A stretch of 64,000 nt of DNA from an uncultured virus (IMG/VR IMGVR_UViG_3300020469_000029) (IMGVR_UViG_3300020469_000029); one strand, 5' to 3'. Counted from the stretch's first letter, positions 1 to 64,000 are shown. The notes: generated from the sequence alone by a model not told the origin. Translations and numbers: made by a program.

Positions 1-50
1 TCAACCGACGATAAGGCATGTAAATCTATTCAACCAACGGAGTATTAACC

Positions 51-293
51 ATGACTAAATCTACTTTACCAAAGAAATTAGCATTGCAATTAGATGCTTA
101 TGATCAAGGATTACTCCCCCCTGATTTACAAATAGAGATGGCACAGTTCTTGATAGATTGTGAGTTACACAATGACCTCACTCAGTATCAACAACTATGC
201 GACTATTTCATTGCGGAAGGTGTATGTTATGAAGTAGGATATGCGGAGGATTATGATAACTTAGAGACATTTATTCCAGGATTTCACGATTAA
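51..293 (+). CDS. small acidic hypothetical phage protein (80 aa)
   Basis: ORF with GGAG RBS-like site at ~39-42; lies in a co-oriented small-gene cluster. Confidence 0.75.
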   Translation: MTKSTLPKKLALQLDAYDQGLLPPDLQIEMAQFLIDCELHNDLTQYQQLCDYFIAEGVCYEVGYAEDYDNLETFIPGFHD

Positions 294-295
294 CA

Positions 296-634
296 ATGGA
301 AGTCATAATTACACCCGATAGTGTTACATTAACGCACACATTACCCAAGGAGACTAACAACGTGACCAAACTAAATGCTCGCCCAGTGTATCAACGAAGA
401 GCACGTAATAATGCCACTAATAGTGAATTTGATGCCACACAGGTTGTTAACAATCAAGTCAACAAGTATCCTAGAATTACTAACACTGAGTGGATGATAA
501 TATTTGAGCAAATTGATAACAAATACCATGTAATTAGAGAGAAGTTGTTATCATATAAGGCAGAGGATGAGATTGTCAATAGACTGTGTGCCACTAATAT
601 TAGTGACTACGATAACATCCCAAGTCGCTATTAA
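296..634 (+). CDS. possible hypothetical protein (112 aa); may overlap regulatory DNA
   Basis: ORF starts 2 nt after the previous stop, but overlaps promoter-like motifs at 550-645. Confidence 0.4.
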   Translation: MEVIITPDSVTLTHTLPKETNNVTKLNARPVYQRRARNNATNSEFDATQVVNNQVNKYPRITNTEWMIIFEQIDNKYHVIREKLLSYKAEDEIVNRLCATNISDYDNIPSRY

Positions 635-674
635 TGCCCTATAATATAGATATCAAACGAATTCAAACCCATTT

Positions 675-812
675 ATGTCACAAACTCCCAAACAATTCAC
701 TGCTAAAGTTGAAGTAATTGGTGCACCTAATCATCCCTACAACCATACAATTAAGGTTGATAATGTTAAAACTTATGTTTACAAACCCTACCGCACACTA
801 AACAACTATTAA
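675..812 (+). CDS. small hypothetical protein, 45 aa (MSQTPKQFTAKVEVIG...), not in ORF track
   Basis: ATG 675 to TAA 810-812; downstream of TATAAT at 640-645; fills the gap before the 827 ORF. Confidence 0.55.
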   Translation: MSQTPKQFTAKVEVIGAPNHPYNHTIKVDNVKTYVYKPYRTLNNY

Positions 813-826
813 GGAGGACAATTACC

Positions 827-1057
827 ATGTTTCATAGTAAATCATTTGGTCGAATCTTCTGGATAGATGATAACGACGATTTCAAATCATGCCCACAATG
901 TGTAGACGGCACAGGCGATTTTGATGTTGAAGATTATGTTTCAGAGTGGACAGATTGGGAGGGAGTTAATATGAATGACCTCTTCGCAATTCATTCTTAT
1001 TGTGTAGTTAATAAAACACAATTTGCTGGATCATTAACATGTAAGGACGGACTATAA
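827..1057 (+). CDS. hypothetical phage protein (76 aa)
   Basis: strong AGGAGG RBS at ~812-817. Confidence 0.8.
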   Translation: MFHSKSFGRIFWIDDNDDFKSCPQCVDGTGDFDVEDYVSEWTDWEGVNMNDLFAIHSYCVVNKTQFAGSLTCKDGL

Positions 1058-1102
1058 CACCCACTAATTAACAACTAACAAACCCTAATTCTTCGACACT
1101 AA

Positions 1103-1441
1103 ATGACAACAACTCAAACACTATCATCTCTCGTAAATGACATCAACTCAGCACAAACTATTGAAGAGAATGTATACAAACTTGCCGAGTATTTGGTTAT
1201 TAATTATAATCAACGTGGGTATAATAGCGAGTTAAATGTAGAAGTAACCAAGGGAAGAAAGTATTTTAAAGTGTTAACGGACAGTAGTGTAAATTGCTTT
1301 GTAGATATAAAGAATGGCAATGTATTTAAACCTGAAAGTTATAACAAACCTGCTAAACATGTAAGGTATAACTTATTACAAGATCCACAAGATTGTTTCG
1401 ATAAATGTGATTGGGCGGGAGGATACTTATACATGAGATAA
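1103..1441 (+). CDS. conserved-type phage hypothetical protein (GRKY...FVD...G.V.KP.S...PAKHVRY...DWAGGYLY family)
   Basis: motif pattern recognised from small proteins of marine T4-like phages; not database-verified. Confidence 0.8.
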   Translation: MTTTQTLSSLVNDINSAQTIEENVYKLAEYLVINYNQRGYNSELNVEVTKGRKYFKVLTDSSVNCFVDIKNGNVFKPESYNKPAKHVRYNLLQDPQDCFDKCDWAGGYLYMR

Positions 1442-1484
1442 TAACAACAATGCTCATGCTATCTTGCCCACTAATGCTAAACAA

Positions 1485-1538
1485 TTATCCACAATTACAA
1501 TTGAGTTTTCCACACTTAGCGGACATACTTGTGGAAAA
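1485..1538. promoter_or_regulatory. cluster of three DnaA-box matches
   Basis: TTATCCACA 1485-1493, TTTTCCACA 1506-1514, TGTGGAAAA 1530-1538 (reverse orientation). Confidence 0.55.
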
Positions 1539-1622
1539 CAGTGTATATTTAAAATGGTTAATTAAATGTAAGTATGTGTTATTTAACGCTTGTAATATGG
1601 ACTCTAGTTAGTGTTATCTTAG

Positions 1623-1651
1623 AGCGTAACATAGCGAGATTTTTTTGTCAA
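1623..1651 (-). promoter_or_regulatory. leftward sigma70-type promoter
   Basis: minus strand TTGACA (1651-1646), 17 nt ending TGT, TACGCT (1628-1623). Confidence 0.5.
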
Positions 1652-1687
1652 CAACTGCTAAGAATTGCCACAATCTGACTATAACCC

Positions 1688-1716
1688 TTGACATGACAAT
1701 CATTCTGCTATATAAT
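1688..1716 (+). promoter_or_regulatory. consensus sigma70 (early) promoter
   Basis: TTGACA 1688-1693, 17 nt, TATAAT 1711-1716. Confidence 0.85.
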
Positions 1717-1737
1717 AACAATGTAAGCACAATCATC

Positions 1738-1905
1738 ATGGGAAGGACTTACAAACGCAACGACCTCTATTCATCAAATAAGGCGAAGAGTTTGCAAGAA
1801 AAGAGAAAACAATCCAAGACAAAGTATAGAAGGGAAAATGTTAACGATTCCACAAGTCCTGTGGAAAAGTATCACAAACCCCGCACTCCCCCCGCTAACA
1901 CTTAA
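1738..1905 (+). CDS. small basic protein, 55 aa (MGRTYKRND...)
   Basis: in-frame ATG at 1738 just downstream of the consensus promoter; the track's start at 1645 lies upstream of that promoter. Confidence 0.7.
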   Translation: MGRTYKRNDLYSSNKAKSLQEKRKQSKTKYRRENVNDSTSPVEKYHKPRTPPANT

Positions 1906-1919
1906 TCCCCCTAATCACA

Positions 1920-2090
1920 ATGTCCAAAGTATCAACAATTAACACTAATCCCCCAGTAAATGTTAAAGTATGGGAAACACGTAGGAAACACTTTTGGGCG
2001 TATGATTACCCACTATGTGTAAAGAATGGACCGTTTAAAAGCGAGAAGTTAGCATTACTTGATGCGACGCAATACTCATCAGATAGTTAA
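1920..2090 (+). CDS. small hypothetical protein, 56 aa (MSKVSTINTNPPVNVKVW...NGPFKSEKLA...), not in ORF track
   Basis: ATG 1920 to TAA 2088-2090; GPF-x-S/T-E-x-x-A motif seen in small phage proteins. Confidence 0.65.
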   Translation: MSKVSTINTNPPVNVKVWETRRKHFWAYDYPLCVKNGPFKSEKLALLDATQYSSDS

Positions 2091-2310
2091 CAACAACTGT
2101 GTAGGCACTAAGTAACACATAACGGGCATGATAGTGTGATGTTAACTAACACTAACTGTAAGTCCTACTAATTATTACATAGTGCATATACACTAAATGT
2201 TATATAAGCAGTTATTAAGTTTTCGATATTGTGTAACCTACAAAAGTATAGCATCGAGAGAGATATAAAAATAATTCCCAATATAAAAAATTCCCCCATA
2301 GGTTTTTTCA

Positions 2311-2790
2311 GTGTCAGAGTTTAATCAAAGTCCCAAAGAGATCCTCCGAGAGCAATTAATGGAGGAGTTTAAAGATCTCATTGGTCTCCCATGGCCTGGT
2401 AGAAGATATCCAGGTTGCTATGACGTTATACAGAAATATGTCCAGAGTCGCCTAGGAAGGTCTCTGAAGGACTTCTCAGGACTGTATACAGCATTCAAGG
2501 ATGAAGCAGTAGCAGAAGAAGATGGTCTGTGGATAACTCGACCAGAGTGGGGAGAGGACTGGGATACGTCTATCTTACAGAAGAATGATCTCCTCTTGTT
2601 TAAGATATACAATGAAGCACTCGGTGGTGGGTATGCTGACAAGTCTGGAAGAGCACCTAATCATGGAGCGATTTACCTAGGTGATGGGTGGATGCTTCAC
2701 CAGTTATGGAAGACAGACTCAGAGATAGTGGAATTAAACAGACACTATCGCATATGCTGTGTAGGTGTAGTGAGGGAAAATGCTACATAA
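2311..2790 (+). CDS. NlpC/P60-family cysteine hydrolase (lambda gpK-like C-terminal domain)
   Basis: IGLPW...GCYDV (Cys), DLLLF, PNHGAIYLGDGWMLHQ (His/His) match the NlpC/P60 layout; GTG start uncertain. Confidence 0.8.
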   Translation: MSEFNQSPKEILREQLMEEFKDLIGLPWPGRRYPGCYDVIQKYVQSRLGRSLKDFSGLYTAFKDEAVAEEDGLWITRPEWGEDWDTSILQKNDLLLFKIYNEALGGGYADKSGRAPNHGAIYLGDGWMLHQLWKTDSEIVELNRHYRICCVGVVRENAT

Positions 2791-2815
2791 GACAGATATA
2801 CAGGTTAAGTATGAA

Positions 2816-2977
2816 ATGAAAAGATTCACACTACGAATAGAAGAAGATGACTTCGGAGAGAATTATATACACATACCTGAAGATGTTATGAAAGACTGTG
2901 GATGGGATATAGGGACAAACTTAGAATATGAGGAAGAGACAGACGGAAGTATCATATTACATAAGGTAGACGAATGA
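2816..2977 (+). CDS. AbrB/MazE/SpoVT-like DNA-binding protein
   Basis: YIHIPEDVMKDCGWDIGTNLEYEEETDGSIILHKV fits the swapped-hairpin pattern; start probably ATG 2816. Confidence 0.7.
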   Translation: MKRFTLRIEEDDFGENYIHIPEDVMKDCGWDIGTNLEYEEETDGSIILHKVDE

Positions 2978-3042
2978 AGTATAATCAAATGATGTTGACT
3001 ATATTGGTAATATGCAATATAATTAACTTAGTAAAAAATTAG
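2974..3042 (+). CDS. putative 22-aa hydrophobic peptide (MKYNQMMLTILVICNIINLVKN)
   Basis: ATGA overlap with the upstream stop; fills the gap to the 3055 ORF. Confidence 0.4.
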   Translation: MKYNQMMLTILVICNIINLVKN

Positions 3043-3054
3043 CGTCTCAAAAAA

Positions 3055-3336
3055 ATGGCGAATTCACATGAAGTGCCTCAGTTTGAGTCTCAAGAGGAAT
3101 ACATAAGTTGGGCACTGGAGAGAGTATCGGAAGCAATAACTAACTTAAGTAGTCGTATAGAGCAAGTGGAAAGCGGATTACAAAAAATCCCTCCTCCAGG
3201 TGCTGATATGATTAAGTATAAACCACCTGGTAGTCCCACGTATAGTAATTTAAAAGAGTTATTAGATATAATCTTTGATAGTATTAATGCCCATGAGCAG
3301 CGACTAAATAAGATAGAAGACAAACTTAATTTGTAA
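3055..3336 (+). CDS. hypothetical coiled-coil protein (93 aa)
   Basis: stop overlaps the next start (TAATG); heptad-like segments. Confidence 0.8.
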   Translation: MANSHEVPQFESQEEYISWALERVSEAITNLSSRIEQVESGLQKIPPPGADMIKYKPPGSPTYSNLKELLDIIFDSINAHEQRLNKIEDKLNL

Positions 3337-6300
3337 TGCCTGCTTATATTCAGGAGACAGGAAGAAGTTATCCCAATCCAATTAAGAGTGGTGCTTTCAC
3401 TCAAGGGTTTAGAAGACCTGCGAGTGATAAGTACAGGACTTCTAGTGATTATCCTGGACATAACACAGATAATGCTGGTAGTATGAATTACCAGATCACC
3501 TTTGATGATGGTGGTCCTGGTAGTATGCCTATGGGTAAGGATATTGTCCATTACATTGGTGACGAAGAACCTACTAATGTAAGTAGAGAAGGTAATGAGA
3601 GAGCAGGTATATACAGATTTTATAGAGCACCAAAGGATGATCACAAATATAGTAGAGACCCACAGTTAATAAAGAGAGACTTCGGTTGCGAAAACGAGAG
3701 TTGGCAACGTGCTGCTTCTGGGTATAATCCTGAGCCTAGGAGTGGTAAACCTGTGTTCTATGTTATGACACAGCAAGTGCCTAATACGGTACCACTCAAA
3801 GCATACTACTCATATTGGCCTGATGACACCCAGCTGTGTGCTGGGACAAATGTCCCTACTGGATTAAATGGAGTAGGTTGTGGAAGAAACAAATATTTGG
3901 AAGTAGATACATTAGGATATGTCTTTGATACAGAAGCAAATGCACAAGCAGTCTGTAGTCCTGGTGAAACACCTAGAGCAATCTATGAATATCTACATCC
4001 AGACCCTGATCACTTCTATACTATAGATCCTGCTAGAGAAGTAAATTTAGCAGACAATAGTCCTATTCCACCAGCAAATGCATTAGGAAAGGAATACTCT
4101 TATGTTGGAATCATAGGGTGGGCGTTTGCAACACGTGCTCTAGACTCTCCTACAGACACTATAATAGACGTTGGTAAGATTGGACCTACTGGACAATGTA
4201 TCGATAAATCTGATTGGTATGATTACTCAGATGATGCCCAACAAAATTATGATGAAGCAGGTACAGGGTGGTCTGAATTCATGTATCGTCAGGGTAGAGA
4301 CTCTAGCGGTGCTAGTGTAGAAGGTCCACCTAATGTTAATGGTTGGGGTAACCCAGACAATGTAGAGATAGAAAATAACGAAGCACTGTTTGAGTGGAGT
4401 TATGGTCTCAGTGGTGCTGTAAAGGGTGCTATACCACGCTTCCTTGGATTTGAGGATATGTATGACTCCCAGTTTGTATTTTACCTATTTGATACTACAA
4501 ACCCTTGGAATGGTCCTATCTTCTCTACTCAGTATATTTTAAGTAATGCTCAGTGTTGCCCTAATACAACTGATCCTGAAGGATGCCCACATTGTGCACC
4601 TGAATGGACATACCACTCACACTTCTATGAGATTAATCCTGATGTATGGAATACTACTAAGACTAAGCTCTCCCTACATGATACTTCCACTCAAGGAGTG
4701 AATGAATCATTCTGGACTATCGATACTGATAGTCCTGTTGTATTTTTCCGTTATACCACCCGTACTGGAGACTTTAATGCAGGTGACAAGCTTAATGGAT
4801 GGGATGTAGTATCCGTTTATTATTTCGGTGAGGAGCTTAAGTGCGGTGTAATGGAGCTTACATGGGATACTAGTAATGATAATAAGTGGTATGTCAACCC
4901 TGCTTGTATAGCATGGCGCATTACTAATAGTAGTGGTGCGGAATTAACCAATTCCATTACAGAGAAAGGGTCATGGGTTGCTATAGGTACACCCAATCAC
5001 CCCGCAACTGGGTGGACAACACACATGAAGTCATATGGAATATACCCTGTATTACCAGCAGATGACGTAGTAGATCCGTATATTGGTGTATGGCAGGTGC
5101 ATACTTCAACATTTACTATACCTACTGCGGGTACGTACTCTTTAAGAATAGAGTCTGATAACTTCGGTTACATGAAGATTACAGACTCTGGTAGCACTGT
5201 CCTTGTAGATAGAGAGATCACTTACGCTAATGGTATGGGGCAAGAGACCTTCCCTATGACACTTGGTGCAGGCACTTACACTTTAGAAACTAGAGTAAAG
5301 AATATCTTGAGGGATTCTAACCCTAATACCTTCGCATACCAAGATACATACAACTCTGCCCCTAACGACGGTCCTGGAGGCGATAAGATAGGCACAGCAG
5401 AGATATTAGCAGGGTATGGTATACCTAATAAAACTGCTATGTGTGGCACATATGAGTTTCCTAAGAAGATATCATACTGGAAAGTCCAAATAGATCCTAA
5501 AGCACTTATACCCCACCGTAACTTAGACCAAGCAGAGATTGAGGCGGTAGTGGGTGATGATGGTAGTATAGTTGATGTAGTTATTATTAATGGTGGTAGA
5601 GGATATACAGATAATGCACAAATTCATATAATGAATCCACGGGAGATGGATAACTTCTCCCCCAATGATAGCGCAGACTTTATGGAAGATAAGTTAGGTA
5701 TGGATCCTGATTATACTAAAGCACTTGCTGATCCTATGAAAGAGGATAGATCACACACTCTTTCAGAAATGAAAACTGCTGGACGCAAATGGGGCACTGC
5801 TACAGAAGCAGTTGATATGAAGGATAAAGACAATAGTATCTTTAAGTTGCAGAGAGCAGATCTTGAGATAGCACAGAAAGATGAGTTGGGATGTATTAAA
5901 GCAATTAGAATAATAGATGGTGGTGCAGGATATAATCAGGTTAACTTACCTCATATCCATATAACTGATCCTGAGAAGATTAAGTTTGATGGAGGAGGAG
6001 ATGTTTATGGTGGAAAGGAATTACAAGAGACTCACAAATTGATGGATTCTGCGTTTACTCATGAGTATAAGGAAAAGCAAATTGGAGAGTATAATGCATC
6101 TAGAGTAGAGCAAGCGGACTATAGTGTAGAACCTATAGGTAACTTGATGGATCCTGCGACTATGCAAATAGTTGGAGATAATATGAAGCAAGCAGCGCAA
6201 CCTGGTATGCTAGGGAATACTGCTACTCAGGTCTACGTTGAGGTACCAGACAGTTATATCAGGGCAGCAGCAGATGGGATAGAATTAGATAAGGTAACTA

Positions 6301-7493
6301 AACTTTGTTTTAATCTACCACCAAATTGTATTGAGATTAATGGACAGGCAAATCTTCCTGCTGCATTACCTGACATAGAGAACATGTCTGTGGTCACTGC
6401 ATTAGATCCTAACGGTGTTGGTGCATTTGAATCAAAGACAATGCCCTTTGTATACGCTGGCGTAGAAGCTGCGGATACCTTCGGTGGTAATATGTCATCT
6501 TTATATGGACCTTTCGGAGATGAGTGTATTACTGTAGCGCAACCTAAACTCTATAATATAACTAGATGGTTTGATATGCCTTGCGCTTATCTTGATGTTG
6601 GAGATGACGGTGATAGAAAGGCATTTGGATGGTTGCCGTTTAAGTATTGTGCTTCTGAGCAAAAGGAGGCAGCATTCCGTGTATCGATGGAAATAGAAGG
6701 ATATGTTGGTGGTAGTCAAGGACCAGCATTTATGGATTTCCTTCAAAACATGCCAGTGCCTCACTTACAACAGAAGAGAGATATAGCAGTGAATGCAGGT
6801 ACTAGGACTTGGAAGTGTAAGAGAAGTAGTATTGATGGTAGATGTTATCGTGATCCTGGAGATCCTGGTAACATGATATTTGTACCAGTAGGTTTGGATG
6901 AAAACACTTATGACTACAATAGATCTAACTATACAGAAGTAGAGCAGTTACAGATGTGGGCTGGTGATAATATTACTGCATCAGCAGCAGTGCAGACATG
7001 GTTAGGTCATCCTACGGCAGGAGATCCAGCAGGTACTCCTCACTCTGTAGATTATACAGCTATTGCTGTAGCAAGTTGCACTAATGGTGTGCCACCTAAT
7101 GAATGTTGGGATACCTATGTGCGTAATATTACTGCATCTGATGGACCTCTTACTGTATACTGTGGTTATGATGCTGATGGTAATGGTATAGCAGGTAAAA
7201 CTTTCTGTGCTACTACTGAGTTATATGCTTCCTGTGTAGCACTTGATAAATGTATGGATTCCTCTATTGCTATTTCTCCTAAACGTATGACAGGATCTGG
7301 ATCTAGTGCTAAGATGCTACTGGGTGCTTATAACGGTACCATGACTGTAAGGAATTATCTTACAGGTGGAGTTGTAGCTTTGGGTAGAGCGTTGCGTAAT
7401 TATGGTAACCCATACTTTGATGAATGTAGTGAGGATGATTCTTGGACAACAGGAACCACACTTAATGATATAATAGAACCTAAGAGGTTATAA
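3336..7493 (+). CDS. large virion structural protein (1385 aa), possibly tail-tip associated; HFYT-type repeats, PA14-like insert, GGxGY repeats
   Basis: long ORF translationally coupled to the PAAR gene; motifs IYEYLHPDPDHFYTIDP, YSLRIESDNFG, IINGGRGY, IIDGGAGY. Confidence 0.8.
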   Translation: MPAYIQETGRSYPNPIKSGAFTQGFRRPASDKYRTSSDYPGHNTDNAGSMNYQITFDDGGPGSMPMGKDIVHYIGDEEPTNVSREGNERAGIYRFYRAPKDDHKYSRDPQLIKRDFGCENESWQRAASGYNPEPRSGKPVFYVMTQQVPNTVPLKAYYSYWPDDTQLCAGTNVPTGLNGVGCGRNKYLEVDTLGYVFDTEANAQAVCSPGETPRAIYEYLHPDPDHFYTIDPAREVNLADNSPIPPANALGKEYSYVGIIGWAFATRALDSPTDTIIDVGKIGPTGQCIDKSDWYDYSDDAQQNYDEAGTGWSEFMYRQGRDSSGASVEGPPNVNGWGNPDNVEIENNEALFEWSYGLSGAVKGAIPRFLGFEDMYDSQFVFYLFDTTNPWNGPIFSTQYILSNAQCCPNTTDPEGCPHCAPEWTYHSHFYEINPDVWNTTKTKLSLHDTSTQGVNESFWTIDTDSPVVFFRYTTRTGDFNAGDKLNGWDVVSVYYFGEELKCGVMELTWDTSNDNKWYVNPACIAWRITNSSGAELTNSITEKGSWVAIGTPNHPATGWTTHMKSYGIYPVLPADDVVDPYIGVWQVHTSTFTIPTAGTYSLRIESDNFGYMKITDSGSTVLVDREITYANGMGQETFPMTLGAGTYTLETRVKNILRDSNPNTFAYQDTYNSAPNDGPGGDKIGTAEILAGYGIPNKTAMCGTYEFPKKISYWKVQIDPKALIPHRNLDQAEIEAVVGDDGSIVDVVIINGGRGYTDNAQIHIMNPREMDNFSPNDSADFMEDKLGMDPDYTKALADPMKEDRSHTLSEMKTAGRKWGTATEAVDMKDKDNSIFKLQRADLEIAQKDELGCIKAIRIIDGGAGYNQVNLPHIHITDPEKIKFDGGGDVYGGKELQETHKLMDSAFTHEYKEKQIGEYNASRVEQADYSVEPIGNLMDPATMQIVGDNMKQAAQPGMLGNTATQVYVEVPDSYIRAAADGIELDKVTKLCFNLPPNCIEINGQANLPAALPDIENMSVVTALDPNGVGAFESKTMPFVYAGVEAADTFGGNMSSLYGPFGDECITVAQPKLYNITRWFDMPCAYLDVGDDGDRKAFGWLPFKYCASEQKEAAFRVSMEIEGYVGGSQGPAFMDFLQNMPVPHLQQKRDIAVNAGTRTWKCKRSSIDGRCYRDPGDPGNMIFVPVGLDENTYDYNRSNYTEVEQLQMWAGDNITASAAVQTWLGHPTAGDPAGTPHSVDYTAIAVASCTNGVPPNECWDTYVRNITASDGPLTVYCGYDADGNGIAGKTFCATTELYASCVALDKCMDSSIAISPKRMTGSGSSAKMLLGAYNGTMTVRNYLTGGVVALGRALRNYGNPYFDECSEDDSWTTGTTLNDIIEPKRL

Positions 7494-8026
7494 TGGCATT
7501 TGGATATCTTCTACCAGTATCATCTTTAAATGGACTACCCTGTAGTGGTCATGGATTGTGTATACCGTCCACTGTGCACTCTGTACAGTCCTGTGGTAGC
7601 ACTCCAATCCCCTACAGCATAGTTATTAAGGAATATACCTGTTGGTGGCCTCCCCAATCATTAACACCTATCTTCCCAGTAACTCCATATAGGGCAACTG
7701 TGCAGGTTAATCGTATTCCTATTATGTTACATGGGGATACCTTTACTCCACACATAGCAGTATGTACTAATATTATTGTATACATGTGTCCTTGTGGTAA
7801 ATCCACGTGTCCAACACCAACTCCTATACCGTGTAGTCAGTTAACAATTGAAGATGGGGGTGGAGTAGGGCATACTAGAATCCTTATGGCAACAACTGTA
7901 ACAGTATTTGCTTTGAAATTGCCAATTGCTCGTATTCTAGACCCTCTAGGTGTTGGTTTTTCAGGATTTAGTTACCCTTGTTCATCTGTGGTTGCCTGGG
8001 GGCATGCAACTGTGCTATCATCATAG
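7493..8026 (+). CDS. gp5.4: PAAR-like baseplate spike tip protein, Cys-rich and extended
   Basis: CSGHG...PP, TVQVNRIPI..HGD...H, TVF..KLPIARILD, terminal TVL; position before gp25. Confidence 0.7.
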   Translation: MAFGYLLPVSSLNGLPCSGHGLCIPSTVHSVQSCGSTPIPYSIVIKEYTCWWPPQSLTPIFPVTPYRATVQVNRIPIMLHGDTFTPHIAVCTNIIVYMCPCGKSTCPTPTPIPCSQLTIEDGGGVGHTRILMATTVTVFALKLPIARILDPLGVGFSGFSYPCSSVVAWGHATVLSS

Positions 8027-8043
8027 TAGTTTATTAACCAAAA

Positions 8044-8181
8044 ATGGCATTATACGGTACAAATGGAGATTGTGTTGCTCCACCATCGAAGAAAACAAGG
8101 CAAGGTAACGGCAAAAACACTAAAATTTCGCCAACTTCACGTAATGCAGCGAAAAAGAAGTATAGGGGTCAAGGAAAATAG
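8044..8181 (+). CDS. 45-aa basic peptide ending KKKYRGQGK, not in ORF track
   Basis: ATG 8044 to TAG 8179-8181; KKTRQG...KYRGQG motif recognised from marine T4-like phages at this locus. Confidence 0.75.
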   Translation: MALYGTNGDCVAPPSKKTRQGNGKNTKISPTSRNAAKKKYRGQGK

Positions 8182-8192
8182 TCCAGAAACCC

Positions 8193-8200
8193 TATAAATA
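8193..8200 (+). promoter_or_regulatory. T4-type late promoter (gp55-dependent)
   Basis: TATAAATA upstream of gp25; a second ATAAATA at 8213-8219. Confidence 0.8.
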
Positions 8201-8237
8201 AAAGATATAGTGATAAATATCTTTAAAGTAGGTAAGA

Positions 8238-8651
8238 ATGCCCTCTTATAGGTTCAGATCTGAGAAATATGTTAGTAGAGGATTCAAGGATTTAGCAATT
8301 TCCTTTAAAGATAATCCTAATACTGGTGATTTTGGTGTGGTTAAGAATGAGAATGCTATAAAGCAGTCTGTTCGTAACCTCATCTTAACTATGTTCGGAG
8401 AAAGACCATTTCAAGATGAGATTGGATCTAGGGTTAAGATGCTTTTATTTGAACAATGGGATCCATTTAGTGTGGATGCTATGAGAAGTGAGATTATGAA
8501 CTGTTTATCGAGACTCGAACCTAGGATAAAGGTAACTAGTGTCAGACTTCGTGATGATTCCGAAATAAATTCTGTCCAAGTTGCTATAAATTATAACATA
8601 GTAGGTGAATCGGAAGTCCAAAATGTCGATTTTCTTCTAGAGAAAGCATAA
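8238..8651 (+). CDS. gp25: baseplate wedge subunit gp25
   Basis: AIKQSVRNLILT..GERPF...IGS...LLFE...EPRI motif; precedes gp6. Confidence 0.93.
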   Translation: MPSYRFRSEKYVSRGFKDLAISFKDNPNTGDFGVVKNENAIKQSVRNLILTMFGERPFQDEIGSRVKMLLFEQWDPFSVDAMRSEIMNCLSRLEPRIKVTSVRLRDDSEINSVQVAINYNIVGESEVQNVDFLLEKA

Positions 8652-8652
8652 A

Positions 8653-10773
8653 ATGTCAGCAATTCCATCACAATTAACGTCGTTAGACTTCTTTGAGATC
8701 AAAGAATCTATTAAATCGTACTTACGTACTCGAAAAGAGTTTACAGATTATGATTTTGAGGGAAGCTCTGCGTCATATTTGATCGATATTTTAGCATATA
8801 ACACTTATTACACTGCTTTCAACGCTAATATGGCGTTGAATGAGGCATTTCTAGAGACATCTACGGTTAGAGATAACATTGTCCGCATTGCAAAGCAGTT
8901 AAATTACACTCCACGGTCAATAAAAGCACCTAGAGCGTGTGTAAAAATGATTGCACAGGCATCAATCGGTCTAAATGGCACTACTTATCCAGAATATGCG
9001 ACTTTAAAGAAGGGTGATGTCTTTGTTGCGGATAATGATTTCGATAGTTACACCTTTGCGCTTACCCAAGACATTCAAGTCCCAGTAGATTCCGCTACTG
9101 GTAGGGCAACTTTTGATAATGTGCTTGTATATCAAGGTAATTTACTCAGTTATAACTTCACAGTTGACTATACTAAGAAGCAAGAGTACATTATTCCTGA
9201 TGAAAATGTAGATACTGCACTTTTAACTGTAGATATTTCGCCAACTGCACAATCTTCAGAGACTGATACTTATAGTATTGCAAAAAATGTTACAAATGCG
9301 GACTCTACTAGTAGAATTTACTACTTAGAAGAGACTGATGACATGCGATATCGCATTATTTTCGGAGATGGATCAATTGGACGTAGATTAATTGATGGAG
9401 AATACATCAGAACAACATATGTCTCTACAGATGGAGTAGAAGCTAACGGTGCAAAGGGTTTTGACTTCATTGGTAACGTAATAGACAGTGATGCAAGAGT
9501 TATTTCACCAAATTCTATTACATTAACCACTAAAGACGCTGCTCAGGACGGTGAAGATCGTGAGACATCACTCTCAGTTAAGTTTAGAGCACCCAGAGCG
9601 TATGCAACACAGAATAGAGCAGTAACTGAGAATGATTTTGAGCATATTGTCTCTGAAATCTATCCTCAAGCAGCTTCTGTGACTGCTTTTGGTGGTGAGA
9701 AACTAACTCCACCTGTTTATGGTAAAGTTTACGTTGCAATTAGACCGAAAACAGGAAATAAACTTAATGAGACAACAAAAAATAAGATTAAGAAGGATTT
9801 GTTAAAGTATTCTGTTGCTTCTATCGAGCCAGTTATCATTGACCCAACAAGTTTCTATGTTATTCCTAAATCTTACGTTTATTTCAATGGAAATGATACT
9901 TCATTAACTGGATCTCAACTTGGTACTAAAATTTTACAAGGAATTGATGATTATAACAAGGCAGGTCAAACAAATAGGTTTAATGGACGTATTGATGGGT
10001 CTAAATTTGGCGCAATGATTGATAACAGTGATAATTCCATTTCTGGTAATGTCACTCAAATGACTTTGGGTCAAAATTTAGATAAATTTGAATTTGGAAG
10101 TGTATTTACCCAATGTTTAGATTTTGGTAACCCACTTTATGATCCATCTAACTATTCTGGCACTCCGAAAGGTGGTGACAGCAATAATGGTGATGGTGAT
10201 GATGACGGATCTGGAAGTAAGTGTAAACCAAACTTCTCTGTAGTTAAATCTGGTACATTTTATGCTACTGGTTACACTGAAGACCTTGTAAACCTAACTT
10301 TGACTGATGGTGCTACTTCTGCTGTTATATCAACTCCTGGAATATCAACAAATGTTGCAAATCAGGTTTTAGTGCCAGTAAATATAAGAGATGATGGTGA
10401 GGGTAACCTAATTCTCGTTACTGTAAGAGATGAGACCGAATTAACACTTAATGCATCAGTAGGAAGTGTCGATTATAGCACTGGTCAAGTTTGCGTTGGT
10501 CCTGTAGCAATTCAGGGCACTCCAGATGACACTACAAGACTCCCAGTACAAGTATTACCTGGCGGTGGATCAATTAGCGTCCCACCAGGTGTGGATCCAA
10601 CAATTTTCAACCCAACAGTCAATCCAATTGACTATACAATCAATAATACTTCAATTCCAGCCTTCGATCCGAATAACTTTAGTGGTTATAACTTCGGTGA
10701 CATAGGTGGTATAAATATCATTGATTATCCAACGGATAGTTTCACATATCCAGTCAGCGAATCCTGTTTCTAA
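8653..10773 (+). CDS. gp6: baseplate wedge subunit gp6
   Basis: LDFFEIK...FTDYDFEGS...LAYNTYY, FGDGSIG, QNRAVT.ND motifs. Confidence 0.95.
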   Translation: MSAIPSQLTSLDFFEIKESIKSYLRTRKEFTDYDFEGSSASYLIDILAYNTYYTAFNANMALNEAFLETSTVRDNIVRIAKQLNYTPRSIKAPRACVKMIAQASIGLNGTTYPEYATLKKGDVFVADNDFDSYTFALTQDIQVPVDSATGRATFDNVLVYQGNLLSYNFTVDYTKKQEYIIPDENVDTALLTVDISPTAQSSETDTYSIAKNVTNADSTSRIYYLEETDDMRYRIIFGDGSIGRRLIDGEYIRTTYVSTDGVEANGAKGFDFIGNVIDSDARVISPNSITLTTKDAAQDGEDRETSLSVKFRAPRAYATQNRAVTENDFEHIVSEIYPQAASVTAFGGEKLTPPVYGKVYVAIRPKTGNKLNETTKNKIKKDLLKYSVASIEPVIIDPTSFYVIPKSYVYFNGNDTSLTGSQLGTKILQGIDDYNKAGQTNRFNGRIDGSKFGAMIDNSDNSISGNVTQMTLGQNLDKFEFGSVFTQCLDFGNPLYDPSNYSGTPKGGDSNNGDGDDDGSGSKCKPNFSVVKSGTFYATGYTEDLVNLTLTDGATSAVISTPGISTNVANQVLVPVNIRDDGEGNLILVTVRDETELTLNASVGSVDYSTGQVCVGPVAIQGTPDDTTRLPVQVLPGGGSISVPPGVDPTIFNPTVNPIDYTINNTSIPAFDPNNFSGYNFGDIGGINIIDYPTDSFTYPVSESCF
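10710..10717 (+). promoter_or_regulatory. late promoter inside the 3' end of gp6
   Basis: TATAAATA ~60 nt upstream of the gp7 start. Confidence 0.7.
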
Positions 10774-10778
10774 GATAG

Positions 10779-13700
10779 ATGCCGATTACAAAGAATATCA
10801 ACGTCTCTGATAGAGTCGAGAATCAGTTACCCGAGTTCATTCGTCAAGAAGATAGACAATTAGTCAACTTCTTGTTTGAATACTATAAATCTCAGGAAAA
10901 GACAGGTAGACCATACGATATACTCAATAATTTACTGAGATATCTTGATCTGGACAGTTATACCTCTGAGCAACTTGCAAGTGCAACTGAATTGCTCAAG
11001 GATATCGGTGTGTACGATAAGAAGATTGAAATTGAGAGCATAAATGGATTTAAGGAGCAAGATGGCTCCATAATGATTGATAATGAGGTAATTTACTATG
11101 AATCTGTTACTCGTGGTCCTGATGTTATTATTACTCCTGGGCTCTCTTACCCACAATTCAATAAGAAGAAACAACAACTAGAAAATCCCTTTAATCTCTT
11201 CGATGGGACTCTTAAAAACTTCCCATTAAGTTTTTTAGGTACTCCAGTAGCTCCAACCTCAGCAGATCACCTTATTGTGGTAACTTACAATAATATGAAG
11301 GTGCCAGGAGTCGATTATTTTGTAGAAGGTCAAAATATTCGTTTTACAGATGCACCTAGAGACCAAGTTGGATCTGACGACTCAGAATTTACTGAAATTA
11401 CATATTTGGTTGGATATTCAGACCAAACTATTAAAACTGCTGATGCTATACCTTATCAAGAATGGCAAAACACTAAAATCTACCCATTAAGGATTTCTGG
11501 AGTTTCATATACTCCAACTTCGGAAGTTGGACTTATAATTAACAAAAATGGTCGTTTACAAATCCCATATGAGGATTTTACAGTTTTTGAAGACACAATT
11601 GTCTTTAAAAATGAAATCGGAGCTGCTGATGATATCCATATTCGTTCTGTTGAATATATTCCTCCTAGTTACGGTTCAGGAGCCTCAGCAATTGCTAAGG
11701 TATCTGATACTGGCACAATTACCAGTTTAATTACTAAATCTGGTGGATCTAAGTATAGATTAGATTTTGCACCTAAAGTTACTATTACTAGCACCTCTGG
11801 TAAGAATTCTACTGCTAGATCTTTAATTGGTGGTATTAAAGATATCAATTTAATCGATGGTGGTCAGGGTTACACTTCATATAACCCACCAATCCCTATT
11901 GTTGCTGCACCTGGCAATTCTAATGGCACATCTGCTAAATTAAGTCTTACAGTCGATGATACGACTGGAATGATAGATTCTATCACTATTACTGACAGTG
12001 GTAGTGGTTATGACTTTATTCCTGCAATATCATTCAAGAATCCTTCTGGTGCAGATATTGGTACTCCTACTATTGACTCTGAAGGTAGAGTTAACATAGG
12101 AAGCATTGTTGTTAATGAAATGGGTACTGGATATAGTAATCCACCTGTAGTTTACATCGATGAAGCACCTATTGGTGGTATCAATGCTCAAGCTATATCA
12201 AGAATTAATCAAGATGGTCAAGTATATGAAATTCAGATTGTTAACCGTGGTAGAGGTTATGTAACACCTCCTAGGGTAAAAATTATTGATCCAGTTGGTG
12301 CTCAGATATTAGACGTTACTGTAGCATCTGGATCAGTCACAAATATTGAAATGTTGACTGGTGGACAAGGATATACTGATGCACCTTCTGTTTATATTGT
12401 AGATGATAGAAAAGATGGATATGGAGAACCTATAGGTGGTATTGGTGCTAAAGCAGCCGCTACTATCTTTAACGGTGAAATTACCGATATTAATATTACT
12501 GATTTTGGATCTGGTTACTCTGAGACAGAACCTCCTAAAATATACATCGCAGAACCAAAAGCAGCAAGATCATCAGTGGATGTTGGGTTTGACCAAGTTA
12601 CTGGATTTGATATTTTAGAGGATGGTGCAGGATACTCTCCTAGTGCCTTTCTGGGATGCGCCAGAGGCGTTTCTGGAGCAGTTGGGTATGATAACCTCCA
12701 TAATGAGATATATGCTGGAGAAGCAGCATTAAGGCAAACAAATCACCATTCTGGTGCTGCTGTAACTAACCTTGACTCTTTATTCATTAAAGAAGTCTTT
12801 GATAAGTTTAGAAGGCAGTATTTACCCACTTTGGATATTGATTTTTCCAAAGTTAATCCAGTACAGGTAATTAAGAATATTAGTGACTTCTATATCTCAA
12901 AGGGTACAGAGTTAGCAACACAATATCTCTTTAAGATTTTATTTGGTGAAAATGTTTCTCTTTACTATCCAAAAGACGAAATCATCAGCCCATCTCATGC
13001 TACTTGGGTTGTAGATACGATTCTTAGAGCAGAATTGATAGAAGGTGATCCAGCAAATTTAATAGACTCTCAAGTTAACCAATATGCTGATGATGTAGAT
13101 TCTAGCGTTACTAATGCATCTGCATTGATTGAAAACGTTATTACTATTATTGAGGGTACTGATACAATCTATGAATTAGCAATATCAGAAGAAACTCTAA
13201 CTGGTAACTTTATTATACCTTACAAAACCCGTCTTGTTGAGCCTCTTACCACTAGTGGTCAGATTATAACCGTTGACTCCACTATTGGATGGCCTGAAAG
13301 GAATGGTACTATTAGAATCAATGATGTAGAGCAAGTCCAGTATAAAGAGAAGTCTCTAAACCAGTTCATAGAGTGTACTAGGTCTAAGAATGGAATCGTC
13401 GAAGATTGGGATCCTGGTACTATAATCCAGTCAGATATCTTTGTTTACGTTAACCAAGGTACTTCTACTGAGTGTAAACTAAGAATCCTTGGTATTGCTG
13501 AAGCAGGTACCACAGTATTAAACGATACTGGTAGTTACTACATTGCTGGAGATAAACTGAAGGTTGCAAACCTCGGATCTACTGCTGAAGAGTTAAGACT
13601 ACAATCTTGGTTGTATAACGTTAAGAAACTGATTCAGGTTACTACTATCACTCCTGGTGGTGTTAATAACCAGACTGCTACTGTAGTTTGTAATAACCCA

Positions 13701-16700
13701 CATGGTCTACTAGTATCTGATCAGGTTACGATATATGGTGCTAACCCTGTTGTGTACAACGGCACATTCACTGTAACATCAAGGATTGATCAGTTTACCT
13801 TCTCATATCAGATTAATACTCCTACTGACTTAGTACCTCAAGGAAACATACTTTTATCTGTTGACTTAAACAGAGGTAAGTCTGATATCACATCCATTAA
13901 CAATGTGGTTAGTGAGTTTACTACAAACATCCAGAATGCTTTCTTTAATGACAATTATGTTTATGTTGCAGCATCTGGTTTACCAAACTATAAAATAGGT
14001 CCATTTACTGGATCTGCACTTATTCCAGGTAACCAAAGGAAATTACTAAGATTCCCTAGAATAGTCCAAACTATATCTGAAAGAAAAACTATAGATCCAG
14101 GAACACCAATTGGTGCTTGGGTTAACGGTGTTTCTATCTGGTCATACAAGTCAAGAGAATTTATTCAGTATGGTCCTCTTACCAGTATTACTGTTACTAA
14201 TGTTGGAGAATCATATGATGCTGGTGCTAAACCTAACGTAGAAATTACAGGTGGTGGCGGTACTGGTGCTACTGCTGAGGTTATTGTAAATGGTAGTCTA
14301 GTATCGTTTGATATGACTACTGAAGGTACTGGGTATACCGAGTCACCTCTAGTTTCTATTGTTGGTGGCGGTGGATCTGGTGCTACTGCACAGGCAGTTA
14401 TTACAGGCGGTAGAGTAACAAGAATTTTAGTTGAGCAACCAGGTACAGGATACACAACACAACCTCTAGTTTCTATTACTGGTGGTAACGGTACAGGGGC
14501 AACTGCAACTGCTAATGTCCGTGGTTCTATTTCTAGTGTAAATATAACAAATTTTGGTAATGGATATACTTCACTTCCTTCTGTTAAGGTTAACTCTGGT
14601 GAAGGTGCTTTAGCACAACCAATCGTTATTAATGGTAGAATTGTATCTATTGCTATTATTAACTCTGGTGAATCCTATACAACTGCACCAAATATAATCA
14701 TTAATGGTGATGGTTTCGGTGCTATCGCTAAAGCAACAATTGGCACGGTTGGAGAAGATAGAGGTCGTGTATTAGGTGTAACTATAACCAATAAGGGAAT
14801 TGGATATACACAAGGTTTAACAACTGTTAGACTCGAAGCAGTGGGTCAATTAGCATCCTTTACACCTACTGTTTACCAGTGGAATAAAAACCTAGAATAT
14901 GAATTGGGAGCAAATGGGGATAAGTTTGATGATGCAAGAGGATATGTATTTACTGGATATAACAACCAATTTGGTGGTGAATATGCTCATCTATCAGATC
15001 CTAAAGAATTAAGATATGTTGTTGGTGATAACGTATTCTTAAACCCTGTTACACAGAATTTCCAAGAATTAGCAGCTAACTATCTACACTCACCTATTAT
15101 TGGTTGGGCGTTTGATGGTAACCCAATTTATGGTCCTTATGGATACATTGATCCTACTGATCAGAATAGTGGTATTAGAAGGATGCGTACATCCTTTAAA
15201 TTAAAATCTAATGTTGTATATGATGAAGCAACTAATCCTAATCCATCTAGGGTAGATGGTCCTCCTATTGCAACATATGCTCCTGGTACTTTCGTAGATG
15301 ATTATTACTACGATTTCCAGTCTGGTGACCTAGACAACTATAATGGTCGTTTCTGTAAAACACCTGACTTCCCTGATGGAGTCTATGGTTATTTTGTTAC
15401 CATTGATGCTAGTGATGCAGGTATTCCAGAATACCCATATATCATGGGTCCACAGTTTAACTCACTTCCAGATTCTTGGAATTTCAGTCAACTTGCAACA
15501 CAAGAGAATATTCCTGATGGTGTTGTCCGTTATAGAGATCCATACACTGATGTTGATATTGACGTTGATCGTCAACCAAACCAAGAGGCAGATGTATTCA
15601 CTACTGAGATAGAAGGATATCCTATTATCTTTGAAATACAAGACTCTAACAATGATGGTTTAATTGATGCTAATGAGCAGCAAGAATTGCTGCAAATGTC
15701 TGAAGAATCAACATTACAGATATATGATTATTTCCCAAGAGTATCAGAAGAGTCTAGAGTTGATATTGAAGTTGATACAACTACTCAGTTTGAGAATGCT
15801 CAAATTGATGGATTTGTTATTGAAAACCCAGGTGTTTCTTATCAGGTAAATGACACCGTATTCTTCGACAATGAGAATACTGGTGGATTTGGTGCATCTG
15901 CTCTTATTGAGTCTGTTAAGGGTCAAGCAATAATTGGTTATACTAAATCAATTATTGGTGATCGTTGCTACGGTAATATTACTACCTCTGTCGGACATGA
16001 GTTAAGACAACAGGATGAAATTATTGTAAACTCACGTCCTGTCATTGATAACACAAGTAAGACCTATAAAGTTAAGGTTGTTGCTGGTGTTGAAAGAATT
16101 AATGTAACACAAGCTGGCACAGGATACAATACTGATATTCCTCCTACATTTGAGTTAATTACAACATCTGGTCAAGATGCTGAATTGCAATTGGTATTGG
16201 AAGGCACGGGTCAGATTAATAGTATTAATATTATTAATTCTGGTAATGGATATAGTTCTACTACTCCACCTCAGATAAGGGTATCTCATCCACAGCAATT
16301 CAAGAAAACACGATATTGGTTGACTGAGTATACTGAGGCAGCTGGATCGGTTAGTGTATGGGATTCTTGGACTACAGCAGATAGAGTGACTTATATTTGT
16401 GGTAGTGTCTTAGAGACAGATGGTGATCAGTCAGCAATTCTTGCTAAGTTTGACGATTTAGGCCAGCTTGTCTGGGAAAGAAATCTTATACCACAAAACT
16501 CTGGTACTAAGAAGATGGAATTCGTCAAGATGTATATTGACGAGTCTTTAGAAAATGATGTAATATATCTTGTTGGACAAACATATGATCCTAATAATGC
16601 TGCATACAATCCAGATGTTTGGTTAGGGCAGTATAAGTCTGGATTCAATAATGCTAATGCTCCTGATGGTATCCTACAGTGGCAGAGATCAATTGCTGGT

Positions 16701-19700
16701 ATATCAGGTCTTGCAAGAAGAGATTATGTAACAAGTATAGCGTTAGATCAAGAGAAGAGAATTTATATTGCAGGTTATACTGATAGTAATTCACCTGATC
16801 CAGATGATATGTGGATCATCCAGTGTGATATGGATGGTGATCTTGTAGAGAAGAGAAAGATTGCATCTGCTGATGATTCAGAGATGATTAATCAGATTAA
16901 GTGGATATCTGATGATAGATTCTTCTTTGTCGGTGTTAATAAGCAAAATAACGACTGCATCTTTGGTGTATTCTTCTATGATGGTGCAAACATCGAGATT
17001 GAATATATTAGACAAATCCCAACTATAGGTGGATATGTAAGAAACCCACAATTCGTCATTGATGAATACAATGATGTATTATTAATCTGGGATGTTTATA
17101 ATAGTGCTACAACCAAGTATGAAAAAATCCAACTTAATAAATTCCCAATATCAACTGCTAACACTGCATGGGAATGGACTAAGACAGTAACTGTTAGTGG
17201 ATCTATAGATTCTATTCGTCATGCTGGTCTTAACGTAGACGTATTTGGTAACTATAGTTTAGTATCTGATATTATAGAATCTGAGAATCAGAGATATTCT
17301 GTTATTCATTATCTTAAGTATGATGGTACAGTTATTAAAGAAACTAAGGTTGATGATACTGTTAACATTGGTTTCCAAGCTAAGTCTCATACAGTAGACA
17401 ATTCTGGAGACTGCATTATTGCTGTAGATCGTAGACAATCTGATCAGATGGCATCATATCGTTTTAACGATGTTGCTGATTTAGATTACGACTTTACAAA
17501 GCAAAATCTAGCAACAATGACATTACATACTCCAAGTAATGCCTCTGTTGATGCATCAATCTATAAGTTTGGTACTAGTTCTCTTAAATTGAGTGGTGTA
17601 TGTCCTGTTAAACTTCCTGCTTATGCTTTACAAAGCACAGAGTGGAGTATGAGAGCATGGATGGCAATGGCTACAGCACATCATGCTAGTACTACAAAAC
17701 CATTACTGTTTGATGTAACACCTGTTGCTGGAGATTCTATTCAAGTAGAATTAGATGGAGACTCTACTAGTGGTAACTACGGAAAGGTAGTTTTATATGT
17801 AAACTCAGTACAAGTTGCAACATCAGTCGCTAACACTTATTGGACTAACTTTGGTAGTGCTGCATGGGTGCATGTAACCTTCCAGAAGAGAGAAGAATCT
17901 TTAGGATTGTATCAGTATGAGGTATTCTTGAATGGTAACCTTGTAGTTAACTATCAATCTACCTCAGATATTAGTATTCAAGACCTTACTGTTGCTGGTA
18001 AGTATTCTGGACCAAATACAGGTAATTCCTTTATTGGTTGGATTGACGATCTAGTAATAGATGACGTTGCTCCATATACTTCTTCTTATACACCTCCAAC
18101 TGCTGAGATTGCTATTACTACTAGTATTTCAGATGTTGCTTTAATTAAATTTGATAGAAAGCATGAGAAGAGAGCAGCATATACATTAACTGGATTAACA
18201 AAATATACTAATGTTGAATTTAGTGATATTGAGACTGCTACTACTTGGGTAGACTTAACTGTTTCAGCATTTAGTCCTTGGATAGTTGGTGCTGGTGGTC
18301 TACAGATTCTTGATATGTCTCAGACTGTTGCTACTTACATTCCTGGAACATATACATTCACTTCTGTTAAGAATGAGTATGCAACTAAGACTTCTACTAT
18401 ACCATCACCACTAGGTAAGAAACTTACAATATCTGCTGATGTGATTAGTAAGTTCTATCTCCGTGATGCTGGTTATAGTAAGATTGATAATGTCCTTGAA
18501 TTTACTTTCAATCAGGATGTTAAATTAACTAAAGGATCTATAATTCAACAATTTACCACTACTGCTGGTAACGATGTTGTTGCTGGATTTGGTACTATTG
18601 TTGATATTCCAAATGCTGATTCTTTAACTAATCCTGGAATGGGAAACAAGTATAAGGTTGGTAAGATATTTGGTACATTTAATAATACAGATAGATTTAA
18701 GACTGATGTTGCAGATGTAAACCAGATTGCTGGTACATACTTCTCAGTAGAAGAAGCAGAGATACCTTGGGCAGCATCTACATCAGTTACTACTGGTGAG
18801 AAGAGATACTATGATAAGAAGATCTACCAGTCACAAGGTACAGGTACTACAGGCACAATCCCTCCAGTACATACTGGTGGTGTAGTAACTGACGGTCTCA
18901 TTAACTGGGCGTTTGTAGATGACGCAGGTAAGTTTACAGTTGATCTAACTGAGCATCCATATCCAATGCCTCAATACCTAGGCAATGATATGCCTGAGTG
19001 GGATAATGGTAAGTTATATGTTGTAGGTCAGAAAGTATGGCATAAGTTAAACGTATACGTTGTTGGTGCTGGTGGTGCTGGTGTATCTGGTACAACTGCT
19101 CCTGTGCATACTACTGGTGCTGTATCTGATGGTGGTGTCACATGGACATGGGAGTCTACTTCAACACCAATAAGTGATTTTGCTAGGACTCTTCCATATG
19201 ATATAGGTAATAACTATACAGTACAAATTGTAGAGATCCAACCTGGTTCAACATATATCCCAGAAGACGTTGTTTCTATTAATGCTGGTAATATAACTGA
19301 GGCAGATGATGAGAAGAGTGTAACTATATCTGGATTTGCTTCTGTTAAGAAGATTCGTATTACTGCACGTCTTGAAAAAGATATTCTTAGGACTGCTGAT
19401 GTAAGGACTAACTTAGTATATTCCACATCTCTTACACCTCATAGATTTTTAGCTGATGAAATTATATACACCGAAGGTTTCCAAGGAGATCAATTTAATG
19501 GATCTTTCTTTGTAGATCAGGTTATTGGTTCTAGAGAATTTACATTTGGTATTAGAGATGTAGCATCACAAGATCCTACATTTGATTCTAGTTCAATTGC
19601 TAACGTTAACATATATGCAAAGCATCCAACTCTAGAGTTTACTAGAAATCATCAATATGTCTTTGACTTATCTGATACATCTAACCTAGGTTACTACCTA

Positions 19701-22700
19701 TCATTCTCTCAAGATAACCAGTATAAACTAGAATACTCATTTAATAATATTACTAGATCTGGTACACCAGGTATACCTGAAGCTGGTGCTAACTATCCAT
19801 TCGTTAAGTTCTCAGTATTGGGTGATGTTACTAACATATCTTATTACTTTGATCCATCTAGGACAGGCAGCACTTCTCCAGTAGGAGATAACTCATTCAT
19901 CGATGTTATCACAACACCATATGAAGGTACATTTGCTATATCTCAAATAATTAGTGATACTGAATTCCAATTCCCATTACTGAAAGAACCAGAAAGGACT
20001 TCTGCTGAAGTTGGTACTGATGAATTTGGTAACGTATATTCATACTATTCAACTACATCGATAAGGGCAGTTGGACCTATTAATACAATTAAACTAGTTT
20101 CTCCAGGTGGTTTCTATCAGAAGTTACCTATCATTAGTGATATTGCATCTTATAGACAGATTGAGAAGATTACGGTAGTTGATGGAGGTACTGAATACGC
20201 ACCAGGTGTCTATTATGAAGTTCCTGTTAATGGAGATGGTGAAGGTGGTAAAGCAACTATTACTGTTGAGTTTGATGCAGAGGTTGGATCAGGTACAATT
20301 ACTAATGCTCAAGTAGCAGATCCAGGTAAAGGATATACTATAGCATCTGTTGATATTGATTCAATTCCAGGAATCTTAGGACAAACACTTGCAGGTTCTG
20401 GTGGAGCTGTTAGTGTTGTTATTCCAGAAGAAGGATCTGGTGCATCTGTATTCCTAACAGGTACTAACATTGGTAAGATTAAGAGACTTAAGAATAATGA
20501 ATTTGGTTTTGGTTACTCACATGACTATACTCTAAAACCAGAGATTACCTTCCCTGTTAACTTACAACTATTCAATACATCAATACTAAGTCAGATCAAG
20601 ATAACTGATCCAGGTTCTGGATATACTTCTACTCCTGCTGTTGTTATCGAAGGTGGTGGTGGAGCTGGTGCTGAGGCAGAAGCAATTGTTAAAAACAATC
20701 GTCTTAGTGAGATCATCATTAAAAACAGTGGTGCTGGATATTCATCCGAACCAGTGGTTACTCTAAAATCAGAATTTAACTACGTTGTTAACTTAGACCT
20801 CAACTATCTACAGTTTAACTTCCCACATGGTATAACCACTGGTGCAGAAGTCCAATTCCGTGCCGAAGATATTGGAAACACCGAAGGTGAATTACCAAAA
20901 CCATCTACCGCAGGTTTAACTAGTTTGGTTGCTAATCAGACATATTATGCTATTGCTGGCGACGCTGCTGGTTTAGAAAGTGATCAGTTGAGATTCGGTC
21001 TTACTTCAGCATCTGCATTAGCAGGATCTTACATTACATTCCTAACTACTGGATCTGGTCGCCAAGTACTTTTAACTGAGGTATTCGGTGGTAAAGCAAT
21101 TGCTGTTGTTGAAACATCTCGTTTCCTTGAAGGAGAAAGTGTATTCCAAGGTCCTAACGTTGAGCAGTCTACTGCAACTGGTAAGGTATCTACTAACACT
21201 GGTTGGCAGATTGGTCCTAAGATTCTTAAGATTGTTGATTATACTGGAGATTGGGCTCAAGGTGAAAAGGTAACTGGTGAAATATCTAAAGCATCTGGTC
21301 TTATCGATAACCTGTCAATAGCACGTGGTGTGCTGAATATTGGCTCCTTAACGAAGACACCAGGCCGATTTATTGATGATGTTGGTAAACCTTCTGAGAT
21401 AGTCCAGAAAATTCAGGATAGTTTCTTCTATCAGAACTTCTCATATGTTGTCCAGTCTGAGATTCCTATTACAGAATGGAAGACACAGGTATTAGAAAAT
21501 AACCATCCTGCTGGTTTCAATATGTTTGGTCAGTTACAACTTACTGGTGGTAAGGACGTATCTGGACGTAAGATTGGTACTGAGTTTACAAAACAAGTTA
21601 ACATCAACAACTATAGTAATGTAAATCAGATTACATCATTCGGTGCTGCACAACCAATCTATACTGACTACAACAATACTGAGGTTCTTTTCCGTAAGAA
21701 ACGTCTAACTTCTTCTGAGGAAATTCTAACTTCTATTGTTAAGAAACTTGATAGTGTCCAAGATCAGTTTGATGGTATTAAGAAGTCATTCCCAATTACT
21801 GTTGAGGGTGAAACTGTCATTATTAAAGATAATCAGTTAATGATTACTCTTAATGGTGTTATTCAGTCTCCTGGTGAATCTTATCAAGTTGTTGGCGGTA
21901 ACTTAGTATTTGCTGAGCCACCTAAACCACCTTCTAAGGTTAACTATAGGACTTTAACCGTCACACCTACTATCATCTATAGAATTGCTCTTTACGATGG
22001 TTTCGGCACTTCAAATTACGGTATATTCCCAACATTAGGACAACAGGTACAAGGTCAGAATACAGATACTATTGCTACTGTTATTGATTCGGGAACTAAC
22101 CATATTGACGTTATAAGTTTAACTGGAACATTTGATCTTAATGAGCAAATCAAGAGAGGTGAATTATTTGTTGCATTGATTGAATCAGTAACTGCTCTTA
22201 GCAGTCCTACCATATTCGAGTTTGGTGAAGCAATTACAAACCTTGAAGGCGATACTGCTTATATTGAAGAGACTAACATTGATAATGCTGGTAATATTAC
22301 TGATAGATTGGTTGTAAGTAAGACATCAGGTACTCCTAAGTTTGAAACTGGAATATTCGATCTTAGACTCAACGAAATGGTTTATTCCGCTTCATCTAAG
22401 ATAGCAGGCCAAATTACATTCATTGCACCTTATGAAGATCCAATTAATAATGAAGTTGTTGAAGAATTAATTATTAACAAGGGAACAACCTTCTTTGGAT
22501 TACTCTTTGAGCGTTTAGTTAGTCTAACTAATCCTAACGTGATCCTAGATGATATTTCACAATCTTCTATCACTCCAACTGAGCTCTATGATGCAGAGCA
22601 AAGAATTAATGCTGATTTCTTGAATTTTGAAGAAGTAAGGACAACTGAAGTAACTTATAGTGCAATTACTGGTGGTACTCTTTCTGAGGGTATGATAATT

Positions 22701-25700
22701 CGTAATAAGAAAACATTCTACGGAAATCCAGTTTCTACCTTCCATACAATTGCTTCTAATAGATTCTTAGATGCAAAACGTACTATTGCCAATAATAAGC
22801 AAGAACTTATCGATTTTGCAGAAGCAAGTATTGCAATTGACTATCCAGACTACTATTTCCCATCTGACGTTATTACTAACTCTTGGAGTCGATTTAAAGA
22901 TGCTTACAGGATGATTCAGAAGAATAAGGCAATGATTGCTGGAATGGCGTTTGACGACATGAAAACCCAGTATCCATCTTCTTCTATTCCCTCAGATGCA
23001 AAATGTAAGCGAGATCTTGAATATTTCATAGATGCAGTTTCTATAGACATCTATGCTGGTGGAAATCGCTATTCTCGTAAATTTACACTTCAATACTTCG
23101 ATAGTCAAGGTGTTTTCCAATATGTTGATGGTGAGAAGGCAGAAACACGTTTTGCTTATGAAAAAGCAAAAGATCGCATGAAAGCAGCGATTACTAACCA
23201 ATATTCAGGTACAATCAATGCTGTAAACTCTGGAGACTCTTGGACTGGATATCAAGACCTTACAATCACAGCTGATCCAAATCCAGGTGGAAACTATGGA
23301 TCTACTGGATCTAATACTGCAAATGATGGTGTTGACAATTGCACAGACGTACAAGCAGCAATTACTACCCTTTGGGAATTTGTAGATGAAGCATTAAACA
23401 ATAGCAGTATTGCTGACATTCCTAGCGAATCATTAGGCACATATTCACCTCATCAAGAGAAATGCCGTCGTGACCTTGGATACTTCATTGATGCTATTGC
23501 TGAAGACGTTGGTCAAGGTGGTAACTATAATACAGTTGAATTTACTAAAAAATTCTTTAATGCAGATGGCACACCTCTAACTAACGGTGTTGTTGGAGAA
23601 GAAGCAGAAGCAGTCCATGCATTTACAACTGCTGGTACATTGATGTATAACGCAATTAATAACTTGATGTATTGGAAGGATCTTAGTGGGGTTGGATATA
23701 ACCTTAATGATCCTACTACTTACTCTGGTGGTGTTGCTCCTGCTAATCGTTACGATGCTAACTATGCATCTGGTAATAATCAGGATGTTAACAACTGTGC
23801 TAACGTTAAGTCTTATATTGATACGCTGAAAGCGATTGCTACCACTGCAATGACAGCAGGTAACTTAACTAACGTTAATGCACTTTCATCAATTACAGAC
23901 GGCACATTCCAAGATAGTGAGACTGTTAGGACAACTAAGATTGGTTATAAAAATAAAGGTACTGGATTGTTTATTACTGGAGAGCAAATTAAAGGTGTAT
24001 CTTCAGGAGCAATATTTGAAGCAATCGGAGTTAACTCTGGTTTAGGTTGGTTATTTGCTGGCACTGTTACTGGTACCTTTAATCAAGATGAGTATATTAC
24101 CAATTCTACATTAACTACCACAAATTGCACTCAAAGTGTTATTGTTAAAAAAGCAGAATTGAGTGGCACTAAATCTGTTTACATTCCTGCTAATGGAGTA
24201 TTATCATCTCCAGCAAGTGATGATTATGCATTTGGTACTGGAGACTTTACTTTATCTGGTTGGTTCCGTCCAGCAAATAATGTTGGCACACAATACCTTT
24301 GGGACTTCCGTCGTTTAGATGCTACCTCTGGTCTAAACATAAGAATGGATGGACAAGCAATTAAGGTTTATAACGGCACAACATTAGGTCTTTCTAGTGG
24401 TAATGTAGTTACAACAACTGGTGCTTGGACTCATATCGCTGTTGTTAGGACTTCTGGAATTACTCAGTTATATGTTAATGGTGCTCAACTAGGTGGTAAC
24501 TATGTTGACACTAACGATTATCTCTATGCTGCATTGTATCTTGGATGTGACTTCAACCAAGGATCTCATTGGACTGGACATGTAGATAATATATTAGTTA
24601 AGAAAGGAGTATCAGATTATAGTACTGGATTTACGGTTCCAACACAAGTAGACTATACAGAAACAGGTATAGTATTTGGTCTAGATGGTGAAGCACCATT
24701 CATCTTATCTACTGAAGAAACATATGCTCAATACAGTGGTCAGAGATCATCCTCTGCAACTGCTAAGAAAATTGATTATGCTGATAGAGCAGTTATTACT
24801 GAAGACGTTGATATAAGTCGTCAGGAATATAGAGATTGTGCTGACATGATTGACCTTAACGCTGCTTATATTGCTGAGGAAGCAGTAGGTAGAATGAAGG
24901 CAGCATTCGGTGATTTTGTTATTCGTGGTGATGTCCCTGCTCAGAATAGTTACGGTGGCACAAATACATGTATCAGAGATACTAAGGATTATATCCTCGG
25001 TGCTATTATTAAAGACCTTCATGAAGGTGGTAACTATCATACCATTTATACTGCTAGAACTTATCTAACAACAAGTGGTCAATTAGATCACATTAAAGAA
25101 GAGATTCTACAATCATTGTATACATGGAATGAAGTAGGTAAGATTGCTAAAGAAATCATAACAACTACCAGTACTACTCTAACAGGAACATATACAACTA
25201 GGTATAGAATACCAAATAACTTCTCATCTCCTGCTGCATCTGCTGTGCAAGATGAGCTTGATACTCTTGTTAATGACTTACTTAAAGTAATTGCTCCTAA
25301 TGATCAGAGATTTAGAGAAGGTGGATTCCAACTTTGGAAGAATAGAGATTATATTGCAGAAGAAGTTGCTGGATTTATTCAGAATAAGTATCAACAGACT
25401 ATTGATGGTGTTGTCTTTGACTTCCTTGAAATGCCTGGATATGGTCAACCATATTGTGAAAGAGATATTAAAGATTTCATACTTCCTGGTGTGATGTCTG
25501 ACCTTGTTACTGGTGGCACATATCAGACACAAGCAGTTATAGACAAGTATTTGGATAATAACGAAAATATACTTCATGTTGAGCATGAGCTTAATGCATT
25601 AAACGATGCATTTGCACATACTAAGATGCTTTGTATGAAGGCAGTTAATAACCTTCTAATGTCTCCTGGTGAAGTTGCTGCTGGATTACTCGATAATGAT

Positions 25701-28700
25701 GGTGTTGCATTAAGTGCACCTGCATGGTCACATGATGATTATCATGCTCCTTTATATACTACTCAATCTGCATATAGAGATTCTACTATTACATTAGATA
25801 CAGAAGGATATCCTAATGCTGCTACAAGAGCAAATCCTGATAGGTATCTTGATGCTGCTGATATTTTAGCGCATAACAAATCATTGATTGCAAGAGAAGT
25901 TGTATCATGCATGAATGACCTTTCTAAGTATGAGAATTTAGCAATTCCTGGTGGACATGTCAATTGTGAAGATGATGTTTTAGATATGATTGAAGCGATG
26001 GTACATGACCTTCGTTTAGATTGTAATGAGAAGGTATGGGATGCATCTGCATTATATGTTGAGACAGAGAATAACTCACTTAAGCATATTGAATCTGAGT
26101 GGGAAGCATCAATTACTGTAGTTAAGATTCTTAGAGATGTAGTTACTATGGCAATGCGTAATGCATTCGGTAGAGACTATATTGAGGGTGGAGAAAATAG
26201 TGTAGTAGAAGGTTATGAGTCTAATCCAAAAGATACAATCTACCAGTTATGTGGTGATGCCATTGACGGTAACATCAGATACATTGCAGAGCAAGCAGTT
26301 GCTGCTGGTTTAGTCCAATTCCCTAACTTAGCAATTCCTGGTGGTCCTAGCAATTGTGTCCATGACGTTACTGATATCTTAAGAGCATTGGTATTCAACC
26401 TTAAGTATGGTGGTAATAACTGGTTACAGTATGCATCTGAATTCTATACCAGTTACAATGGAAATCTAGATCATATTACTAATGCTCCTACAGAATCTAA
26501 CTGGATCATTAATAAGGCGAAGGAGTATGCAGTTCGTGCAATGAAAGGTCAAGTCATTGCTAATGATGCTGGTCATTTTGCAGATCAAAGAATTTATGAT
26601 GCTGTCCTAAGACCTACAACTGCACTTGTAACTTCTAGTGTGGATGGTCCCACTGCTACTGATTTTAATAATCTATTAACTAGATCATTTGATTCTGGAG
26701 AGAGTAAGATATCAACAGTTGATGTCGCTAATGGAGTAGCACCTGGAGAAGATGCTGTATTCCGTGTAGTTACTAAACTTCCAACATCTCCTATAGACGG
26801 TGTTATATTTGAAGCTGGTGGTACAGATGCTGGTGTTTGGTTTGGTGTCAGAGATAGTGGAACATACTTAAGATTACGTGCTGGTAATGGTGCTAATGCA
26901 TATTCTGCTGGTGCTTCATATGCTAGTGATACTGGTCTTGCAATGCTTGACTTACAGATTAGTAATCTATCAACATACTTTGATGGTGGAGATCATGAAT
27001 TGGTATGGCAGATTGCTATAGGTGGTAATCAAGCTTCTGGTAAGGGTAGAGTTGAATTGTGGATTGATGGTACTAGTGTTGGATCTGCTTCTACTCCTGG
27101 ATCTGGTTATACTGGTCTAAGTGGTGGTACTGGAATATTTGCTGGATCCAACTTTGCTGGATTTGGTATAATGGGTGGAAATCAAGTTACTAATGGAGAA
27201 GCATCTGCTTCTGTTATTAACACATTTAAGGTTAATGTTGGTCCTGCTCCAACTATCAAGTATGATGTTTCTGCTGCTGCATATGATTCATCTACTGGAG
27301 ACCTAGTATTAGATGTTGGATCACATAATCATACAGAAGGCACATTCCTTAGATTAGCAACTGACTCTATTAATTTCACATGTAATATGGATAATAATGT
27401 TTCAACACATTCTTATCCTAGATCTGGAGACCCTGCTGGTAATACTGCTGTAGAAGTACTAGAAGTATATGGCACTGAGTATAAGGCAACTGCTGCCACA
27501 TATACTCCAGATGACGGTATTATGAAATTAACCATTCCTAGTCATGGAATGACTAATCATAGTACTCATACAGTAACAAATTCTGCTTATGATCCAACTT
27601 CAGGTGTATTGCAGTTAACAATACCTTCTCATGGATTTAAGACAGGTGATCAAATTAGAATTGAAAATGGAGCTTTAGTATTCACATGCTCCCAAGATAA
27701 TCATGCTTCTAAGCATGGATATCCAAGACCAAAAGATCCAGCTGGAGATCAATGGTTATTAATTGAATCTGTCATTAGTGCTGATACATTTACTGTTAAT
27801 GTAGGATCTACACCTAAAGTTGAATATGATATTTCTGATGCTACTTACGATCAGAATACTGGCGAATTGGAAATGGAGATTGGTCAGCATCGTTTCGTTG
27901 GTGCTTCAACCCATGTAGCATCTTTTGCTGAGTATAATGCTGATAAGGGTACATTAAAACTAACTGTATCTGGTCATAAGATTGCACCTGGAGAGCAAAT
28001 ACAGATCTTGGAAAATTCCATGACATTTACTTGCTCAATGGATAATCATTATAGTGATCATGTATATCCAAGATCTTCCGACCCTTGCACACGTAAGTGG
28101 CTAGACGTAATTGAGTCTGATATTCCTGGTGGCACATTTGTTGTTAATGTAGGTAAGTCACCTATTAAAGGTTTTGTCCCTACTGCTGCTAATTTCAACA
28201 CTACTACTGGTGCTCTTCAACTATTCGTTGGATCACATACTTTAGCAGTTGGCACTAATATTAAGTTAGCACAAGGATCATTAACATTTACTTGTGATAT
28301 GGATGATCATGCAACCTTACATTCTTATCCTAGAAGTAAGGATCCAGTGCATAATGAGCCTATTGCTATTACTGCTACTACTTCAGATTCTATTACTGTT
28401 AACGTAGGTACTACACCACAAGTTAGATACAATATTTCTAATGCTACATTTACAGGAAATAACGGTAAGTTAGTATTAACTACAGACAGAAAATTTGGTT
28501 TCCGTGATTCATCTATACACAGTATTTCTAATGCAACCTTTGATGGTATGACTGGATTGATGAGATTGACTGTTGCTAATCATGGATTTAGTGAAGGTGA
28601 TAATATTAAATTAGATAATGGAGCAGTAACATTTACTTGCTCAATGGACAACCATGCAACAACTCATGCTTATCCTAGATCAACAGATCAGATGAGTGGT

Positions 28701-31700
28701 AAGTGGATGGCAGTCCGCAATGTATCTTTAGATTCATTTGATGTATTTGTAGGTAGGACACCTGCTATACCATTTACAATTGGAGCTGCTACTTTTGATC
28801 CTACTACAGGTTTGATGACAGCTACTATAGGTCATCATAATCTTAAGCAAGGACATAGTGTTAGATTAGCAACTAATTCTATTGTATTCACATGTTACTT
28901 GGATGCTCATAACAGCACTCATGCTTATCCTAGAGCAACAGGATCTAATTATTCTGGCAATAATGGTGCTGACCCATTCCATAATACATCAATAGAAATT
29001 TTATCTGTAACAGATACTACCATCACCTTTAATGTTGGTGCTGGATCTATCTCAGATCAGAGTGCACATATCTATATCCCTAATGCAGGGATGACTCCAA
29101 CTAATGTTAATCATAATCCTACTACAGGTGTTATGGTCGTTAGCGTACCTAATCATGGAATGGATGATGGAGATTATATTAAGATAGATGATAATGGATT
29201 AACATTTACATGTGCTTTAGATCAGTATGCAACTAATCATTCATATCCACGTCCTTCCGATCCTGCTTCAGGATCATGGTTGAAGATTTCTAATGTAACT
29301 ACAAGCACATTTGAAATTACAGTTAACACAACTATACCTCAAAGTAATACAGACACTCATCTATTTGTATCTGCTGTAGGTAACTGTATTACTAGAGCAC
29401 AGGTTGTAAGTGGCGGTGTTTATAACCATACTTACTCAACATCCGTTACTGATAGTTTACGTCATGCTGGTGATAGTATAAGACTCGCAGATGATTCTCT
29501 AACATTCCGTTGTGATGAAGATGGTCAGTCAAGTGACCACACTTATCCAAGAGCAGCTACAACATCCGTAACACCTAGTGATGTATCTTATGATCCTAAT
29601 ATAGGACATCTTAAGTTTACTGTTGCTAATCATAATTTCTTACCTTACTCATATGTTAAGATTGCAGATAACTCTTTGACATTCACATGTAAGAAAGATG
29701 CTGATGCGACTGACCACACATATCCAAGATCTACCGACCCTGTAAGTGGTAAGTGGATGATGATTCATGATGTAACTACAGACACATTTACTGTTGAAGT
29801 ATTAGATGTTATTCCATCTACAAATACTACAATTCATTCAATTGGTAATATTGCTGCAAACTGTATTACACATAAGAAGGATTACTTCTATGATACAAAT
29901 ATTCCTATCTACGAAGTAGGTAAGACAGATCATACTCCTACAAGTATCAGTTACAATCCTACTCATGGTTACATGCAAGTTACCATGACTAATAGTTTCA
30001 CTAATGCAACAGGAATGTCACCAACTGGTGCTACATTCTATCCTGCTACAGGTACTATAAGAATAGATCTTAATGGTCATACTGTTAAGAATGGAGATAT
30101 GATATTCATTAATGAGGGAGCATTTACATTCCGTTGTGATGAAGATAGTCAAGCATCTGACCACACATATCCAAGATCATCTGATCCTGCTAGTAATAAG
30201 TGGATGAAGGCATTTAATGTTGGTAGTAACTCATTCGATATCAACGTTGGTAACTTCTTAGGTGAAGGTGCTATTTCTAACACCACAACTCACGTTTGCA
30301 CAAGCATCGTTGGTGGATCAGTTTACAAAGCAAATGACTTTGTGATGTTTGATGAGAATGCAATTACATTTACTTGCACTAAGGATAACAATGCTACTAA
30401 CCACACATATCCTAGAAGATCAGATCCTACATTTGGTAAGTGGTTACCTATTGCTAATGTAACCAATACTGGTTTCACTGTTTGGGTTGGTAAATCTGGT
30501 GTTAATGATGTTTATGATCATACCTTTGTATCAGTCGCATCTAACGGTCTTAAGAGACAAACTGGAACTATTACATTAGATGTTGGTGACGGTGCTATTA
30601 CTAACACTACAACTCATGTATTCCAGAGTGCTTCTGCTAATGCATTAATTGGTGGTGGTACTTACACACATATCTTTAAACCATCAACTCAAACATACAC
30701 ACCTACAGGTGCTAATTACAGTCCAACAACGGGTGTGATGACTCTTACCATACCTAATCATGGATTCTTGGATGGAGAGAGTATCAAGATTGGACAGAAT
30801 TCATTAGTCTTTACATGTCTATTAGATGCTAATGGTAGTGACCACCCATATCCAAGAAATACTGACCCAGTATATGACAAGTGGCTCACTATTTCTAACT
30901 GCACAGATCATACATTTGATGTCCAAGTACTAGAGAATATTCCATCAACTAACACGACTCTTCATACATTTAAGAGTGCTCTAACTGGTGCTGTTACAAG
31001 AGCAACAGTTGCAACTGGTGGTAACTACACTCATAAGTTTGTTGCTCCTGCACAATTAACACCAACCAATGCATCATATATTCCTGCTACAGGTATTATG
31101 ACATTGACTGTTGCTGATCATGGTCTTAAGAATGGTAGCAGAATCATGGTGGAGGATGGATTCGTAACATTCACATGTGATCAAGATAGTGATCAAACTA
31201 ATCATGCTTATCCAAGAGCATCTGACCCATATAGTCAGCAGTGGATGGTAGTTAAAAATGTAACTAAAGATACATTTGATGTCCAAGTCTTATTCAATAT
31301 ACCTTCATCTAACACTACAACTCACGCATTTGTATCTGCTAGACCTCAGAGTATAACTGTTGCTACCTTATTCAAGGGTAATGATAGTATTAAGATTGCT
31401 GAGGGTGGTATAACATTTACATGCTCAATGGATGGTGGATCTTCATTGCATCCATATCCTCGCACAACTGATCCTGCATACAATGATTCACTTAGAATCG
31501 TTGATGATGGTATAACAAAATGGACACCAACTGCTGCTAGTTACACACCATCTACAGGTGTATTGGCATTGACAGTTAGTAAGCATGGATTCTCCAATGG
31601 TGACTATATTAGAATTGAAGATTATGCTTTGGACATGTCTTGTGATATGGATAATAATTCCAGTGATCATGCATACCCAAGAGGCACAGATCCTATCAGT

Positions 31701-34700
31701 GGTAAGTGGGTACAAATTTCTAACGTATCTACAGATGGATTCGATGTTAACGTAGGCATAACTGCTGCTGTTAATTACACTCCAACAGATGCAGATTATA
31801 CACCTACTACAGGTGAGATGGAAGTTACTATTGGTACTCATCCACTTAAGGTTGGTCAAAGTATTCAGATTGCTACAGGTGGTATAACCTTAGAATGTAG
31901 TCAAGACAGTTATGGATCAACACATGCATATCCAAGATCTACTGAAGATAGTTTCACTCCAACAAATGCTGTATATGTTGGAGAGACAGGTTACTTAACA
32001 ATTACTTCTAATGCTCATGGATTAGATGAAGGATCACTTGTTAAGATTGATGACAATGCAATAACCTTGCGTTGCACAATGGACGGAAGTCAACAAGACA
32101 AGACTTATCCTAGATCTTCTGATCCTATTAGTGGTAAGTGGAAGCCTATCGAGTATATCGATGCTAACACATACAAGATCTTTGTTGGTAAGTCTGAATT
32201 TAAGAGTTTCGATCCTCAAAATGTAGATTTTACTCCTGGAACAGGTGAAATGGTAGTTACTGTTGGTCCTGACCACGGTATTACAACTGCACACAGTGTT
32301 TATATTAACCGTGAATCAATGTGCTTTACTTGTGGGCAAGATTCCTACGGTAGTGATCACTTCTATCCACGTCCTAATGGTAGTGGTGGTGCAACAGGAG
32401 ATGATCCTGCATACGCTAATGCTGTTTCTGTCGTTTCTGTTAGTGATAGCACAATTACTCTTGACGTTGGTACTTCTTCTAACGTTACACCTCACGTATT
32501 CAAACCTGCTGTCGGTGTAACACCAACTGCAATTTCATATAGTGGTGCTACTGGTCTTATGACTGTTACCATTGCTAATCATGGAATGATAAATGGTGAG
32601 CAAATCATGTTTAATGATAACTCATTAATTTTCACATGTAATCAAGATAGTCATGCAACTGAGCATGCTTATCCTAGACATAGTGATTATGCAAGTAACA
32701 CATGGTTAACTATTCAGAATGTTTCTACCGATACATTCCAAGTACAAGTATTGGATAGTATACCTTCTACTAACGTAACTACTCATACATTTAAGAGAGC
32801 AAAGGTTGGTGCTGTTAAGAGAGGATCAATCAGAGGTGGTGGATCATTCACTCATAGTTTCCAATCATTCGCTTCTAATGGTCTTAAAGCGAAGAGAGAT
32901 AGAGCATACGATCATGCCCTTGAAATTAAGAAGGTTGGTCACGCTAAGTATTCAGCAACTGGTGCTGCTTACAATGCTGCTACTGGTATATTAACACTAA
33001 CAGTTGCTAACAACCCATTTGCAAATGGTGACCATGTAAGAATTGCTGACGATTCATTGGTCATGACTTGTGACATGGATAATAATGGATCTAATCATTC
33101 TTATCCAAGAGCAACAGATCCTGCTTCAGGTAAGTGGTTAGAAATCTCAGGTGTATCTGGCAATGACTTCAATGTTAATGTTGGCACTACACCTCGTGCT
33201 AACTACCTAGTTTCTGCTGCAACATATGAGCCTACTACAGGTGTCATGACAATGACTATTGGTGCTCACAACTATAATGCTGGTGAGTCAGTATACATTG
33301 AAGAAGAGTCACTAGTATTCAAGTGTCAAGCAGATAACTTTGGTAGTGAGCATAAGTATCCTCGTGCTAATGGTAATAGTGGTGCTACTGCTGATGACCC
33401 ATATTATGATGATGCATGTCCTATAATTTCCGTTACTGCTGACACTATAACAGTTAACGTTGGTATCTCTAGTAACGTTACAACTCACCAGTTTGTAAGA
33501 TCTGAAAATGCATTTACCCCAAGCACAGCTTCTTATGTCCCAGGTACAGGCGTATTAACAATAACTGTTAATGGTCACCCATTTGAGAATGGAGATAAGG
33601 TACAACTTAAGAATGGTGCATTTGTATTCGAGTGTAATGAGGATAGTTATGGATCTCTGCATCCATATCCTAGAGCACAAGATCCTGCTGCTGGCGAATG
33701 GTTAGTAATCTCTAATAAGCAAACAAATACATTTGATGTTAACGTAGGAGTTTCTTCTAACACTTCAACTCACCAGATTTCATCTATTGTTACAGGTGCT
33801 GTTATTAGAGGTACAATCCGAGGTGGTGGTGAATATACACACGCATTTGTCTCTGCTGTTGCTGATGGATTAGAGAAGAAGAATTCTACAATTACGGTGA
33901 ACGTGGGATCAACTGTTGCTGGTAATCATACACACAGATTTGCTTCTGCTACATCTGGTGCTATTACTGCTGGTGGTAACCACACTCACACATTTGAAAG
34001 ATTTAAGAATAAGTCTCTACACAGACAAAGTGGTAAGATTACAGTTAATGTAAATATTGCAGCATCTAACAATCTATACGATCATACATTTGCAAGTGCG
34101 TTACCTGGAGCAGTAATTGCTGGTGGTAAGTATCAACATGCATTTGTATCTGCTAAGACAGATGGTGTTTGGAAAGCAAATAGTTATATTAAGATTTCAG
34201 ATCATGCATTATCATTCCAATGTGATCTTGACAATTACGCTACAGATCACCTGTATCCTAGAGCAACTGACCATGCAAGTAATGAATGGTTAGCAGTATC
34301 TAATGTAGACGCTAATGGAAATGACTTTGAGGTACAAGTCCTTAAGGGTGTCCCATCAACCTTCTTAGGTGCACATACATTTGTATCCTGTATCGATGAC
34401 GGTATACAAATACAGAATGGTAAGATACGAGTTAATGTTGGTGTATCTCCTGCTGGTCAGACTTATCAACATACATTCGTAAGTGCAAACTCTGGATGTG
34501 TAATACAGGGTGGTAATTATAAGCACAATTTTGTGAGTGCTGCATCCAATTGTATTGAAGTAGTTAATGATGGCACTAAGTTAACACCTACAGATGCATA
34601 CTATGATCCAATTACAGGTGAGTTAACTCTAACTGTTGCTGGTCATAGTTTGAGAGCTGATGATGCTGTGATTATTGTTAGTAACGCACTAACATTTACA

Positions 34701-37700
34701 TGTAGTCAGGATAGTAATGCTACCAACCACACATACCCTCGTGTAACAGATTATGCTGATGGTAAAGTATTACCTGTATTGGGACTTACATCTTGGGCAT
34801 ATCCATTTAGATCTAAACTAGAATATTACAGACAACGTAGGGTTAGCACTGATTACACTGGTAATGAGGGATCTAATGTTGAGGCAGAAATTTCTACTTT
34901 GATGCAATTTGTAACTGATGCAATAACAACTCCTGCTAACGTTGCAACAAGATCTTACATAATGCCAACCATATGGCCTGTTAAGTATACTCCAGAAGTT
35001 ATGGTAAGGGATCTAACGATTACCTATGATACTGCTGCTGGTGGATCTGGAAGTAACGGCACTTGGAATCAAGTATGTGGTGAAGTAGCATCTGGTATAG
35101 ACACATTATCAGAGATTATTATTGATACAATATCTAAAGCAGCAAATGGTCAAGGTAATCATCTTGCTACTGTAACTAAAACATATCCATACAACTCTAA
35201 TGCAAATTATCAGGCAGGTACATGTTACAACGTAACATCTGCTATTGATACTGTATTCGATCTAATGATTGATGCATTGGGTGCTGGAGAAAATAATGCT
35301 AAAATGATATCTAATATGATATTATTCAATCAGCAAGCAATTGCTGCTAGAGCATTTGCAGATACACAAGCATCATATCCAACTACCAATCTTACTATTG
35401 ACTTTGCTAATAATGTAGTTAAGGGAGTCCGTTATGACTTAGTAACTAGTGGTAATGCTGGAGCATTTAGATTAGCACAAACATGGTTTGATGGTGAAGG
35501 CAACTTCATTGCATATAGCAACGTTACTAGAACACATCTATTATTCTGCTTATCTAAACTTCGTCAGTATTGTAAGAGTATATTATATGAGCCTGATGCA
35601 GCAGGATGGGCATCTTACGATGTATACATCCCATCAGATAGATTAGAGTGGAATCAAGAAGCAGCTGAGTTTGAAATTGATTCTTCACTTAACCCACTTG
35701 AGTTCTCATTGGAAATGTCACAATTCCCAACTGAAGCAAGGGCAACATTTATCGCATCTACTGATGCTCTTAACAGAGTTACTAAGAATGAGATGGGTGT
35801 TGATTACAACACAGATCCAGAATTGGTAAGTCTAACTCCAGAAATTAATGTAGGTTATGATCGTGCTGAGTATAGAGTTAGAATTTACCAACCTAACTTC
35901 TTCCGTCGTGGAGATGTATTACAATACATTCCAGCATCAGAGACTTCATTAACTGGTCTTTCTGGACAAGAATTCTTCTATTGTTTAACTGCTACATCTG
36001 AGTGGTTTGAAATAGGTGCTTCTTATATTCACGATGGTAGATTTAGAAAATTAGAAGTAGATAAGTCTAATAGTGGATCTCAGATCTTTGCGGTTGTAAG
36101 AAGATCAGGTGTTACTAGAACTGCTTCTACTTACCCAACAGATACTTCTGAGACACCAATACAAGGTGGATTCAATCCTGCTGATGTTATCTACGGATTT
36201 ACATCAAATGCAAATGCTGAAGTTGGTCAAGTATTGCAAAACGAAGGTAAGATTTATAAACTCTATACACATTATCCATCTGTTGCTGGTCAAACAATAC
36301 CTCCAACATATGACAATCTAACTAATGGTGAATTAGTCACTGTTGATGGTGCTCCATCAAACACTGGTTATGTTTTACAAACTGCTCAACCAAATAGTGA
36401 AACAGGTGCATCTATTGTTAAGATTCATACTATAGCTGGTACAATATCTGACACTAACGTTATTACTGGTGCTGATAGTGGCACTCAACATACACTTGGT
36501 GCACCATCTGATAGATTCTTAATTAACGTTGAGAATGGATCATTTGCTTCAGGTGATTGGTTCTTCAGTAAAGTTGGATCAGTTGAAGGTTATATGGATA
36601 ACTATGAATCTAAGTCTGGATCCATAACTGGTAATGATGGTGGTAGAATTACGATGGATGTTGAGACCTTACAAGGTCAATGGGATATTGGAGATCTAAT
36701 CTACGGTAGTATTACAGATTACATTTTAGAGATTAAGGGTATTACTGGTACACAGATTCAATTGAATCAGTATCTACATGGAGTGCAGACTCTAGAGTTA
36801 GATCTAGGTGTAGCAATAATTGATACTGGTATCACAGATACATTTAATGTTGGTGATGAAGTAAGTCTTCTACAAGGTACTATTCAAAAGAATCCAGGAT
36901 TCACTGCTATAGTTACTAAGTATCAACCTGAAGATTTAACTGCAACTCCACCGCTATCACACAAACTCTGGATTGCTAACTTAAATGATGTTGGTGTTGG
37001 TGCTGCTATAAGTGAATTAACACAAGCAGGTAACCATATTGGTAAGATAGAATTGGGATCTAACTTCCCAACAATATATGCTGGTGTATCAGGTTACACT
37101 GCAACAGACTATCAGTCTTATGGTAAGGTTGTTGCAATAGAGCAACAAGGTATTACTGCTACAATATGGATAGAGAATGCTAATGGCACATTTGTTGATA
37201 ACATGTCACTTAAGTCTGACTTTGGATGGGGTGGTGGAGTTTCTAAAGCTAAGACTTTAGAAGGTAGAGTTGATCGTTACTTCCGTGGATTTGATGGCAC
37301 TCAATCAACATTCGACTTAACCATCTCTAATGGTCAGGCATACTATCCAGATCCTGCTGGTCACTTACTAGCATTCGTTAATGGAATCTTGCAACCTCCT
37401 GGCGGTAACCAATCTTACGTTGCATTCTCAGACAAGATACAATTCTCTGAACCACCTGAAATTGGATCTGAGTTTATTGGATACTACGTTGGTAAGTTAC
37501 GTCAGTTAGATGATATCTCCTTCGAGTTTGACTCATTGAGATCCTCATTCAACCTTAAGCGTCAGGGTCTATTCTACTCCTTGACACTGACTGAAGGTGT
37601 TTCCTCTAACGTTATACGTCCTGAGAATAACATTATCGTTTCACTTAACGGTATCATTCAGGAACCAGGAGTTGCATATGAGATCGTTGGATCACGTATC

Positions 37701-38576
37701 ATCTTCGCTGAAGTCCCACGTGCGGGATCAACCTTTGTTGGTTTCTCATATATTGGATCTGACGCAGACGTTATTGCAGCAACAGTTGTCCCACCAATTG
37801 AAGCTGGTGACAGATTGGATATTGACGGTGAGGAATTCCCTCGTGAAGTTGCTCTAATTGAGTCTTCTAACTCACTAATCACATTTGAATATACTGGATC
37901 TGTTAAGGGTAGAAACGCAGCTGCTCTTGCTAATATAACTTCTGGTCAAATTACTAATGCCATAATAACCAATCCTGGCGATGGTTACTCCTCACGACCT
38001 AATGTTGACGTTATCTCTTCCTCTGGATTTGATTCACGTATTACAGCATTAATGGGTATTACTAGAATTGATGTTAAGACTTCTGGTAGTAATTACGCTG
38101 CACCATCCGTACTTATTGATAATGAAGTACCTGATGACTTTACACCTCCTACAGGCGGTGCAATTAACGGTGGATTTGATGTCCTCGCAGGCGAAGGTCC
38201 ATCAGGAGGCGAAGGTGGCGGTGGAGTTGATCCTGGCACAATTGCAATTACTCAAGATCCAGTTAACGTAACAGTTAACCAAGGTCAGACTGCTGGATTC
38301 ACAGTCGTCTCAACTGTTACTAACAGTCAGACAATGAATTATCAGTGGCAGAAGAAGGAGTATGGCACACAGACATGGAGCAACATTATTGGTGCTAACC
38401 AAGCAACATACTTAACAAATAATGCTGCACAGGCAGATGATGGAGATGAATTTAGAGTCGCTATCACTGCTGCTGGTGCAACCCCAGTTTACTCACTCTC
38501 TGCAATATTGAGTGTCCAGACTGGTGCTACTGTAATCAGTAACTTCACACCTAACCTCATCTTCGATGACATCTAA
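10779..38576 (+). CDS. gp7: giant gp7-like baseplate wedge initiator (9265 aa) with many inserted adhesin/repeat domains
   Basis: between gp6 and gp8; core motifs QLPEFI...FL.EYY, FY.SKGT..A..YLFKILFGE (~12900), QDS.FYQ.FSY...HPAG.NMFG (~21504); also YHYH-like, propeller-like, LamG-like, CBM-like and Ig-like segments. Confidence 0.88.
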   Translation: MPITKNINVSDRVENQLPEFIRQEDRQLVNFLFEYYKSQEKTGRPYDILNNLLRYLDLDSYTSEQLASATELLKDIGVYDKKIEIESINGFKEQDGSIMIDNEVIYYESVTRGPDVIITPGLSYPQFNKKKQQLENPFNLFDGTLKNFPLSFLGTPVAPTSADHLIVVTYNNMKVPGVDYFVEGQNIRFTDAPRDQVGSDDSEFTEITYLVGYSDQTIKTADAIPYQEWQNTKIYPLRISGVSYTPTSEVGLIINKNGRLQIPYEDFTVFEDTIVFKNEIGAADDIHIRSVEYIPPSYGSGASAIAKVSDTGTITSLITKSGGSKYRLDFAPKVTITSTSGKNSTARSLIGGIKDINLIDGGQGYTSYNPPIPIVAAPGNSNGTSAKLSLTVDDTTGMIDSITITDSGSGYDFIPAISFKNPSGADIGTPTIDSEGRVNIGSIVVNEMGTGYSNPPVVYIDEAPIGGINAQAISRINQDGQVYEIQIVNRGRGYVTPPRVKIIDPVGAQILDVTVASGSVTNIEMLTGGQGYTDAPSVYIVDDRKDGYGEPIGGIGAKAAATIFNGEITDINITDFGSGYSETEPPKIYIAEPKAARSSVDVGFDQVTGFDILEDGAGYSPSAFLGCARGVSGAVGYDNLHNEIYAGEAALRQTNHHSGAAVTNLDSLFIKEVFDKFRRQYLPTLDIDFSKVNPVQVIKNISDFYISKGTELATQYLFKILFGENVSLYYPKDEIISPSHATWVVDTILRAELIEGDPANLIDSQVNQYADDVDSSVTNASALIENVITIIEGTDTIYELAISEETLTGNFIIPYKTRLVEPLTTSGQIITVDSTIGWPERNGTIRINDVEQVQYKEKSLNQFIECTRSKNGIVEDWDPGTIIQSDIFVYVNQGTSTECKLRILGIAEAGTTVLNDTGSYYIAGDKLKVANLGSTAEELRLQSWLYNVKKLIQVTTITPGGVNNQTATVVCNNPHGLLVSDQVTIYGANPVVYNGTFTVTSRIDQFTFSYQINTPTDLVPQGNILLSVDLNRGKSDITSINNVVSEFTTNIQNAFFNDNYVYVAASGLPNYKIGPFTGSALIPGNQRKLLRFPRIVQTISERKTIDPGTPIGAWVNGVSIWSYKSREFIQYGPLTSITVTNVGESYDAGAKPNVEITGGGGTGATAEVIVNGSLVSFDMTTEGTGYTESPLVSIVGGGGSGATAQAVITGGRVTRILVEQPGTGYTTQPLVSITGGNGTGATATANVRGSISSVNITNFGNGYTSLPSVKVNSGEGALAQPIVINGRIVSIAIINSGESYTTAPNIIINGDGFGAIAKATIGTVGEDRGRVLGVTITNKGIGYTQGLTTVRLEAVGQLASFTPTVYQWNKNLEYELGANGDKFDDARGYVFTGYNNQFGGEYAHLSDPKELRYVVGDNVFLNPVTQNFQELAANYLHSPIIGWAFDGNPIYGPYGYIDPTDQNSGIRRMRTSFKLKSNVVYDEATNPNPSRVDGPPIATYAPGTFVDDYYYDFQSGDLDNYNGRFCKTPDFPDGVYGYFVTIDASDAGIPEYPYIMGPQFNSLPDSWNFSQLATQENIPDGVVRYRDPYTDVDIDVDRQPNQEADVFTTEIEGYPIIFEIQDSNNDGLIDANEQQELLQMSEESTLQIYDYFPRVSEESRVDIEVDTTTQFENAQIDGFVIENPGVSYQVNDTVFFDNENTGGFGASALIESVKGQAIIGYTKSIIGDRCYGNITTSVGHELRQQDEIIVNSRPVIDNTSKTYKVKVVAGVERINVTQAGTGYNTDIPPTFELITTSGQDAELQLVLEGTGQINSINIINSGNGYSSTTPPQIRVSHPQQFKKTRYWLTEYTEAAGSVSVWDSWTTADRVTYICGSVLETDGDQSAILAKFDDLGQLVWERNLIPQNSGTKKMEFVKMYIDESLENDVIYLVGQTYDPNNAAYNPDVWLGQYKSGFNNANAPDGILQWQRSIAGISGLARRDYVTSIALDQEKRIYIAGYTDSNSPDPDDMWIIQCDMDGDLVEKRKIASADDSEMINQIKWISDDRFFFVGVNKQNNDCIFGVFFYDGANIEIEYIRQIPTIGGYVRNPQFVIDEYNDVLLIWDVYNSATTKYEKIQLNKFPISTANTAWEWTKTVTVSGSIDSIRHAGLNVDVFGNYSLVSDIIESENQRYSVIHYLKYDGTVIKETKVDDTVNIGFQAKSHTVDNSGDCIIAVDRRQSDQMASYRFNDVADLDYDFTKQNLATMTLHTPSNASVDASIYKFGTSSLKLSGVCPVKLPAYALQSTEWSMRAWMAMATAHHASTTKPLLFDVTPVAGDSIQVELDGDSTSGNYGKVVLYVNSVQVATSVANTYWTNFGSAAWVHVTFQKREESLGLYQYEVFLNGNLVVNYQSTSDISIQDLTVAGKYSGPNTGNSFIGWIDDLVIDDVAPYTSSYTPPTAEIAITTSISDVALIKFDRKHEKRAAYTLTGLTKYTNVEFSDIETATTWVDLTVSAFSPWIVGAGGLQILDMSQTVATYIPGTYTFTSVKNEYATKTSTIPSPLGKKLTISADVISKFYLRDAGYSKIDNVLEFTFNQDVKLTKGSIIQQFTTTAGNDVVAGFGTIVDIPNADSLTNPGMGNKYKVGKIFGTFNNTDRFKTDVADVNQIAGTYFSVEEAEIPWAASTSVTTGEKRYYDKKIYQSQGTGTTGTIPPVHTGGVVTDGLINWAFVDDAGKFTVDLTEHPYPMPQYLGNDMPEWDNGKLYVVGQKVWHKLNVYVVGAGGAGVSGTTAPVHTTGAVSDGGVTWTWESTSTPISDFARTLPYDIGNNYTVQIVEIQPGSTYIPEDVVSINAGNITEADDEKSVTISGFASVKKIRITARLEKDILRTADVRTNLVYSTSLTPHRFLADEIIYTEGFQGDQFNGSFFVDQVIGSREFTFGIRDVASQDPTFDSSSIANVNIYAKHPTLEFTRNHQYVFDLSDTSNLGYYLSFSQDNQYKLEYSFNNITRSGTPGIPEAGANYPFVKFSVLGDVTNISYYFDPSRTGSTSPVGDNSFIDVITTPYEGTFAISQIISDTEFQFPLLKEPERTSAEVGTDEFGNVYSYYSTTSIRAVGPINTIKLVSPGGFYQKLPIISDIASYRQIEKITVVDGGTEYAPGVYYEVPVNGDGEGGKATITVEFDAEVGSGTITNAQVADPGKGYTIASVDIDSIPGILGQTLAGSGGAVSVVIPEEGSGASVFLTGTNIGKIKRLKNNEFGFGYSHDYTLKPEITFPVNLQLFNTSILSQIKITDPGSGYTSTPAVVIEGGGGAGAEAEAIVKNNRLSEIIIKNSGAGYSSEPVVTLKSEFNYVVNLDLNYLQFNFPHGITTGAEVQFRAEDIGNTEGELPKPSTAGLTSLVANQTYYAIAGDAAGLESDQLRFGLTSASALAGSYITFLTTGSGRQVLLTEVFGGKAIAVVETSRFLEGESVFQGPNVEQSTATGKVSTNTGWQIGPKILKIVDYTGDWAQGEKVTGEISKASGLIDNLSIARGVLNIGSLTKTPGRFIDDVGKPSEIVQKIQDSFFYQNFSYVVQSEIPITEWKTQVLENNHPAGFNMFGQLQLTGGKDVSGRKIGTEFTKQVNINNYSNVNQITSFGAAQPIYTDYNNTEVLFRKKRLTSSEEILTSIVKKLDSVQDQFDGIKKSFPITVEGETVIIKDNQLMITLNGVIQSPGESYQVVGGNLVFAEPPKPPSKVNYRTLTVTPTIIYRIALYDGFGTSNYGIFPTLGQQVQGQNTDTIATVIDSGTNHIDVISLTGTFDLNEQIKRGELFVALIESVTALSSPTIFEFGEAITNLEGDTAYIEETNIDNAGNITDRLVVSKTSGTPKFETGIFDLRLNEMVYSASSKIAGQITFIAPYEDPINNEVVEELIINKGTTFFGLLFERLVSLTNPNVILDDISQSSITPTELYDAEQRINADFLNFEEVRTTEVTYSAITGGTLSEGMIIRNKKTFYGNPVSTFHTIASNRFLDAKRTIANNKQELIDFAEASIAIDYPDYYFPSDVITNSWSRFKDAYRMIQKNKAMIAGMAFDDMKTQYPSSSIPSDAKCKRDLEYFIDAVSIDIYAGGNRYSRKFTLQYFDSQGVFQYVDGEKAETRFAYEKAKDRMKAAITNQYSGTINAVNSGDSWTGYQDLTITADPNPGGNYGSTGSNTANDGVDNCTDVQAAITTLWEFVDEALNNSSIADIPSESLGTYSPHQEKCRRDLGYFIDAIAEDVGQGGNYNTVEFTKKFFNADGTPLTNGVVGEEAEAVHAFTTAGTLMYNAINNLMYWKDLSGVGYNLNDPTTYSGGVAPANRYDANYASGNNQDVNNCANVKSYIDTLKAIATTAMTAGNLTNVNALSSITDGTFQDSETVRTTKIGYKNKGTGLFITGEQIKGVSSGAIFEAIGVNSGLGWLFAGTVTGTFNQDEYITNSTLTTTNCTQSVIVKKAELSGTKSVYIPANGVLSSPASDDYAFGTGDFTLSGWFRPANNVGTQYLWDFRRLDATSGLNIRMDGQAIKVYNGTTLGLSSGNVVTTTGAWTHIAVVRTSGITQLYVNGAQLGGNYVDTNDYLYAALYLGCDFNQGSHWTGHVDNILVKKGVSDYSTGFTVPTQVDYTETGIVFGLDGEAPFILSTEETYAQYSGQRSSSATAKKIDYADRAVITEDVDISRQEYRDCADMIDLNAAYIAEEAVGRMKAAFGDFVIRGDVPAQNSYGGTNTCIRDTKDYILGAIIKDLHEGGNYHTIYTARTYLTTSGQLDHIKEEILQSLYTWNEVGKIAKEIITTTSTTLTGTYTTRYRIPNNFSSPAASAVQDELDTLVNDLLKVIAPNDQRFREGGFQLWKNRDYIAEEVAGFIQNKYQQTIDGVVFDFLEMPGYGQPYCERDIKDFILPGVMSDLVTGGTYQTQAVIDKYLDNNENILHVEHELNALNDAFAHTKMLCMKAVNNLLMSPGEVAAGLLDNDGVALSAPAWSHDDYHAPLYTTQSAYRDSTITLDTEGYPNAATRANPDRYLDAADILAHNKSLIAREVVSCMNDLSKYENLAIPGGHVNCEDDVLDMIEAMVHDLRLDCNEKVWDASALYVETENNSLKHIESEWEASITVVKILRDVVTMAMRNAFGRDYIEGGENSVVEGYESNPKDTIYQLCGDAIDGNIRYIAEQAVAAGLVQFPNLAIPGGPSNCVHDVTDILRALVFNLKYGGNNWLQYASEFYTSYNGNLDHITNAPTESNWIINKAKEYAVRAMKGQVIANDAGHFADQRIYDAVLRPTTALVTSSVDGPTATDFNNLLTRSFDSGESKISTVDVANGVAPGEDAVFRVVTKLPTSPIDGVIFEAGGTDAGVWFGVRDSGTYLRLRAGNGANAYSAGASYASDTGLAMLDLQISNLSTYFDGGDHELVWQIAIGGNQASGKGRVELWIDGTSVGSASTPGSGYTGLSGGTGIFAGSNFAGFGIMGGNQVTNGEASASVINTFKVNVGPAPTIKYDVSAAAYDSSTGDLVLDVGSHNHTEGTFLRLATDSINFTCNMDNNVSTHSYPRSGDPAGNTAVEVLEVYGTEYKATAATYTPDDGIMKLTIPSHGMTNHSTHTVTNSAYDPTSGVLQLTIPSHGFKTGDQIRIENGALVFTCSQDNHASKHGYPRPKDPAGDQWLLIESVISADTFTVNVGSTPKVEYDISDATYDQNTGELEMEIGQHRFVGASTHVASFAEYNADKGTLKLTVSGHKIAPGEQIQILENSMTFTCSMDNHYSDHVYPRSSDPCTRKWLDVIESDIPGGTFVVNVGKSPIKGFVPTAANFNTTTGALQLFVGSHTLAVGTNIKLAQGSLTFTCDMDDHATLHSYPRSKDPVHNEPIAITATTSDSITVNVGTTPQVRYNISNATFTGNNGKLVLTTDRKFGFRDSSIHSISNATFDGMTGLMRLTVANHGFSEGDNIKLDNGAVTFTCSMDNHATTHAYPRSTDQMSGKWMAVRNVSLDSFDVFVGRTPAIPFTIGAATFDPTTGLMTATIGHHNLKQGHSVRLATNSIVFTCYLDAHNSTHAYPRATGSNYSGNNGADPFHNTSIEILSVTDTTITFNVGAGSISDQSAHIYIPNAGMTPTNVNHNPTTGVMVVSVPNHGMDDGDYIKIDDNGLTFTCALDQYATNHSYPRPSDPASGSWLKISNVTTSTFEITVNTTIPQSNTDTHLFVSAVGNCITRAQVVSGGVYNHTYSTSVTDSLRHAGDSIRLADDSLTFRCDEDGQSSDHTYPRAATTSVTPSDVSYDPNIGHLKFTVANHNFLPYSYVKIADNSLTFTCKKDADATDHTYPRSTDPVSGKWMMIHDVTTDTFTVEVLDVIPSTNTTIHSIGNIAANCITHKKDYFYDTNIPIYEVGKTDHTPTSISYNPTHGYMQVTMTNSFTNATGMSPTGATFYPATGTIRIDLNGHTVKNGDMIFINEGAFTFRCDEDSQASDHTYPRSSDPASNKWMKAFNVGSNSFDINVGNFLGEGAISNTTTHVCTSIVGGSVYKANDFVMFDENAITFTCTKDNNATNHTYPRRSDPTFGKWLPIANVTNTGFTVWVGKSGVNDVYDHTFVSVASNGLKRQTGTITLDVGDGAITNTTTHVFQSASANALIGGGTYTHIFKPSTQTYTPTGANYSPTTGVMTLTIPNHGFLDGESIKIGQNSLVFTCLLDANGSDHPYPRNTDPVYDKWLTISNCTDHTFDVQVLENIPSTNTTLHTFKSALTGAVTRATVATGGNYTHKFVAPAQLTPTNASYIPATGIMTLTVADHGLKNGSRIMVEDGFVTFTCDQDSDQTNHAYPRASDPYSQQWMVVKNVTKDTFDVQVLFNIPSSNTTTHAFVSARPQSITVATLFKGNDSIKIAEGGITFTCSMDGGSSLHPYPRTTDPAYNDSLRIVDDGITKWTPTAASYTPSTGVLALTVSKHGFSNGDYIRIEDYALDMSCDMDNNSSDHAYPRGTDPISGKWVQISNVSTDGFDVNVGITAAVNYTPTDADYTPTTGEMEVTIGTHPLKVGQSIQIATGGITLECSQDSYGSTHAYPRSTEDSFTPTNAVYVGETGYLTITSNAHGLDEGSLVKIDDNAITLRCTMDGSQQDKTYPRSSDPISGKWKPIEYIDANTYKIFVGKSEFKSFDPQNVDFTPGTGEMVVTVGPDHGITTAHSVYINRESMCFTCGQDSYGSDHFYPRPNGSGGATGDDPAYANAVSVVSVSDSTITLDVGTSSNVTPHVFKPAVGVTPTAISYSGATGLMTVTIANHGMINGEQIMFNDNSLIFTCNQDSHATEHAYPRHSDYASNTWLTIQNVSTDTFQVQVLDSIPSTNVTTHTFKRAKVGAVKRGSIRGGGSFTHSFQSFASNGLKAKRDRAYDHALEIKKVGHAKYSATGAAYNAATGILTLTVANNPFANGDHVRIADDSLVMTCDMDNNGSNHSYPRATDPASGKWLEISGVSGNDFNVNVGTTPRANYLVSAATYEPTTGVMTMTIGAHNYNAGESVYIEEESLVFKCQADNFGSEHKYPRANGNSGATADDPYYDDACPIISVTADTITVNVGISSNVTTHQFVRSENAFTPSTASYVPGTGVLTITVNGHPFENGDKVQLKNGAFVFECNEDSYGSLHPYPRAQDPAAGEWLVISNKQTNTFDVNVGVSSNTSTHQISSIVTGAVIRGTIRGGGEYTHAFVSAVADGLEKKNSTITVNVGSTVAGNHTHRFASATSGAITAGGNHTHTFERFKNKSLHRQSGKITVNVNIAASNNLYDHTFASALPGAVIAGGKYQHAFVSAKTDGVWKANSYIKISDHALSFQCDLDNYATDHLYPRATDHASNEWLAVSNVDANGNDFEVQVLKGVPSTFLGAHTFVSCIDDGIQIQNGKIRVNVGVSPAGQTYQHTFVSANSGCVIQGGNYKHNFVSAASNCIEVVNDGTKLTPTDAYYDPITGELTLTVAGHSLRADDAVIIVSNALTFTCSQDSNATNHTYPRVTDYADGKVLPVLGLTSWAYPFRSKLEYYRQRRVSTDYTGNEGSNVEAEISTLMQFVTDAITTPANVATRSYIMPTIWPVKYTPEVMVRDLTITYDTAAGGSGSNGTWNQVCGEVASGIDTLSEIIIDTISKAANGQGNHLATVTKTYPYNSNANYQAGTCYNVTSAIDTVFDLMIDALGAGENNAKMISNMILFNQQAIAARAFADTQASYPTTNLTIDFANNVVKGVRYDLVTSGNAGAFRLAQTWFDGEGNFIAYSNVTRTHLLFCLSKLRQYCKSILYEPDAAGWASYDVYIPSDRLEWNQEAAEFEIDSSLNPLEFSLEMSQFPTEARATFIASTDALNRVTKNEMGVDYNTDPELVSLTPEINVGYDRAEYRVRIYQPNFFRRGDVLQYIPASETSLTGLSGQEFFYCLTATSEWFEIGASYIHDGRFRKLEVDKSNSGSQIFAVVRRSGVTRTASTYPTDTSETPIQGGFNPADVIYGFTSNANAEVGQVLQNEGKIYKLYTHYPSVAGQTIPPTYDNLTNGELVTVDGAPSNTGYVLQTAQPNSETGASIVKIHTIAGTISDTNVITGADSGTQHTLGAPSDRFLINVENGSFASGDWFFSKVGSVEGYMDNYESKSGSITGNDGGRITMDVETLQGQWDIGDLIYGSITDYILEIKGITGTQIQLNQYLHGVQTLELDLGVAIIDTGITDTFNVGDEVSLLQGTIQKNPGFTAIVTKYQPEDLTATPPLSHKLWIANLNDVGVGAAISELTQAGNHIGKIELGSNFPTIYAGVSGYTATDYQSYGKVVAIEQQGITATIWIENANGTFVDNMSLKSDFGWGGGVSKAKTLEGRVDRYFRGFDGTQSTFDLTISNGQAYYPDPAGHLLAFVNGILQPPGGNQSYVAFSDKIQFSEPPEIGSEFIGYYVGKLRQLDDISFEFDSLRSSFNLKRQGLFYSLTLTEGVSSNVIRPENNIIVSLNGIIQEPGVAYEIVGSRIIFAEVPRAGSTFVGFSYIGSDADVIAATVVPPIEAGDRLDIDGEEFPREVALIESSNSLITFEYTGSVKGRNAAALANITSGQITNAIITNPGDGYSSRPNVDVISSSGFDSRITALMGITRIDVKTSGSNYAAPSVLIDNEVPDDFTPPTGGAINGGFDVLAGEGPSGGEGGGGVDPGTIAITQDPVNVTVNQGQTAGFTVVSTVTNSQTMNYQWQKKEYGTQTWSNIIGANQATYLTNNAAQADDGDEFRVAITAAGATPVYSLSAILSVQTGATVISNFTPNLIFDDI
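22758..35700 (+). repeat. helical protein repeats (DA..I..N...IA / C-x-R-D...GGN / closing helix), interrupted by inserts
   Basis: KCKRD 23001, KCRRD 23460, TCIRD 24966, YCERD 25452, NCEDD 25962, NCVHD 26352; closing helices at 34875-35279. Confidence 0.75.
27213..34790 (+). repeat. 24 nested copies of a ~105-aa beta-domain (A-x-Y-x-P-x-T-G...H-G / F-T-C-x2-D-x6-H-x-Y-P-R / V-N-V-G / H-x-F)
   Basis: 24 C-x2-D...YPR cores counted in the translation; opening and closing segments balance. Confidence 0.9.
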
Positions 38577-38579
38577 ATA
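38573..38579 (+). promoter_or_regulatory. late promoter variant CTAAATA
   Basis: overlaps the gp7 stop, just upstream of 38585; same arrangement at 40177. Confidence 0.55.
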
Positions 38580-38584
38580 AGGAT

Positions 38585-40180
38585 ATGACAGCCACAGCAT
38601 CTTATAACAATGCCACTAAGGTTATAACAGTGGAGTCCAACGGACTCCCTGCACCTGTATCCTTTGGCACGTTCCCAAATGATAATAACCCAAATACTGT
38701 AACTGAACAGGACTTCGATCATGACTTCTTATACCGTGGAGGAACATTTGGAATTGCTCGCACATTTGATAATAATGGATATACACATGACGGATACATT
38801 AGAAGAATTACTATTTCAGTAAACGATCTTACATTGTTTACTAATAATCAAATATCTACTGAAGATAATATATTTGTCCATTTTAGTGATGGGTTAAAGC
38901 AAAAATTCATTTATAGAGGTACAATATTTACTTCTATTGCTGGTGAGTGTTGGTTATCGTCAGATGATCAATTAGATTTTATTGTAGATACACAGGCAAC
39001 TACTCCTGTTAGTGGCACATATGAATATTATGATCAAAGAAATGGAAGAACTGAGACACCTTTAGGTGCTATAGGAATTTCAGGTAATGGAGTAACTATT
39101 TTTAATCCTTCTGCTGGTGCTGGACTTAATCCACCATCAGGGTTTAGTTGGGTTGCTGCTGGAGATCTACCTTTTGTTAGTTCTGGGGAAGATTCTTGTG
39201 GTGGACACCCAGAACAAACAGGTCAATATCATTACCATGACCCACATTTCCTAGATTGTTGGAAAGCAAACTCTGCAATGGCGGGTTACAACGATTATTA
39301 TGGGTCAACTCAGTTTAATGGAGACAATATTCGTCACCCTGATGGTCATTCTAAGATGATCGGTATATCATTTGATGGATTTCCTATCTATGGACCTTAT
39401 GGATATGATGTTGCATTCAATAATTTGAGTGGCGTTAGAACAATGAGGACTTCATACGGTGTCAAAGACACTGAGGCAGCTGGTAGACCTGATTATGGGT
39501 CTACTACAGACAATCCTCCTGCTGGAACTCTCATGGAGGACTATGAATATGTTGAAGGAACTGGTGATCTAGACAGTCATAATGGTAGATTTGCAATTAC
39601 ACCTGAATATCAGAATGGTACCTATGCTTATTTTCTTACTGTTGATGAAAATAATGTAGATAATACTAAATTCCCATATATTATGGGATTTACAACTAGA
39701 GAAGTTATTGACACAACCTTCACTGTCTCACCTGTCCAACAAGGTGGAGGCGGTGGCGGTGATCAAGGTGGCGGTGGTGTAGTTCCAACATTGTCATTCG
39801 CCAACCAACCGCAAAACGTAACTGTAAATGCCAATCAAACTGCAACATTTACAGTCACAAGTTTAATAACACCCGAAGACGGACCAGTTACTTATCAATG
39901 GTATAGGTCTACAGACGGTGGATTTGCATTTGCTGCTCTTACTGGAGCAACAACAGACACATATGCAGTCACTGCACTGTCATATATGACTGGATATCGT
40001 TATCGTTGTAGAATTACTGGTCCTGTAGGTGCTGCAACTCAAGCATCCAACTCACCATTAGATTCTAATCAAGTATTATTAACTGTAACTGGTGGAGGTG
40101 GCAGTGGTAGCACCGATAATCGATTCGATAGCACCAGTAGCACATTAGATTCTACCTCACAAACCTTCGATGGTACCTAA
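38585..40180 (+). CDS. YHYH-domain virion protein with C-terminal Ig-like domain (531 aa)
   Basis: GQYHYHD, HSKMIG.SFDGFPIYGPYGY, GDLD.HNGRF; QPQNVTV...YQWY...YRYRC Ig-like domain. Confidence 0.85.
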   Translation: MTATASYNNATKVITVESNGLPAPVSFGTFPNDNNPNTVTEQDFDHDFLYRGGTFGIARTFDNNGYTHDGYIRRITISVNDLTLFTNNQISTEDNIFVHFSDGLKQKFIYRGTIFTSIAGECWLSSDDQLDFIVDTQATTPVSGTYEYYDQRNGRTETPLGAIGISGNGVTIFNPSAGAGLNPPSGFSWVAAGDLPFVSSGEDSCGGHPEQTGQYHYHDPHFLDCWKANSAMAGYNDYYGSTQFNGDNIRHPDGHSKMIGISFDGFPIYGPYGYDVAFNNLSGVRTMRTSYGVKDTEAAGRPDYGSTTDNPPAGTLMEDYEYVEGTGDLDSHNGRFAITPEYQNGTYAYFLTVDENNVDNTKFPYIMGFTTREVIDTTFTVSPVQQGGGGGGDQGGGGVVPTLSFANQPQNVTVNANQTATFTVTSLITPEDGPVTYQWYRSTDGGFAFAALTGATTDTYAVTALSYMTGYRYRCRITGPVGAATQASNSPLDSNQVLLTVTGGGGSGSTDNRFDSTSSTLDSTSQTFDGT

Positions 40181-40183
40181 ATA
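40177..40183 (+). promoter_or_regulatory. late promoter variant CTAAATA
   Basis: 20 nt upstream of the 40204 start. Confidence 0.6.
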
Positions 40184-40203
40184 ACCCTGTAAAGACTTCA
40201 ATC

Positions 40204-41685
40204 ATGGCAAAGCAAACCCTAGCAATTGGATCGTCAGCTAATGACGGGACTGGTGACAGTCTGAGAGATGGTGCTATAAAATTAAATAGCGTCATTGATG
40301 AGTTGTATACCAATCTCGGCAACGATACCAATTTACAAGTAAATATAGGAACTCCTAGTTCAGGACAACTTCTAAAATGGAATGGAGCTCAGTTCGCTGA
40401 GGGTAATTTTGATAGTTTTACTGGTGATGTAGATGTTAATGGACATAAAATTGTATCAGCAGCAAATGGTGACATAACTGTCCAACCAAATGGCAGTGGA
40501 GATATTAAACTCTGGGCTGGTGGCACAGGATCTGCTCTAACATACATCGATGGTGCTGATGGTAAGTTAAAGTATACTAATTCTTTTGCTACTACTGGAG
40601 ATTTACCAGACAATGCCACCCATGATGGTATGTTTGCTCTTGTAGTTGCTGATAATACAGCAAGAGTTGCAACCAGTGGTGGTTGGAAGAAGATTATAGG
40701 TGAAGATCATAGTCTTGGTGATCTTGGTGATGTAGATATGACTGTTGGAGGTGGACCTTCCGACGGACAAGTCATTAAATGGAATGATTCCAATAGTAAA
40801 TGGGAACCTGCTAATGATGACTCATCAGGTGGAGGTGGTGGAGGCACTACTCAAAACTTATTTGAAACTATTAATGGTGACACTGGTACCACAACAGCAT
40901 CTGCTGCTACAGACACATTAATATTTGCTGGTGGCACTAATATTGCTACTGCTATAACAGGAGATACAGTCACAATTAATATGACTGGTACTCTTGGAGA
41001 GGTTAATCAAAATGCTTACGGAATTATAGGAAGTGACTCAGGAAACAAAACCGCAGATAGTGCATCTACTACTATTAACGTCATTGGTGGGACTGGTATT
41101 AGTACTGCTATCAGTGGAAGTGATCTCACAGTTACAAATGACTCTCCTAACGTAACTCAAGTTGTCTATAGGACAATCACAGGAGACTCAGGATCAACTA
41201 CTGCTGCACTATCAACATCAACATTAAGTATTGCTGGTGGTACTGGTGTTACTACTAGTGCTACTTCAAATACATTGACAGTCAATGCATCAATGTATAC
41301 AGCATCATCACCTGAACAAAATGACAATATTATATACAATGGCACTTCATGGGATGCTGTAGAATCTCCTACAATAGGATTTGAGATTGTTTCTAATGGA
41401 TCATCAGCATATAGATTTACTGGTGGTGGAGTTGGTACAACAACAGATAATCCTACAATATATGTCTATAGAGGTTTCACCTATAGGTTTAATAACATAA
41501 CTGGAGCAGCGCACCCATTTGCTCTTAGACAAACATCAGGTGGTAGCTCAGTAACTGCTGGTGTTAGTGGTAGTGAAAATGGTGTCCAATATTGGACAAT
41601 CCCGATGAATTTAGCTGTTGGAACAACTTATGTGTATCAGTGCACATTACATGCAGCAATGGTTGGAAACTTAACGGTAGTCTAG
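40204..41685 (+). CDS. fibre-like structural protein with gp9/gp10-type N-terminus and C-terminal cupredoxin-like domain (493 aa)
   Basis: MAKQ..IG..ANDGTGDSLRDGAIKLN; three GD.G..TA...T..I.GGT repeats; HPF...YQCTLHAAM. Confidence 0.8.
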   Translation: MAKQTLAIGSSANDGTGDSLRDGAIKLNSVIDELYTNLGNDTNLQVNIGTPSSGQLLKWNGAQFAEGNFDSFTGDVDVNGHKIVSAANGDITVQPNGSGDIKLWAGGTGSALTYIDGADGKLKYTNSFATTGDLPDNATHDGMFALVVADNTARVATSGGWKKIIGEDHSLGDLGDVDMTVGGGPSDGQVIKWNDSNSKWEPANDDSSGGGGGGTTQNLFETINGDTGTTTASAATDTLIFAGGTNIATAITGDTVTINMTGTLGEVNQNAYGIIGSDSGNKTADSASTTINVIGGTGISTAISGSDLTVTNDSPNVTQVVYRTITGDSGSTTAALSTSTLSIAGGTGVTTSATSNTLTVNASMYTASSPEQNDNIIYNGTSWDAVESPTIGFEIVSNGSSAYRFTGGGVGTTTDNPTIYVYRGFTYRFNNITGAAHPFALRQTSGGSSVTAGVSGSENGVQYWTIPMNLAVGTTYVYQCTLHAAMVGNLTVV

Positions 41686-41686
41686 T

Positions 41687-43564
41687 ATGACAAGAACAGT
41701 CCCTGGTAGTGGTGCAGAAATCTTCCCTATATTTAATAGTATATTTGGGGTAAGGGATGTCTATGTCGTTAATAGTGGAAGTGGTTATTCTGCTGCTGAT
41801 CCCCCAAGACTTCGTATAGGAAATTGCGGTACTCCAATTAGAGATGCTGTTCTTAGAGCAGTTATTGAAGGAGATAGTGGTGAGATTACTGCTGTAGAAG
41901 TTATAGATCCTGGTGAAGGATATGATCCGTTACGTCTTAAAATAGAAGATGCTAATGGTGATGGTGCTGCTACTGGTAATGTATTTCTTAAACCTGATGG
42001 ATCCCTAGATTTTGTACAAGTTACTGTACCTGGTGATGGTTACTTTGATGCAGCTGCTCAAATTGTTGGGGGTGGTGGAAGTGGATCAGAATTAGTACCT
42101 ATAACAGGTCTTGTTACGGGTCTTTCTATTGAACAGCAAGGTAGAAATTACACAGAAGAAGATGTTAATATTATTATCTCTGGGGGAGGTGGTGCTGGTG
42201 CTACTGGTGTTGCTAATGTAAACCAATTTGGTGAAGTTTCTTCTATAACCTTAACAAATCAAGGTGAATTCTTTGAGGAGCCTCCACTAATACAGATTAT
42301 TAAAGGTGGTGGATCTGGTGCTTCTGCTGAGGCATTTATAGATCTTGGTCAAATTACTAATATAGATTTATTGACAGGTGGAGGTGGATATACTACTCCC
42401 CCAGAGATTATCTTTACTAGAGATACTAACCTAATTAGAGAAGCTAGAAATAGGCAATCTTTAAATTCTAATGTATATAATTTAACTGGATTAACAACTA
42501 ATATAACTTCTTCTGGTGGTACAATATATGTTGAAACTACCGATCCATATGCTGGTTCAGGTAAGATACTACTTGGTAGAGAAATAATCAGATATACTGG
42601 TAAGACTGCTAGATCTGCTGGTGATGATTTTGATTCATTCACTGGTTGTGATAGAGGAGTTAATTTCCGATTTGATCAGAAAGTTATCTTAGATAATCTG
42701 CAAGATGATCCTAATACTGGTCTAACAAACTATGATTTTCAAGTAACTGATAAGGTTAGAAGAGTCCTTGAATCCTCCAATAACCGAGTTGCTATCGTAT
42801 ATGATTGGGATAGAGTAAATAGAGCACTCTACTTAACCTTTGAGGTTGATGAATTAGCATTCATTGATGGTGGTAGGTCTAACGAAAAATCTAAGATCAT
42901 TGCATTTGTAGCTGGTACTGCTGGTGCTTCTGGCACGGGTGTTGAGCCTCACGTATTATTAGAAGCACTTGGTCAAAATATTGTTACTTTTGTTGATGGT
43001 TTAGGTGTTATTCTTGATAGAGCATTCGAGGATGATGATGAATTAGATGGTGTGGGTGATGGAATTATTGATCTTGTTAATACTGGCACAGAGTTTGAAA
43101 ATCAAATTAACTTAGATGGTGGTATTGCATCGTCTAAATATGGTATAGAGGAAACATTGGGTGGACAAAATACTACTCTATTCCAAATTGGTACTCAGAT
43201 ATATGATGGTAATAATACACCTTTAGTAGCAACTGTGCAATCTGCTGGTGCTTTAGGTGATGGAGATTCCCATTCTGCAACTGCAACCATCATAGTTGAA
43301 TATACCAATGCTGCTGTATTTACGGCAACTGAGATAGTCACTGGACAAACTTCTGGACTTAGTGCTACTAACACTTCTGTAATGTTAGGACCAACAATTG
43401 GCACTAACGAGAATCTATACACTTTATTAGTGAAAGACGTTGTTATTAATGACCCCACATACTATTGGACAGTGGGTGAGACACTACAAGGAAACACCTC
43501 TGGTGCTCAAGCCAAGATATTCTCAGTTGAATATACAACGGCTGTCAGAAATGAAGATGAATAA
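41687..43564 (+). CDS. virion structural protein with Gly-rich GxGY repeats (625 aa)
   Basis: long ORF in the baseplate operon; repeats resemble those in gp7. Confidence 0.8.
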   Translation: MTRTVPGSGAEIFPIFNSIFGVRDVYVVNSGSGYSAADPPRLRIGNCGTPIRDAVLRAVIEGDSGEITAVEVIDPGEGYDPLRLKIEDANGDGAATGNVFLKPDGSLDFVQVTVPGDGYFDAAAQIVGGGGSGSELVPITGLVTGLSIEQQGRNYTEEDVNIIISGGGGAGATGVANVNQFGEVSSITLTNQGEFFEEPPLIQIIKGGGSGASAEAFIDLGQITNIDLLTGGGGYTTPPEIIFTRDTNLIREARNRQSLNSNVYNLTGLTTNITSSGGTIYVETTDPYAGSGKILLGREIIRYTGKTARSAGDDFDSFTGCDRGVNFRFDQKVILDNLQDDPNTGLTNYDFQVTDKVRRVLESSNNRVAIVYDWDRVNRALYLTFEVDELAFIDGGRSNEKSKIIAFVAGTAGASGTGVEPHVLLEALGQNIVTFVDGLGVILDRAFEDDDELDGVGDGIIDLVNTGTEFENQINLDGGIASSKYGIEETLGGQNTTLFQIGTQIYDGNNTPLVATVQSAGALGDGDSHSATATIIVEYTNAAVFTATEIVTGQTSGLSATNTSVMLGPTIGTNENLYTLLVKDVVINDPTYYWTVGETLQGNTSGAQAKIFSVEYTTAVRNEDE

Positions 43565-43568
43565 CCCA

Positions 43569-43576
43569 CATAAATA
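43569..43576 (+). promoter_or_regulatory. late promoter
   Basis: CATAAATA in the intergenic gap before gp8. Confidence 0.75.
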
Positions 43577-43597
43577 AAACTAGGCAATCCGTAGACA

Positions 43598-45133
43598 ATG
43601 GCGTTACTTACCGACCAATTTAGAATCTTTACTGCCGAAAGGTTTAGAAAGTCACTTGAAGGACCAGATCCTACACAGTCTGACCTGTTGGCAGGTAGTG
43701 CTAGGGATCGTCTTTATGTGTTCATAGGCAGACCACAACCGTGGGATAATGAGAATGCAGCCCCAGACCCAGTAGATTCATTCCAAGAATTCTCGGATGA
43801 TTATGCTGATATGATCTCCCTGAAAAGGGTATTGGCAAATGACACTATTCAGGTAGTTAGAAGAACTGACTGGATACCACCCGAACAGACCACTGGTGGT
43901 TTGGGTTATGTTTATGATATGTATCGTCATGATTACTCCTCGACTAAAACTGCATCATCGGGTGCGACTAAACTTTACGACTCTGATTTCTACGTTGTTA
44001 ACTCGTCGTATCAGACTTATAAATGCATTTACAACGGGACATCTCCTGCTGATCCTAACGGTAAACCTTCTACTGTTGAACCTACAGGAACGTCCACTTC
44101 AGTTATCACAACTGCTGATGGCTACCGTTGGAAGTATATGTACACGATCCCTGTTGGTCAAGTCTTAAAATTCTTCTCCAACGAGTACATGCCTGTGCTT
44201 GAAGATACTGCTGTTGTAGCAGACGCTATTGGTGGAGAGATTGACACTATTATTATTGGATCATCTGGTAGTGGTTATAACAATGGTACCTATGAAAACT
44301 GTCCTATTAAAGGTGACGGTGTAGGTGGTAGGGTTTCATTAGTTGTAGACGGTGGTCGTATTGCTTCTGCTACTGTTACATCTGGTGGATCTGGATATAC
44401 CTTCGGTAAAGTTATCATCGATGAGGTTAATGGTATTGGTGCTGGAACAGGTACTGGTGGTAATGTTGAGGTTGTTATTCCTCCTACACTAGGACATGGT
44501 GCTTCTCCTGCTACCGAATTGGGTGGATTCCGTGTGATGATCAACACTAAATTCACTTATGCTGAAGGATCAGGTGACTTCCCAACTGATAACGACTACC
44601 GTCGTATCGGTCTAGTTATCAACCCTAACAAGTATGGCACACAGGAATTAACATCAGACCTGACATTAAGTGCTACTAAAGCTGCAATCTTTGCACCTAC
44701 GTTTACTGGAAACTTCCAAACTGATGAGATTATAACACAATCTCGTACTGTTGGTGGACAGCAAGTAACTGCAAGAGGACGTGTTATATCATGGAACAAT
44801 ACCACTAAGGTGCTTAAATATTATCAGAATAGAGTTGACGGTATCTTCCCAGAATTTACTGGTAACCTAATCGAGTTTGAAGGCGGTAACCCAATCGTGG
44901 GTTCTACTTCAGGTGCATCTGCTGACCCAGATATCAACTTCCCAATTGTTTCAGGATCCTCAACAAGGGTTATAAACAATGCGGAATACGATCTAGGTAT
45001 GGCATTCACCAATGGTTATGCTAAAGCAGAAGTTGATCCTAACTCTGGTGACGTTATCTACATAGATAATAGAGGAGCAATCACCCGTGCTGGTGACCAG
45101 ATAGAAGATATCAAAATCGTAATCGAGTTCTAA
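43598..45133 (+). CDS. gp8: baseplate wedge subunit gp8
   Basis: LYVFIGRPQPW, YKCIYN, DGYRWKYMY, DYRRIGL, SGDVIYIDNR..I.R..DQ.EDIKIVIEF. Confidence 0.93.
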   Translation: MALLTDQFRIFTAERFRKSLEGPDPTQSDLLAGSARDRLYVFIGRPQPWDNENAAPDPVDSFQEFSDDYADMISLKRVLANDTIQVVRRTDWIPPEQTTGGLGYVYDMYRHDYSSTKTASSGATKLYDSDFYVVNSSYQTYKCIYNGTSPADPNGKPSTVEPTGTSTSVITTADGYRWKYMYTIPVGQVLKFFSNEYMPVLEDTAVVADAIGGEIDTIIIGSSGSGYNNGTYENCPIKGDGVGGRVSLVVDGGRIASATVTSGGSGYTFGKVIIDEVNGIGAGTGTGGNVEVVIPPTLGHGASPATELGGFRVMINTKFTYAEGSGDFPTDNDYRRIGLVINPNKYGTQELTSDLTLSATKAAIFAPTFTGNFQTDEIITQSRTVGGQQVTARGRVISWNNTTKVLKYYQNRVDGIFPEFTGNLIEFEGGNPIVGSTSGASADPDINFPIVSGSSTRVINNAEYDLGMAFTNGYAKAEVDPNSGDVIYIDNRGAITRAGDQIEDIKIVIEF

Positions 45134-45137
45134 TTCA

Positions 45138-48100
45138 ATGCCACAGAATACCAATCTAAATATTAGTCCTTATTTTGACGATTTCGATAAGGATAAAAAC
45201 TTTTACAGAGTCTTATTCCGACCAGGATATCCGATTCAGGCAAGAGAGCTCACGACTATGCAGTCGATTCTCCAGAATCAAATGGAGTCGATTGGTCAGC
45301 ACTTCTTTAAAGAAGGCACAATGGTCATACCAGGTCAGGTAGGTTATGACCTGCAAGTGCAAGCAGTTGTTTTACAACAGTCTTTCTTAGGAGTAGACCT
45401 AGAGACATACCGTACCCAAATAAACGGTCAAATTATTGAGGGTATTACAACAGGTATTAAGGCAAAAGTATTATATTCAATCCCTTCTACAGAGAGTAGT
45501 AAGGGATATGTTACATTGTACGTTAAGTATGTTGAGTCAGGTGACACTGTATCTTCCTCAACTACCCAAACATTTCAACCCAACGAGCAGTTATTGGCCG
45601 AAAATGAGATAACTTTCGGTACTACTTTAATTGAGGTTGGATCTCCATTCGCTCAGTTACTACCAGTAGATTCAACTGCTGTAGCATCAACTGCATATAT
45701 TAATGCAGGTGTATACTTTATTAGAGGACACTTCGTAGATGTACCAAGCTCATATCTTATCCTGGATCAATACAGTAACAACCCTTCATACAGAGTTGGA
45801 CTTGAAGTCAGCGAGTCAATCGTTACGCCAGAAGATGATCCATCACTTAATGATAATGCAGCTGGGACATCAAACTATTCTGCTCCAGGTGGTCATAGGT
45901 TTAGAATTAAGACTACGCTTACTAAGAAGCCAATCAACGATGAGACCGATAAGAACTTCATTGAATTACTGCGTATTAACAACTCAAAGGTTGAGCAATT
46001 TGTTACTCACACAGCATATTCAGAGTTGGAAAGGTCAATGGCAAGACGGACTTTTGAAGAGTCTGGAGACTATGTAATTGATACCTTTGCAATTAAAGCA
46101 AGAGAAACACTTGATGATGGTTTTAATAATGGTGTGTATACGGTTGGAGACACAACACAATCTAAGAATACTGCATCAGATGATTTAGTAACATTTGAAA
46201 TATCACCAGGTAGAGCATACGTTAAAGGATATAGGACTGAGTTTCTAACACCACAATACGTTGATGCTCCCAAACCAAGAGATTTTGATTCAGTACAAAA
46301 CGCTATCTTAGCATTCCGTCTAGGACAGATGTTTAAAGTTTATGATGTATATGGATGGCCCGAGCTAACTGGAGAAGGTGTAGCTGCTGCATACCAAGTA
46401 CTTGAATTGTATGATGAGTGGACTGCTAATACTACTAATACTGTAACTGGTAGAAAGATTGGTAGAGCACGTTGTGTGCAGTTACAAGAGTCTAGTATAA
46501 CTGGTGTTTGGGAACTATGGATAATGGATCCCACCATGTTTACTGGTTTCAACTTTGCTGCTGGTAACAATGCAGTTGCTATTGGTGACGTGTTGAAAGG
46601 ACGTACGTCTGGTGCTAAAGGATACGTTGGTGATGCTGGATCAGGTACACACTGTTGGTTAGAGCAAGTATCAGGTGCTTTCTTAAATGGCGAGGTTATC
46701 GAGCGTGATGGCCGAGTTGTTGGTACACTAGAAGCAGCACATACATTTAACCTTACAGATACTAGAAGTGTATTAGGTAGAGCAGACTCTGCTGGTTCTG
46801 GTACTGTAGTATTTGGTTGCAACTTACAACTTAATGATGTAAGAATCATTGAAGGCACAACTATTACCATTGATAGTGCAGGTAATGGAAGATTAGAAGG
46901 ATTCAGATCTAAGTTTTCAAATGACCTACGACCAGGTGATGTAGTTACATCTACTAATACATCTGAAGAAGGTGAGAATACTCTTAGAGTTCAAAGAGTA
47001 GACGTTGCTGGTGGTATTAATGTAACATCTACTAATGCTGCTACAGGTCAGTCAGGATTTATATTTGATTATCTTAATCAGTATGCTTTACTAGAAACAG
47101 GACTTAAGAAAGGTAGTGGTAATAGTGACGGTGAGGTAACTGCATTAGCAAGAATGCGTCCTTTCTTATTCCAAAAAGATTATCAGAATGGTGAGTTATC
47201 TATTGACACACCTAGGACATCGATGAAGTCAATTGCTGACGAATCATTCTTTGTATACAGGACATTTAATAATAAAACTGTAGTGTCTGGTGGTGTTACA
47301 ATATCTCTACCAGAATCTGAGCAGTTTGCAACACTAGATGATGAAAACTATATCCTAACTATCATGGCAGAGTCAGGATCTGTATGGTCAGTTGGTGGTA
47401 ACCTTAATATAGATGCTCTTAATGAAGCAGGTACCCTAACAGTTACCTTTGGTGCTGACAGACAATCAATTACTATTGATGGTTTAGCAAACGTCAATAC
47501 TATTAAATTGACAGCATTGATATCTAAAAATATTGTATCGAAGAAGATTAAGACTGCTGCTAAGATGAGATGTCTTAACGTCCTTCGTACAAGAATTAAC
47601 AACGACCAACCAAAATACGGTTTATCATATGGTAACCTATACGGCACACGTATTGAAGATGAAGAAATATCATTTGCATTAAACGATGTATATAATCTAC
47701 ATGCTGTATATGAATCAGATAATGATGCAGATGCGTCTGCACCATATGTTGTACTAACAGAATCAACCTTCTTTGACAACGGATCTGTTGTAATTGGTAA
47801 GACTTCTGGAGCACGTGGTAGAGTTATTCAATTCATTAACTCCACATTAAGATTATACTTTGTGCAGTTAAATGAGATTCCATTTGCTGCTGGTGAGACT
47901 ATAACAGGCCAGGATGATGATGGTAACGTATTAACTGCTATCATTGACGATGCTGATGGATCAGTTGTTAAGGGTAGTAAGGTAGTTACCTCCCAATATA
48001 CATTAGAACATGGTCAGAAACCACACTTCTATGATGTATCTAAAATTACAAGATATCCTCAGTATACACCTCCAATTCGTAAACTGTTAATCATATTTGA

Positions 48101-51100
48101 TTACTTTGTTCATGAATCTTCAGGAGATTACTTTGCATCTCAATCATATACTGGTATATCATATAAAGAAATTCCTACTTATAAGTTAGATGGATCTATC
48201 AACTTCCTAAGAGACCAAGTAGACTTCCGTCCAGGTGTAGGTGAATTGGCATCGAGAGATGGTACAGTTTCTAACCCATACTTAGTAGAATGTGCTTCTT
48301 TAGATTTTGCTGCAAGACAATTTGATACCTCTGGTGGTGCAGGTGGATCTACAATCTTCGACATACCGAAGGTCAATACTGAGATCCGTATGGACTATTC
48401 ATACTATCTTCCTCGTGCTGACAAGTTATACTTAACACATGATAACCAACTTAAGATAGTATCAGGTATATCCGATGAGGAATTACCACCCCCAGATGGA
48501 ATTGAGAATGCCATGCTATTGGCACAGATTGAATACCGTCCATATGTTTATGACGTAGAAAGAGATATTCTTATTAACCCTGAGATTATCCGTCGTTATA
48601 CTATGAAGGATATTGGTGATCTTGAAACAAGACTAGAGCATGTAGAATACTATACTTCACTATCTCTATTAGAAGTCCAAGCAGAGAATACTAAGACTTA
48701 TGACGATAATGGATTTGACCGTCTCAAGAACGGTTACGTTGTTGATGACTTCACAGACCACAATGTCGGTGACGTACTCAGCGTTGACTACAAGTGCTCC
48801 CTTGATTTTAAGGAGGGTCATTTAAGACCATCACACTTCACAACTAACGTGCCACTTCAGTTGAATATGACTGACTCACAGAATATTGTGAAAACTATTG
48901 GTAATATGGCATTGTTACCTTGGGATGACCATGCAATCATTACCCAACCATATGCATCTAGGACAGAAAATGTAAACCCATTTAACGTGTTTACCTTTAT
49001 TGGTCGTGTTGACTTAACTCCTGCATCAGATGATTGGGTTGATACTGCTCGTCAACCAGCTAGAGTAGAAAACGTAGAAGGAGACTTCTCTTCTGTATCT
49101 GCTGATATGCAAGTAGATGGTGATGGATTCGCTCCTATTCAGTGGGGATCATGGAAGACCAACTGGACTGGTGAGTCATTACAATCTACATCACAGTTTA
49201 GAAATAGATCAGGTTCATTCAGTGCAGGTGGTCGTAGACTCGGTAGATTGGGTCATGGACAAGGAAGACAAGCATTATTTGTACATGAAAGAAGGACTTG
49301 GAGAGTTGTTAACAACCAAGCAAGACAGGGTATTAGGACTAAAGTTGTACCTAAGATTGATAAGAGATCTTTAGGTGATCAGGTTTTATCACAGACAGCA
49401 ATTCCTTGGATTAGATCACGTAACGTTGCATTTAACGTTGAAAGAATGAAACCTCGCACAAGAGTCTATGCATTCTTCGATGGAGTTAATGTAACTACTT
49501 ACATTACACCTAAAGTTATTGAGTTAGTTAAGTCATCTAGTGCTGATCCTAACACTAACGAAACACCTTTTGTTGTTGGTGAGACAGTTGTCGGTAGTAT
49601 ATCTGGATGCCAGTTAAAGATCGCAGCTGCAAATGATGGTTATACAACTGACCCATATGCTACTGGAGCTACTGCTTTAGCAGAGTCTTACGCATCTAAT
49701 ACGTCATACATTAATATAGATACTGCTTCATTAGCAGAAAGTGTTAACCCTAACTACTACGGTAATGTTAACGTCGGTGAGGTGCTAATTGGCCAGACTT
49801 CTGGTGCACGTGCAGTTGTTAGAGATCGTCGTCTACTAACTGATAATATTGGTAGTATAAAGGGTACTTTCTTTATACCTAATCCAGGTAATGATTCCAA
49901 CCCACGTTGGGCAACTGGATCTAGGACAGTCAGATTTACCACATCTAATACTAATGCTAAGAGCACTGGTAGTGTCCAGTCATCTGCTGAAACAATTTAC
50001 ACAGCAGCAGGTACATTGAAGACTGTTAGAGAAAATATACTCGCAGTCCGTAATGCTGAGTTAGTTAAGGATACTGTCAATGATGAAAGACAGGTCATGA
50101 CCACTAGGACTGAGACCAGACAAATTGGTTGGTATGACCCTCTTGCACAATCATTCATATGTGATGAAGAAGGTGGCGTATTCCTAACTGGTGTTGATGT
50201 ATTCTTCAAGACTAAGGATGCTAACATTCCTATCTCTATGCAGATAAGGACAATGGAAAATGGTTATCCTACTAAGGATATTCTTCCTTTCTCTGATGTA
50301 ACAATAGCACCAGCACAGATTGAATTATCTGACAATGCTGCTATCCCATCAAGATTTACATTCAGATCTCCTGTATACGTTAAGCAATCTATTGAATATT
50401 GTTTCGTATTACTATCTGACTCTAATGAGTATAATGTATGGATATCCCGAATGGGTGACATAGATGTCTCAGGAACAAGGACTATATCTGAGCAACCATA
50501 TGCAGGTGTCTTATTCAAGTCACAAAACGCATCTACATGGACTGCCGATCAGTATGAAGATCTTAAATTTACCGTTTATCGTGCTAAGTTTAACCAGACT
50601 ACTGGTATTGCAATGCTCAACAACGCTGAGTTAGGTAAAGGTAACGGTGGTATGAAGAATCTAATAGAGAATCCAATACTGACACTGAAACCAACTCAAC
50701 AACTATCTTTACCAAGTGGTAATAACTATAACTTTACTATTGGTGCAAGGATTAAACAGACTCCATCAGGTGCTTCAGCAACTATTAAAGAGTTTGATGC
50801 TGTATCAGATCCAGAGAAAATTACTATCACAGATATTGATGGAGCGTTTGCAGCAGGTTTCCTAGATGCTAACAGTAATCCATTCCAAGGATTGTCTTCA
50901 TCACAGTCTGTTGTAGTAATGGAATTATCAGCAATATACAATGGTGTGTTTACTGTTGGTAATGTCTTAAGTGGATCTACTTCTTCTGCTGGTGCTATTG
51001 TTACAGCATACTATGGTGTAGGTTCTACACTTCCTGGCGGAGGCACAGCGAGCACGATTACAGTATATGCAAATTATGTTACTAAGGCATTTGACCTGAG

Positions 51101-52496
51101 TGATACTGTATCAGAACCAGGTGGTACTAGTGCAACAGTTTCATCTCTAACTTATAGTGGTGATTCTTATACTGCATATCCAACTGCTCAACCTTCTTAT
51201 CCTTCTGATGATAAAGAGGTGTTGGTATATCATAGAAATCATGGTATGCATCAACGCACAAACAATATAGACATAAGTGGTATTATTTCTGAGGTACCTG
51301 ATACTACCTTGACTACTACTCTTGCTCAAGGTGCTACTACTATTCAATTATCTGATGCAAGTCAATTCCATTCAGTAATTGGTGGTACTGCAATTGGTAA
51401 CCTAAATCCAGGATATGTCAAGATTGGAGATGAAATTATTAAATACTCTGCAATTGCTTCAGATGGTAAATCTATAACAGTTGCAACTAGTGGACGTGGT
51501 GCTAACAGTACTGCTGACGTAGAGCATGGATCTGGATCTGTAGTTGAGTGCTACAACTTAGATGGTATTCCTCTAATTGAATTGAATAAAGTCCACACTT
51601 CTATATCATGTCCATGGCTTGACACCTATATGTTACACATTGATAGTGTTGCAACCAATGGTATTCGTGGGGGTGGTACACATGTATGGGCATCACAGAA
51701 TGTCCAGTTTGAAACATTGACACCAACTGTTTCTACTATGGTATTACCAGAAACAACTGTTTCTTCTCGTGTGAATACTACAACAGCAACATCTATAGGT
51801 AATGGATCAACATTAGTTGATCAAAATTCATTTATTAACAATGGTCAGTACTTGGATGTTGTATTAAATCAGGTTAATTACTTCACTGCCCCACAAATGA
51901 TTTGCTCTAATATCAATGAGCAGAATAAATTAGATGGTAATAAGTCATTCACAATGGCAGTTACCCTAACTACAGATAAAGACACTCTATCACCATGTAT
52001 CGACTTGGATAGAATGTCATTGATTACGACTTCAAATAGAATCAATATGTGGCCTGGTGGACCTGAACCATACGGTCAGCAGAGTAATATAGATACTACA
52101 CAGGATGTATCTACATTACCTCAAGGTGATCAGAATGATGCTGTATATGTTTCACGTCTCGCTCGCCTCGGTTCTGAGGCCAGATCTTTGAAGATAGATT
52201 TCCAGACTACTAGACATCCATCTACTGAGATCAAAGTCTACTTTAAGGCATTCAAGACTGGTGATAATACTGATCCTGCCACTATTGGTTGGACTTATGT
52301 TGGTGCACCAATAGAGTCTGCAAATGCTGTAGATTATGATACTACTGCCACAGATGAAAATCTATGGAAGGATTATCCTTATGAAGTCCGAGGTTTGGAT
52401 TTTAATGCATTCCAAATTAAAATTGTTATGAGATCTAAAAACCAAGCACGAGTTCCGTTAATTGCTGATCTCCGTGCTATAGCGTTAGCTAGTTAG
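45138..52496 (+). CDS. VrlC-like (DUF4815-type) large structural protein (2452 aa)
   Basis: N-terminal SPYFDDFD..KNFYRVLFRPG.PIQARELTT.QS, DPLAQSF, FKSQNASTW, C-terminal DLRAIALA; usual position after gp8. Confidence 0.85.
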   Translation: MPQNTNLNISPYFDDFDKDKNFYRVLFRPGYPIQARELTTMQSILQNQMESIGQHFFKEGTMVIPGQVGYDLQVQAVVLQQSFLGVDLETYRTQINGQIIEGITTGIKAKVLYSIPSTESSKGYVTLYVKYVESGDTVSSSTTQTFQPNEQLLAENEITFGTTLIEVGSPFAQLLPVDSTAVASTAYINAGVYFIRGHFVDVPSSYLILDQYSNNPSYRVGLEVSESIVTPEDDPSLNDNAAGTSNYSAPGGHRFRIKTTLTKKPINDETDKNFIELLRINNSKVEQFVTHTAYSELERSMARRTFEESGDYVIDTFAIKARETLDDGFNNGVYTVGDTTQSKNTASDDLVTFEISPGRAYVKGYRTEFLTPQYVDAPKPRDFDSVQNAILAFRLGQMFKVYDVYGWPELTGEGVAAAYQVLELYDEWTANTTNTVTGRKIGRARCVQLQESSITGVWELWIMDPTMFTGFNFAAGNNAVAIGDVLKGRTSGAKGYVGDAGSGTHCWLEQVSGAFLNGEVIERDGRVVGTLEAAHTFNLTDTRSVLGRADSAGSGTVVFGCNLQLNDVRIIEGTTITIDSAGNGRLEGFRSKFSNDLRPGDVVTSTNTSEEGENTLRVQRVDVAGGINVTSTNAATGQSGFIFDYLNQYALLETGLKKGSGNSDGEVTALARMRPFLFQKDYQNGELSIDTPRTSMKSIADESFFVYRTFNNKTVVSGGVTISLPESEQFATLDDENYILTIMAESGSVWSVGGNLNIDALNEAGTLTVTFGADRQSITIDGLANVNTIKLTALISKNIVSKKIKTAAKMRCLNVLRTRINNDQPKYGLSYGNLYGTRIEDEEISFALNDVYNLHAVYESDNDADASAPYVVLTESTFFDNGSVVIGKTSGARGRVIQFINSTLRLYFVQLNEIPFAAGETITGQDDDGNVLTAIIDDADGSVVKGSKVVTSQYTLEHGQKPHFYDVSKITRYPQYTPPIRKLLIIFDYFVHESSGDYFASQSYTGISYKEIPTYKLDGSINFLRDQVDFRPGVGELASRDGTVSNPYLVECASLDFAARQFDTSGGAGGSTIFDIPKVNTEIRMDYSYYLPRADKLYLTHDNQLKIVSGISDEELPPPDGIENAMLLAQIEYRPYVYDVERDILINPEIIRRYTMKDIGDLETRLEHVEYYTSLSLLEVQAENTKTYDDNGFDRLKNGYVVDDFTDHNVGDVLSVDYKCSLDFKEGHLRPSHFTTNVPLQLNMTDSQNIVKTIGNMALLPWDDHAIITQPYASRTENVNPFNVFTFIGRVDLTPASDDWVDTARQPARVENVEGDFSSVSADMQVDGDGFAPIQWGSWKTNWTGESLQSTSQFRNRSGSFSAGGRRLGRLGHGQGRQALFVHERRTWRVVNNQARQGIRTKVVPKIDKRSLGDQVLSQTAIPWIRSRNVAFNVERMKPRTRVYAFFDGVNVTTYITPKVIELVKSSSADPNTNETPFVVGETVVGSISGCQLKIAAANDGYTTDPYATGATALAESYASNTSYINIDTASLAESVNPNYYGNVNVGEVLIGQTSGARAVVRDRRLLTDNIGSIKGTFFIPNPGNDSNPRWATGSRTVRFTTSNTNAKSTGSVQSSAETIYTAAGTLKTVRENILAVRNAELVKDTVNDERQVMTTRTETRQIGWYDPLAQSFICDEEGGVFLTGVDVFFKTKDANIPISMQIRTMENGYPTKDILPFSDVTIAPAQIELSDNAAIPSRFTFRSPVYVKQSIEYCFVLLSDSNEYNVWISRMGDIDVSGTRTISEQPYAGVLFKSQNASTWTADQYEDLKFTVYRAKFNQTTGIAMLNNAELGKGNGGMKNLIENPILTLKPTQQLSLPSGNNYNFTIGARIKQTPSGASATIKEFDAVSDPEKITITDIDGAFAAGFLDANSNPFQGLSSSQSVVVMELSAIYNGVFTVGNVLSGSTSSAGAIVTAYYGVGSTLPGGGTASTITVYANYVTKAFDLSDTVSEPGGTSATVSSLTYSGDSYTAYPTAQPSYPSDDKEVLVYHRNHGMHQRTNNIDISGIISEVPDTTLTTTLAQGATTIQLSDASQFHSVIGGTAIGNLNPGYVKIGDEIIKYSAIASDGKSITVATSGRGANSTADVEHGSGSVVECYNLDGIPLIELNKVHTSISCPWLDTYMLHIDSVATNGIRGGGTHVWASQNVQFETLTPTVSTMVLPETTVSSRVNTTTATSIGNGSTLVDQNSFINNGQYLDVVLNQVNYFTAPQMICSNINEQNKLDGNKSFTMAVTLTTDKDTLSPCIDLDRMSLITTSNRINMWPGGPEPYGQQSNIDTTQDVSTLPQGDQNDAVYVSRLARLGSEARSLKIDFQTTRHPSTEIKVYFKAFKTGDNTDPATIGWTYVGAPIESANAVDYDTTATDENLWKDYPYEVRGLDFNAFQIKIVMRSKNQARVPLIADLRAIALAS

Positions 52497-52524
52497 AACT
52501 TGTTTCCCAACCCTTACATGGTTG

Positions 52525-52553
52525 AGTTTAATATTTATTATTCCTTTTGTCAA
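52525..52553 (-). promoter_or_regulatory. antisense sigma70 promoter with embedded late-promoter motif
   Basis: minus strand TTGACA (52553-52548), 17 nt, TAAACT (52530-52525); ATAAATA at 52538-52532. Confidence 0.55.
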
Positions 52554-52555
52554 GT

Positions 52556-52825
52556 ATGCAAGAAAACCAGGACCATATACAAATATTTAAAGCAGACCTA
52601 ATCCCTGTCGAAAACAGGGAAGGCTGGTTTAGAGATCCTGATTCTCATGCCGTAGTGAATTGTAACAAATCACAGTATGAGCAATACATGGCATCATATA
52701 ATAAACGTGAGATGAAGGAGAAATCCTTCAACACTTTACAAAATGACGTGGATGCATTAAAATCAGATATAAGTGACATGAAGTCAATGCTTTTAAAATT
52801 AGTGGAGAAAAACAATGCCAGTTGA
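52556..52825 (+). CDS. small hypothetical protein with C-terminal coiled coil
   Basis: ATG 52556 in frame; RD..S.AVVN...Y motif; usual position after VrlC. Confidence 0.8.
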   Translation: MQENQDHIQIFKADLIPVENREGWFRDPDSHAVVNCNKSQYEQYMASYNKREMKEKSFNTLQNDVDALKSDISDMKSMLLKLVEKNNAS

Positions 52826-53033
52826 TGTGACAGAAAACAAAGCCCCAGAAGAACTTCTAGGGGAATTTAAAGAAAGATATCAAACAATCCTCGGTGAGAA
52901 TCAACAACTCGCTAAGAAGATTAAAGATAACGAGCAGACTGCTCTTAAGCTATTAGGTGCTATAGAAACACTAGAGTACCTTAATCCTCCAGAAGAGGTA
53001 CCAGCAGAAGAGCCAGCACCTGTGGACGCATAA
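52815..53033 (+). CDS. small coiled-coil protein (possible fibre chaperone)
   Basis: LKLLGAIETLEYL motif; overlaps the upstream stop. Confidence 0.75.
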   Translation: MPVDVTENKAPEELLGEFKERYQTILGENQQLAKKIKDNEQTALKLLGAIETLEYLNPPEEVPAEEPAPVDA

Positions 53034-53036
53034 ATA
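53029..53036 (+). promoter_or_regulatory. late promoter
   Basis: CATAAATA upstream of the fibre gene. Confidence 0.7.
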
Positions 53037-53075
53037 AACCAGTAAGACTGTGCTCTGAAGGATCCCCTTAAGTAA

Positions 53076-56000
53076 ATGGCAAATAGAATACAACTAAGAC
53101 GTGATGGTGCACAGCAGTGGGCTAACGTCAACCCCATCCTTGCTCAAGGTGAGTTAGGTATCGAAATTGATACTTCTCGACTGAAAGTAGGAGATGGTGT
53201 CACCGCTTGGAACTCTCTTAAATATGAGAGACCAATAGAAACTGAGTCAAACACTGCAAACACACTAGTAAAAAGAGATGCTGACGGTAACTTTGAAGCA
53301 GGTGCCATTACTGCCTCACTCGTTGGTAACTCTGCAACTGCAACAAGATTAGCAAACGCTCGACAAATTGCCCTAGGTGGTGATATGTCGGGTAGTGGTA
53401 CGTTCGATGGATCCTCGAATTTAACCATTACTTCAGAGTTGAATTATGTTACAACTCTTCCACATTATGATGCTAACGATCTTGCTGCAACAGGTACGTA
53501 CAGTCAGGTAACAATTGACTCTAGAGGTCGTATTGTTAATGCTTCAACACCTACAAGCTTAACTGCTTATGGTATTACTGACGCACAACCATTAGATAGT
53601 GATCTAACATCGCTAGGTGCGATGACTACCTTTGGTTTACTTTCACGTCAATCTGAGGGTACCATAGTCAGTAGGACAATTACTGGTGGTAGTCAACGTA
53701 TTATTGTTAACAATGGTAATGGACAATCATCCAACCCATTCATTGATCTAGCAGACACAACAGTTGTTGTTGGTAGTTACAACCCCGTAGGTAACTTAGA
53801 CACACCTCTTATCTCTGCTACGACTGGTGATGAAACAGTTAACACAACTAACCTTACTGTAGACAGATATGGTCGTCTGACATATGCTCAGACTTCTGCT
53901 ATTGCTACTGCCAAACAAGGTACTAAAGTTGCTGTATATAACGCAGGTAGTGCATATCCTCGTTATAGCATAGTAAAGAATGCTGCTGATAAACTCTATC
54001 AAGCAATTTTAGATATCGGTGCTGGTGCTGGTGAACCATCTCATACTGATACATCTGATGCAGGATCATGGAGATACCTATCAAGTGCTGTTGCACCTCA
54101 GAAAGGTATAGCATCATTTGCTCAAGAAGATTTCGATGTAACTTCATGGATTGACCCAGAGCAGGGTGGTCATGTTACAATCGCAGAAAGAGGTGTAGAT
54201 AATTTACAACTACAAAATAATAGAATTGGTTTTGCTGATGGCAATACCTTAGAGAATTTTGAATTAGATCAGGAGTTGACAGCAACTACTGGTTACAGAG
54301 GATTTAATTACCTTAACTATACGAAGGTAAACGATACAACTGGTAATCTATTAGTTGGTGCTAATAACCAAGGTAATGGTAGTTCTGGTGCTATACAGGC
54401 AGTTACTAACATAGTAGTTACAGTAGGTGTAGACACAGTAGGTGGTCAAGTAACAGGTGTATTCTATATTGACGGTGTAGAAACACCTGTGATGAATCTT
54501 AAGAGAGGAATAAAATACATATTCAATCAGAATGATTCTTCAAACGCTACTTATGGTGGAGTAGGTCAACCTCATCCATTAATGTTTAGTCTCACAGAAG
54601 ATGGAGACTTAATCCCTGGTGGTGCTCACTATATGCCTGGGATTCACTACTTCTTGGATGGTGTTGAGAAAACTATGGCAGAGTATACTGCTCAGTTTAC
54701 TGGTGCTACAAATAAAATAGTAGAATTCTTAGTGCAAGATGAAGCACCTGCTACACTCTATTATTGGTGTCATCATCATACAGGACAAGGTAGTAGTATT
54801 AATATTACTGATGGTGGTGCAGGTGAATTTGATGTTAATGTAAGATCATACTTCAGTCATCCTGATATTACCTTAGATGGTGCAATTACTCAGACAATTG
54901 ATAAGACTGGTGATGGTCATCTAAATCTCCAACTTACCCAGAATACTGGGATGGATAGAAACTTAAGTATTCTTTCTACTAATGCTGGAGCTGGTAATGC
55001 TACCATTCTCATACAATCTGAGAATGATATAACAATAGCAGCAAGTAATGTTGCTAATAGAGTCCATGTAGAGGACTATTGGTTACAGGATAACGTCCTG
55101 TCTACAACCAATGCCACTATGATATTAGACCCTAATGATGACGATGATGTCACAGGTCTAGTACAGATTCGTGGAGATCTACAGGTAGATGGTACAACGA
55201 CCACGGTAAATTCAACTGTTGTTACCATTGATGATCCTATTTTCACACTGGGTGGAGACACTGCTCCTGTAGCAGATGATAATAAAGATCGTGGTATAGA
55301 ATTTAAGTATTATGACACGCAAGCAAGACTCGGATTCTTCGGGTGGGATGAAAATTATGCAGACTCTAACATATGGTCTAGCACTGGTGGGTTTAGGTTC
55401 CTCTACAACGCCACTAACACCTCTGAAGTTTTCACTGGTACTGACGCTCCTCTCATTGCTGGTAACCTCAGGCTCACAACCAACACAGGATCAACCTCAA
55501 CCACGACGGGCACGTTGGTGGTCACGGGGGGATTAGGACTCTCTGAAAATGCACACGTAGGTGGCACTGTTACTATTGCAGGACAGTCAGAAGTTAATAA
55601 TAATGTAATCCTTAAGGCAGATAATAAGTCATTTAATATACAGACTGCTGCTGGAGTAGATAAGTTTACTGTTGATTATGATAACGGTAATACAGTAATA
55701 GAAGGTACAGTTGATATTCAACTAGAGACCACAGTTACAGATAATCTTATTGTAAAGGCAGACGCTAAGAAATTTGATATTCAGACTGCTGCTGGTGTAA
55801 GCGTATTCGACGTAGATACTGACAACGGTAACACACATACAGATGGTACTCTTGACGTAGACAGTGGAGTAACATTTAATAGCACATTAGATGTAGATCT
55901 TGCTACTACTCTTAACAGCACATTGGATGTTGATGATGATGTAGTCTTCCATAATGACTTCCTAATGGATGTCACTGGTAAGACATTTACTATTACCAAT

Positions 56001-59000
56001 GGTACTGATCAGAAGTTTAAGGTAACTAGCACTAATGGTAATACAGATATTGAAGGCACTCTTAATGTCAATTCACTAAGCACATTTGAGAAGACAACAA
56101 ATATAACAGTTGATACTTCTGCTGATGATGCTATTACACAGACAGCAACTGGATCTGTAGATATAGACGGTGGTCTTAATGTAGATGTTGACCTTCGTGT
56201 TGGTGGAGATCTATATGTCTCAGACAGAATTGATTCTAAGGATGCTGGCACAGCAAGGACACGTCCTTCTCTACTTAATAACTTAGATGTAAGATATCGT
56301 GAGTATATCGGTAGTGTTGCAGCACATAATGCAGACTTTGCTAATGACCCAGATGCAAACTTAAGGGTTGCTGGTGGTGCAGGTATCGTAGCAGACCTAC
56401 ATGTAGGAGATGACTTCTATGTTGGTAAGGTTGGCACTAACGATAACGTAGAATTTTCTATTTTAGGTGAGTCTGGATATACAACTATAGGTCGTGCAGG
56501 ACAGGGTGGTGCAACAGATGGTGCTATCGTAGTCCACGGTGACGCAACATTTAATAGAGAAGTTAATATAACTGGTAGTCTAACAACTGTAGGTAATGCA
56601 AACACTGATGTATTAACAGTCAATGCAGTATCACAGTTTACAGATAACGTCACAGTAGATGGCAACTTAACAGTTAACACCAACGCAGTTGTTGAAGGTA
56701 ACCTCACAGTTAATGGTACAACGACCACGGTAAATTCAACTGTAGTTACTATAGATGACCCTGTATTTACTTTAGGTGGTGACACAGCTCCTGGTAGTGA
56801 TGATGCTAAAGATCGTGGTATTGAATTCAAATACTATGATTCTCAAGCACGTGTAGGATTCTTTGGTTGGGACAACTCTGCTTCAAGATATCTATTTGCT
56901 CATAATGTAACTAACAGCTCTGAAGCATTCTCAGGCACTAAGTCTGGTATTGATGCTGGTAGTATAAAACTATTTGATACAACTAATTCAACAACTGCAT
57001 CTTCAGGTGCTCTAATCGTAGGTGGTGGTGCTGGTATAGGTCTTAATCTATATGTTGGTGCAAACTTAGATGTTAATACTAATACTGACATCGGTGGAAA
57101 CCTTAATGTTGTAGGTGATTTTGATCTAACTGATGACTTTAGAATTAATACTGATAAGTTTACAGTAGATGCTGGTACTGGCAACACATATGCAGAGGGC
57201 ACACTACAGGTTGATGGTAACGTCACCCTAGGTAATGCTTCTGGTGATTCTCATAGTGTCACAGGTACAGTACAGTTCAACCAAGCAATCACTTCCACAG
57301 ATATCACTGCTGATCAGATTCAGATTGGTGTTGATGCTGCTAATGAGATCAGCACTACTTCTGGTAATTTAGTATTAGATTCTGATGGTGGCACAGTAAA
57401 TGTTACCGATGATCTAGACGTAGATCTTAACTTAAATGTAGATGGAAATACAAAAATCGATGGCACTCTTACAGTTGACGGGAATGCTACTATCGGCAAT
57501 GCTTCTGGTGACAATCATATTGTTACTGGAACAGTTACTTTCAACCAAGCCATTACATCAACAAACATCACTGCGGATTCTGTTACCATTGGTGTGGATT
57601 CTGACGGTGAAATTAGCACAACTACTGGCGTTAACCTCATCCTCGATTCCGCAACTGGAGAAACTCAGGTTGATGATAACCTAACTGTTACAGGCACATT
57701 AGATGTAGATGGTAATACACAGATTGGTAATAACTCTTCTGACGCTCATGCCTTTACAGGTACAGTAACATTTAATCAGGCAGTTACTTCAACTGACATC
57801 ACTGCCGATAACGTGCAGTTGGGTGTATCAGGTTCATCTGAAGTTGATACTTCATCAGGTAACTTAACTCTTGACTCTGCCACAGGTGAGACAATTGTTG
57901 ATGATAACTTAACTATCAATGGTACATTGGATGTTGATGCGTTAACAACAATTACTGATGCTCTAACAGTCAAGGCAGATAACAAACTAGTCTCTATTCA
58001 GAATGCTGCTGGTCTAACTAAGTTTGAAGTTGATACTGATAACGGTAATACAGATATTCAAGGCACGGTAAACATAGAGGGTGCTACAGTAATTGATGAC
58101 ACTCTTAATGTTACACAGGCAGTAGATCTAGACACTACATTGAATGTAGATGGTGCTGCAACATTCCAAGACAATGTTGTATTAAATGCTGACAACAAAG
58201 AATTTGCTATACAATTAAATGATGGTACTGACAAGTTTACAGTCCAGTCGGCAACTGGTAATACAGACATTCAAGGAACATTGGATGTCAATGGAGCTAC
58301 TAATGTTACTAACACTGTTGGTATTACTGGTGTTACCTCCGTTACTAATGCTACTAATCCTGCTAACCTAATTGACACTGCTGCGTTTAACGTAACAGGT
58401 GGTGCAATAATTTCTAAGGATGTCTTCCTTGGTGAAGACTTCTACATGGGTCCAAATAATGCATCAACATTCTCTGTTGTTGGATCATCTGGTAATACTC
58501 TAATTGGGGGCACACTTGGTGTAACAGGTACAACTACTTTAGGCACTGCTGACGTTAGCACATTAAATCTTACATCTAACGCTAACATCTCTGGATCTAT
58601 TATCGTTAACACCAGCAAGTTTATTGTTGCAGGTGCTTCTGGTAATACTACTATCGATGGTACATTGGATGTTGCTGGTGCAACTACTATAGATGACACT
58701 CTTAATGTCACACAAAATGTAGACCTTGATTCTAATCTTAATGTAGATGGTAATGCTCAGATAGATGGCACACTTACTGTTGATACAACCTCACTATTAA
58801 AAGACAGTGTTGTATTACGTGGTGGATCTAAGACTCTGAAACTACAGAATGGTAGCAGCACTGATAAGATCACACTGCACTCCACATCTGGTAACGCAGA
58901 GATCACTGGTACTTCAACTCTTGGTACTCTTGACGTAACAAATAACACTACTATAGGTGGCACACTTGGTGTAACAGGTCAGATCACTGGTAATGTAACT

Positions 59001-60767
59001 GGTGAGTTAACTGGTAATGCTGCCACTGCATCTCTAATTGACGTTACTGAGACTGCTTCTTCTAACCTAACTTACTATCCTACTTTCGTTTCTACCACAT
59101 CTGGTAACACTGAAATAAGGACAGACTCTTCAAACTTACAATACAATCCATTCTCCAATACTCTTACAGTAACTAACTTTAAGTCAACTACTGACTTTGA
59201 GATTCAGGGTAACTTAAACGTTACTGGAGCATTAACATTCTTCCAGTCACAGGTTGGTAGTATTGCTAACCATACTACTGATGCTCTTGCTGAAGGATCA
59301 ACTAACTTATACTATACAGCAGAGCGTGTAGATGATAGAGTTTCTAACTTAATCAATGGTGGCACAGGTATTACTGCTACCTATGATGATGCTGGTAATA
59401 TGCTGACCTTGAGTGCTACTCAGTCAGATCTTAATACTGACAACTTTACTGAAGGATCAACTAATCTATTTACTACTGCTGTAAGGACAAGGACTCACTT
59501 CTCTTATGGCACAGGTATTGAATTATCTGGTGCTGGTGCTCTATCAGTCACACAGGCAGACATTAATACTGATAACGTAACTGAAGGATCTACAAATCTA
59601 TTCATAACTGCTGCTAGGACTCGTGGACATTTAAGTGCTAGTGGATCATTGGCATACAATGCTTCTACTGGTGACTTCTCATACACAACTCCAACTACTA
59701 TTGCATCTCTATCCAACCATGATACAGATGATGTAGCAGAAGGATCAAGCAATAAGTATTATACAGATGAGAGAGTAGATGATAGAGTTAATGCTTTAAT
59801 CATTGCAGGTACTGGTGTTACTAAGGCATACGATGATGGTGCTAATACATATACATTATCTGTTACTCAGGCAGACGTTAATACTGACACAGTAACTGAA
59901 GGATCAACAAATCTCTTTACTACTGCTGCTAGAACAAGGACACACTTTACATATGGCACAGGTATTACACATTCGGGTGGCACACTTTCTGTTACTCAAT
60001 CTGATATTGACACCGATAACGTCACAGAAGGATCCACAAATCTATTTACAACTGCTGCTCGCACTAGAGGACATATAAGTGTCAGTGGATCGTTAGCATA
60101 CAACAGTGGCACTGGTGTTATTTCATTCACACAACGCACTGATGCTGAGGTAAATACTCTTGCAGACGCAAGAATTACTGCTGCTGATACTGATGCTTTA
60201 TCAGAAGGATCATCTAACCTTTACTACACAGATGCTAGAGCAGACGCACGTATCGCTGCTGCTGACACAGATAATCTATCTGAAGGATCAACTAACCTTT
60301 ACTATACTAATGCTAGAGCAGACGCAAGAATTGCTGCTGCTGATACCGATGATCTATCAGAAGGATCAAGCAATCTTTATCATACAACCGCTAGAGCACG
60401 TGCTTCCATAAGTGCTGGTGGAGATCTTGCTTATAACTCCTCTACAGGTGTGATGAGTGTTACTCTCCCAACTGTATTCTCTGGAGCATATGCTGACCTA
60501 TCTGGCAAACCTACATTATTCTCTGGTGCATATGCAGATCTGACTGGCAAACCTACATTATTCTCTGGTGATTATGATGACCTATCTAACAAACCTACAT
60601 TAGGTAGTGCTGCTGCAACTGCTACAACTGCATACGCTACTGCTGCACAAGGTGCAACTGCTGACTCTGCATTACAGGCAGAGACAATTACATTAGCAAC
60701 CCTTAAGTCTGTTACAGCAGCGTCTGCTGACTTTGCTGACTTCCAGACTAGAATCGCTGCTCTATAA
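53076..60767 (+). CDS. long fibre protein (2563 aa) at the wac/fibritin position
   Basis: IQLRRD...W...NPILAQGE.G.E.DT...KVGDG N-terminal domain; beta-helix-like GTLDVDG repeats; EGSTNLY repeats. Confidence 0.85.
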   Translation: MANRIQLRRDGAQQWANVNPILAQGELGIEIDTSRLKVGDGVTAWNSLKYERPIETESNTANTLVKRDADGNFEAGAITASLVGNSATATRLANARQIALGGDMSGSGTFDGSSNLTITSELNYVTTLPHYDANDLAATGTYSQVTIDSRGRIVNASTPTSLTAYGITDAQPLDSDLTSLGAMTTFGLLSRQSEGTIVSRTITGGSQRIIVNNGNGQSSNPFIDLADTTVVVGSYNPVGNLDTPLISATTGDETVNTTNLTVDRYGRLTYAQTSAIATAKQGTKVAVYNAGSAYPRYSIVKNAADKLYQAILDIGAGAGEPSHTDTSDAGSWRYLSSAVAPQKGIASFAQEDFDVTSWIDPEQGGHVTIAERGVDNLQLQNNRIGFADGNTLENFELDQELTATTGYRGFNYLNYTKVNDTTGNLLVGANNQGNGSSGAIQAVTNIVVTVGVDTVGGQVTGVFYIDGVETPVMNLKRGIKYIFNQNDSSNATYGGVGQPHPLMFSLTEDGDLIPGGAHYMPGIHYFLDGVEKTMAEYTAQFTGATNKIVEFLVQDEAPATLYYWCHHHTGQGSSINITDGGAGEFDVNVRSYFSHPDITLDGAITQTIDKTGDGHLNLQLTQNTGMDRNLSILSTNAGAGNATILIQSENDITIAASNVANRVHVEDYWLQDNVLSTTNATMILDPNDDDDVTGLVQIRGDLQVDGTTTTVNSTVVTIDDPIFTLGGDTAPVADDNKDRGIEFKYYDTQARLGFFGWDENYADSNIWSSTGGFRFLYNATNTSEVFTGTDAPLIAGNLRLTTNTGSTSTTTGTLVVTGGLGLSENAHVGGTVTIAGQSEVNNNVILKADNKSFNIQTAAGVDKFTVDYDNGNTVIEGTVDIQLETTVTDNLIVKADAKKFDIQTAAGVSVFDVDTDNGNTHTDGTLDVDSGVTFNSTLDVDLATTLNSTLDVDDDVVFHNDFLMDVTGKTFTITNGTDQKFKVTSTNGNTDIEGTLNVNSLSTFEKTTNITVDTSADDAITQTATGSVDIDGGLNVDVDLRVGGDLYVSDRIDSKDAGTARTRPSLLNNLDVRYREYIGSVAAHNADFANDPDANLRVAGGAGIVADLHVGDDFYVGKVGTNDNVEFSILGESGYTTIGRAGQGGATDGAIVVHGDATFNREVNITGSLTTVGNANTDVLTVNAVSQFTDNVTVDGNLTVNTNAVVEGNLTVNGTTTTVNSTVVTIDDPVFTLGGDTAPGSDDAKDRGIEFKYYDSQARVGFFGWDNSASRYLFAHNVTNSSEAFSGTKSGIDAGSIKLFDTTNSTTASSGALIVGGGAGIGLNLYVGANLDVNTNTDIGGNLNVVGDFDLTDDFRINTDKFTVDAGTGNTYAEGTLQVDGNVTLGNASGDSHSVTGTVQFNQAITSTDITADQIQIGVDAANEISTTSGNLVLDSDGGTVNVTDDLDVDLNLNVDGNTKIDGTLTVDGNATIGNASGDNHIVTGTVTFNQAITSTNITADSVTIGVDSDGEISTTTGVNLILDSATGETQVDDNLTVTGTLDVDGNTQIGNNSSDAHAFTGTVTFNQAVTSTDITADNVQLGVSGSSEVDTSSGNLTLDSATGETIVDDNLTINGTLDVDALTTITDALTVKADNKLVSIQNAAGLTKFEVDTDNGNTDIQGTVNIEGATVIDDTLNVTQAVDLDTTLNVDGAATFQDNVVLNADNKEFAIQLNDGTDKFTVQSATGNTDIQGTLDVNGATNVTNTVGITGVTSVTNATNPANLIDTAAFNVTGGAIISKDVFLGEDFYMGPNNASTFSVVGSSGNTLIGGTLGVTGTTTLGTADVSTLNLTSNANISGSIIVNTSKFIVAGASGNTTIDGTLDVAGATTIDDTLNVTQNVDLDSNLNVDGNAQIDGTLTVDTTSLLKDSVVLRGGSKTLKLQNGSSTDKITLHSTSGNAEITGTSTLGTLDVTNNTTIGGTLGVTGQITGNVTGELTGNAATASLIDVTETASSNLTYYPTFVSTTSGNTEIRTDSSNLQYNPFSNTLTVTNFKSTTDFEIQGNLNVTGALTFFQSQVGSIANHTTDALAEGSTNLYYTAERVDDRVSNLINGGTGITATYDDAGNMLTLSATQSDLNTDNFTEGSTNLFTTAVRTRTHFSYGTGIELSGAGALSVTQADINTDNVTEGSTNLFITAARTRGHLSASGSLAYNASTGDFSYTTPTTIASLSNHDTDDVAEGSSNKYYTDERVDDRVNALIIAGTGVTKAYDDGANTYTLSVTQADVNTDTVTEGSTNLFTTAARTRTHFTYGTGITHSGGTLSVTQSDIDTDNVTEGSTNLFTTAARTRGHISVSGSLAYNSGTGVISFTQRTDAEVNTLADARITAADTDALSEGSSNLYYTDARADARIAAADTDNLSEGSTNLYYTNARADARIAAADTDDLSEGSSNLYHTTARARASISAGGDLAYNSSTGVMSVTLPTVFSGAYADLSGKPTLFSGAYADLTGKPTLFSGDYDDLSNKPTLGSAAATATTAYATAAQGATADSALQAETITLATLKSVTAASADFADFQTRIAAL
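59275..60400 (+). repeat. nine TD-x2-EGS-x-N-x-[YF]-x-T coding repeats, the last three as ~78-bp tandem units
   Basis: counted in the translation; ADTDALSEGSSNLYYTDARADARIAA-type units at ~60183-60400. Confidence 0.85.
60477..60602 (+). repeat. 3 x 42-bp tandem repeat (FSG-x-Y-x-DL-x2-KPTL)
   Basis: ttctctgg...aaacctacatta three times. Confidence 0.9.
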
Positions 60768-60771
60768 GTAA

Positions 60772-61578
60772 ATGGCAAAACCTAATTCCAAAGCTACTCT
60801 AAAAGAATATGCTCTACGCAGGTTAGGTAAACCTGTACTGGAGATCAACGTCTCTGATGATCAATGCGATGATGCAATTGATTATACATTACAGAAATTT
60901 CAACAGTTTCATTACGATGGTGCTGAGAGAGTCTATTTAAAACACAAGATAACCCAAGCAGATCTTGATAGGAATCTTGCTGCCAATGATGATACAACTA
61001 CTTCTACTGCTGGTAACTCTGAGTGGTCAGAGAGGAAGAGTTATATAGAGATACCACAGCATATACTTTCTGTTGAAGGACTATTCTCCTTTACTGATAA
61101 AGGTACCGCAAACATGTTTGATATTAGATATCAAATGCGTTTGAATGACTTGTATGACTTTACGTCTACACAGTTTTATCATTACTACATGATACAGCAA
61201 CATTTGGGATCAATTGATTTCTTATTAGAAGGTTTAAAACCTACTCGTTATGTTGCTACTCAGGATAGATTATATCTTGATATGGATTGGTCAACAGATG
61301 TCCAACTTGATACCTATATTGTTATTAAAGCATGGAGAGCACTAGATCCTCTCACATGGACAGAGATATATGATTGTATGTGGGTCAAAGATTATACTGC
61401 TGCTAAGATTAAGAAGCAGTGGGGTAGTAATATGACTAAATTCCAAAACGTCCAGATGCCAGGTGGTGTCACGTTAAATGGAGAAATGATTTACAACGAT
61501 GCGGTGCAAGAGATTAAAGATCTTGAAGAGCAACTGCGTACAGAATGGGAAACTCCACCTCTAGACATGATAGGATAA
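60772..61578 (+). CDS. gp13: neck protein gp13
   Basis: LRRLGKPVLEINV, KKQWG.NM.KF..VQMPGGVTLNG. Confidence 0.95.
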   Translation: MAKPNSKATLKEYALRRLGKPVLEINVSDDQCDDAIDYTLQKFQQFHYDGAERVYLKHKITQADLDRNLAANDDTTTSTAGNSEWSERKSYIEIPQHILSVEGLFSFTDKGTANMFDIRYQMRLNDLYDFTSTQFYHYYMIQQHLGSIDFLLEGLKPTRYVATQDRLYLDMDWSTDVQLDTYIVIKAWRALDPLTWTEIYDCMWVKDYTAAKIKKQWGSNMTKFQNVQMPGGVTLNGEMIYNDAVQEIKDLEEQLRTEWETPPLDMIG

Positions 61579-61579
61579 C

Positions 61580-62455
61580 ATGGCTACTAACACTTATTTC
61601 TCTCAAGGTACTACAGGTGAGCAAGACTTAACACAGAGTCTTGTTAACGAGCAGATTAAGATGTTCGGTAAAGATGTATACTATATCCCTAGGACTTTAG
61701 TAAAACAAGATACGGTCTTCGGTGAAGATACGATGTCAAAGTTTGAGGGTGCATATTTAATCGAAGCTTTTATCGAAGACAACTCAGGATTCAGAGGAGA
61801 TGGTGACATGTTCTCCAAGTTTGGTGTACAAATTGCTGACCAAGCAACCTTTGTTATATCAAGGACTCGTTTCACTGAGGCAGTTGACGATAATGCAACA
61901 CTAATTGTAGAGGGTAGACCAAATGAAGGCGATCTCGTATACTTCCCTATGGCAAATAAGATCTTTGAGATCCAGTTTGTCGAATATGAAGTACCATTTT
62001 TCACGTTGGGTAAAATCTATACATGGGGATTACGATGTGAACTCTTCCAGTACAGCGACGAAGACATCGACACTGGAATCACAGAGGTTGATGCAATTGA
62101 GGTCAACTATGCCAATGCAATAAGTGTTAACGTTGCTGAAGGTGGCAGTGGAGACTTTGTTGCTGAGGAGATTATTACAGGTGGTAACACTAATGTAACT
62201 GCTACAGTTAAATCTTGGAATAGTGCCACACGTCAGTTGGTTTTATATAATAGATCTGGTATCTTTGCTATACCTGAGACACTTACAGGTAATACATCTA
62301 GTGCTGCGTGGACAAGTGCTACATATAATACCCTAAATAATACGAATGATGACTCTCAGTCCAACTTCGTTATCGAAACGCAGTCGGATGCTATCATTGA
62401 TTTCACTGAAGGTAATCCTTTTGGTGAGTTTGGAAATAAAGGAAGTAGTATCTAA
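61580..62455 (+). CDS. gp14: neck protein gp14
   Basis: EQIKMFG.DVYYIPR, SKFG, RPNEGDLVYFP, FEIQFVE, NPFG. Confidence 0.95.
   Translation: MATNTYFSQGTTGEQDLTQSLVNEQIKMFGKDVYYIPRTLVKQDTVFGEDTMSKFEGAYLIEAFIEDNSGFRGDGDMFSKFGVQIADQATFVISRTRFTEAVDDNATLIVEGRPNEGDLVYFPMANKIFEIQFVEYEVPFFTLGKIYTWGLRCELFQYSDEDIDTGITEVDAIEVNYANAISVNVAEGGSGDFVAEEIITGGNTNVTATVKSWNSATRQLVLYNRSGIFAIPETLTGNTSSAAWTSATYNTLNNTNDDSQSNFVIETQSDAIIDFTEGNPFGEFGNKGSSI
62333..62339 (+). promoter_or_regulatory. possible late promoter inside gp14
   Basis: CTAAATA ~115 nt upstream of gp15. Confidence 0.45.
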
Positions 62456-63258
62456 TGTTAGGAACGTATTCATACCACGAAATTATTAAGAAGACAGTTG
62501 TTGCTTTTGGTACATTGTTCAATAATATTGAACTAAAACGTGTAGCATCAGGAAAAACAGAGGTCATGAAAGTGCCTTTAGCATATGGTCCTCGTCAGAA
62601 ATTCTTGCAGAGATTAAATCAGGTAGGTCTTAATAAGACTAGTGTCCAGATTACTCTTCCTAGAATCTCTTTTGAGATACAAGGGTTTGCATATGATGCA
62701 ACTAGAAAGGTATCTCCTACTCAATACATTAGAAACACACAAGCTGATGGTAAAGAGTTTAAATCTTTCATGCCAATACCATATAATTTGAATTTTGAAT
62801 TGTCAATCATGGCAAAGAATCAAGACGATGGTCTTCAGATTCTTGAGCAGATACTCCCAGTCTTCCAACCTAGTTTTAATATTACATTAAATTTAGTATC
62901 AACTTTAGCTGAGAAGAGGGACTATCCAGTCACTTTAACTTCTATTGATTATGAGGATGTGTATGAAGGTGACTACGATACTCGTAGGACATTGGTATAT
63001 ACATTACAATTTGTTGCTAAGACTTACCTATACGGTCCTGTCCAAGACAAGTCTGGTGAGGTTATTAAGAAGGCAATTATTGACTACTCTACTAAGACTG
63101 AGTTAGCACCTAATGCACCACGTGAAGTTAGATATCAGGTCACACCAGATCCAGTCACTGCTGATGCAGATGACAATTTTGGATTTAATGAATTGACAAG
63201 TGAGTTTGTTGATTCTCAGCAATGGAACCCAACCACAGGACAAGATGAAACAGTTTGA
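62455..63258 (+). CDS. gp15: tail sheath stabiliser/terminator gp15
   Basis: FGTLFNNI, KVPLAYGP.QKFL, LPRISFE, QILEQILP.FQP, KTYLYGP. Confidence 0.95.
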   Translation: MLGTYSYHEIIKKTVVAFGTLFNNIELKRVASGKTEVMKVPLAYGPRQKFLQRLNQVGLNKTSVQITLPRISFEIQGFAYDATRKVSPTQYIRNTQADGKEFKSFMPIPYNLNFELSIMAKNQDDGLQILEQILPVFQPSFNITLNLVSTLAEKRDYPVTLTSIDYEDVYEGDYDTRRTLVYTLQFVAKTYLYGPVQDKSGEVIKKAIIDYSTKTELAPNAPREVRYQVTPDPVTADADDNFGFNELTSEFVDSQQWNPTTGQDETV

Positions 63259-63655
63259 TGGGATCGAAGAAGCTCTGGACGTTGAAACATCTATTGTTCC
63301 TAAAAAGGAGCCTAAGATGGAAATTGTACCAACGACGACTACGGAGCAACTCAAGAAAGACTATGACTACACGAGGGGCAACCTCTACTCGCTTATTGAA
63401 AAAGGTCAGGAAGCGGTGGACGGTATCCTCGAAGTGGCTCAGAGCTCTGATCAACCAAGGGCGTATGAAGTAGCAGCAACTACAATTAAAGCAGTTGCTG
63501 ATGTTGCTGATAAACTTGCTGATCTTCATAAAAAAGTTGGTGAGATAGAAAATCCAAAAGGAACTATCGCAGATAAACAAGTTACTAACAACACCATGTT
63601 TGTTGGTAGCACAGCAGAACTTGCTAAATTTCTAAAACAAAAGCAAGATAAATAA
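63245..63655 (+). CDS. gp16: terminase small subunit gp16
   Basis: DYDYTR.NLY.LI.KG, PRAYEV, FVGSTAEL; ATG 63245 preferred over the track start at 63200. Confidence 0.92.
   Translation: MKQFDGIEEALDVETSIVPKKEPKMEIVPTTTTEQLKKDYDYTRGNLYSLIEKGQEAVDGILEVAQSSDQPRAYEVAATTIKAVADVADKLADLHKKVGEIENPKGTIADKQVTNNTMFVGSTAELAKFLKQKQDK
63648..63654 (+). promoter_or_regulatory. late promoter
   Basis: ATAAATA overlapping the gp16 end, upstream of 63678. Confidence 0.6.
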
Positions 63656-63677
63656 CATAGTAAAGGTAACTTAAACC

Positions 63678-64000
63678 ATGTCGGTATTAAATGTAATTGA
63701 CACACAGACAATCAGTGCATCTGGTACTGGCTATATTGTAGTCAAGTCTGGTGTAATAAGAGTCTATAGTGCAAGTGCATCTACCATCAAGATTGATGCT
63801 GGACCTGCAATCACACTTGCAGCAGCAACACCTGAGTTGATCTCAGTTGGCAAACCAAAATCATCAAGAATTAAAGCAGCAACTGATGCTGCTGCTATGG
63901 TAGTAACCGTTGATCACGGTGGCACACCAGCACACACTTTTGCAGTAGGAGATTATGTCGCTACTGTTGATGGTGGTGATACTGATGGATTTGTTGCAGC
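63678..64000 (+). CDS. hypothetical, probably virion, protein (MSVLNVIDTQTISASG...), truncated by the window end
   Basis: open frame from ATG 63678 to the window end, after a late promoter. Confidence 0.75.
   Translation, partial: MSVLNVIDTQTISASGTGYIVVKSGVIRVYSASASTIKIDAGPAITLAAATPELISVGKPKSSRIKAATDAAAMVVTVDHGGTPAHTFAVGDYVATVDGGDTDGFVA

Follow-up and report, generated by a model that had tools for sequence, protein, structure and literature searches.

A balanced array of self-nested repeat domains in a gp7-type baseplate wedge gene of a T4-like marine cyanophage

The recursive self-insertion of domains has been published for Si3 of cyanobacterial RNA polymerase beta' (PMC11515920, PMC13114784, PMC10895346), and of the eight SBHMs reported there, four are assembled from segments that lie far apart in the chain (PMC10895346). 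The array that we describe here resembles Si3 of cyanobacterial and plastid RNA polymerase beta'/RpoC2 (SBHM / HABAS) in that copies of a small beta domain lie inside others of their own kind, with discontinuous domains and branching. It differs in its host, a virion baseplate protein rather than the polymerase trigger loop, in its size, with 24 domains and a depth of 9 against 8-12 domains and 6 levels, and in that it still varies between close relatives by whole-domain insertions. Note that among the structural matches listed for our leaf and nested models there was no RNA polymerase or biotinyl/lipoyl chain (SBHM / HABAS, CATH 2.40.50.100). The initial annotation knew of no description of the architecture, but recursive self-insertion was known before, mainly from cyanobacterial RNA polymerase; our literature search found no paper on its occurrence in a phage particle (virion) protein.

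The window analyzed is a stretch of 64,000 nucleotides from an uncultured virus (IMGVR_UViG_3300020469_000029), in which a giant ORF of 9,265 amino acids (10779..38576, plus strand) carries the entire nested region (aa 5479-8004). The N-terminal 1,200 residues of its product match phrog_701 and phrog_19630 (E 0 each), and phrog_2885, 'baseplate wedge subunit', is matched at aa 622-1073 (E 1.3e-143), while the Pfam family Baseplate_wedge PF23786 scored 19.9 bits, below its cut-off of 27. The 5' neighbours are PAAR-, gp25- and gp6-like genes, with phrog_261 (8238-8651) and then phrog_219 (8653-10773) upstream, and baseplate and neck genes (phrog_677, phrog_708, phrog_438) follow downstream, placing the ORF after gp25 and gp6 and before gp8-gp11-like genes. 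Its relatives in P-SSM4 and S-SSM7 are annotated as gp7 in GenBank. On the strength of these matches, neighbours and annotations we assign the ORF as the gp7-type baseplate wedge gene of a T4-like marine cyanophage, in agreement with the location on the baseplate that had been proposed initially. The likeness to T4 gp7 lies in the gene order after the gp25- and gp6-like genes and in the phrog_2885 match; the difference lies in length, T4 gp7 having about 1,030 residues. The giant ORF also carries YHYH and Laminin_G_3 domains, and to our knowledge neither these nor the nested array have a counterpart in T4 gp7.

An HMM iterated from a single copy, without hand segmentation, gave a model of 117 positions with the parts A (1-24), B (25-54), C (55-73), D (74-81), E (82-105) and F (106-117). 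The unit comprises about 95 residues: a hairpin A (Y.P.TG.L.LT..HG), a hairpin with a loop B (G..I.I...L.FTC..D......H.YPR, whose consensus KEGDSIKI holds a conserved G-D), and the single strands C (DP...W..I), D (F.VNVG) and E (H.F.SA). Nearly invariant are the histidine at the end of A and a cysteine, an aspartate and a histidine in B. A Pfam search found nothing for the repeat domain. The B-segment HMM gave 24 matches (41.5-54.5 bits) and none beyond the array region, and the A-segment HMM likewise gave 24, of which 23 scored at least 19.5 bits and one was weak at 3.2 bits. The exact motif YPR also occurs 24 times in the protein, always between aa 5546 and 7986, and the equal counts of A, B and YPR are thus balanced. 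Copies break off in four loops, A|B, B|C, C|D and D|E, at HMM positions 17-28, 55-57, 67-74 and 81-85. The initial annotation had listed five recurring break points, but E|F is not a genuine one, as part F is the E of another domain.

The first fully automatic stack parse yielded two violations, as it took the weak orphan A (aa 5886-5901) for the tail of the preceding copy. With an added rule by which an A-segment match overrides a worse E-tail, a fix that depends on the 3.2-bit match, the parse showed no violation, with 24 domains and 6 split domains, so that the stack parse over segment HMMs that the initial annotation had suggested as a check came out balanced. Under this rule, shuffling all tokens also gave 341 valid orders in 200,000 trials, and shuffling only the fragments gave 320 in another 200,000. 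In an extended parse the short 'GG.Y.H.F' segment was treated as a second E-like strand; each of the seven D-ending domains then meets its closing strand precisely while it is at the top of the stack, the longer continuations (8/8) and the E-like closers (7/8) fit the top of the stack with no mismatched continuation, and the maximum depth is 9. When the 28 non-leaf tokens were shuffled 300,000 times, the unpartnered last strand and domain #24 being excluded, no valid order arose. The orphan C pieces at aa 6367-6383 and aa 7375-7390 are barely detectable, one scoring -3.0 bits and the other being missed, and were placed by position and conservation only.

As read from the sequence, the segments thus follow the order of balanced brackets, with 24 domains, of which 13 are interrupted and 10 are uninterrupted A-E leaves, and with 7 branch nodes (hosts with at least two children each). 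Each fragment that resumes an interrupted copy picks up the HMM at the point where that copy had stopped. The central proposal of the initial annotation, a single chain in which like domains sit within one another as a branched tree and reopen and close in last-in-first-out order, is borne out; its hand parse had the number of domains right, but gave a depth of 11, 5 branch nodes and 7 leaves. A plain tandem array of complete units set head to tail does not describe the region, as 28 of the 38 core-array tokens (last E-like strand and #24 excluded) are partial units paired last-in-first-out. Balanced order follows from any history of whole-unit insertion and is no proof that the hosts still fold.

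The nested array proper, #1-#23 with all closing fragments, occupies 27264..34538 (aa 5496-7920) on the plus strand, as do all segments given here, which were placed by the extended parse unless stated otherwise. It is preceded by a D-like strand, FKVNVG (27225..27242; D-HMM -1.2 bits and reading of the sequence), and opens with #1 (parts A-C, 27264..27482, broken at C|D) and #2 (A, 27483..27563, A|B), after which #3 (A-D, 27570..27812, D|E), #4 (A, 27828..27899, A|B), #5 (A-D, 27921..28160, D|E) and #6 (A-D, 28176..28424, D|E) break off in turn. The weak orphan hairpin A of #7 (28434..28481; 3.2 bits) is kept in orthologues and has a pLDDT of 83-88 in the model. It is followed by #8 (A-D, 28524..28760, D|E), the leaves #9 (28776..29078) and #10 (29091..29405), and the E-like strand that closes #8 (29406..29438). 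Domain #7 resumes with B (29445..29555, both parses) and, beyond leaf #11 (29571..29876), with its weak C (KDYFYDTNIPI..., 29877..29927; C-HMM -3.0 bits). Then #12 opens (A, 29934..29996, A|B), encloses leaf #13 (30015..30332) and closes with B-E (30312..30560, the start of the HMM alignment overlapping the end of #13), before D-E closes #7 (30558..30647). This is the domain singled out as an example in the initial annotation (opening at 28419, resuming at 29469 and 29877, closing at 30561-30650), and the parse recovered it at aa 5886, 6230, 6367 and 6594-6623.

E-like strands close #6 (30648..30680) and, after leaf #14 (30696..31010, the copy that was folded alone), #5 (31011..31043). Past leaf #15 (31059..31382), #4 resumes with B-C (31371..31502) and is broken again at C|D by a branch that opens with #16 (A-D, 31524..31769, D|E), #17 (A-B, 31776..31946, B|C) and #18 (A-D, 31953..32204, D|E). 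Leaves #19 (32211..32513) and #20 (32520..32831) precede the strand closing #18 (32832..32867). The C of #17 (RDRAYDHALEI..., 32901..32948) has no HMM match and was read from the sequence by position only. Next come #21 (A-D, 32952..33200, D|E), leaves #22 (33210..33503) and #23 (33513..33818), and the strand closing #21 (33819..33854). The remaining closers stand in a row: #17 D-E (33879..33965), the E-like strand of #16 (33966..33998), #4 D-E (34026..34115), the E-like strand of #3 (34116..34151), #2 B-E (34173..34409, some 2,200 residues downstream of its part A) and #1 D-E (34407..34502, some 2,300 residues downstream of its part C). The closing fragments at aa 7681-7920 are the stacked closers initially noticed at about 33825-34565. 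The last E-like strand (34503..34538, aa 7909-7920) has no partner within the array, its only candidate being the FKVNVG strand ahead of #1. After the closed tree, #24 (34584..34793, both parses) consists of parts A-C and stops at C, with no D or E found.

The comparison of tree topology between orthologues, likewise suggested at the outset, revealed a tree common to relatives at 56-88% identity. In 13 of 17 orthologue rows one extra complete domain is present exactly at C|D of #9, and in the orthologue L036 an insert of 211 residues, comprising two domains, is found exactly at A|B of #22. The whole array of L036 has 27 domains and a depth of 10, with all 11 continuations fitting; one of its D-ending domains never receives an E-like strand, and one E-like strand precedes, rather than follows, a D-ending inner domain. 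When 11 complete orthologue arrays were parsed automatically, six showed 2-5 mismatched continuations (L034, L038, L041, L042, L043 and L047), of which those in L034 and L041 were traced to undetected weak fragments. In the orthologues the tree is conserved and still growing; where they differ, whole domains have been inserted cleanly, and the loops used are the same.

The AlphaFold2 model of a leaf (#14) is a confident barrel (pLDDT 89.9, pTM 0.78) with strands at residues 7-11, 16-20, 31-34, 39-43, 51-54, 65-67, 75-79 and 92-97. With leaf residue numbers equal to HMM positions plus 2, all break points fall between predicted strands. The best structural neighbours of the leaf are the endosialidase barrels (phi92 4hiz, K1F 1v0e / endoNF 3gvk) and the FCCH barrel of ubiquitin E1 (4p22, 2v31), with Z 7.7, rmsd 2.6 and 75 aligned residues for 4p22_B, and 4hiz_A as the best Foldseek match (E 1.6e-2, TMq 0.52); identities are 12-17%, and the scores lie in a range common for unrelated small barrels. 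These barrels are without the C..D......H.YPR motif and occur singly per protein, not self-nested. Each is itself inserted into a larger host domain.

A nested piece of 754 residues (aa 5883-6636) was modelled with a pLDDT of 77.6 and a pTM of 0.63; the orphan hairpins reached a pLDDT of 83-91. In the separate model of #14, the F segment that follows it, here the strand closing #5, had a low pLDDT of 57-75. The phi92 barrel (4hiz_A 257-340) matched leaf residues 1..107 with Z 7.5, rmsd 2.1 and 77 aligned, and residues 28..350 of the nested model with Z 8.4, rmsd 2.1 and 79 aligned, no structural match exceeding Z 8.4, which is typical for models without a clear relative. The latter span corresponds to #8 (28..348) together with the strand about 220 residues downstream, at model residues 348-351, and the same PDB barrels match the split #8 as they match a contiguous leaf. 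The barrel of #8 is thus predicted to be completed by this distant strand. For #7 the sole hint is a weak row for 6h9v_A over the model range 1..746 (80 aligned, Z 3.7). When the two halves of #1 (A-C and D-E-F) were docked, they scored 0.44, the best control reaching 0.01; the verdict was weak support, with runs agreeing in at least 89% of contacts and a partner pLDDT of at least 57. Of 157 solved complexes 116 pass the mark, and so do 2 of 215 mismatched pairs, but only 18 of the 157 pass with 0.60 or less, as do both passing mismatches. The initial expectation that rejoined fragments adopt the leaf fold is supported only in part, by the model for #8 and weakly by docking for #1; that the split domains other than #8 re-form the leaf fold is what we infer.

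We consider it probable that the array is a self-nested beta-barrel architecture that grew by insertion and whose split copies refold. As the sequence shows, whole copies, or groups already nested, were inserted into the four loops of existing copies named above, and the array reads as balanced brackets because growth proceeded in this way. Since the first and last strands of the barrel lie side by side, a copy would fit into a loop without straining its host. Each interrupted copy would still fold as its distant fragments meet, and the barrels of the chain would be arranged like a branching tree rather than like beads on a string. The conserved histidine of A and the cysteine, aspartate and histidine of B may provide a metal site stabilising each barrel. 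Each of the six wedges would carry one such tree, and together they would stand out from the baseplate rim as a rigid peripheral structure that would touch or sense the host surface, a function for which the grounds are thinner and which we put forward tentatively. It is conceivable, if rather doubtful, that this is the deepest self-nested protein known (9-10 levels, 24-30 domains), with a rigid, branched and possibly metal-stabilised tree on each of six wedges whose many surface-variable tips make a multivalent host-surface sensor, and that the repeated insertion of whole barrels into loops of barrels is a general mode of virion protein growth that continues today.

An unlikely alternative retains the nested order but has the inserted copies swap strands with their neighbours, as reported for parts of Si3, giving a compact rod or block instead of a tree. 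The pTM of the 754-residue piece suggests fixed relative positions, some structural matches cover odd ranges of the nested model, e.g. 114..329, and the misplaced E-like strand of L036 points the same way. Discrete closure of each barrel, however, predicts a strict last-in-first-out fit, which is seen in all 15 placed fragments, and the split #8 equals the contiguous leaf in aligned length and rmsd.

Less probable still is that the insertions destroyed the interrupted copies, with orphan fragments remaining only as linkers between intact inserted domains. Any series of whole-unit insertions yields balanced brackets whatever the fate of the host fold, and two orphan C pieces have drifted past HMM detection. 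Against this, orphan fragments are conserved like leaves (mean identity 0.73 vs 0.72 over 19 orthologue rows), and part C of #7, in spite of its drift beyond detection, is the most conserved piece of all at 0.88. The C, D, H and YPR residues in the orphan B of #7 are invariant in orthologues, the orphans have high pLDDT in the nested model, break points are restricted to loops, and the docking of #1, weak as its support is, favours refolding.

That partial deletions struck an ordinary tandem array at random, and that the apparent nesting is a product of chance or over-reading, has a negligible probability: all copies do belong to one family and the first automatic parse failed, but deletions would unbalance the counts of A, B and YPR, shuffled fragments never parse in the extended scheme, and the same tree recurs in the orthologues. 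When the A and B fragments paired last-in-first-out were compared for shared paralogue affinity, this pairing ranked 6 of 24, which speaks neither for nor against the nesting.

The nested region (window 27213-34790) corresponds to residues 5479-8004 of a single giant ORF of 9,265 residues (10779..38576, plus strand). Within its first 1,200 residues there are matches to phrog_701 and phrog_19630 (both E 0), and to phrog_2885, 'baseplate wedge subunit' (E 1.3e-143). On the 5' side lie ORFs for gp25-type (phrog_261) and gp6-type (phrog_219) wedge subunits and, just upstream of these, a PAAR-like protein (7493-8026, 177 aa, phrog_281, E 1.7e-18), directly preceded by an ORF of 1,385 aa (3336-7493) that belongs to a PHROG without a name, phrog_22792; more wedge, fibre-connector, neck and sheath-stabiliser genes follow on the 3' side. 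A tblastn search of 50,697 phage records with the array region matched 320, every one at less than 60% identity, and by name these are Synechococcus (240), Cyanophage (49), Prochlorococcus (22) and Marine (9) records; the isolates among them include P-SSM4, S-SSM7 and Syn30. Some of the matches, in P-SSM4 and S-SSM7, fall under genes whose annotation reads 'gp7: baseplate wedge initiator'. The giant ORF is therefore gp7-like, and the phage a T4-like marine cyanophage.

We built a model of the repeat unit with HMMER, iterated from a single copy (aa 6638-6760) without recourse to the hand segmentation, and obtained 117 positions in six parts, with the consensus A = LTPTAASYDPTTGVLTLTVANHGL, B = KEGDSIKIADNSLTFTCSQDNNASDHAYPR, C = STDPASNKWLEISNVTSDT, D = FTVNVGKT, E = IASSNTTTHTFVSAVSGAVTRATV and F = VAGGKYTHAFVS. 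The YPR motif occurs 24 times in the whole protein, always within aa 5546-7986, and the model for part B likewise finds 24 pieces (41.5-54.5 bits), with no match in the rest of the 9,265 residues. Part A is also found 24 times, with 23 pieces at 19.5 bits or more and one at 3.2 bits. In the record nearest to the window, 24 unit matches lie in one open frame. Pfam gave no match reaching the cut-off in the array region, and NCBIfam no relevant match to the unit; the nested build explains why ordinary domain annotation fails on these giant cyanophage genes. In PHROGs the unit falls inside long families labelled 'tail fiber', 'virion structural' and 'baseplate wedge'. Of 1.84 billion representative proteins, 746 match the unit profile with E-values no higher than 0.001, and many of these run to thousands of residues. 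When PDB sequences were searched with the profile, no family emerged; the sole match, to iota-carbonic anhydrase (7c5x_A, E 7e-5), is weak. This match pairs profile positions 11-54 with residues 97-140 of 7c5x_A, and no stretch passes on its own. Four residues of the unit, H24, C43, D46 and H52, are nearly invariant and might form a metal site.

As each HMMER local match carries model coordinates, the part of the unit that it represents is known, and the matches could be read as tokens in a stack parse. A letter-level grammar on the segment models alone was dropped in favor of domain-level tokens because the 8-residue model for part D does not rise above noise (-3 to 2.7 bits). The first automatic parse contained two violations, both due to a weak orphan hairpin (aa 5886-5901, part A of copy #7, copies being numbered by order of opening) that had been aligned as the E-tail of the preceding copy. 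This hairpin closely resembles that of the next copy (ISNATF.G..G...LT in both) and is conserved in orthologues. With the rule that an A-segment match overrides a worse E-tail, the revised parse yielded 24 domains, six of them split, and no violations, an outcome that random token orders produced in 341 of 200,000 cases with all tokens and in 320 of 200,000 with fragments only. Seven copies end at part D, each with a new A directly after it, and in eight copies there is an additional segment, F, in which the H.F.S pattern of part E recurs. When F was assigned to an earlier copy as its E strand, all seven D-ending copies were closed by an E-like strand exactly while on top of the stack, all longer continuations fitted (8/8), and the depth was nine. 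None of 300,000 shuffles of the 28 non-leaf tokens, a set that excludes copy #24 and the last, unpartnered strand, was valid.

The nested array is thus real and statistically solid, and the last-in-first-out order that the initial annotation had read by hand is borne out by both the revised and the extended parse. The example domain of that annotation is our copy #7, and its stacked closers correspond to fragments between aa 7681 and 7920. The count of 24 domains stands as well; the tree, however, reaches depth 9 rather than 11, with 7 branch nodes instead of 5 and 10 leaves instead of 7. It comprises 13 interrupted copies, the ten uninterrupted leaves #9, 10, 11, 13, 14, 15, 19, 20, 22 and 23, and seven hosts with at least two children (#4, 5, 7, 8, 17, 18 and 21). 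A further break point proposed between E and F was discarded, since the E strand of another domain is the better reading of F. Tandem degeneration is rejected because the segment counts balance. Two comparisons within the array did not discriminate: by the affinities of the orphan A and B pieces to the 20 contiguous copies, the last-in-first-out pairing ranked 6 of 24 permutations, with a contiguous baseline correlation of only 0.17, and in the alignment of the #7 block to the #17 block several shifted registers scored alike at 27-33% identity.

Some pieces lie outside this pattern. The eighth E-like strand (aa 7909-7920, window 34503-34538) has no partner within the array, and the sole candidate is a D-like strand, FKVNVG, just ahead of the first copy (aa 5483-5488, window 27225-27242); together the two might clamp both ends of the 2,400-residue array. 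Copy #24 follows the tree and consists of parts A-C only (aa 7936-8005, window 34584-34793). Part C is barely detectable by HMM in #7 and #17 (-3.0 bits and not found, respectively), and both pieces were placed by position. The two are alike (D..YD....I..VG), and that of #7 is highly conserved (0.88).

We further studied 53 loci with relatives of the array; 17 orthologue rows (56-84% identity) were aligned to the 754-residue block of #7, and two partial rows of 78% and 88% identity were added. Fragment order is kept across the 17 rows. Orphan fragments show the same degree of conservation as leaves (0.73 vs 0.72). In 13 of the 17 rows one more full domain (A-E, roughly 105 residues) sits exactly between C and D of #9, and in the other four it is missing, as in the window. 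One orthologue locus, L036, also has an insert of 211 residues, made up of two nested copies and placed exactly between A and B of the window's #22 (33210-33503). In this insert (approximately L036:15377-16010) the outer copy is broken inside part B after 'FNC' (HMM position 43), and an E-like strand, THAFVSG, precedes the inner D-ending copy, an arrangement that might represent a closure resembling a circular permutation. Whole copies have been inserted into four loops of copies already present, and this is how the gene grew and continues to grow; the clean one- or two-domain insertions of close relatives at these same loops catch the process in action. As for complete orthologue arrays, the automatic parse found no mismatched continuation in 5 of 11 (L036, L045, L046, L048 and L049) and 2-5 mismatches in the other six (L034, L038, L041, L042, L043 and L047), which in two of them, L034 and L041, were traced to weak fragments present in the alignment. 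The array of L036 has 27 domains at depth 10, with 11 of 11 continuations fitting; seven of its closers fit, one is unpartnered, and one D-ending copy lacks an E strand.

A leaf was modeled from copy #14 and 61 aligned rows of paralogues and homologues. The model is all-beta (pLDDT 89.9, pTM 0.78), with strands at residues 7-11, 16-20, 31-34, 39-43, 51-54, 65-67, 75-79, 92-97 and 102-104, and all break points (HMM positions 17-28, 55-57, 67-74 and 81-85, and 43 in L036) fall between strands. Segment F reaches a pLDDT of only 57-75, as expected if it belongs to another copy. The nested block (aa 5883-6636) was predicted with pLDDT 77.6 and pTM 0.63, its orphan hairpins at 83-91, and closure in it was judged from the residue ranges of VIA-align matches. 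Chain 4hiz_A matched leaf residues 1..107 with its residues 257-340 (Z 7.5, rmsd 2.1, 77 aligned) and nested-model residues 28..350 with its residues 255-340 (Z 8.4, rmsd 2.1, 79 aligned), all VIA Z values lying within the range common for small barrels; UBA1/UBA6, endoNF and an FCWL1 chain behaved in the same way in both models. As nested-model residues 32-113 are parts A-D of #8 and 328-340 the E-like strand following #10, the model completes the #8 barrel with a strand about 220 residues downstream, in line with the parse. For copies split at loops other than that between D and E, the nested model gave no such match, the one hint being a weak row that spans 1..746 (Z 3.7). We also docked the halves of #1, A-C (80 residues) and D-E-F (47 residues), which lie about 2,300 residues apart, with an 8-row alignment each. 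The score of 0.44 against 0.01 for the best control is classed as 'weak support'. Among solved complexes, 116 of 157 reached the mark, and among mismatched pairs 2 of 215; at or below 0.60 it was reached by just 18 of the same 157 complexes and by both passing mismatches. The docking runs agreed in at least 89% of contacts, with a partner pLDDT of at least 57. Physical closure of split copies is in part supported by these models. We infer that the interrupted copies probably still fold, so that the chain would form a branched tree of barrels. This tree may be a rigid peripheral structure of the baseplate, putatively meeting the host surface, and we predict branched density at the baseplate rim of these abundant ocean viruses.

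Recursive self-insertion is already documented in Si3 of cyanobacterial RNA polymerase (PMC10895346, PMC11515920, PMC13114784), and the array is a further form of this architecture. Si3 is reported to contain eight SBHMs, four of them discontinuous (PMC10895346), with HABAS domains residing within HABAS domains and sometimes strand-swapped (PMC11515920). A 2026 survey of 2.7 million domains cites a six-level nested structure to illustrate complex organisation and gives it as the most complex case (PMC13114784); the cyanophage array, with 24 domains at nine levels, is deeper. The word 'phage' does not occur in the main text of that survey, and we found no paper on recursive self-insertion in a phage or cyanophage particle protein; phage cases might still be listed in the supplementary tables of PMC13114784. 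Foldseek returned no PDB match at E <=0.001, and the structural matches listed included no Si3 chain of RNA polymerase, yet the unit and the Si3 domains may still be related. Recursive domain insertion, in print mainly from one cellular enzyme, here shapes a component of a virus particle as well, and the array offers a natural template for the design of branched single-chain proteins.

The nested unit is absent from the other ORFs of the window (best E-value 0.039), including two further giant ones of 2,452 aa (45138-52496) and 2,563 aa (53076-60767) whose PHROG matches have either an unknown or a generic structural function. Elsewhere in the gp7-like ORF we noted a YHYH domain (PF14240, window ~14973-15410, aa 1399-1544, E 8.4e-26) and a Laminin_G_3 or concanavalin-like domain (PF13385, window ~24225-24593, aa ~4483-4605, E 1.5e-13). 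A match to Pfam 'Phycobilisome' (PF00502, window ~22899-23201, aa ~4041-4141) exceeds its cut-off with 24.1 against 22.2 bits (E 4e-5), and is odd for a cyanophage baseplate protein; by eye, this stretch consists of repeated helical units with the motif C.RD..YFI.A...D...GGN.
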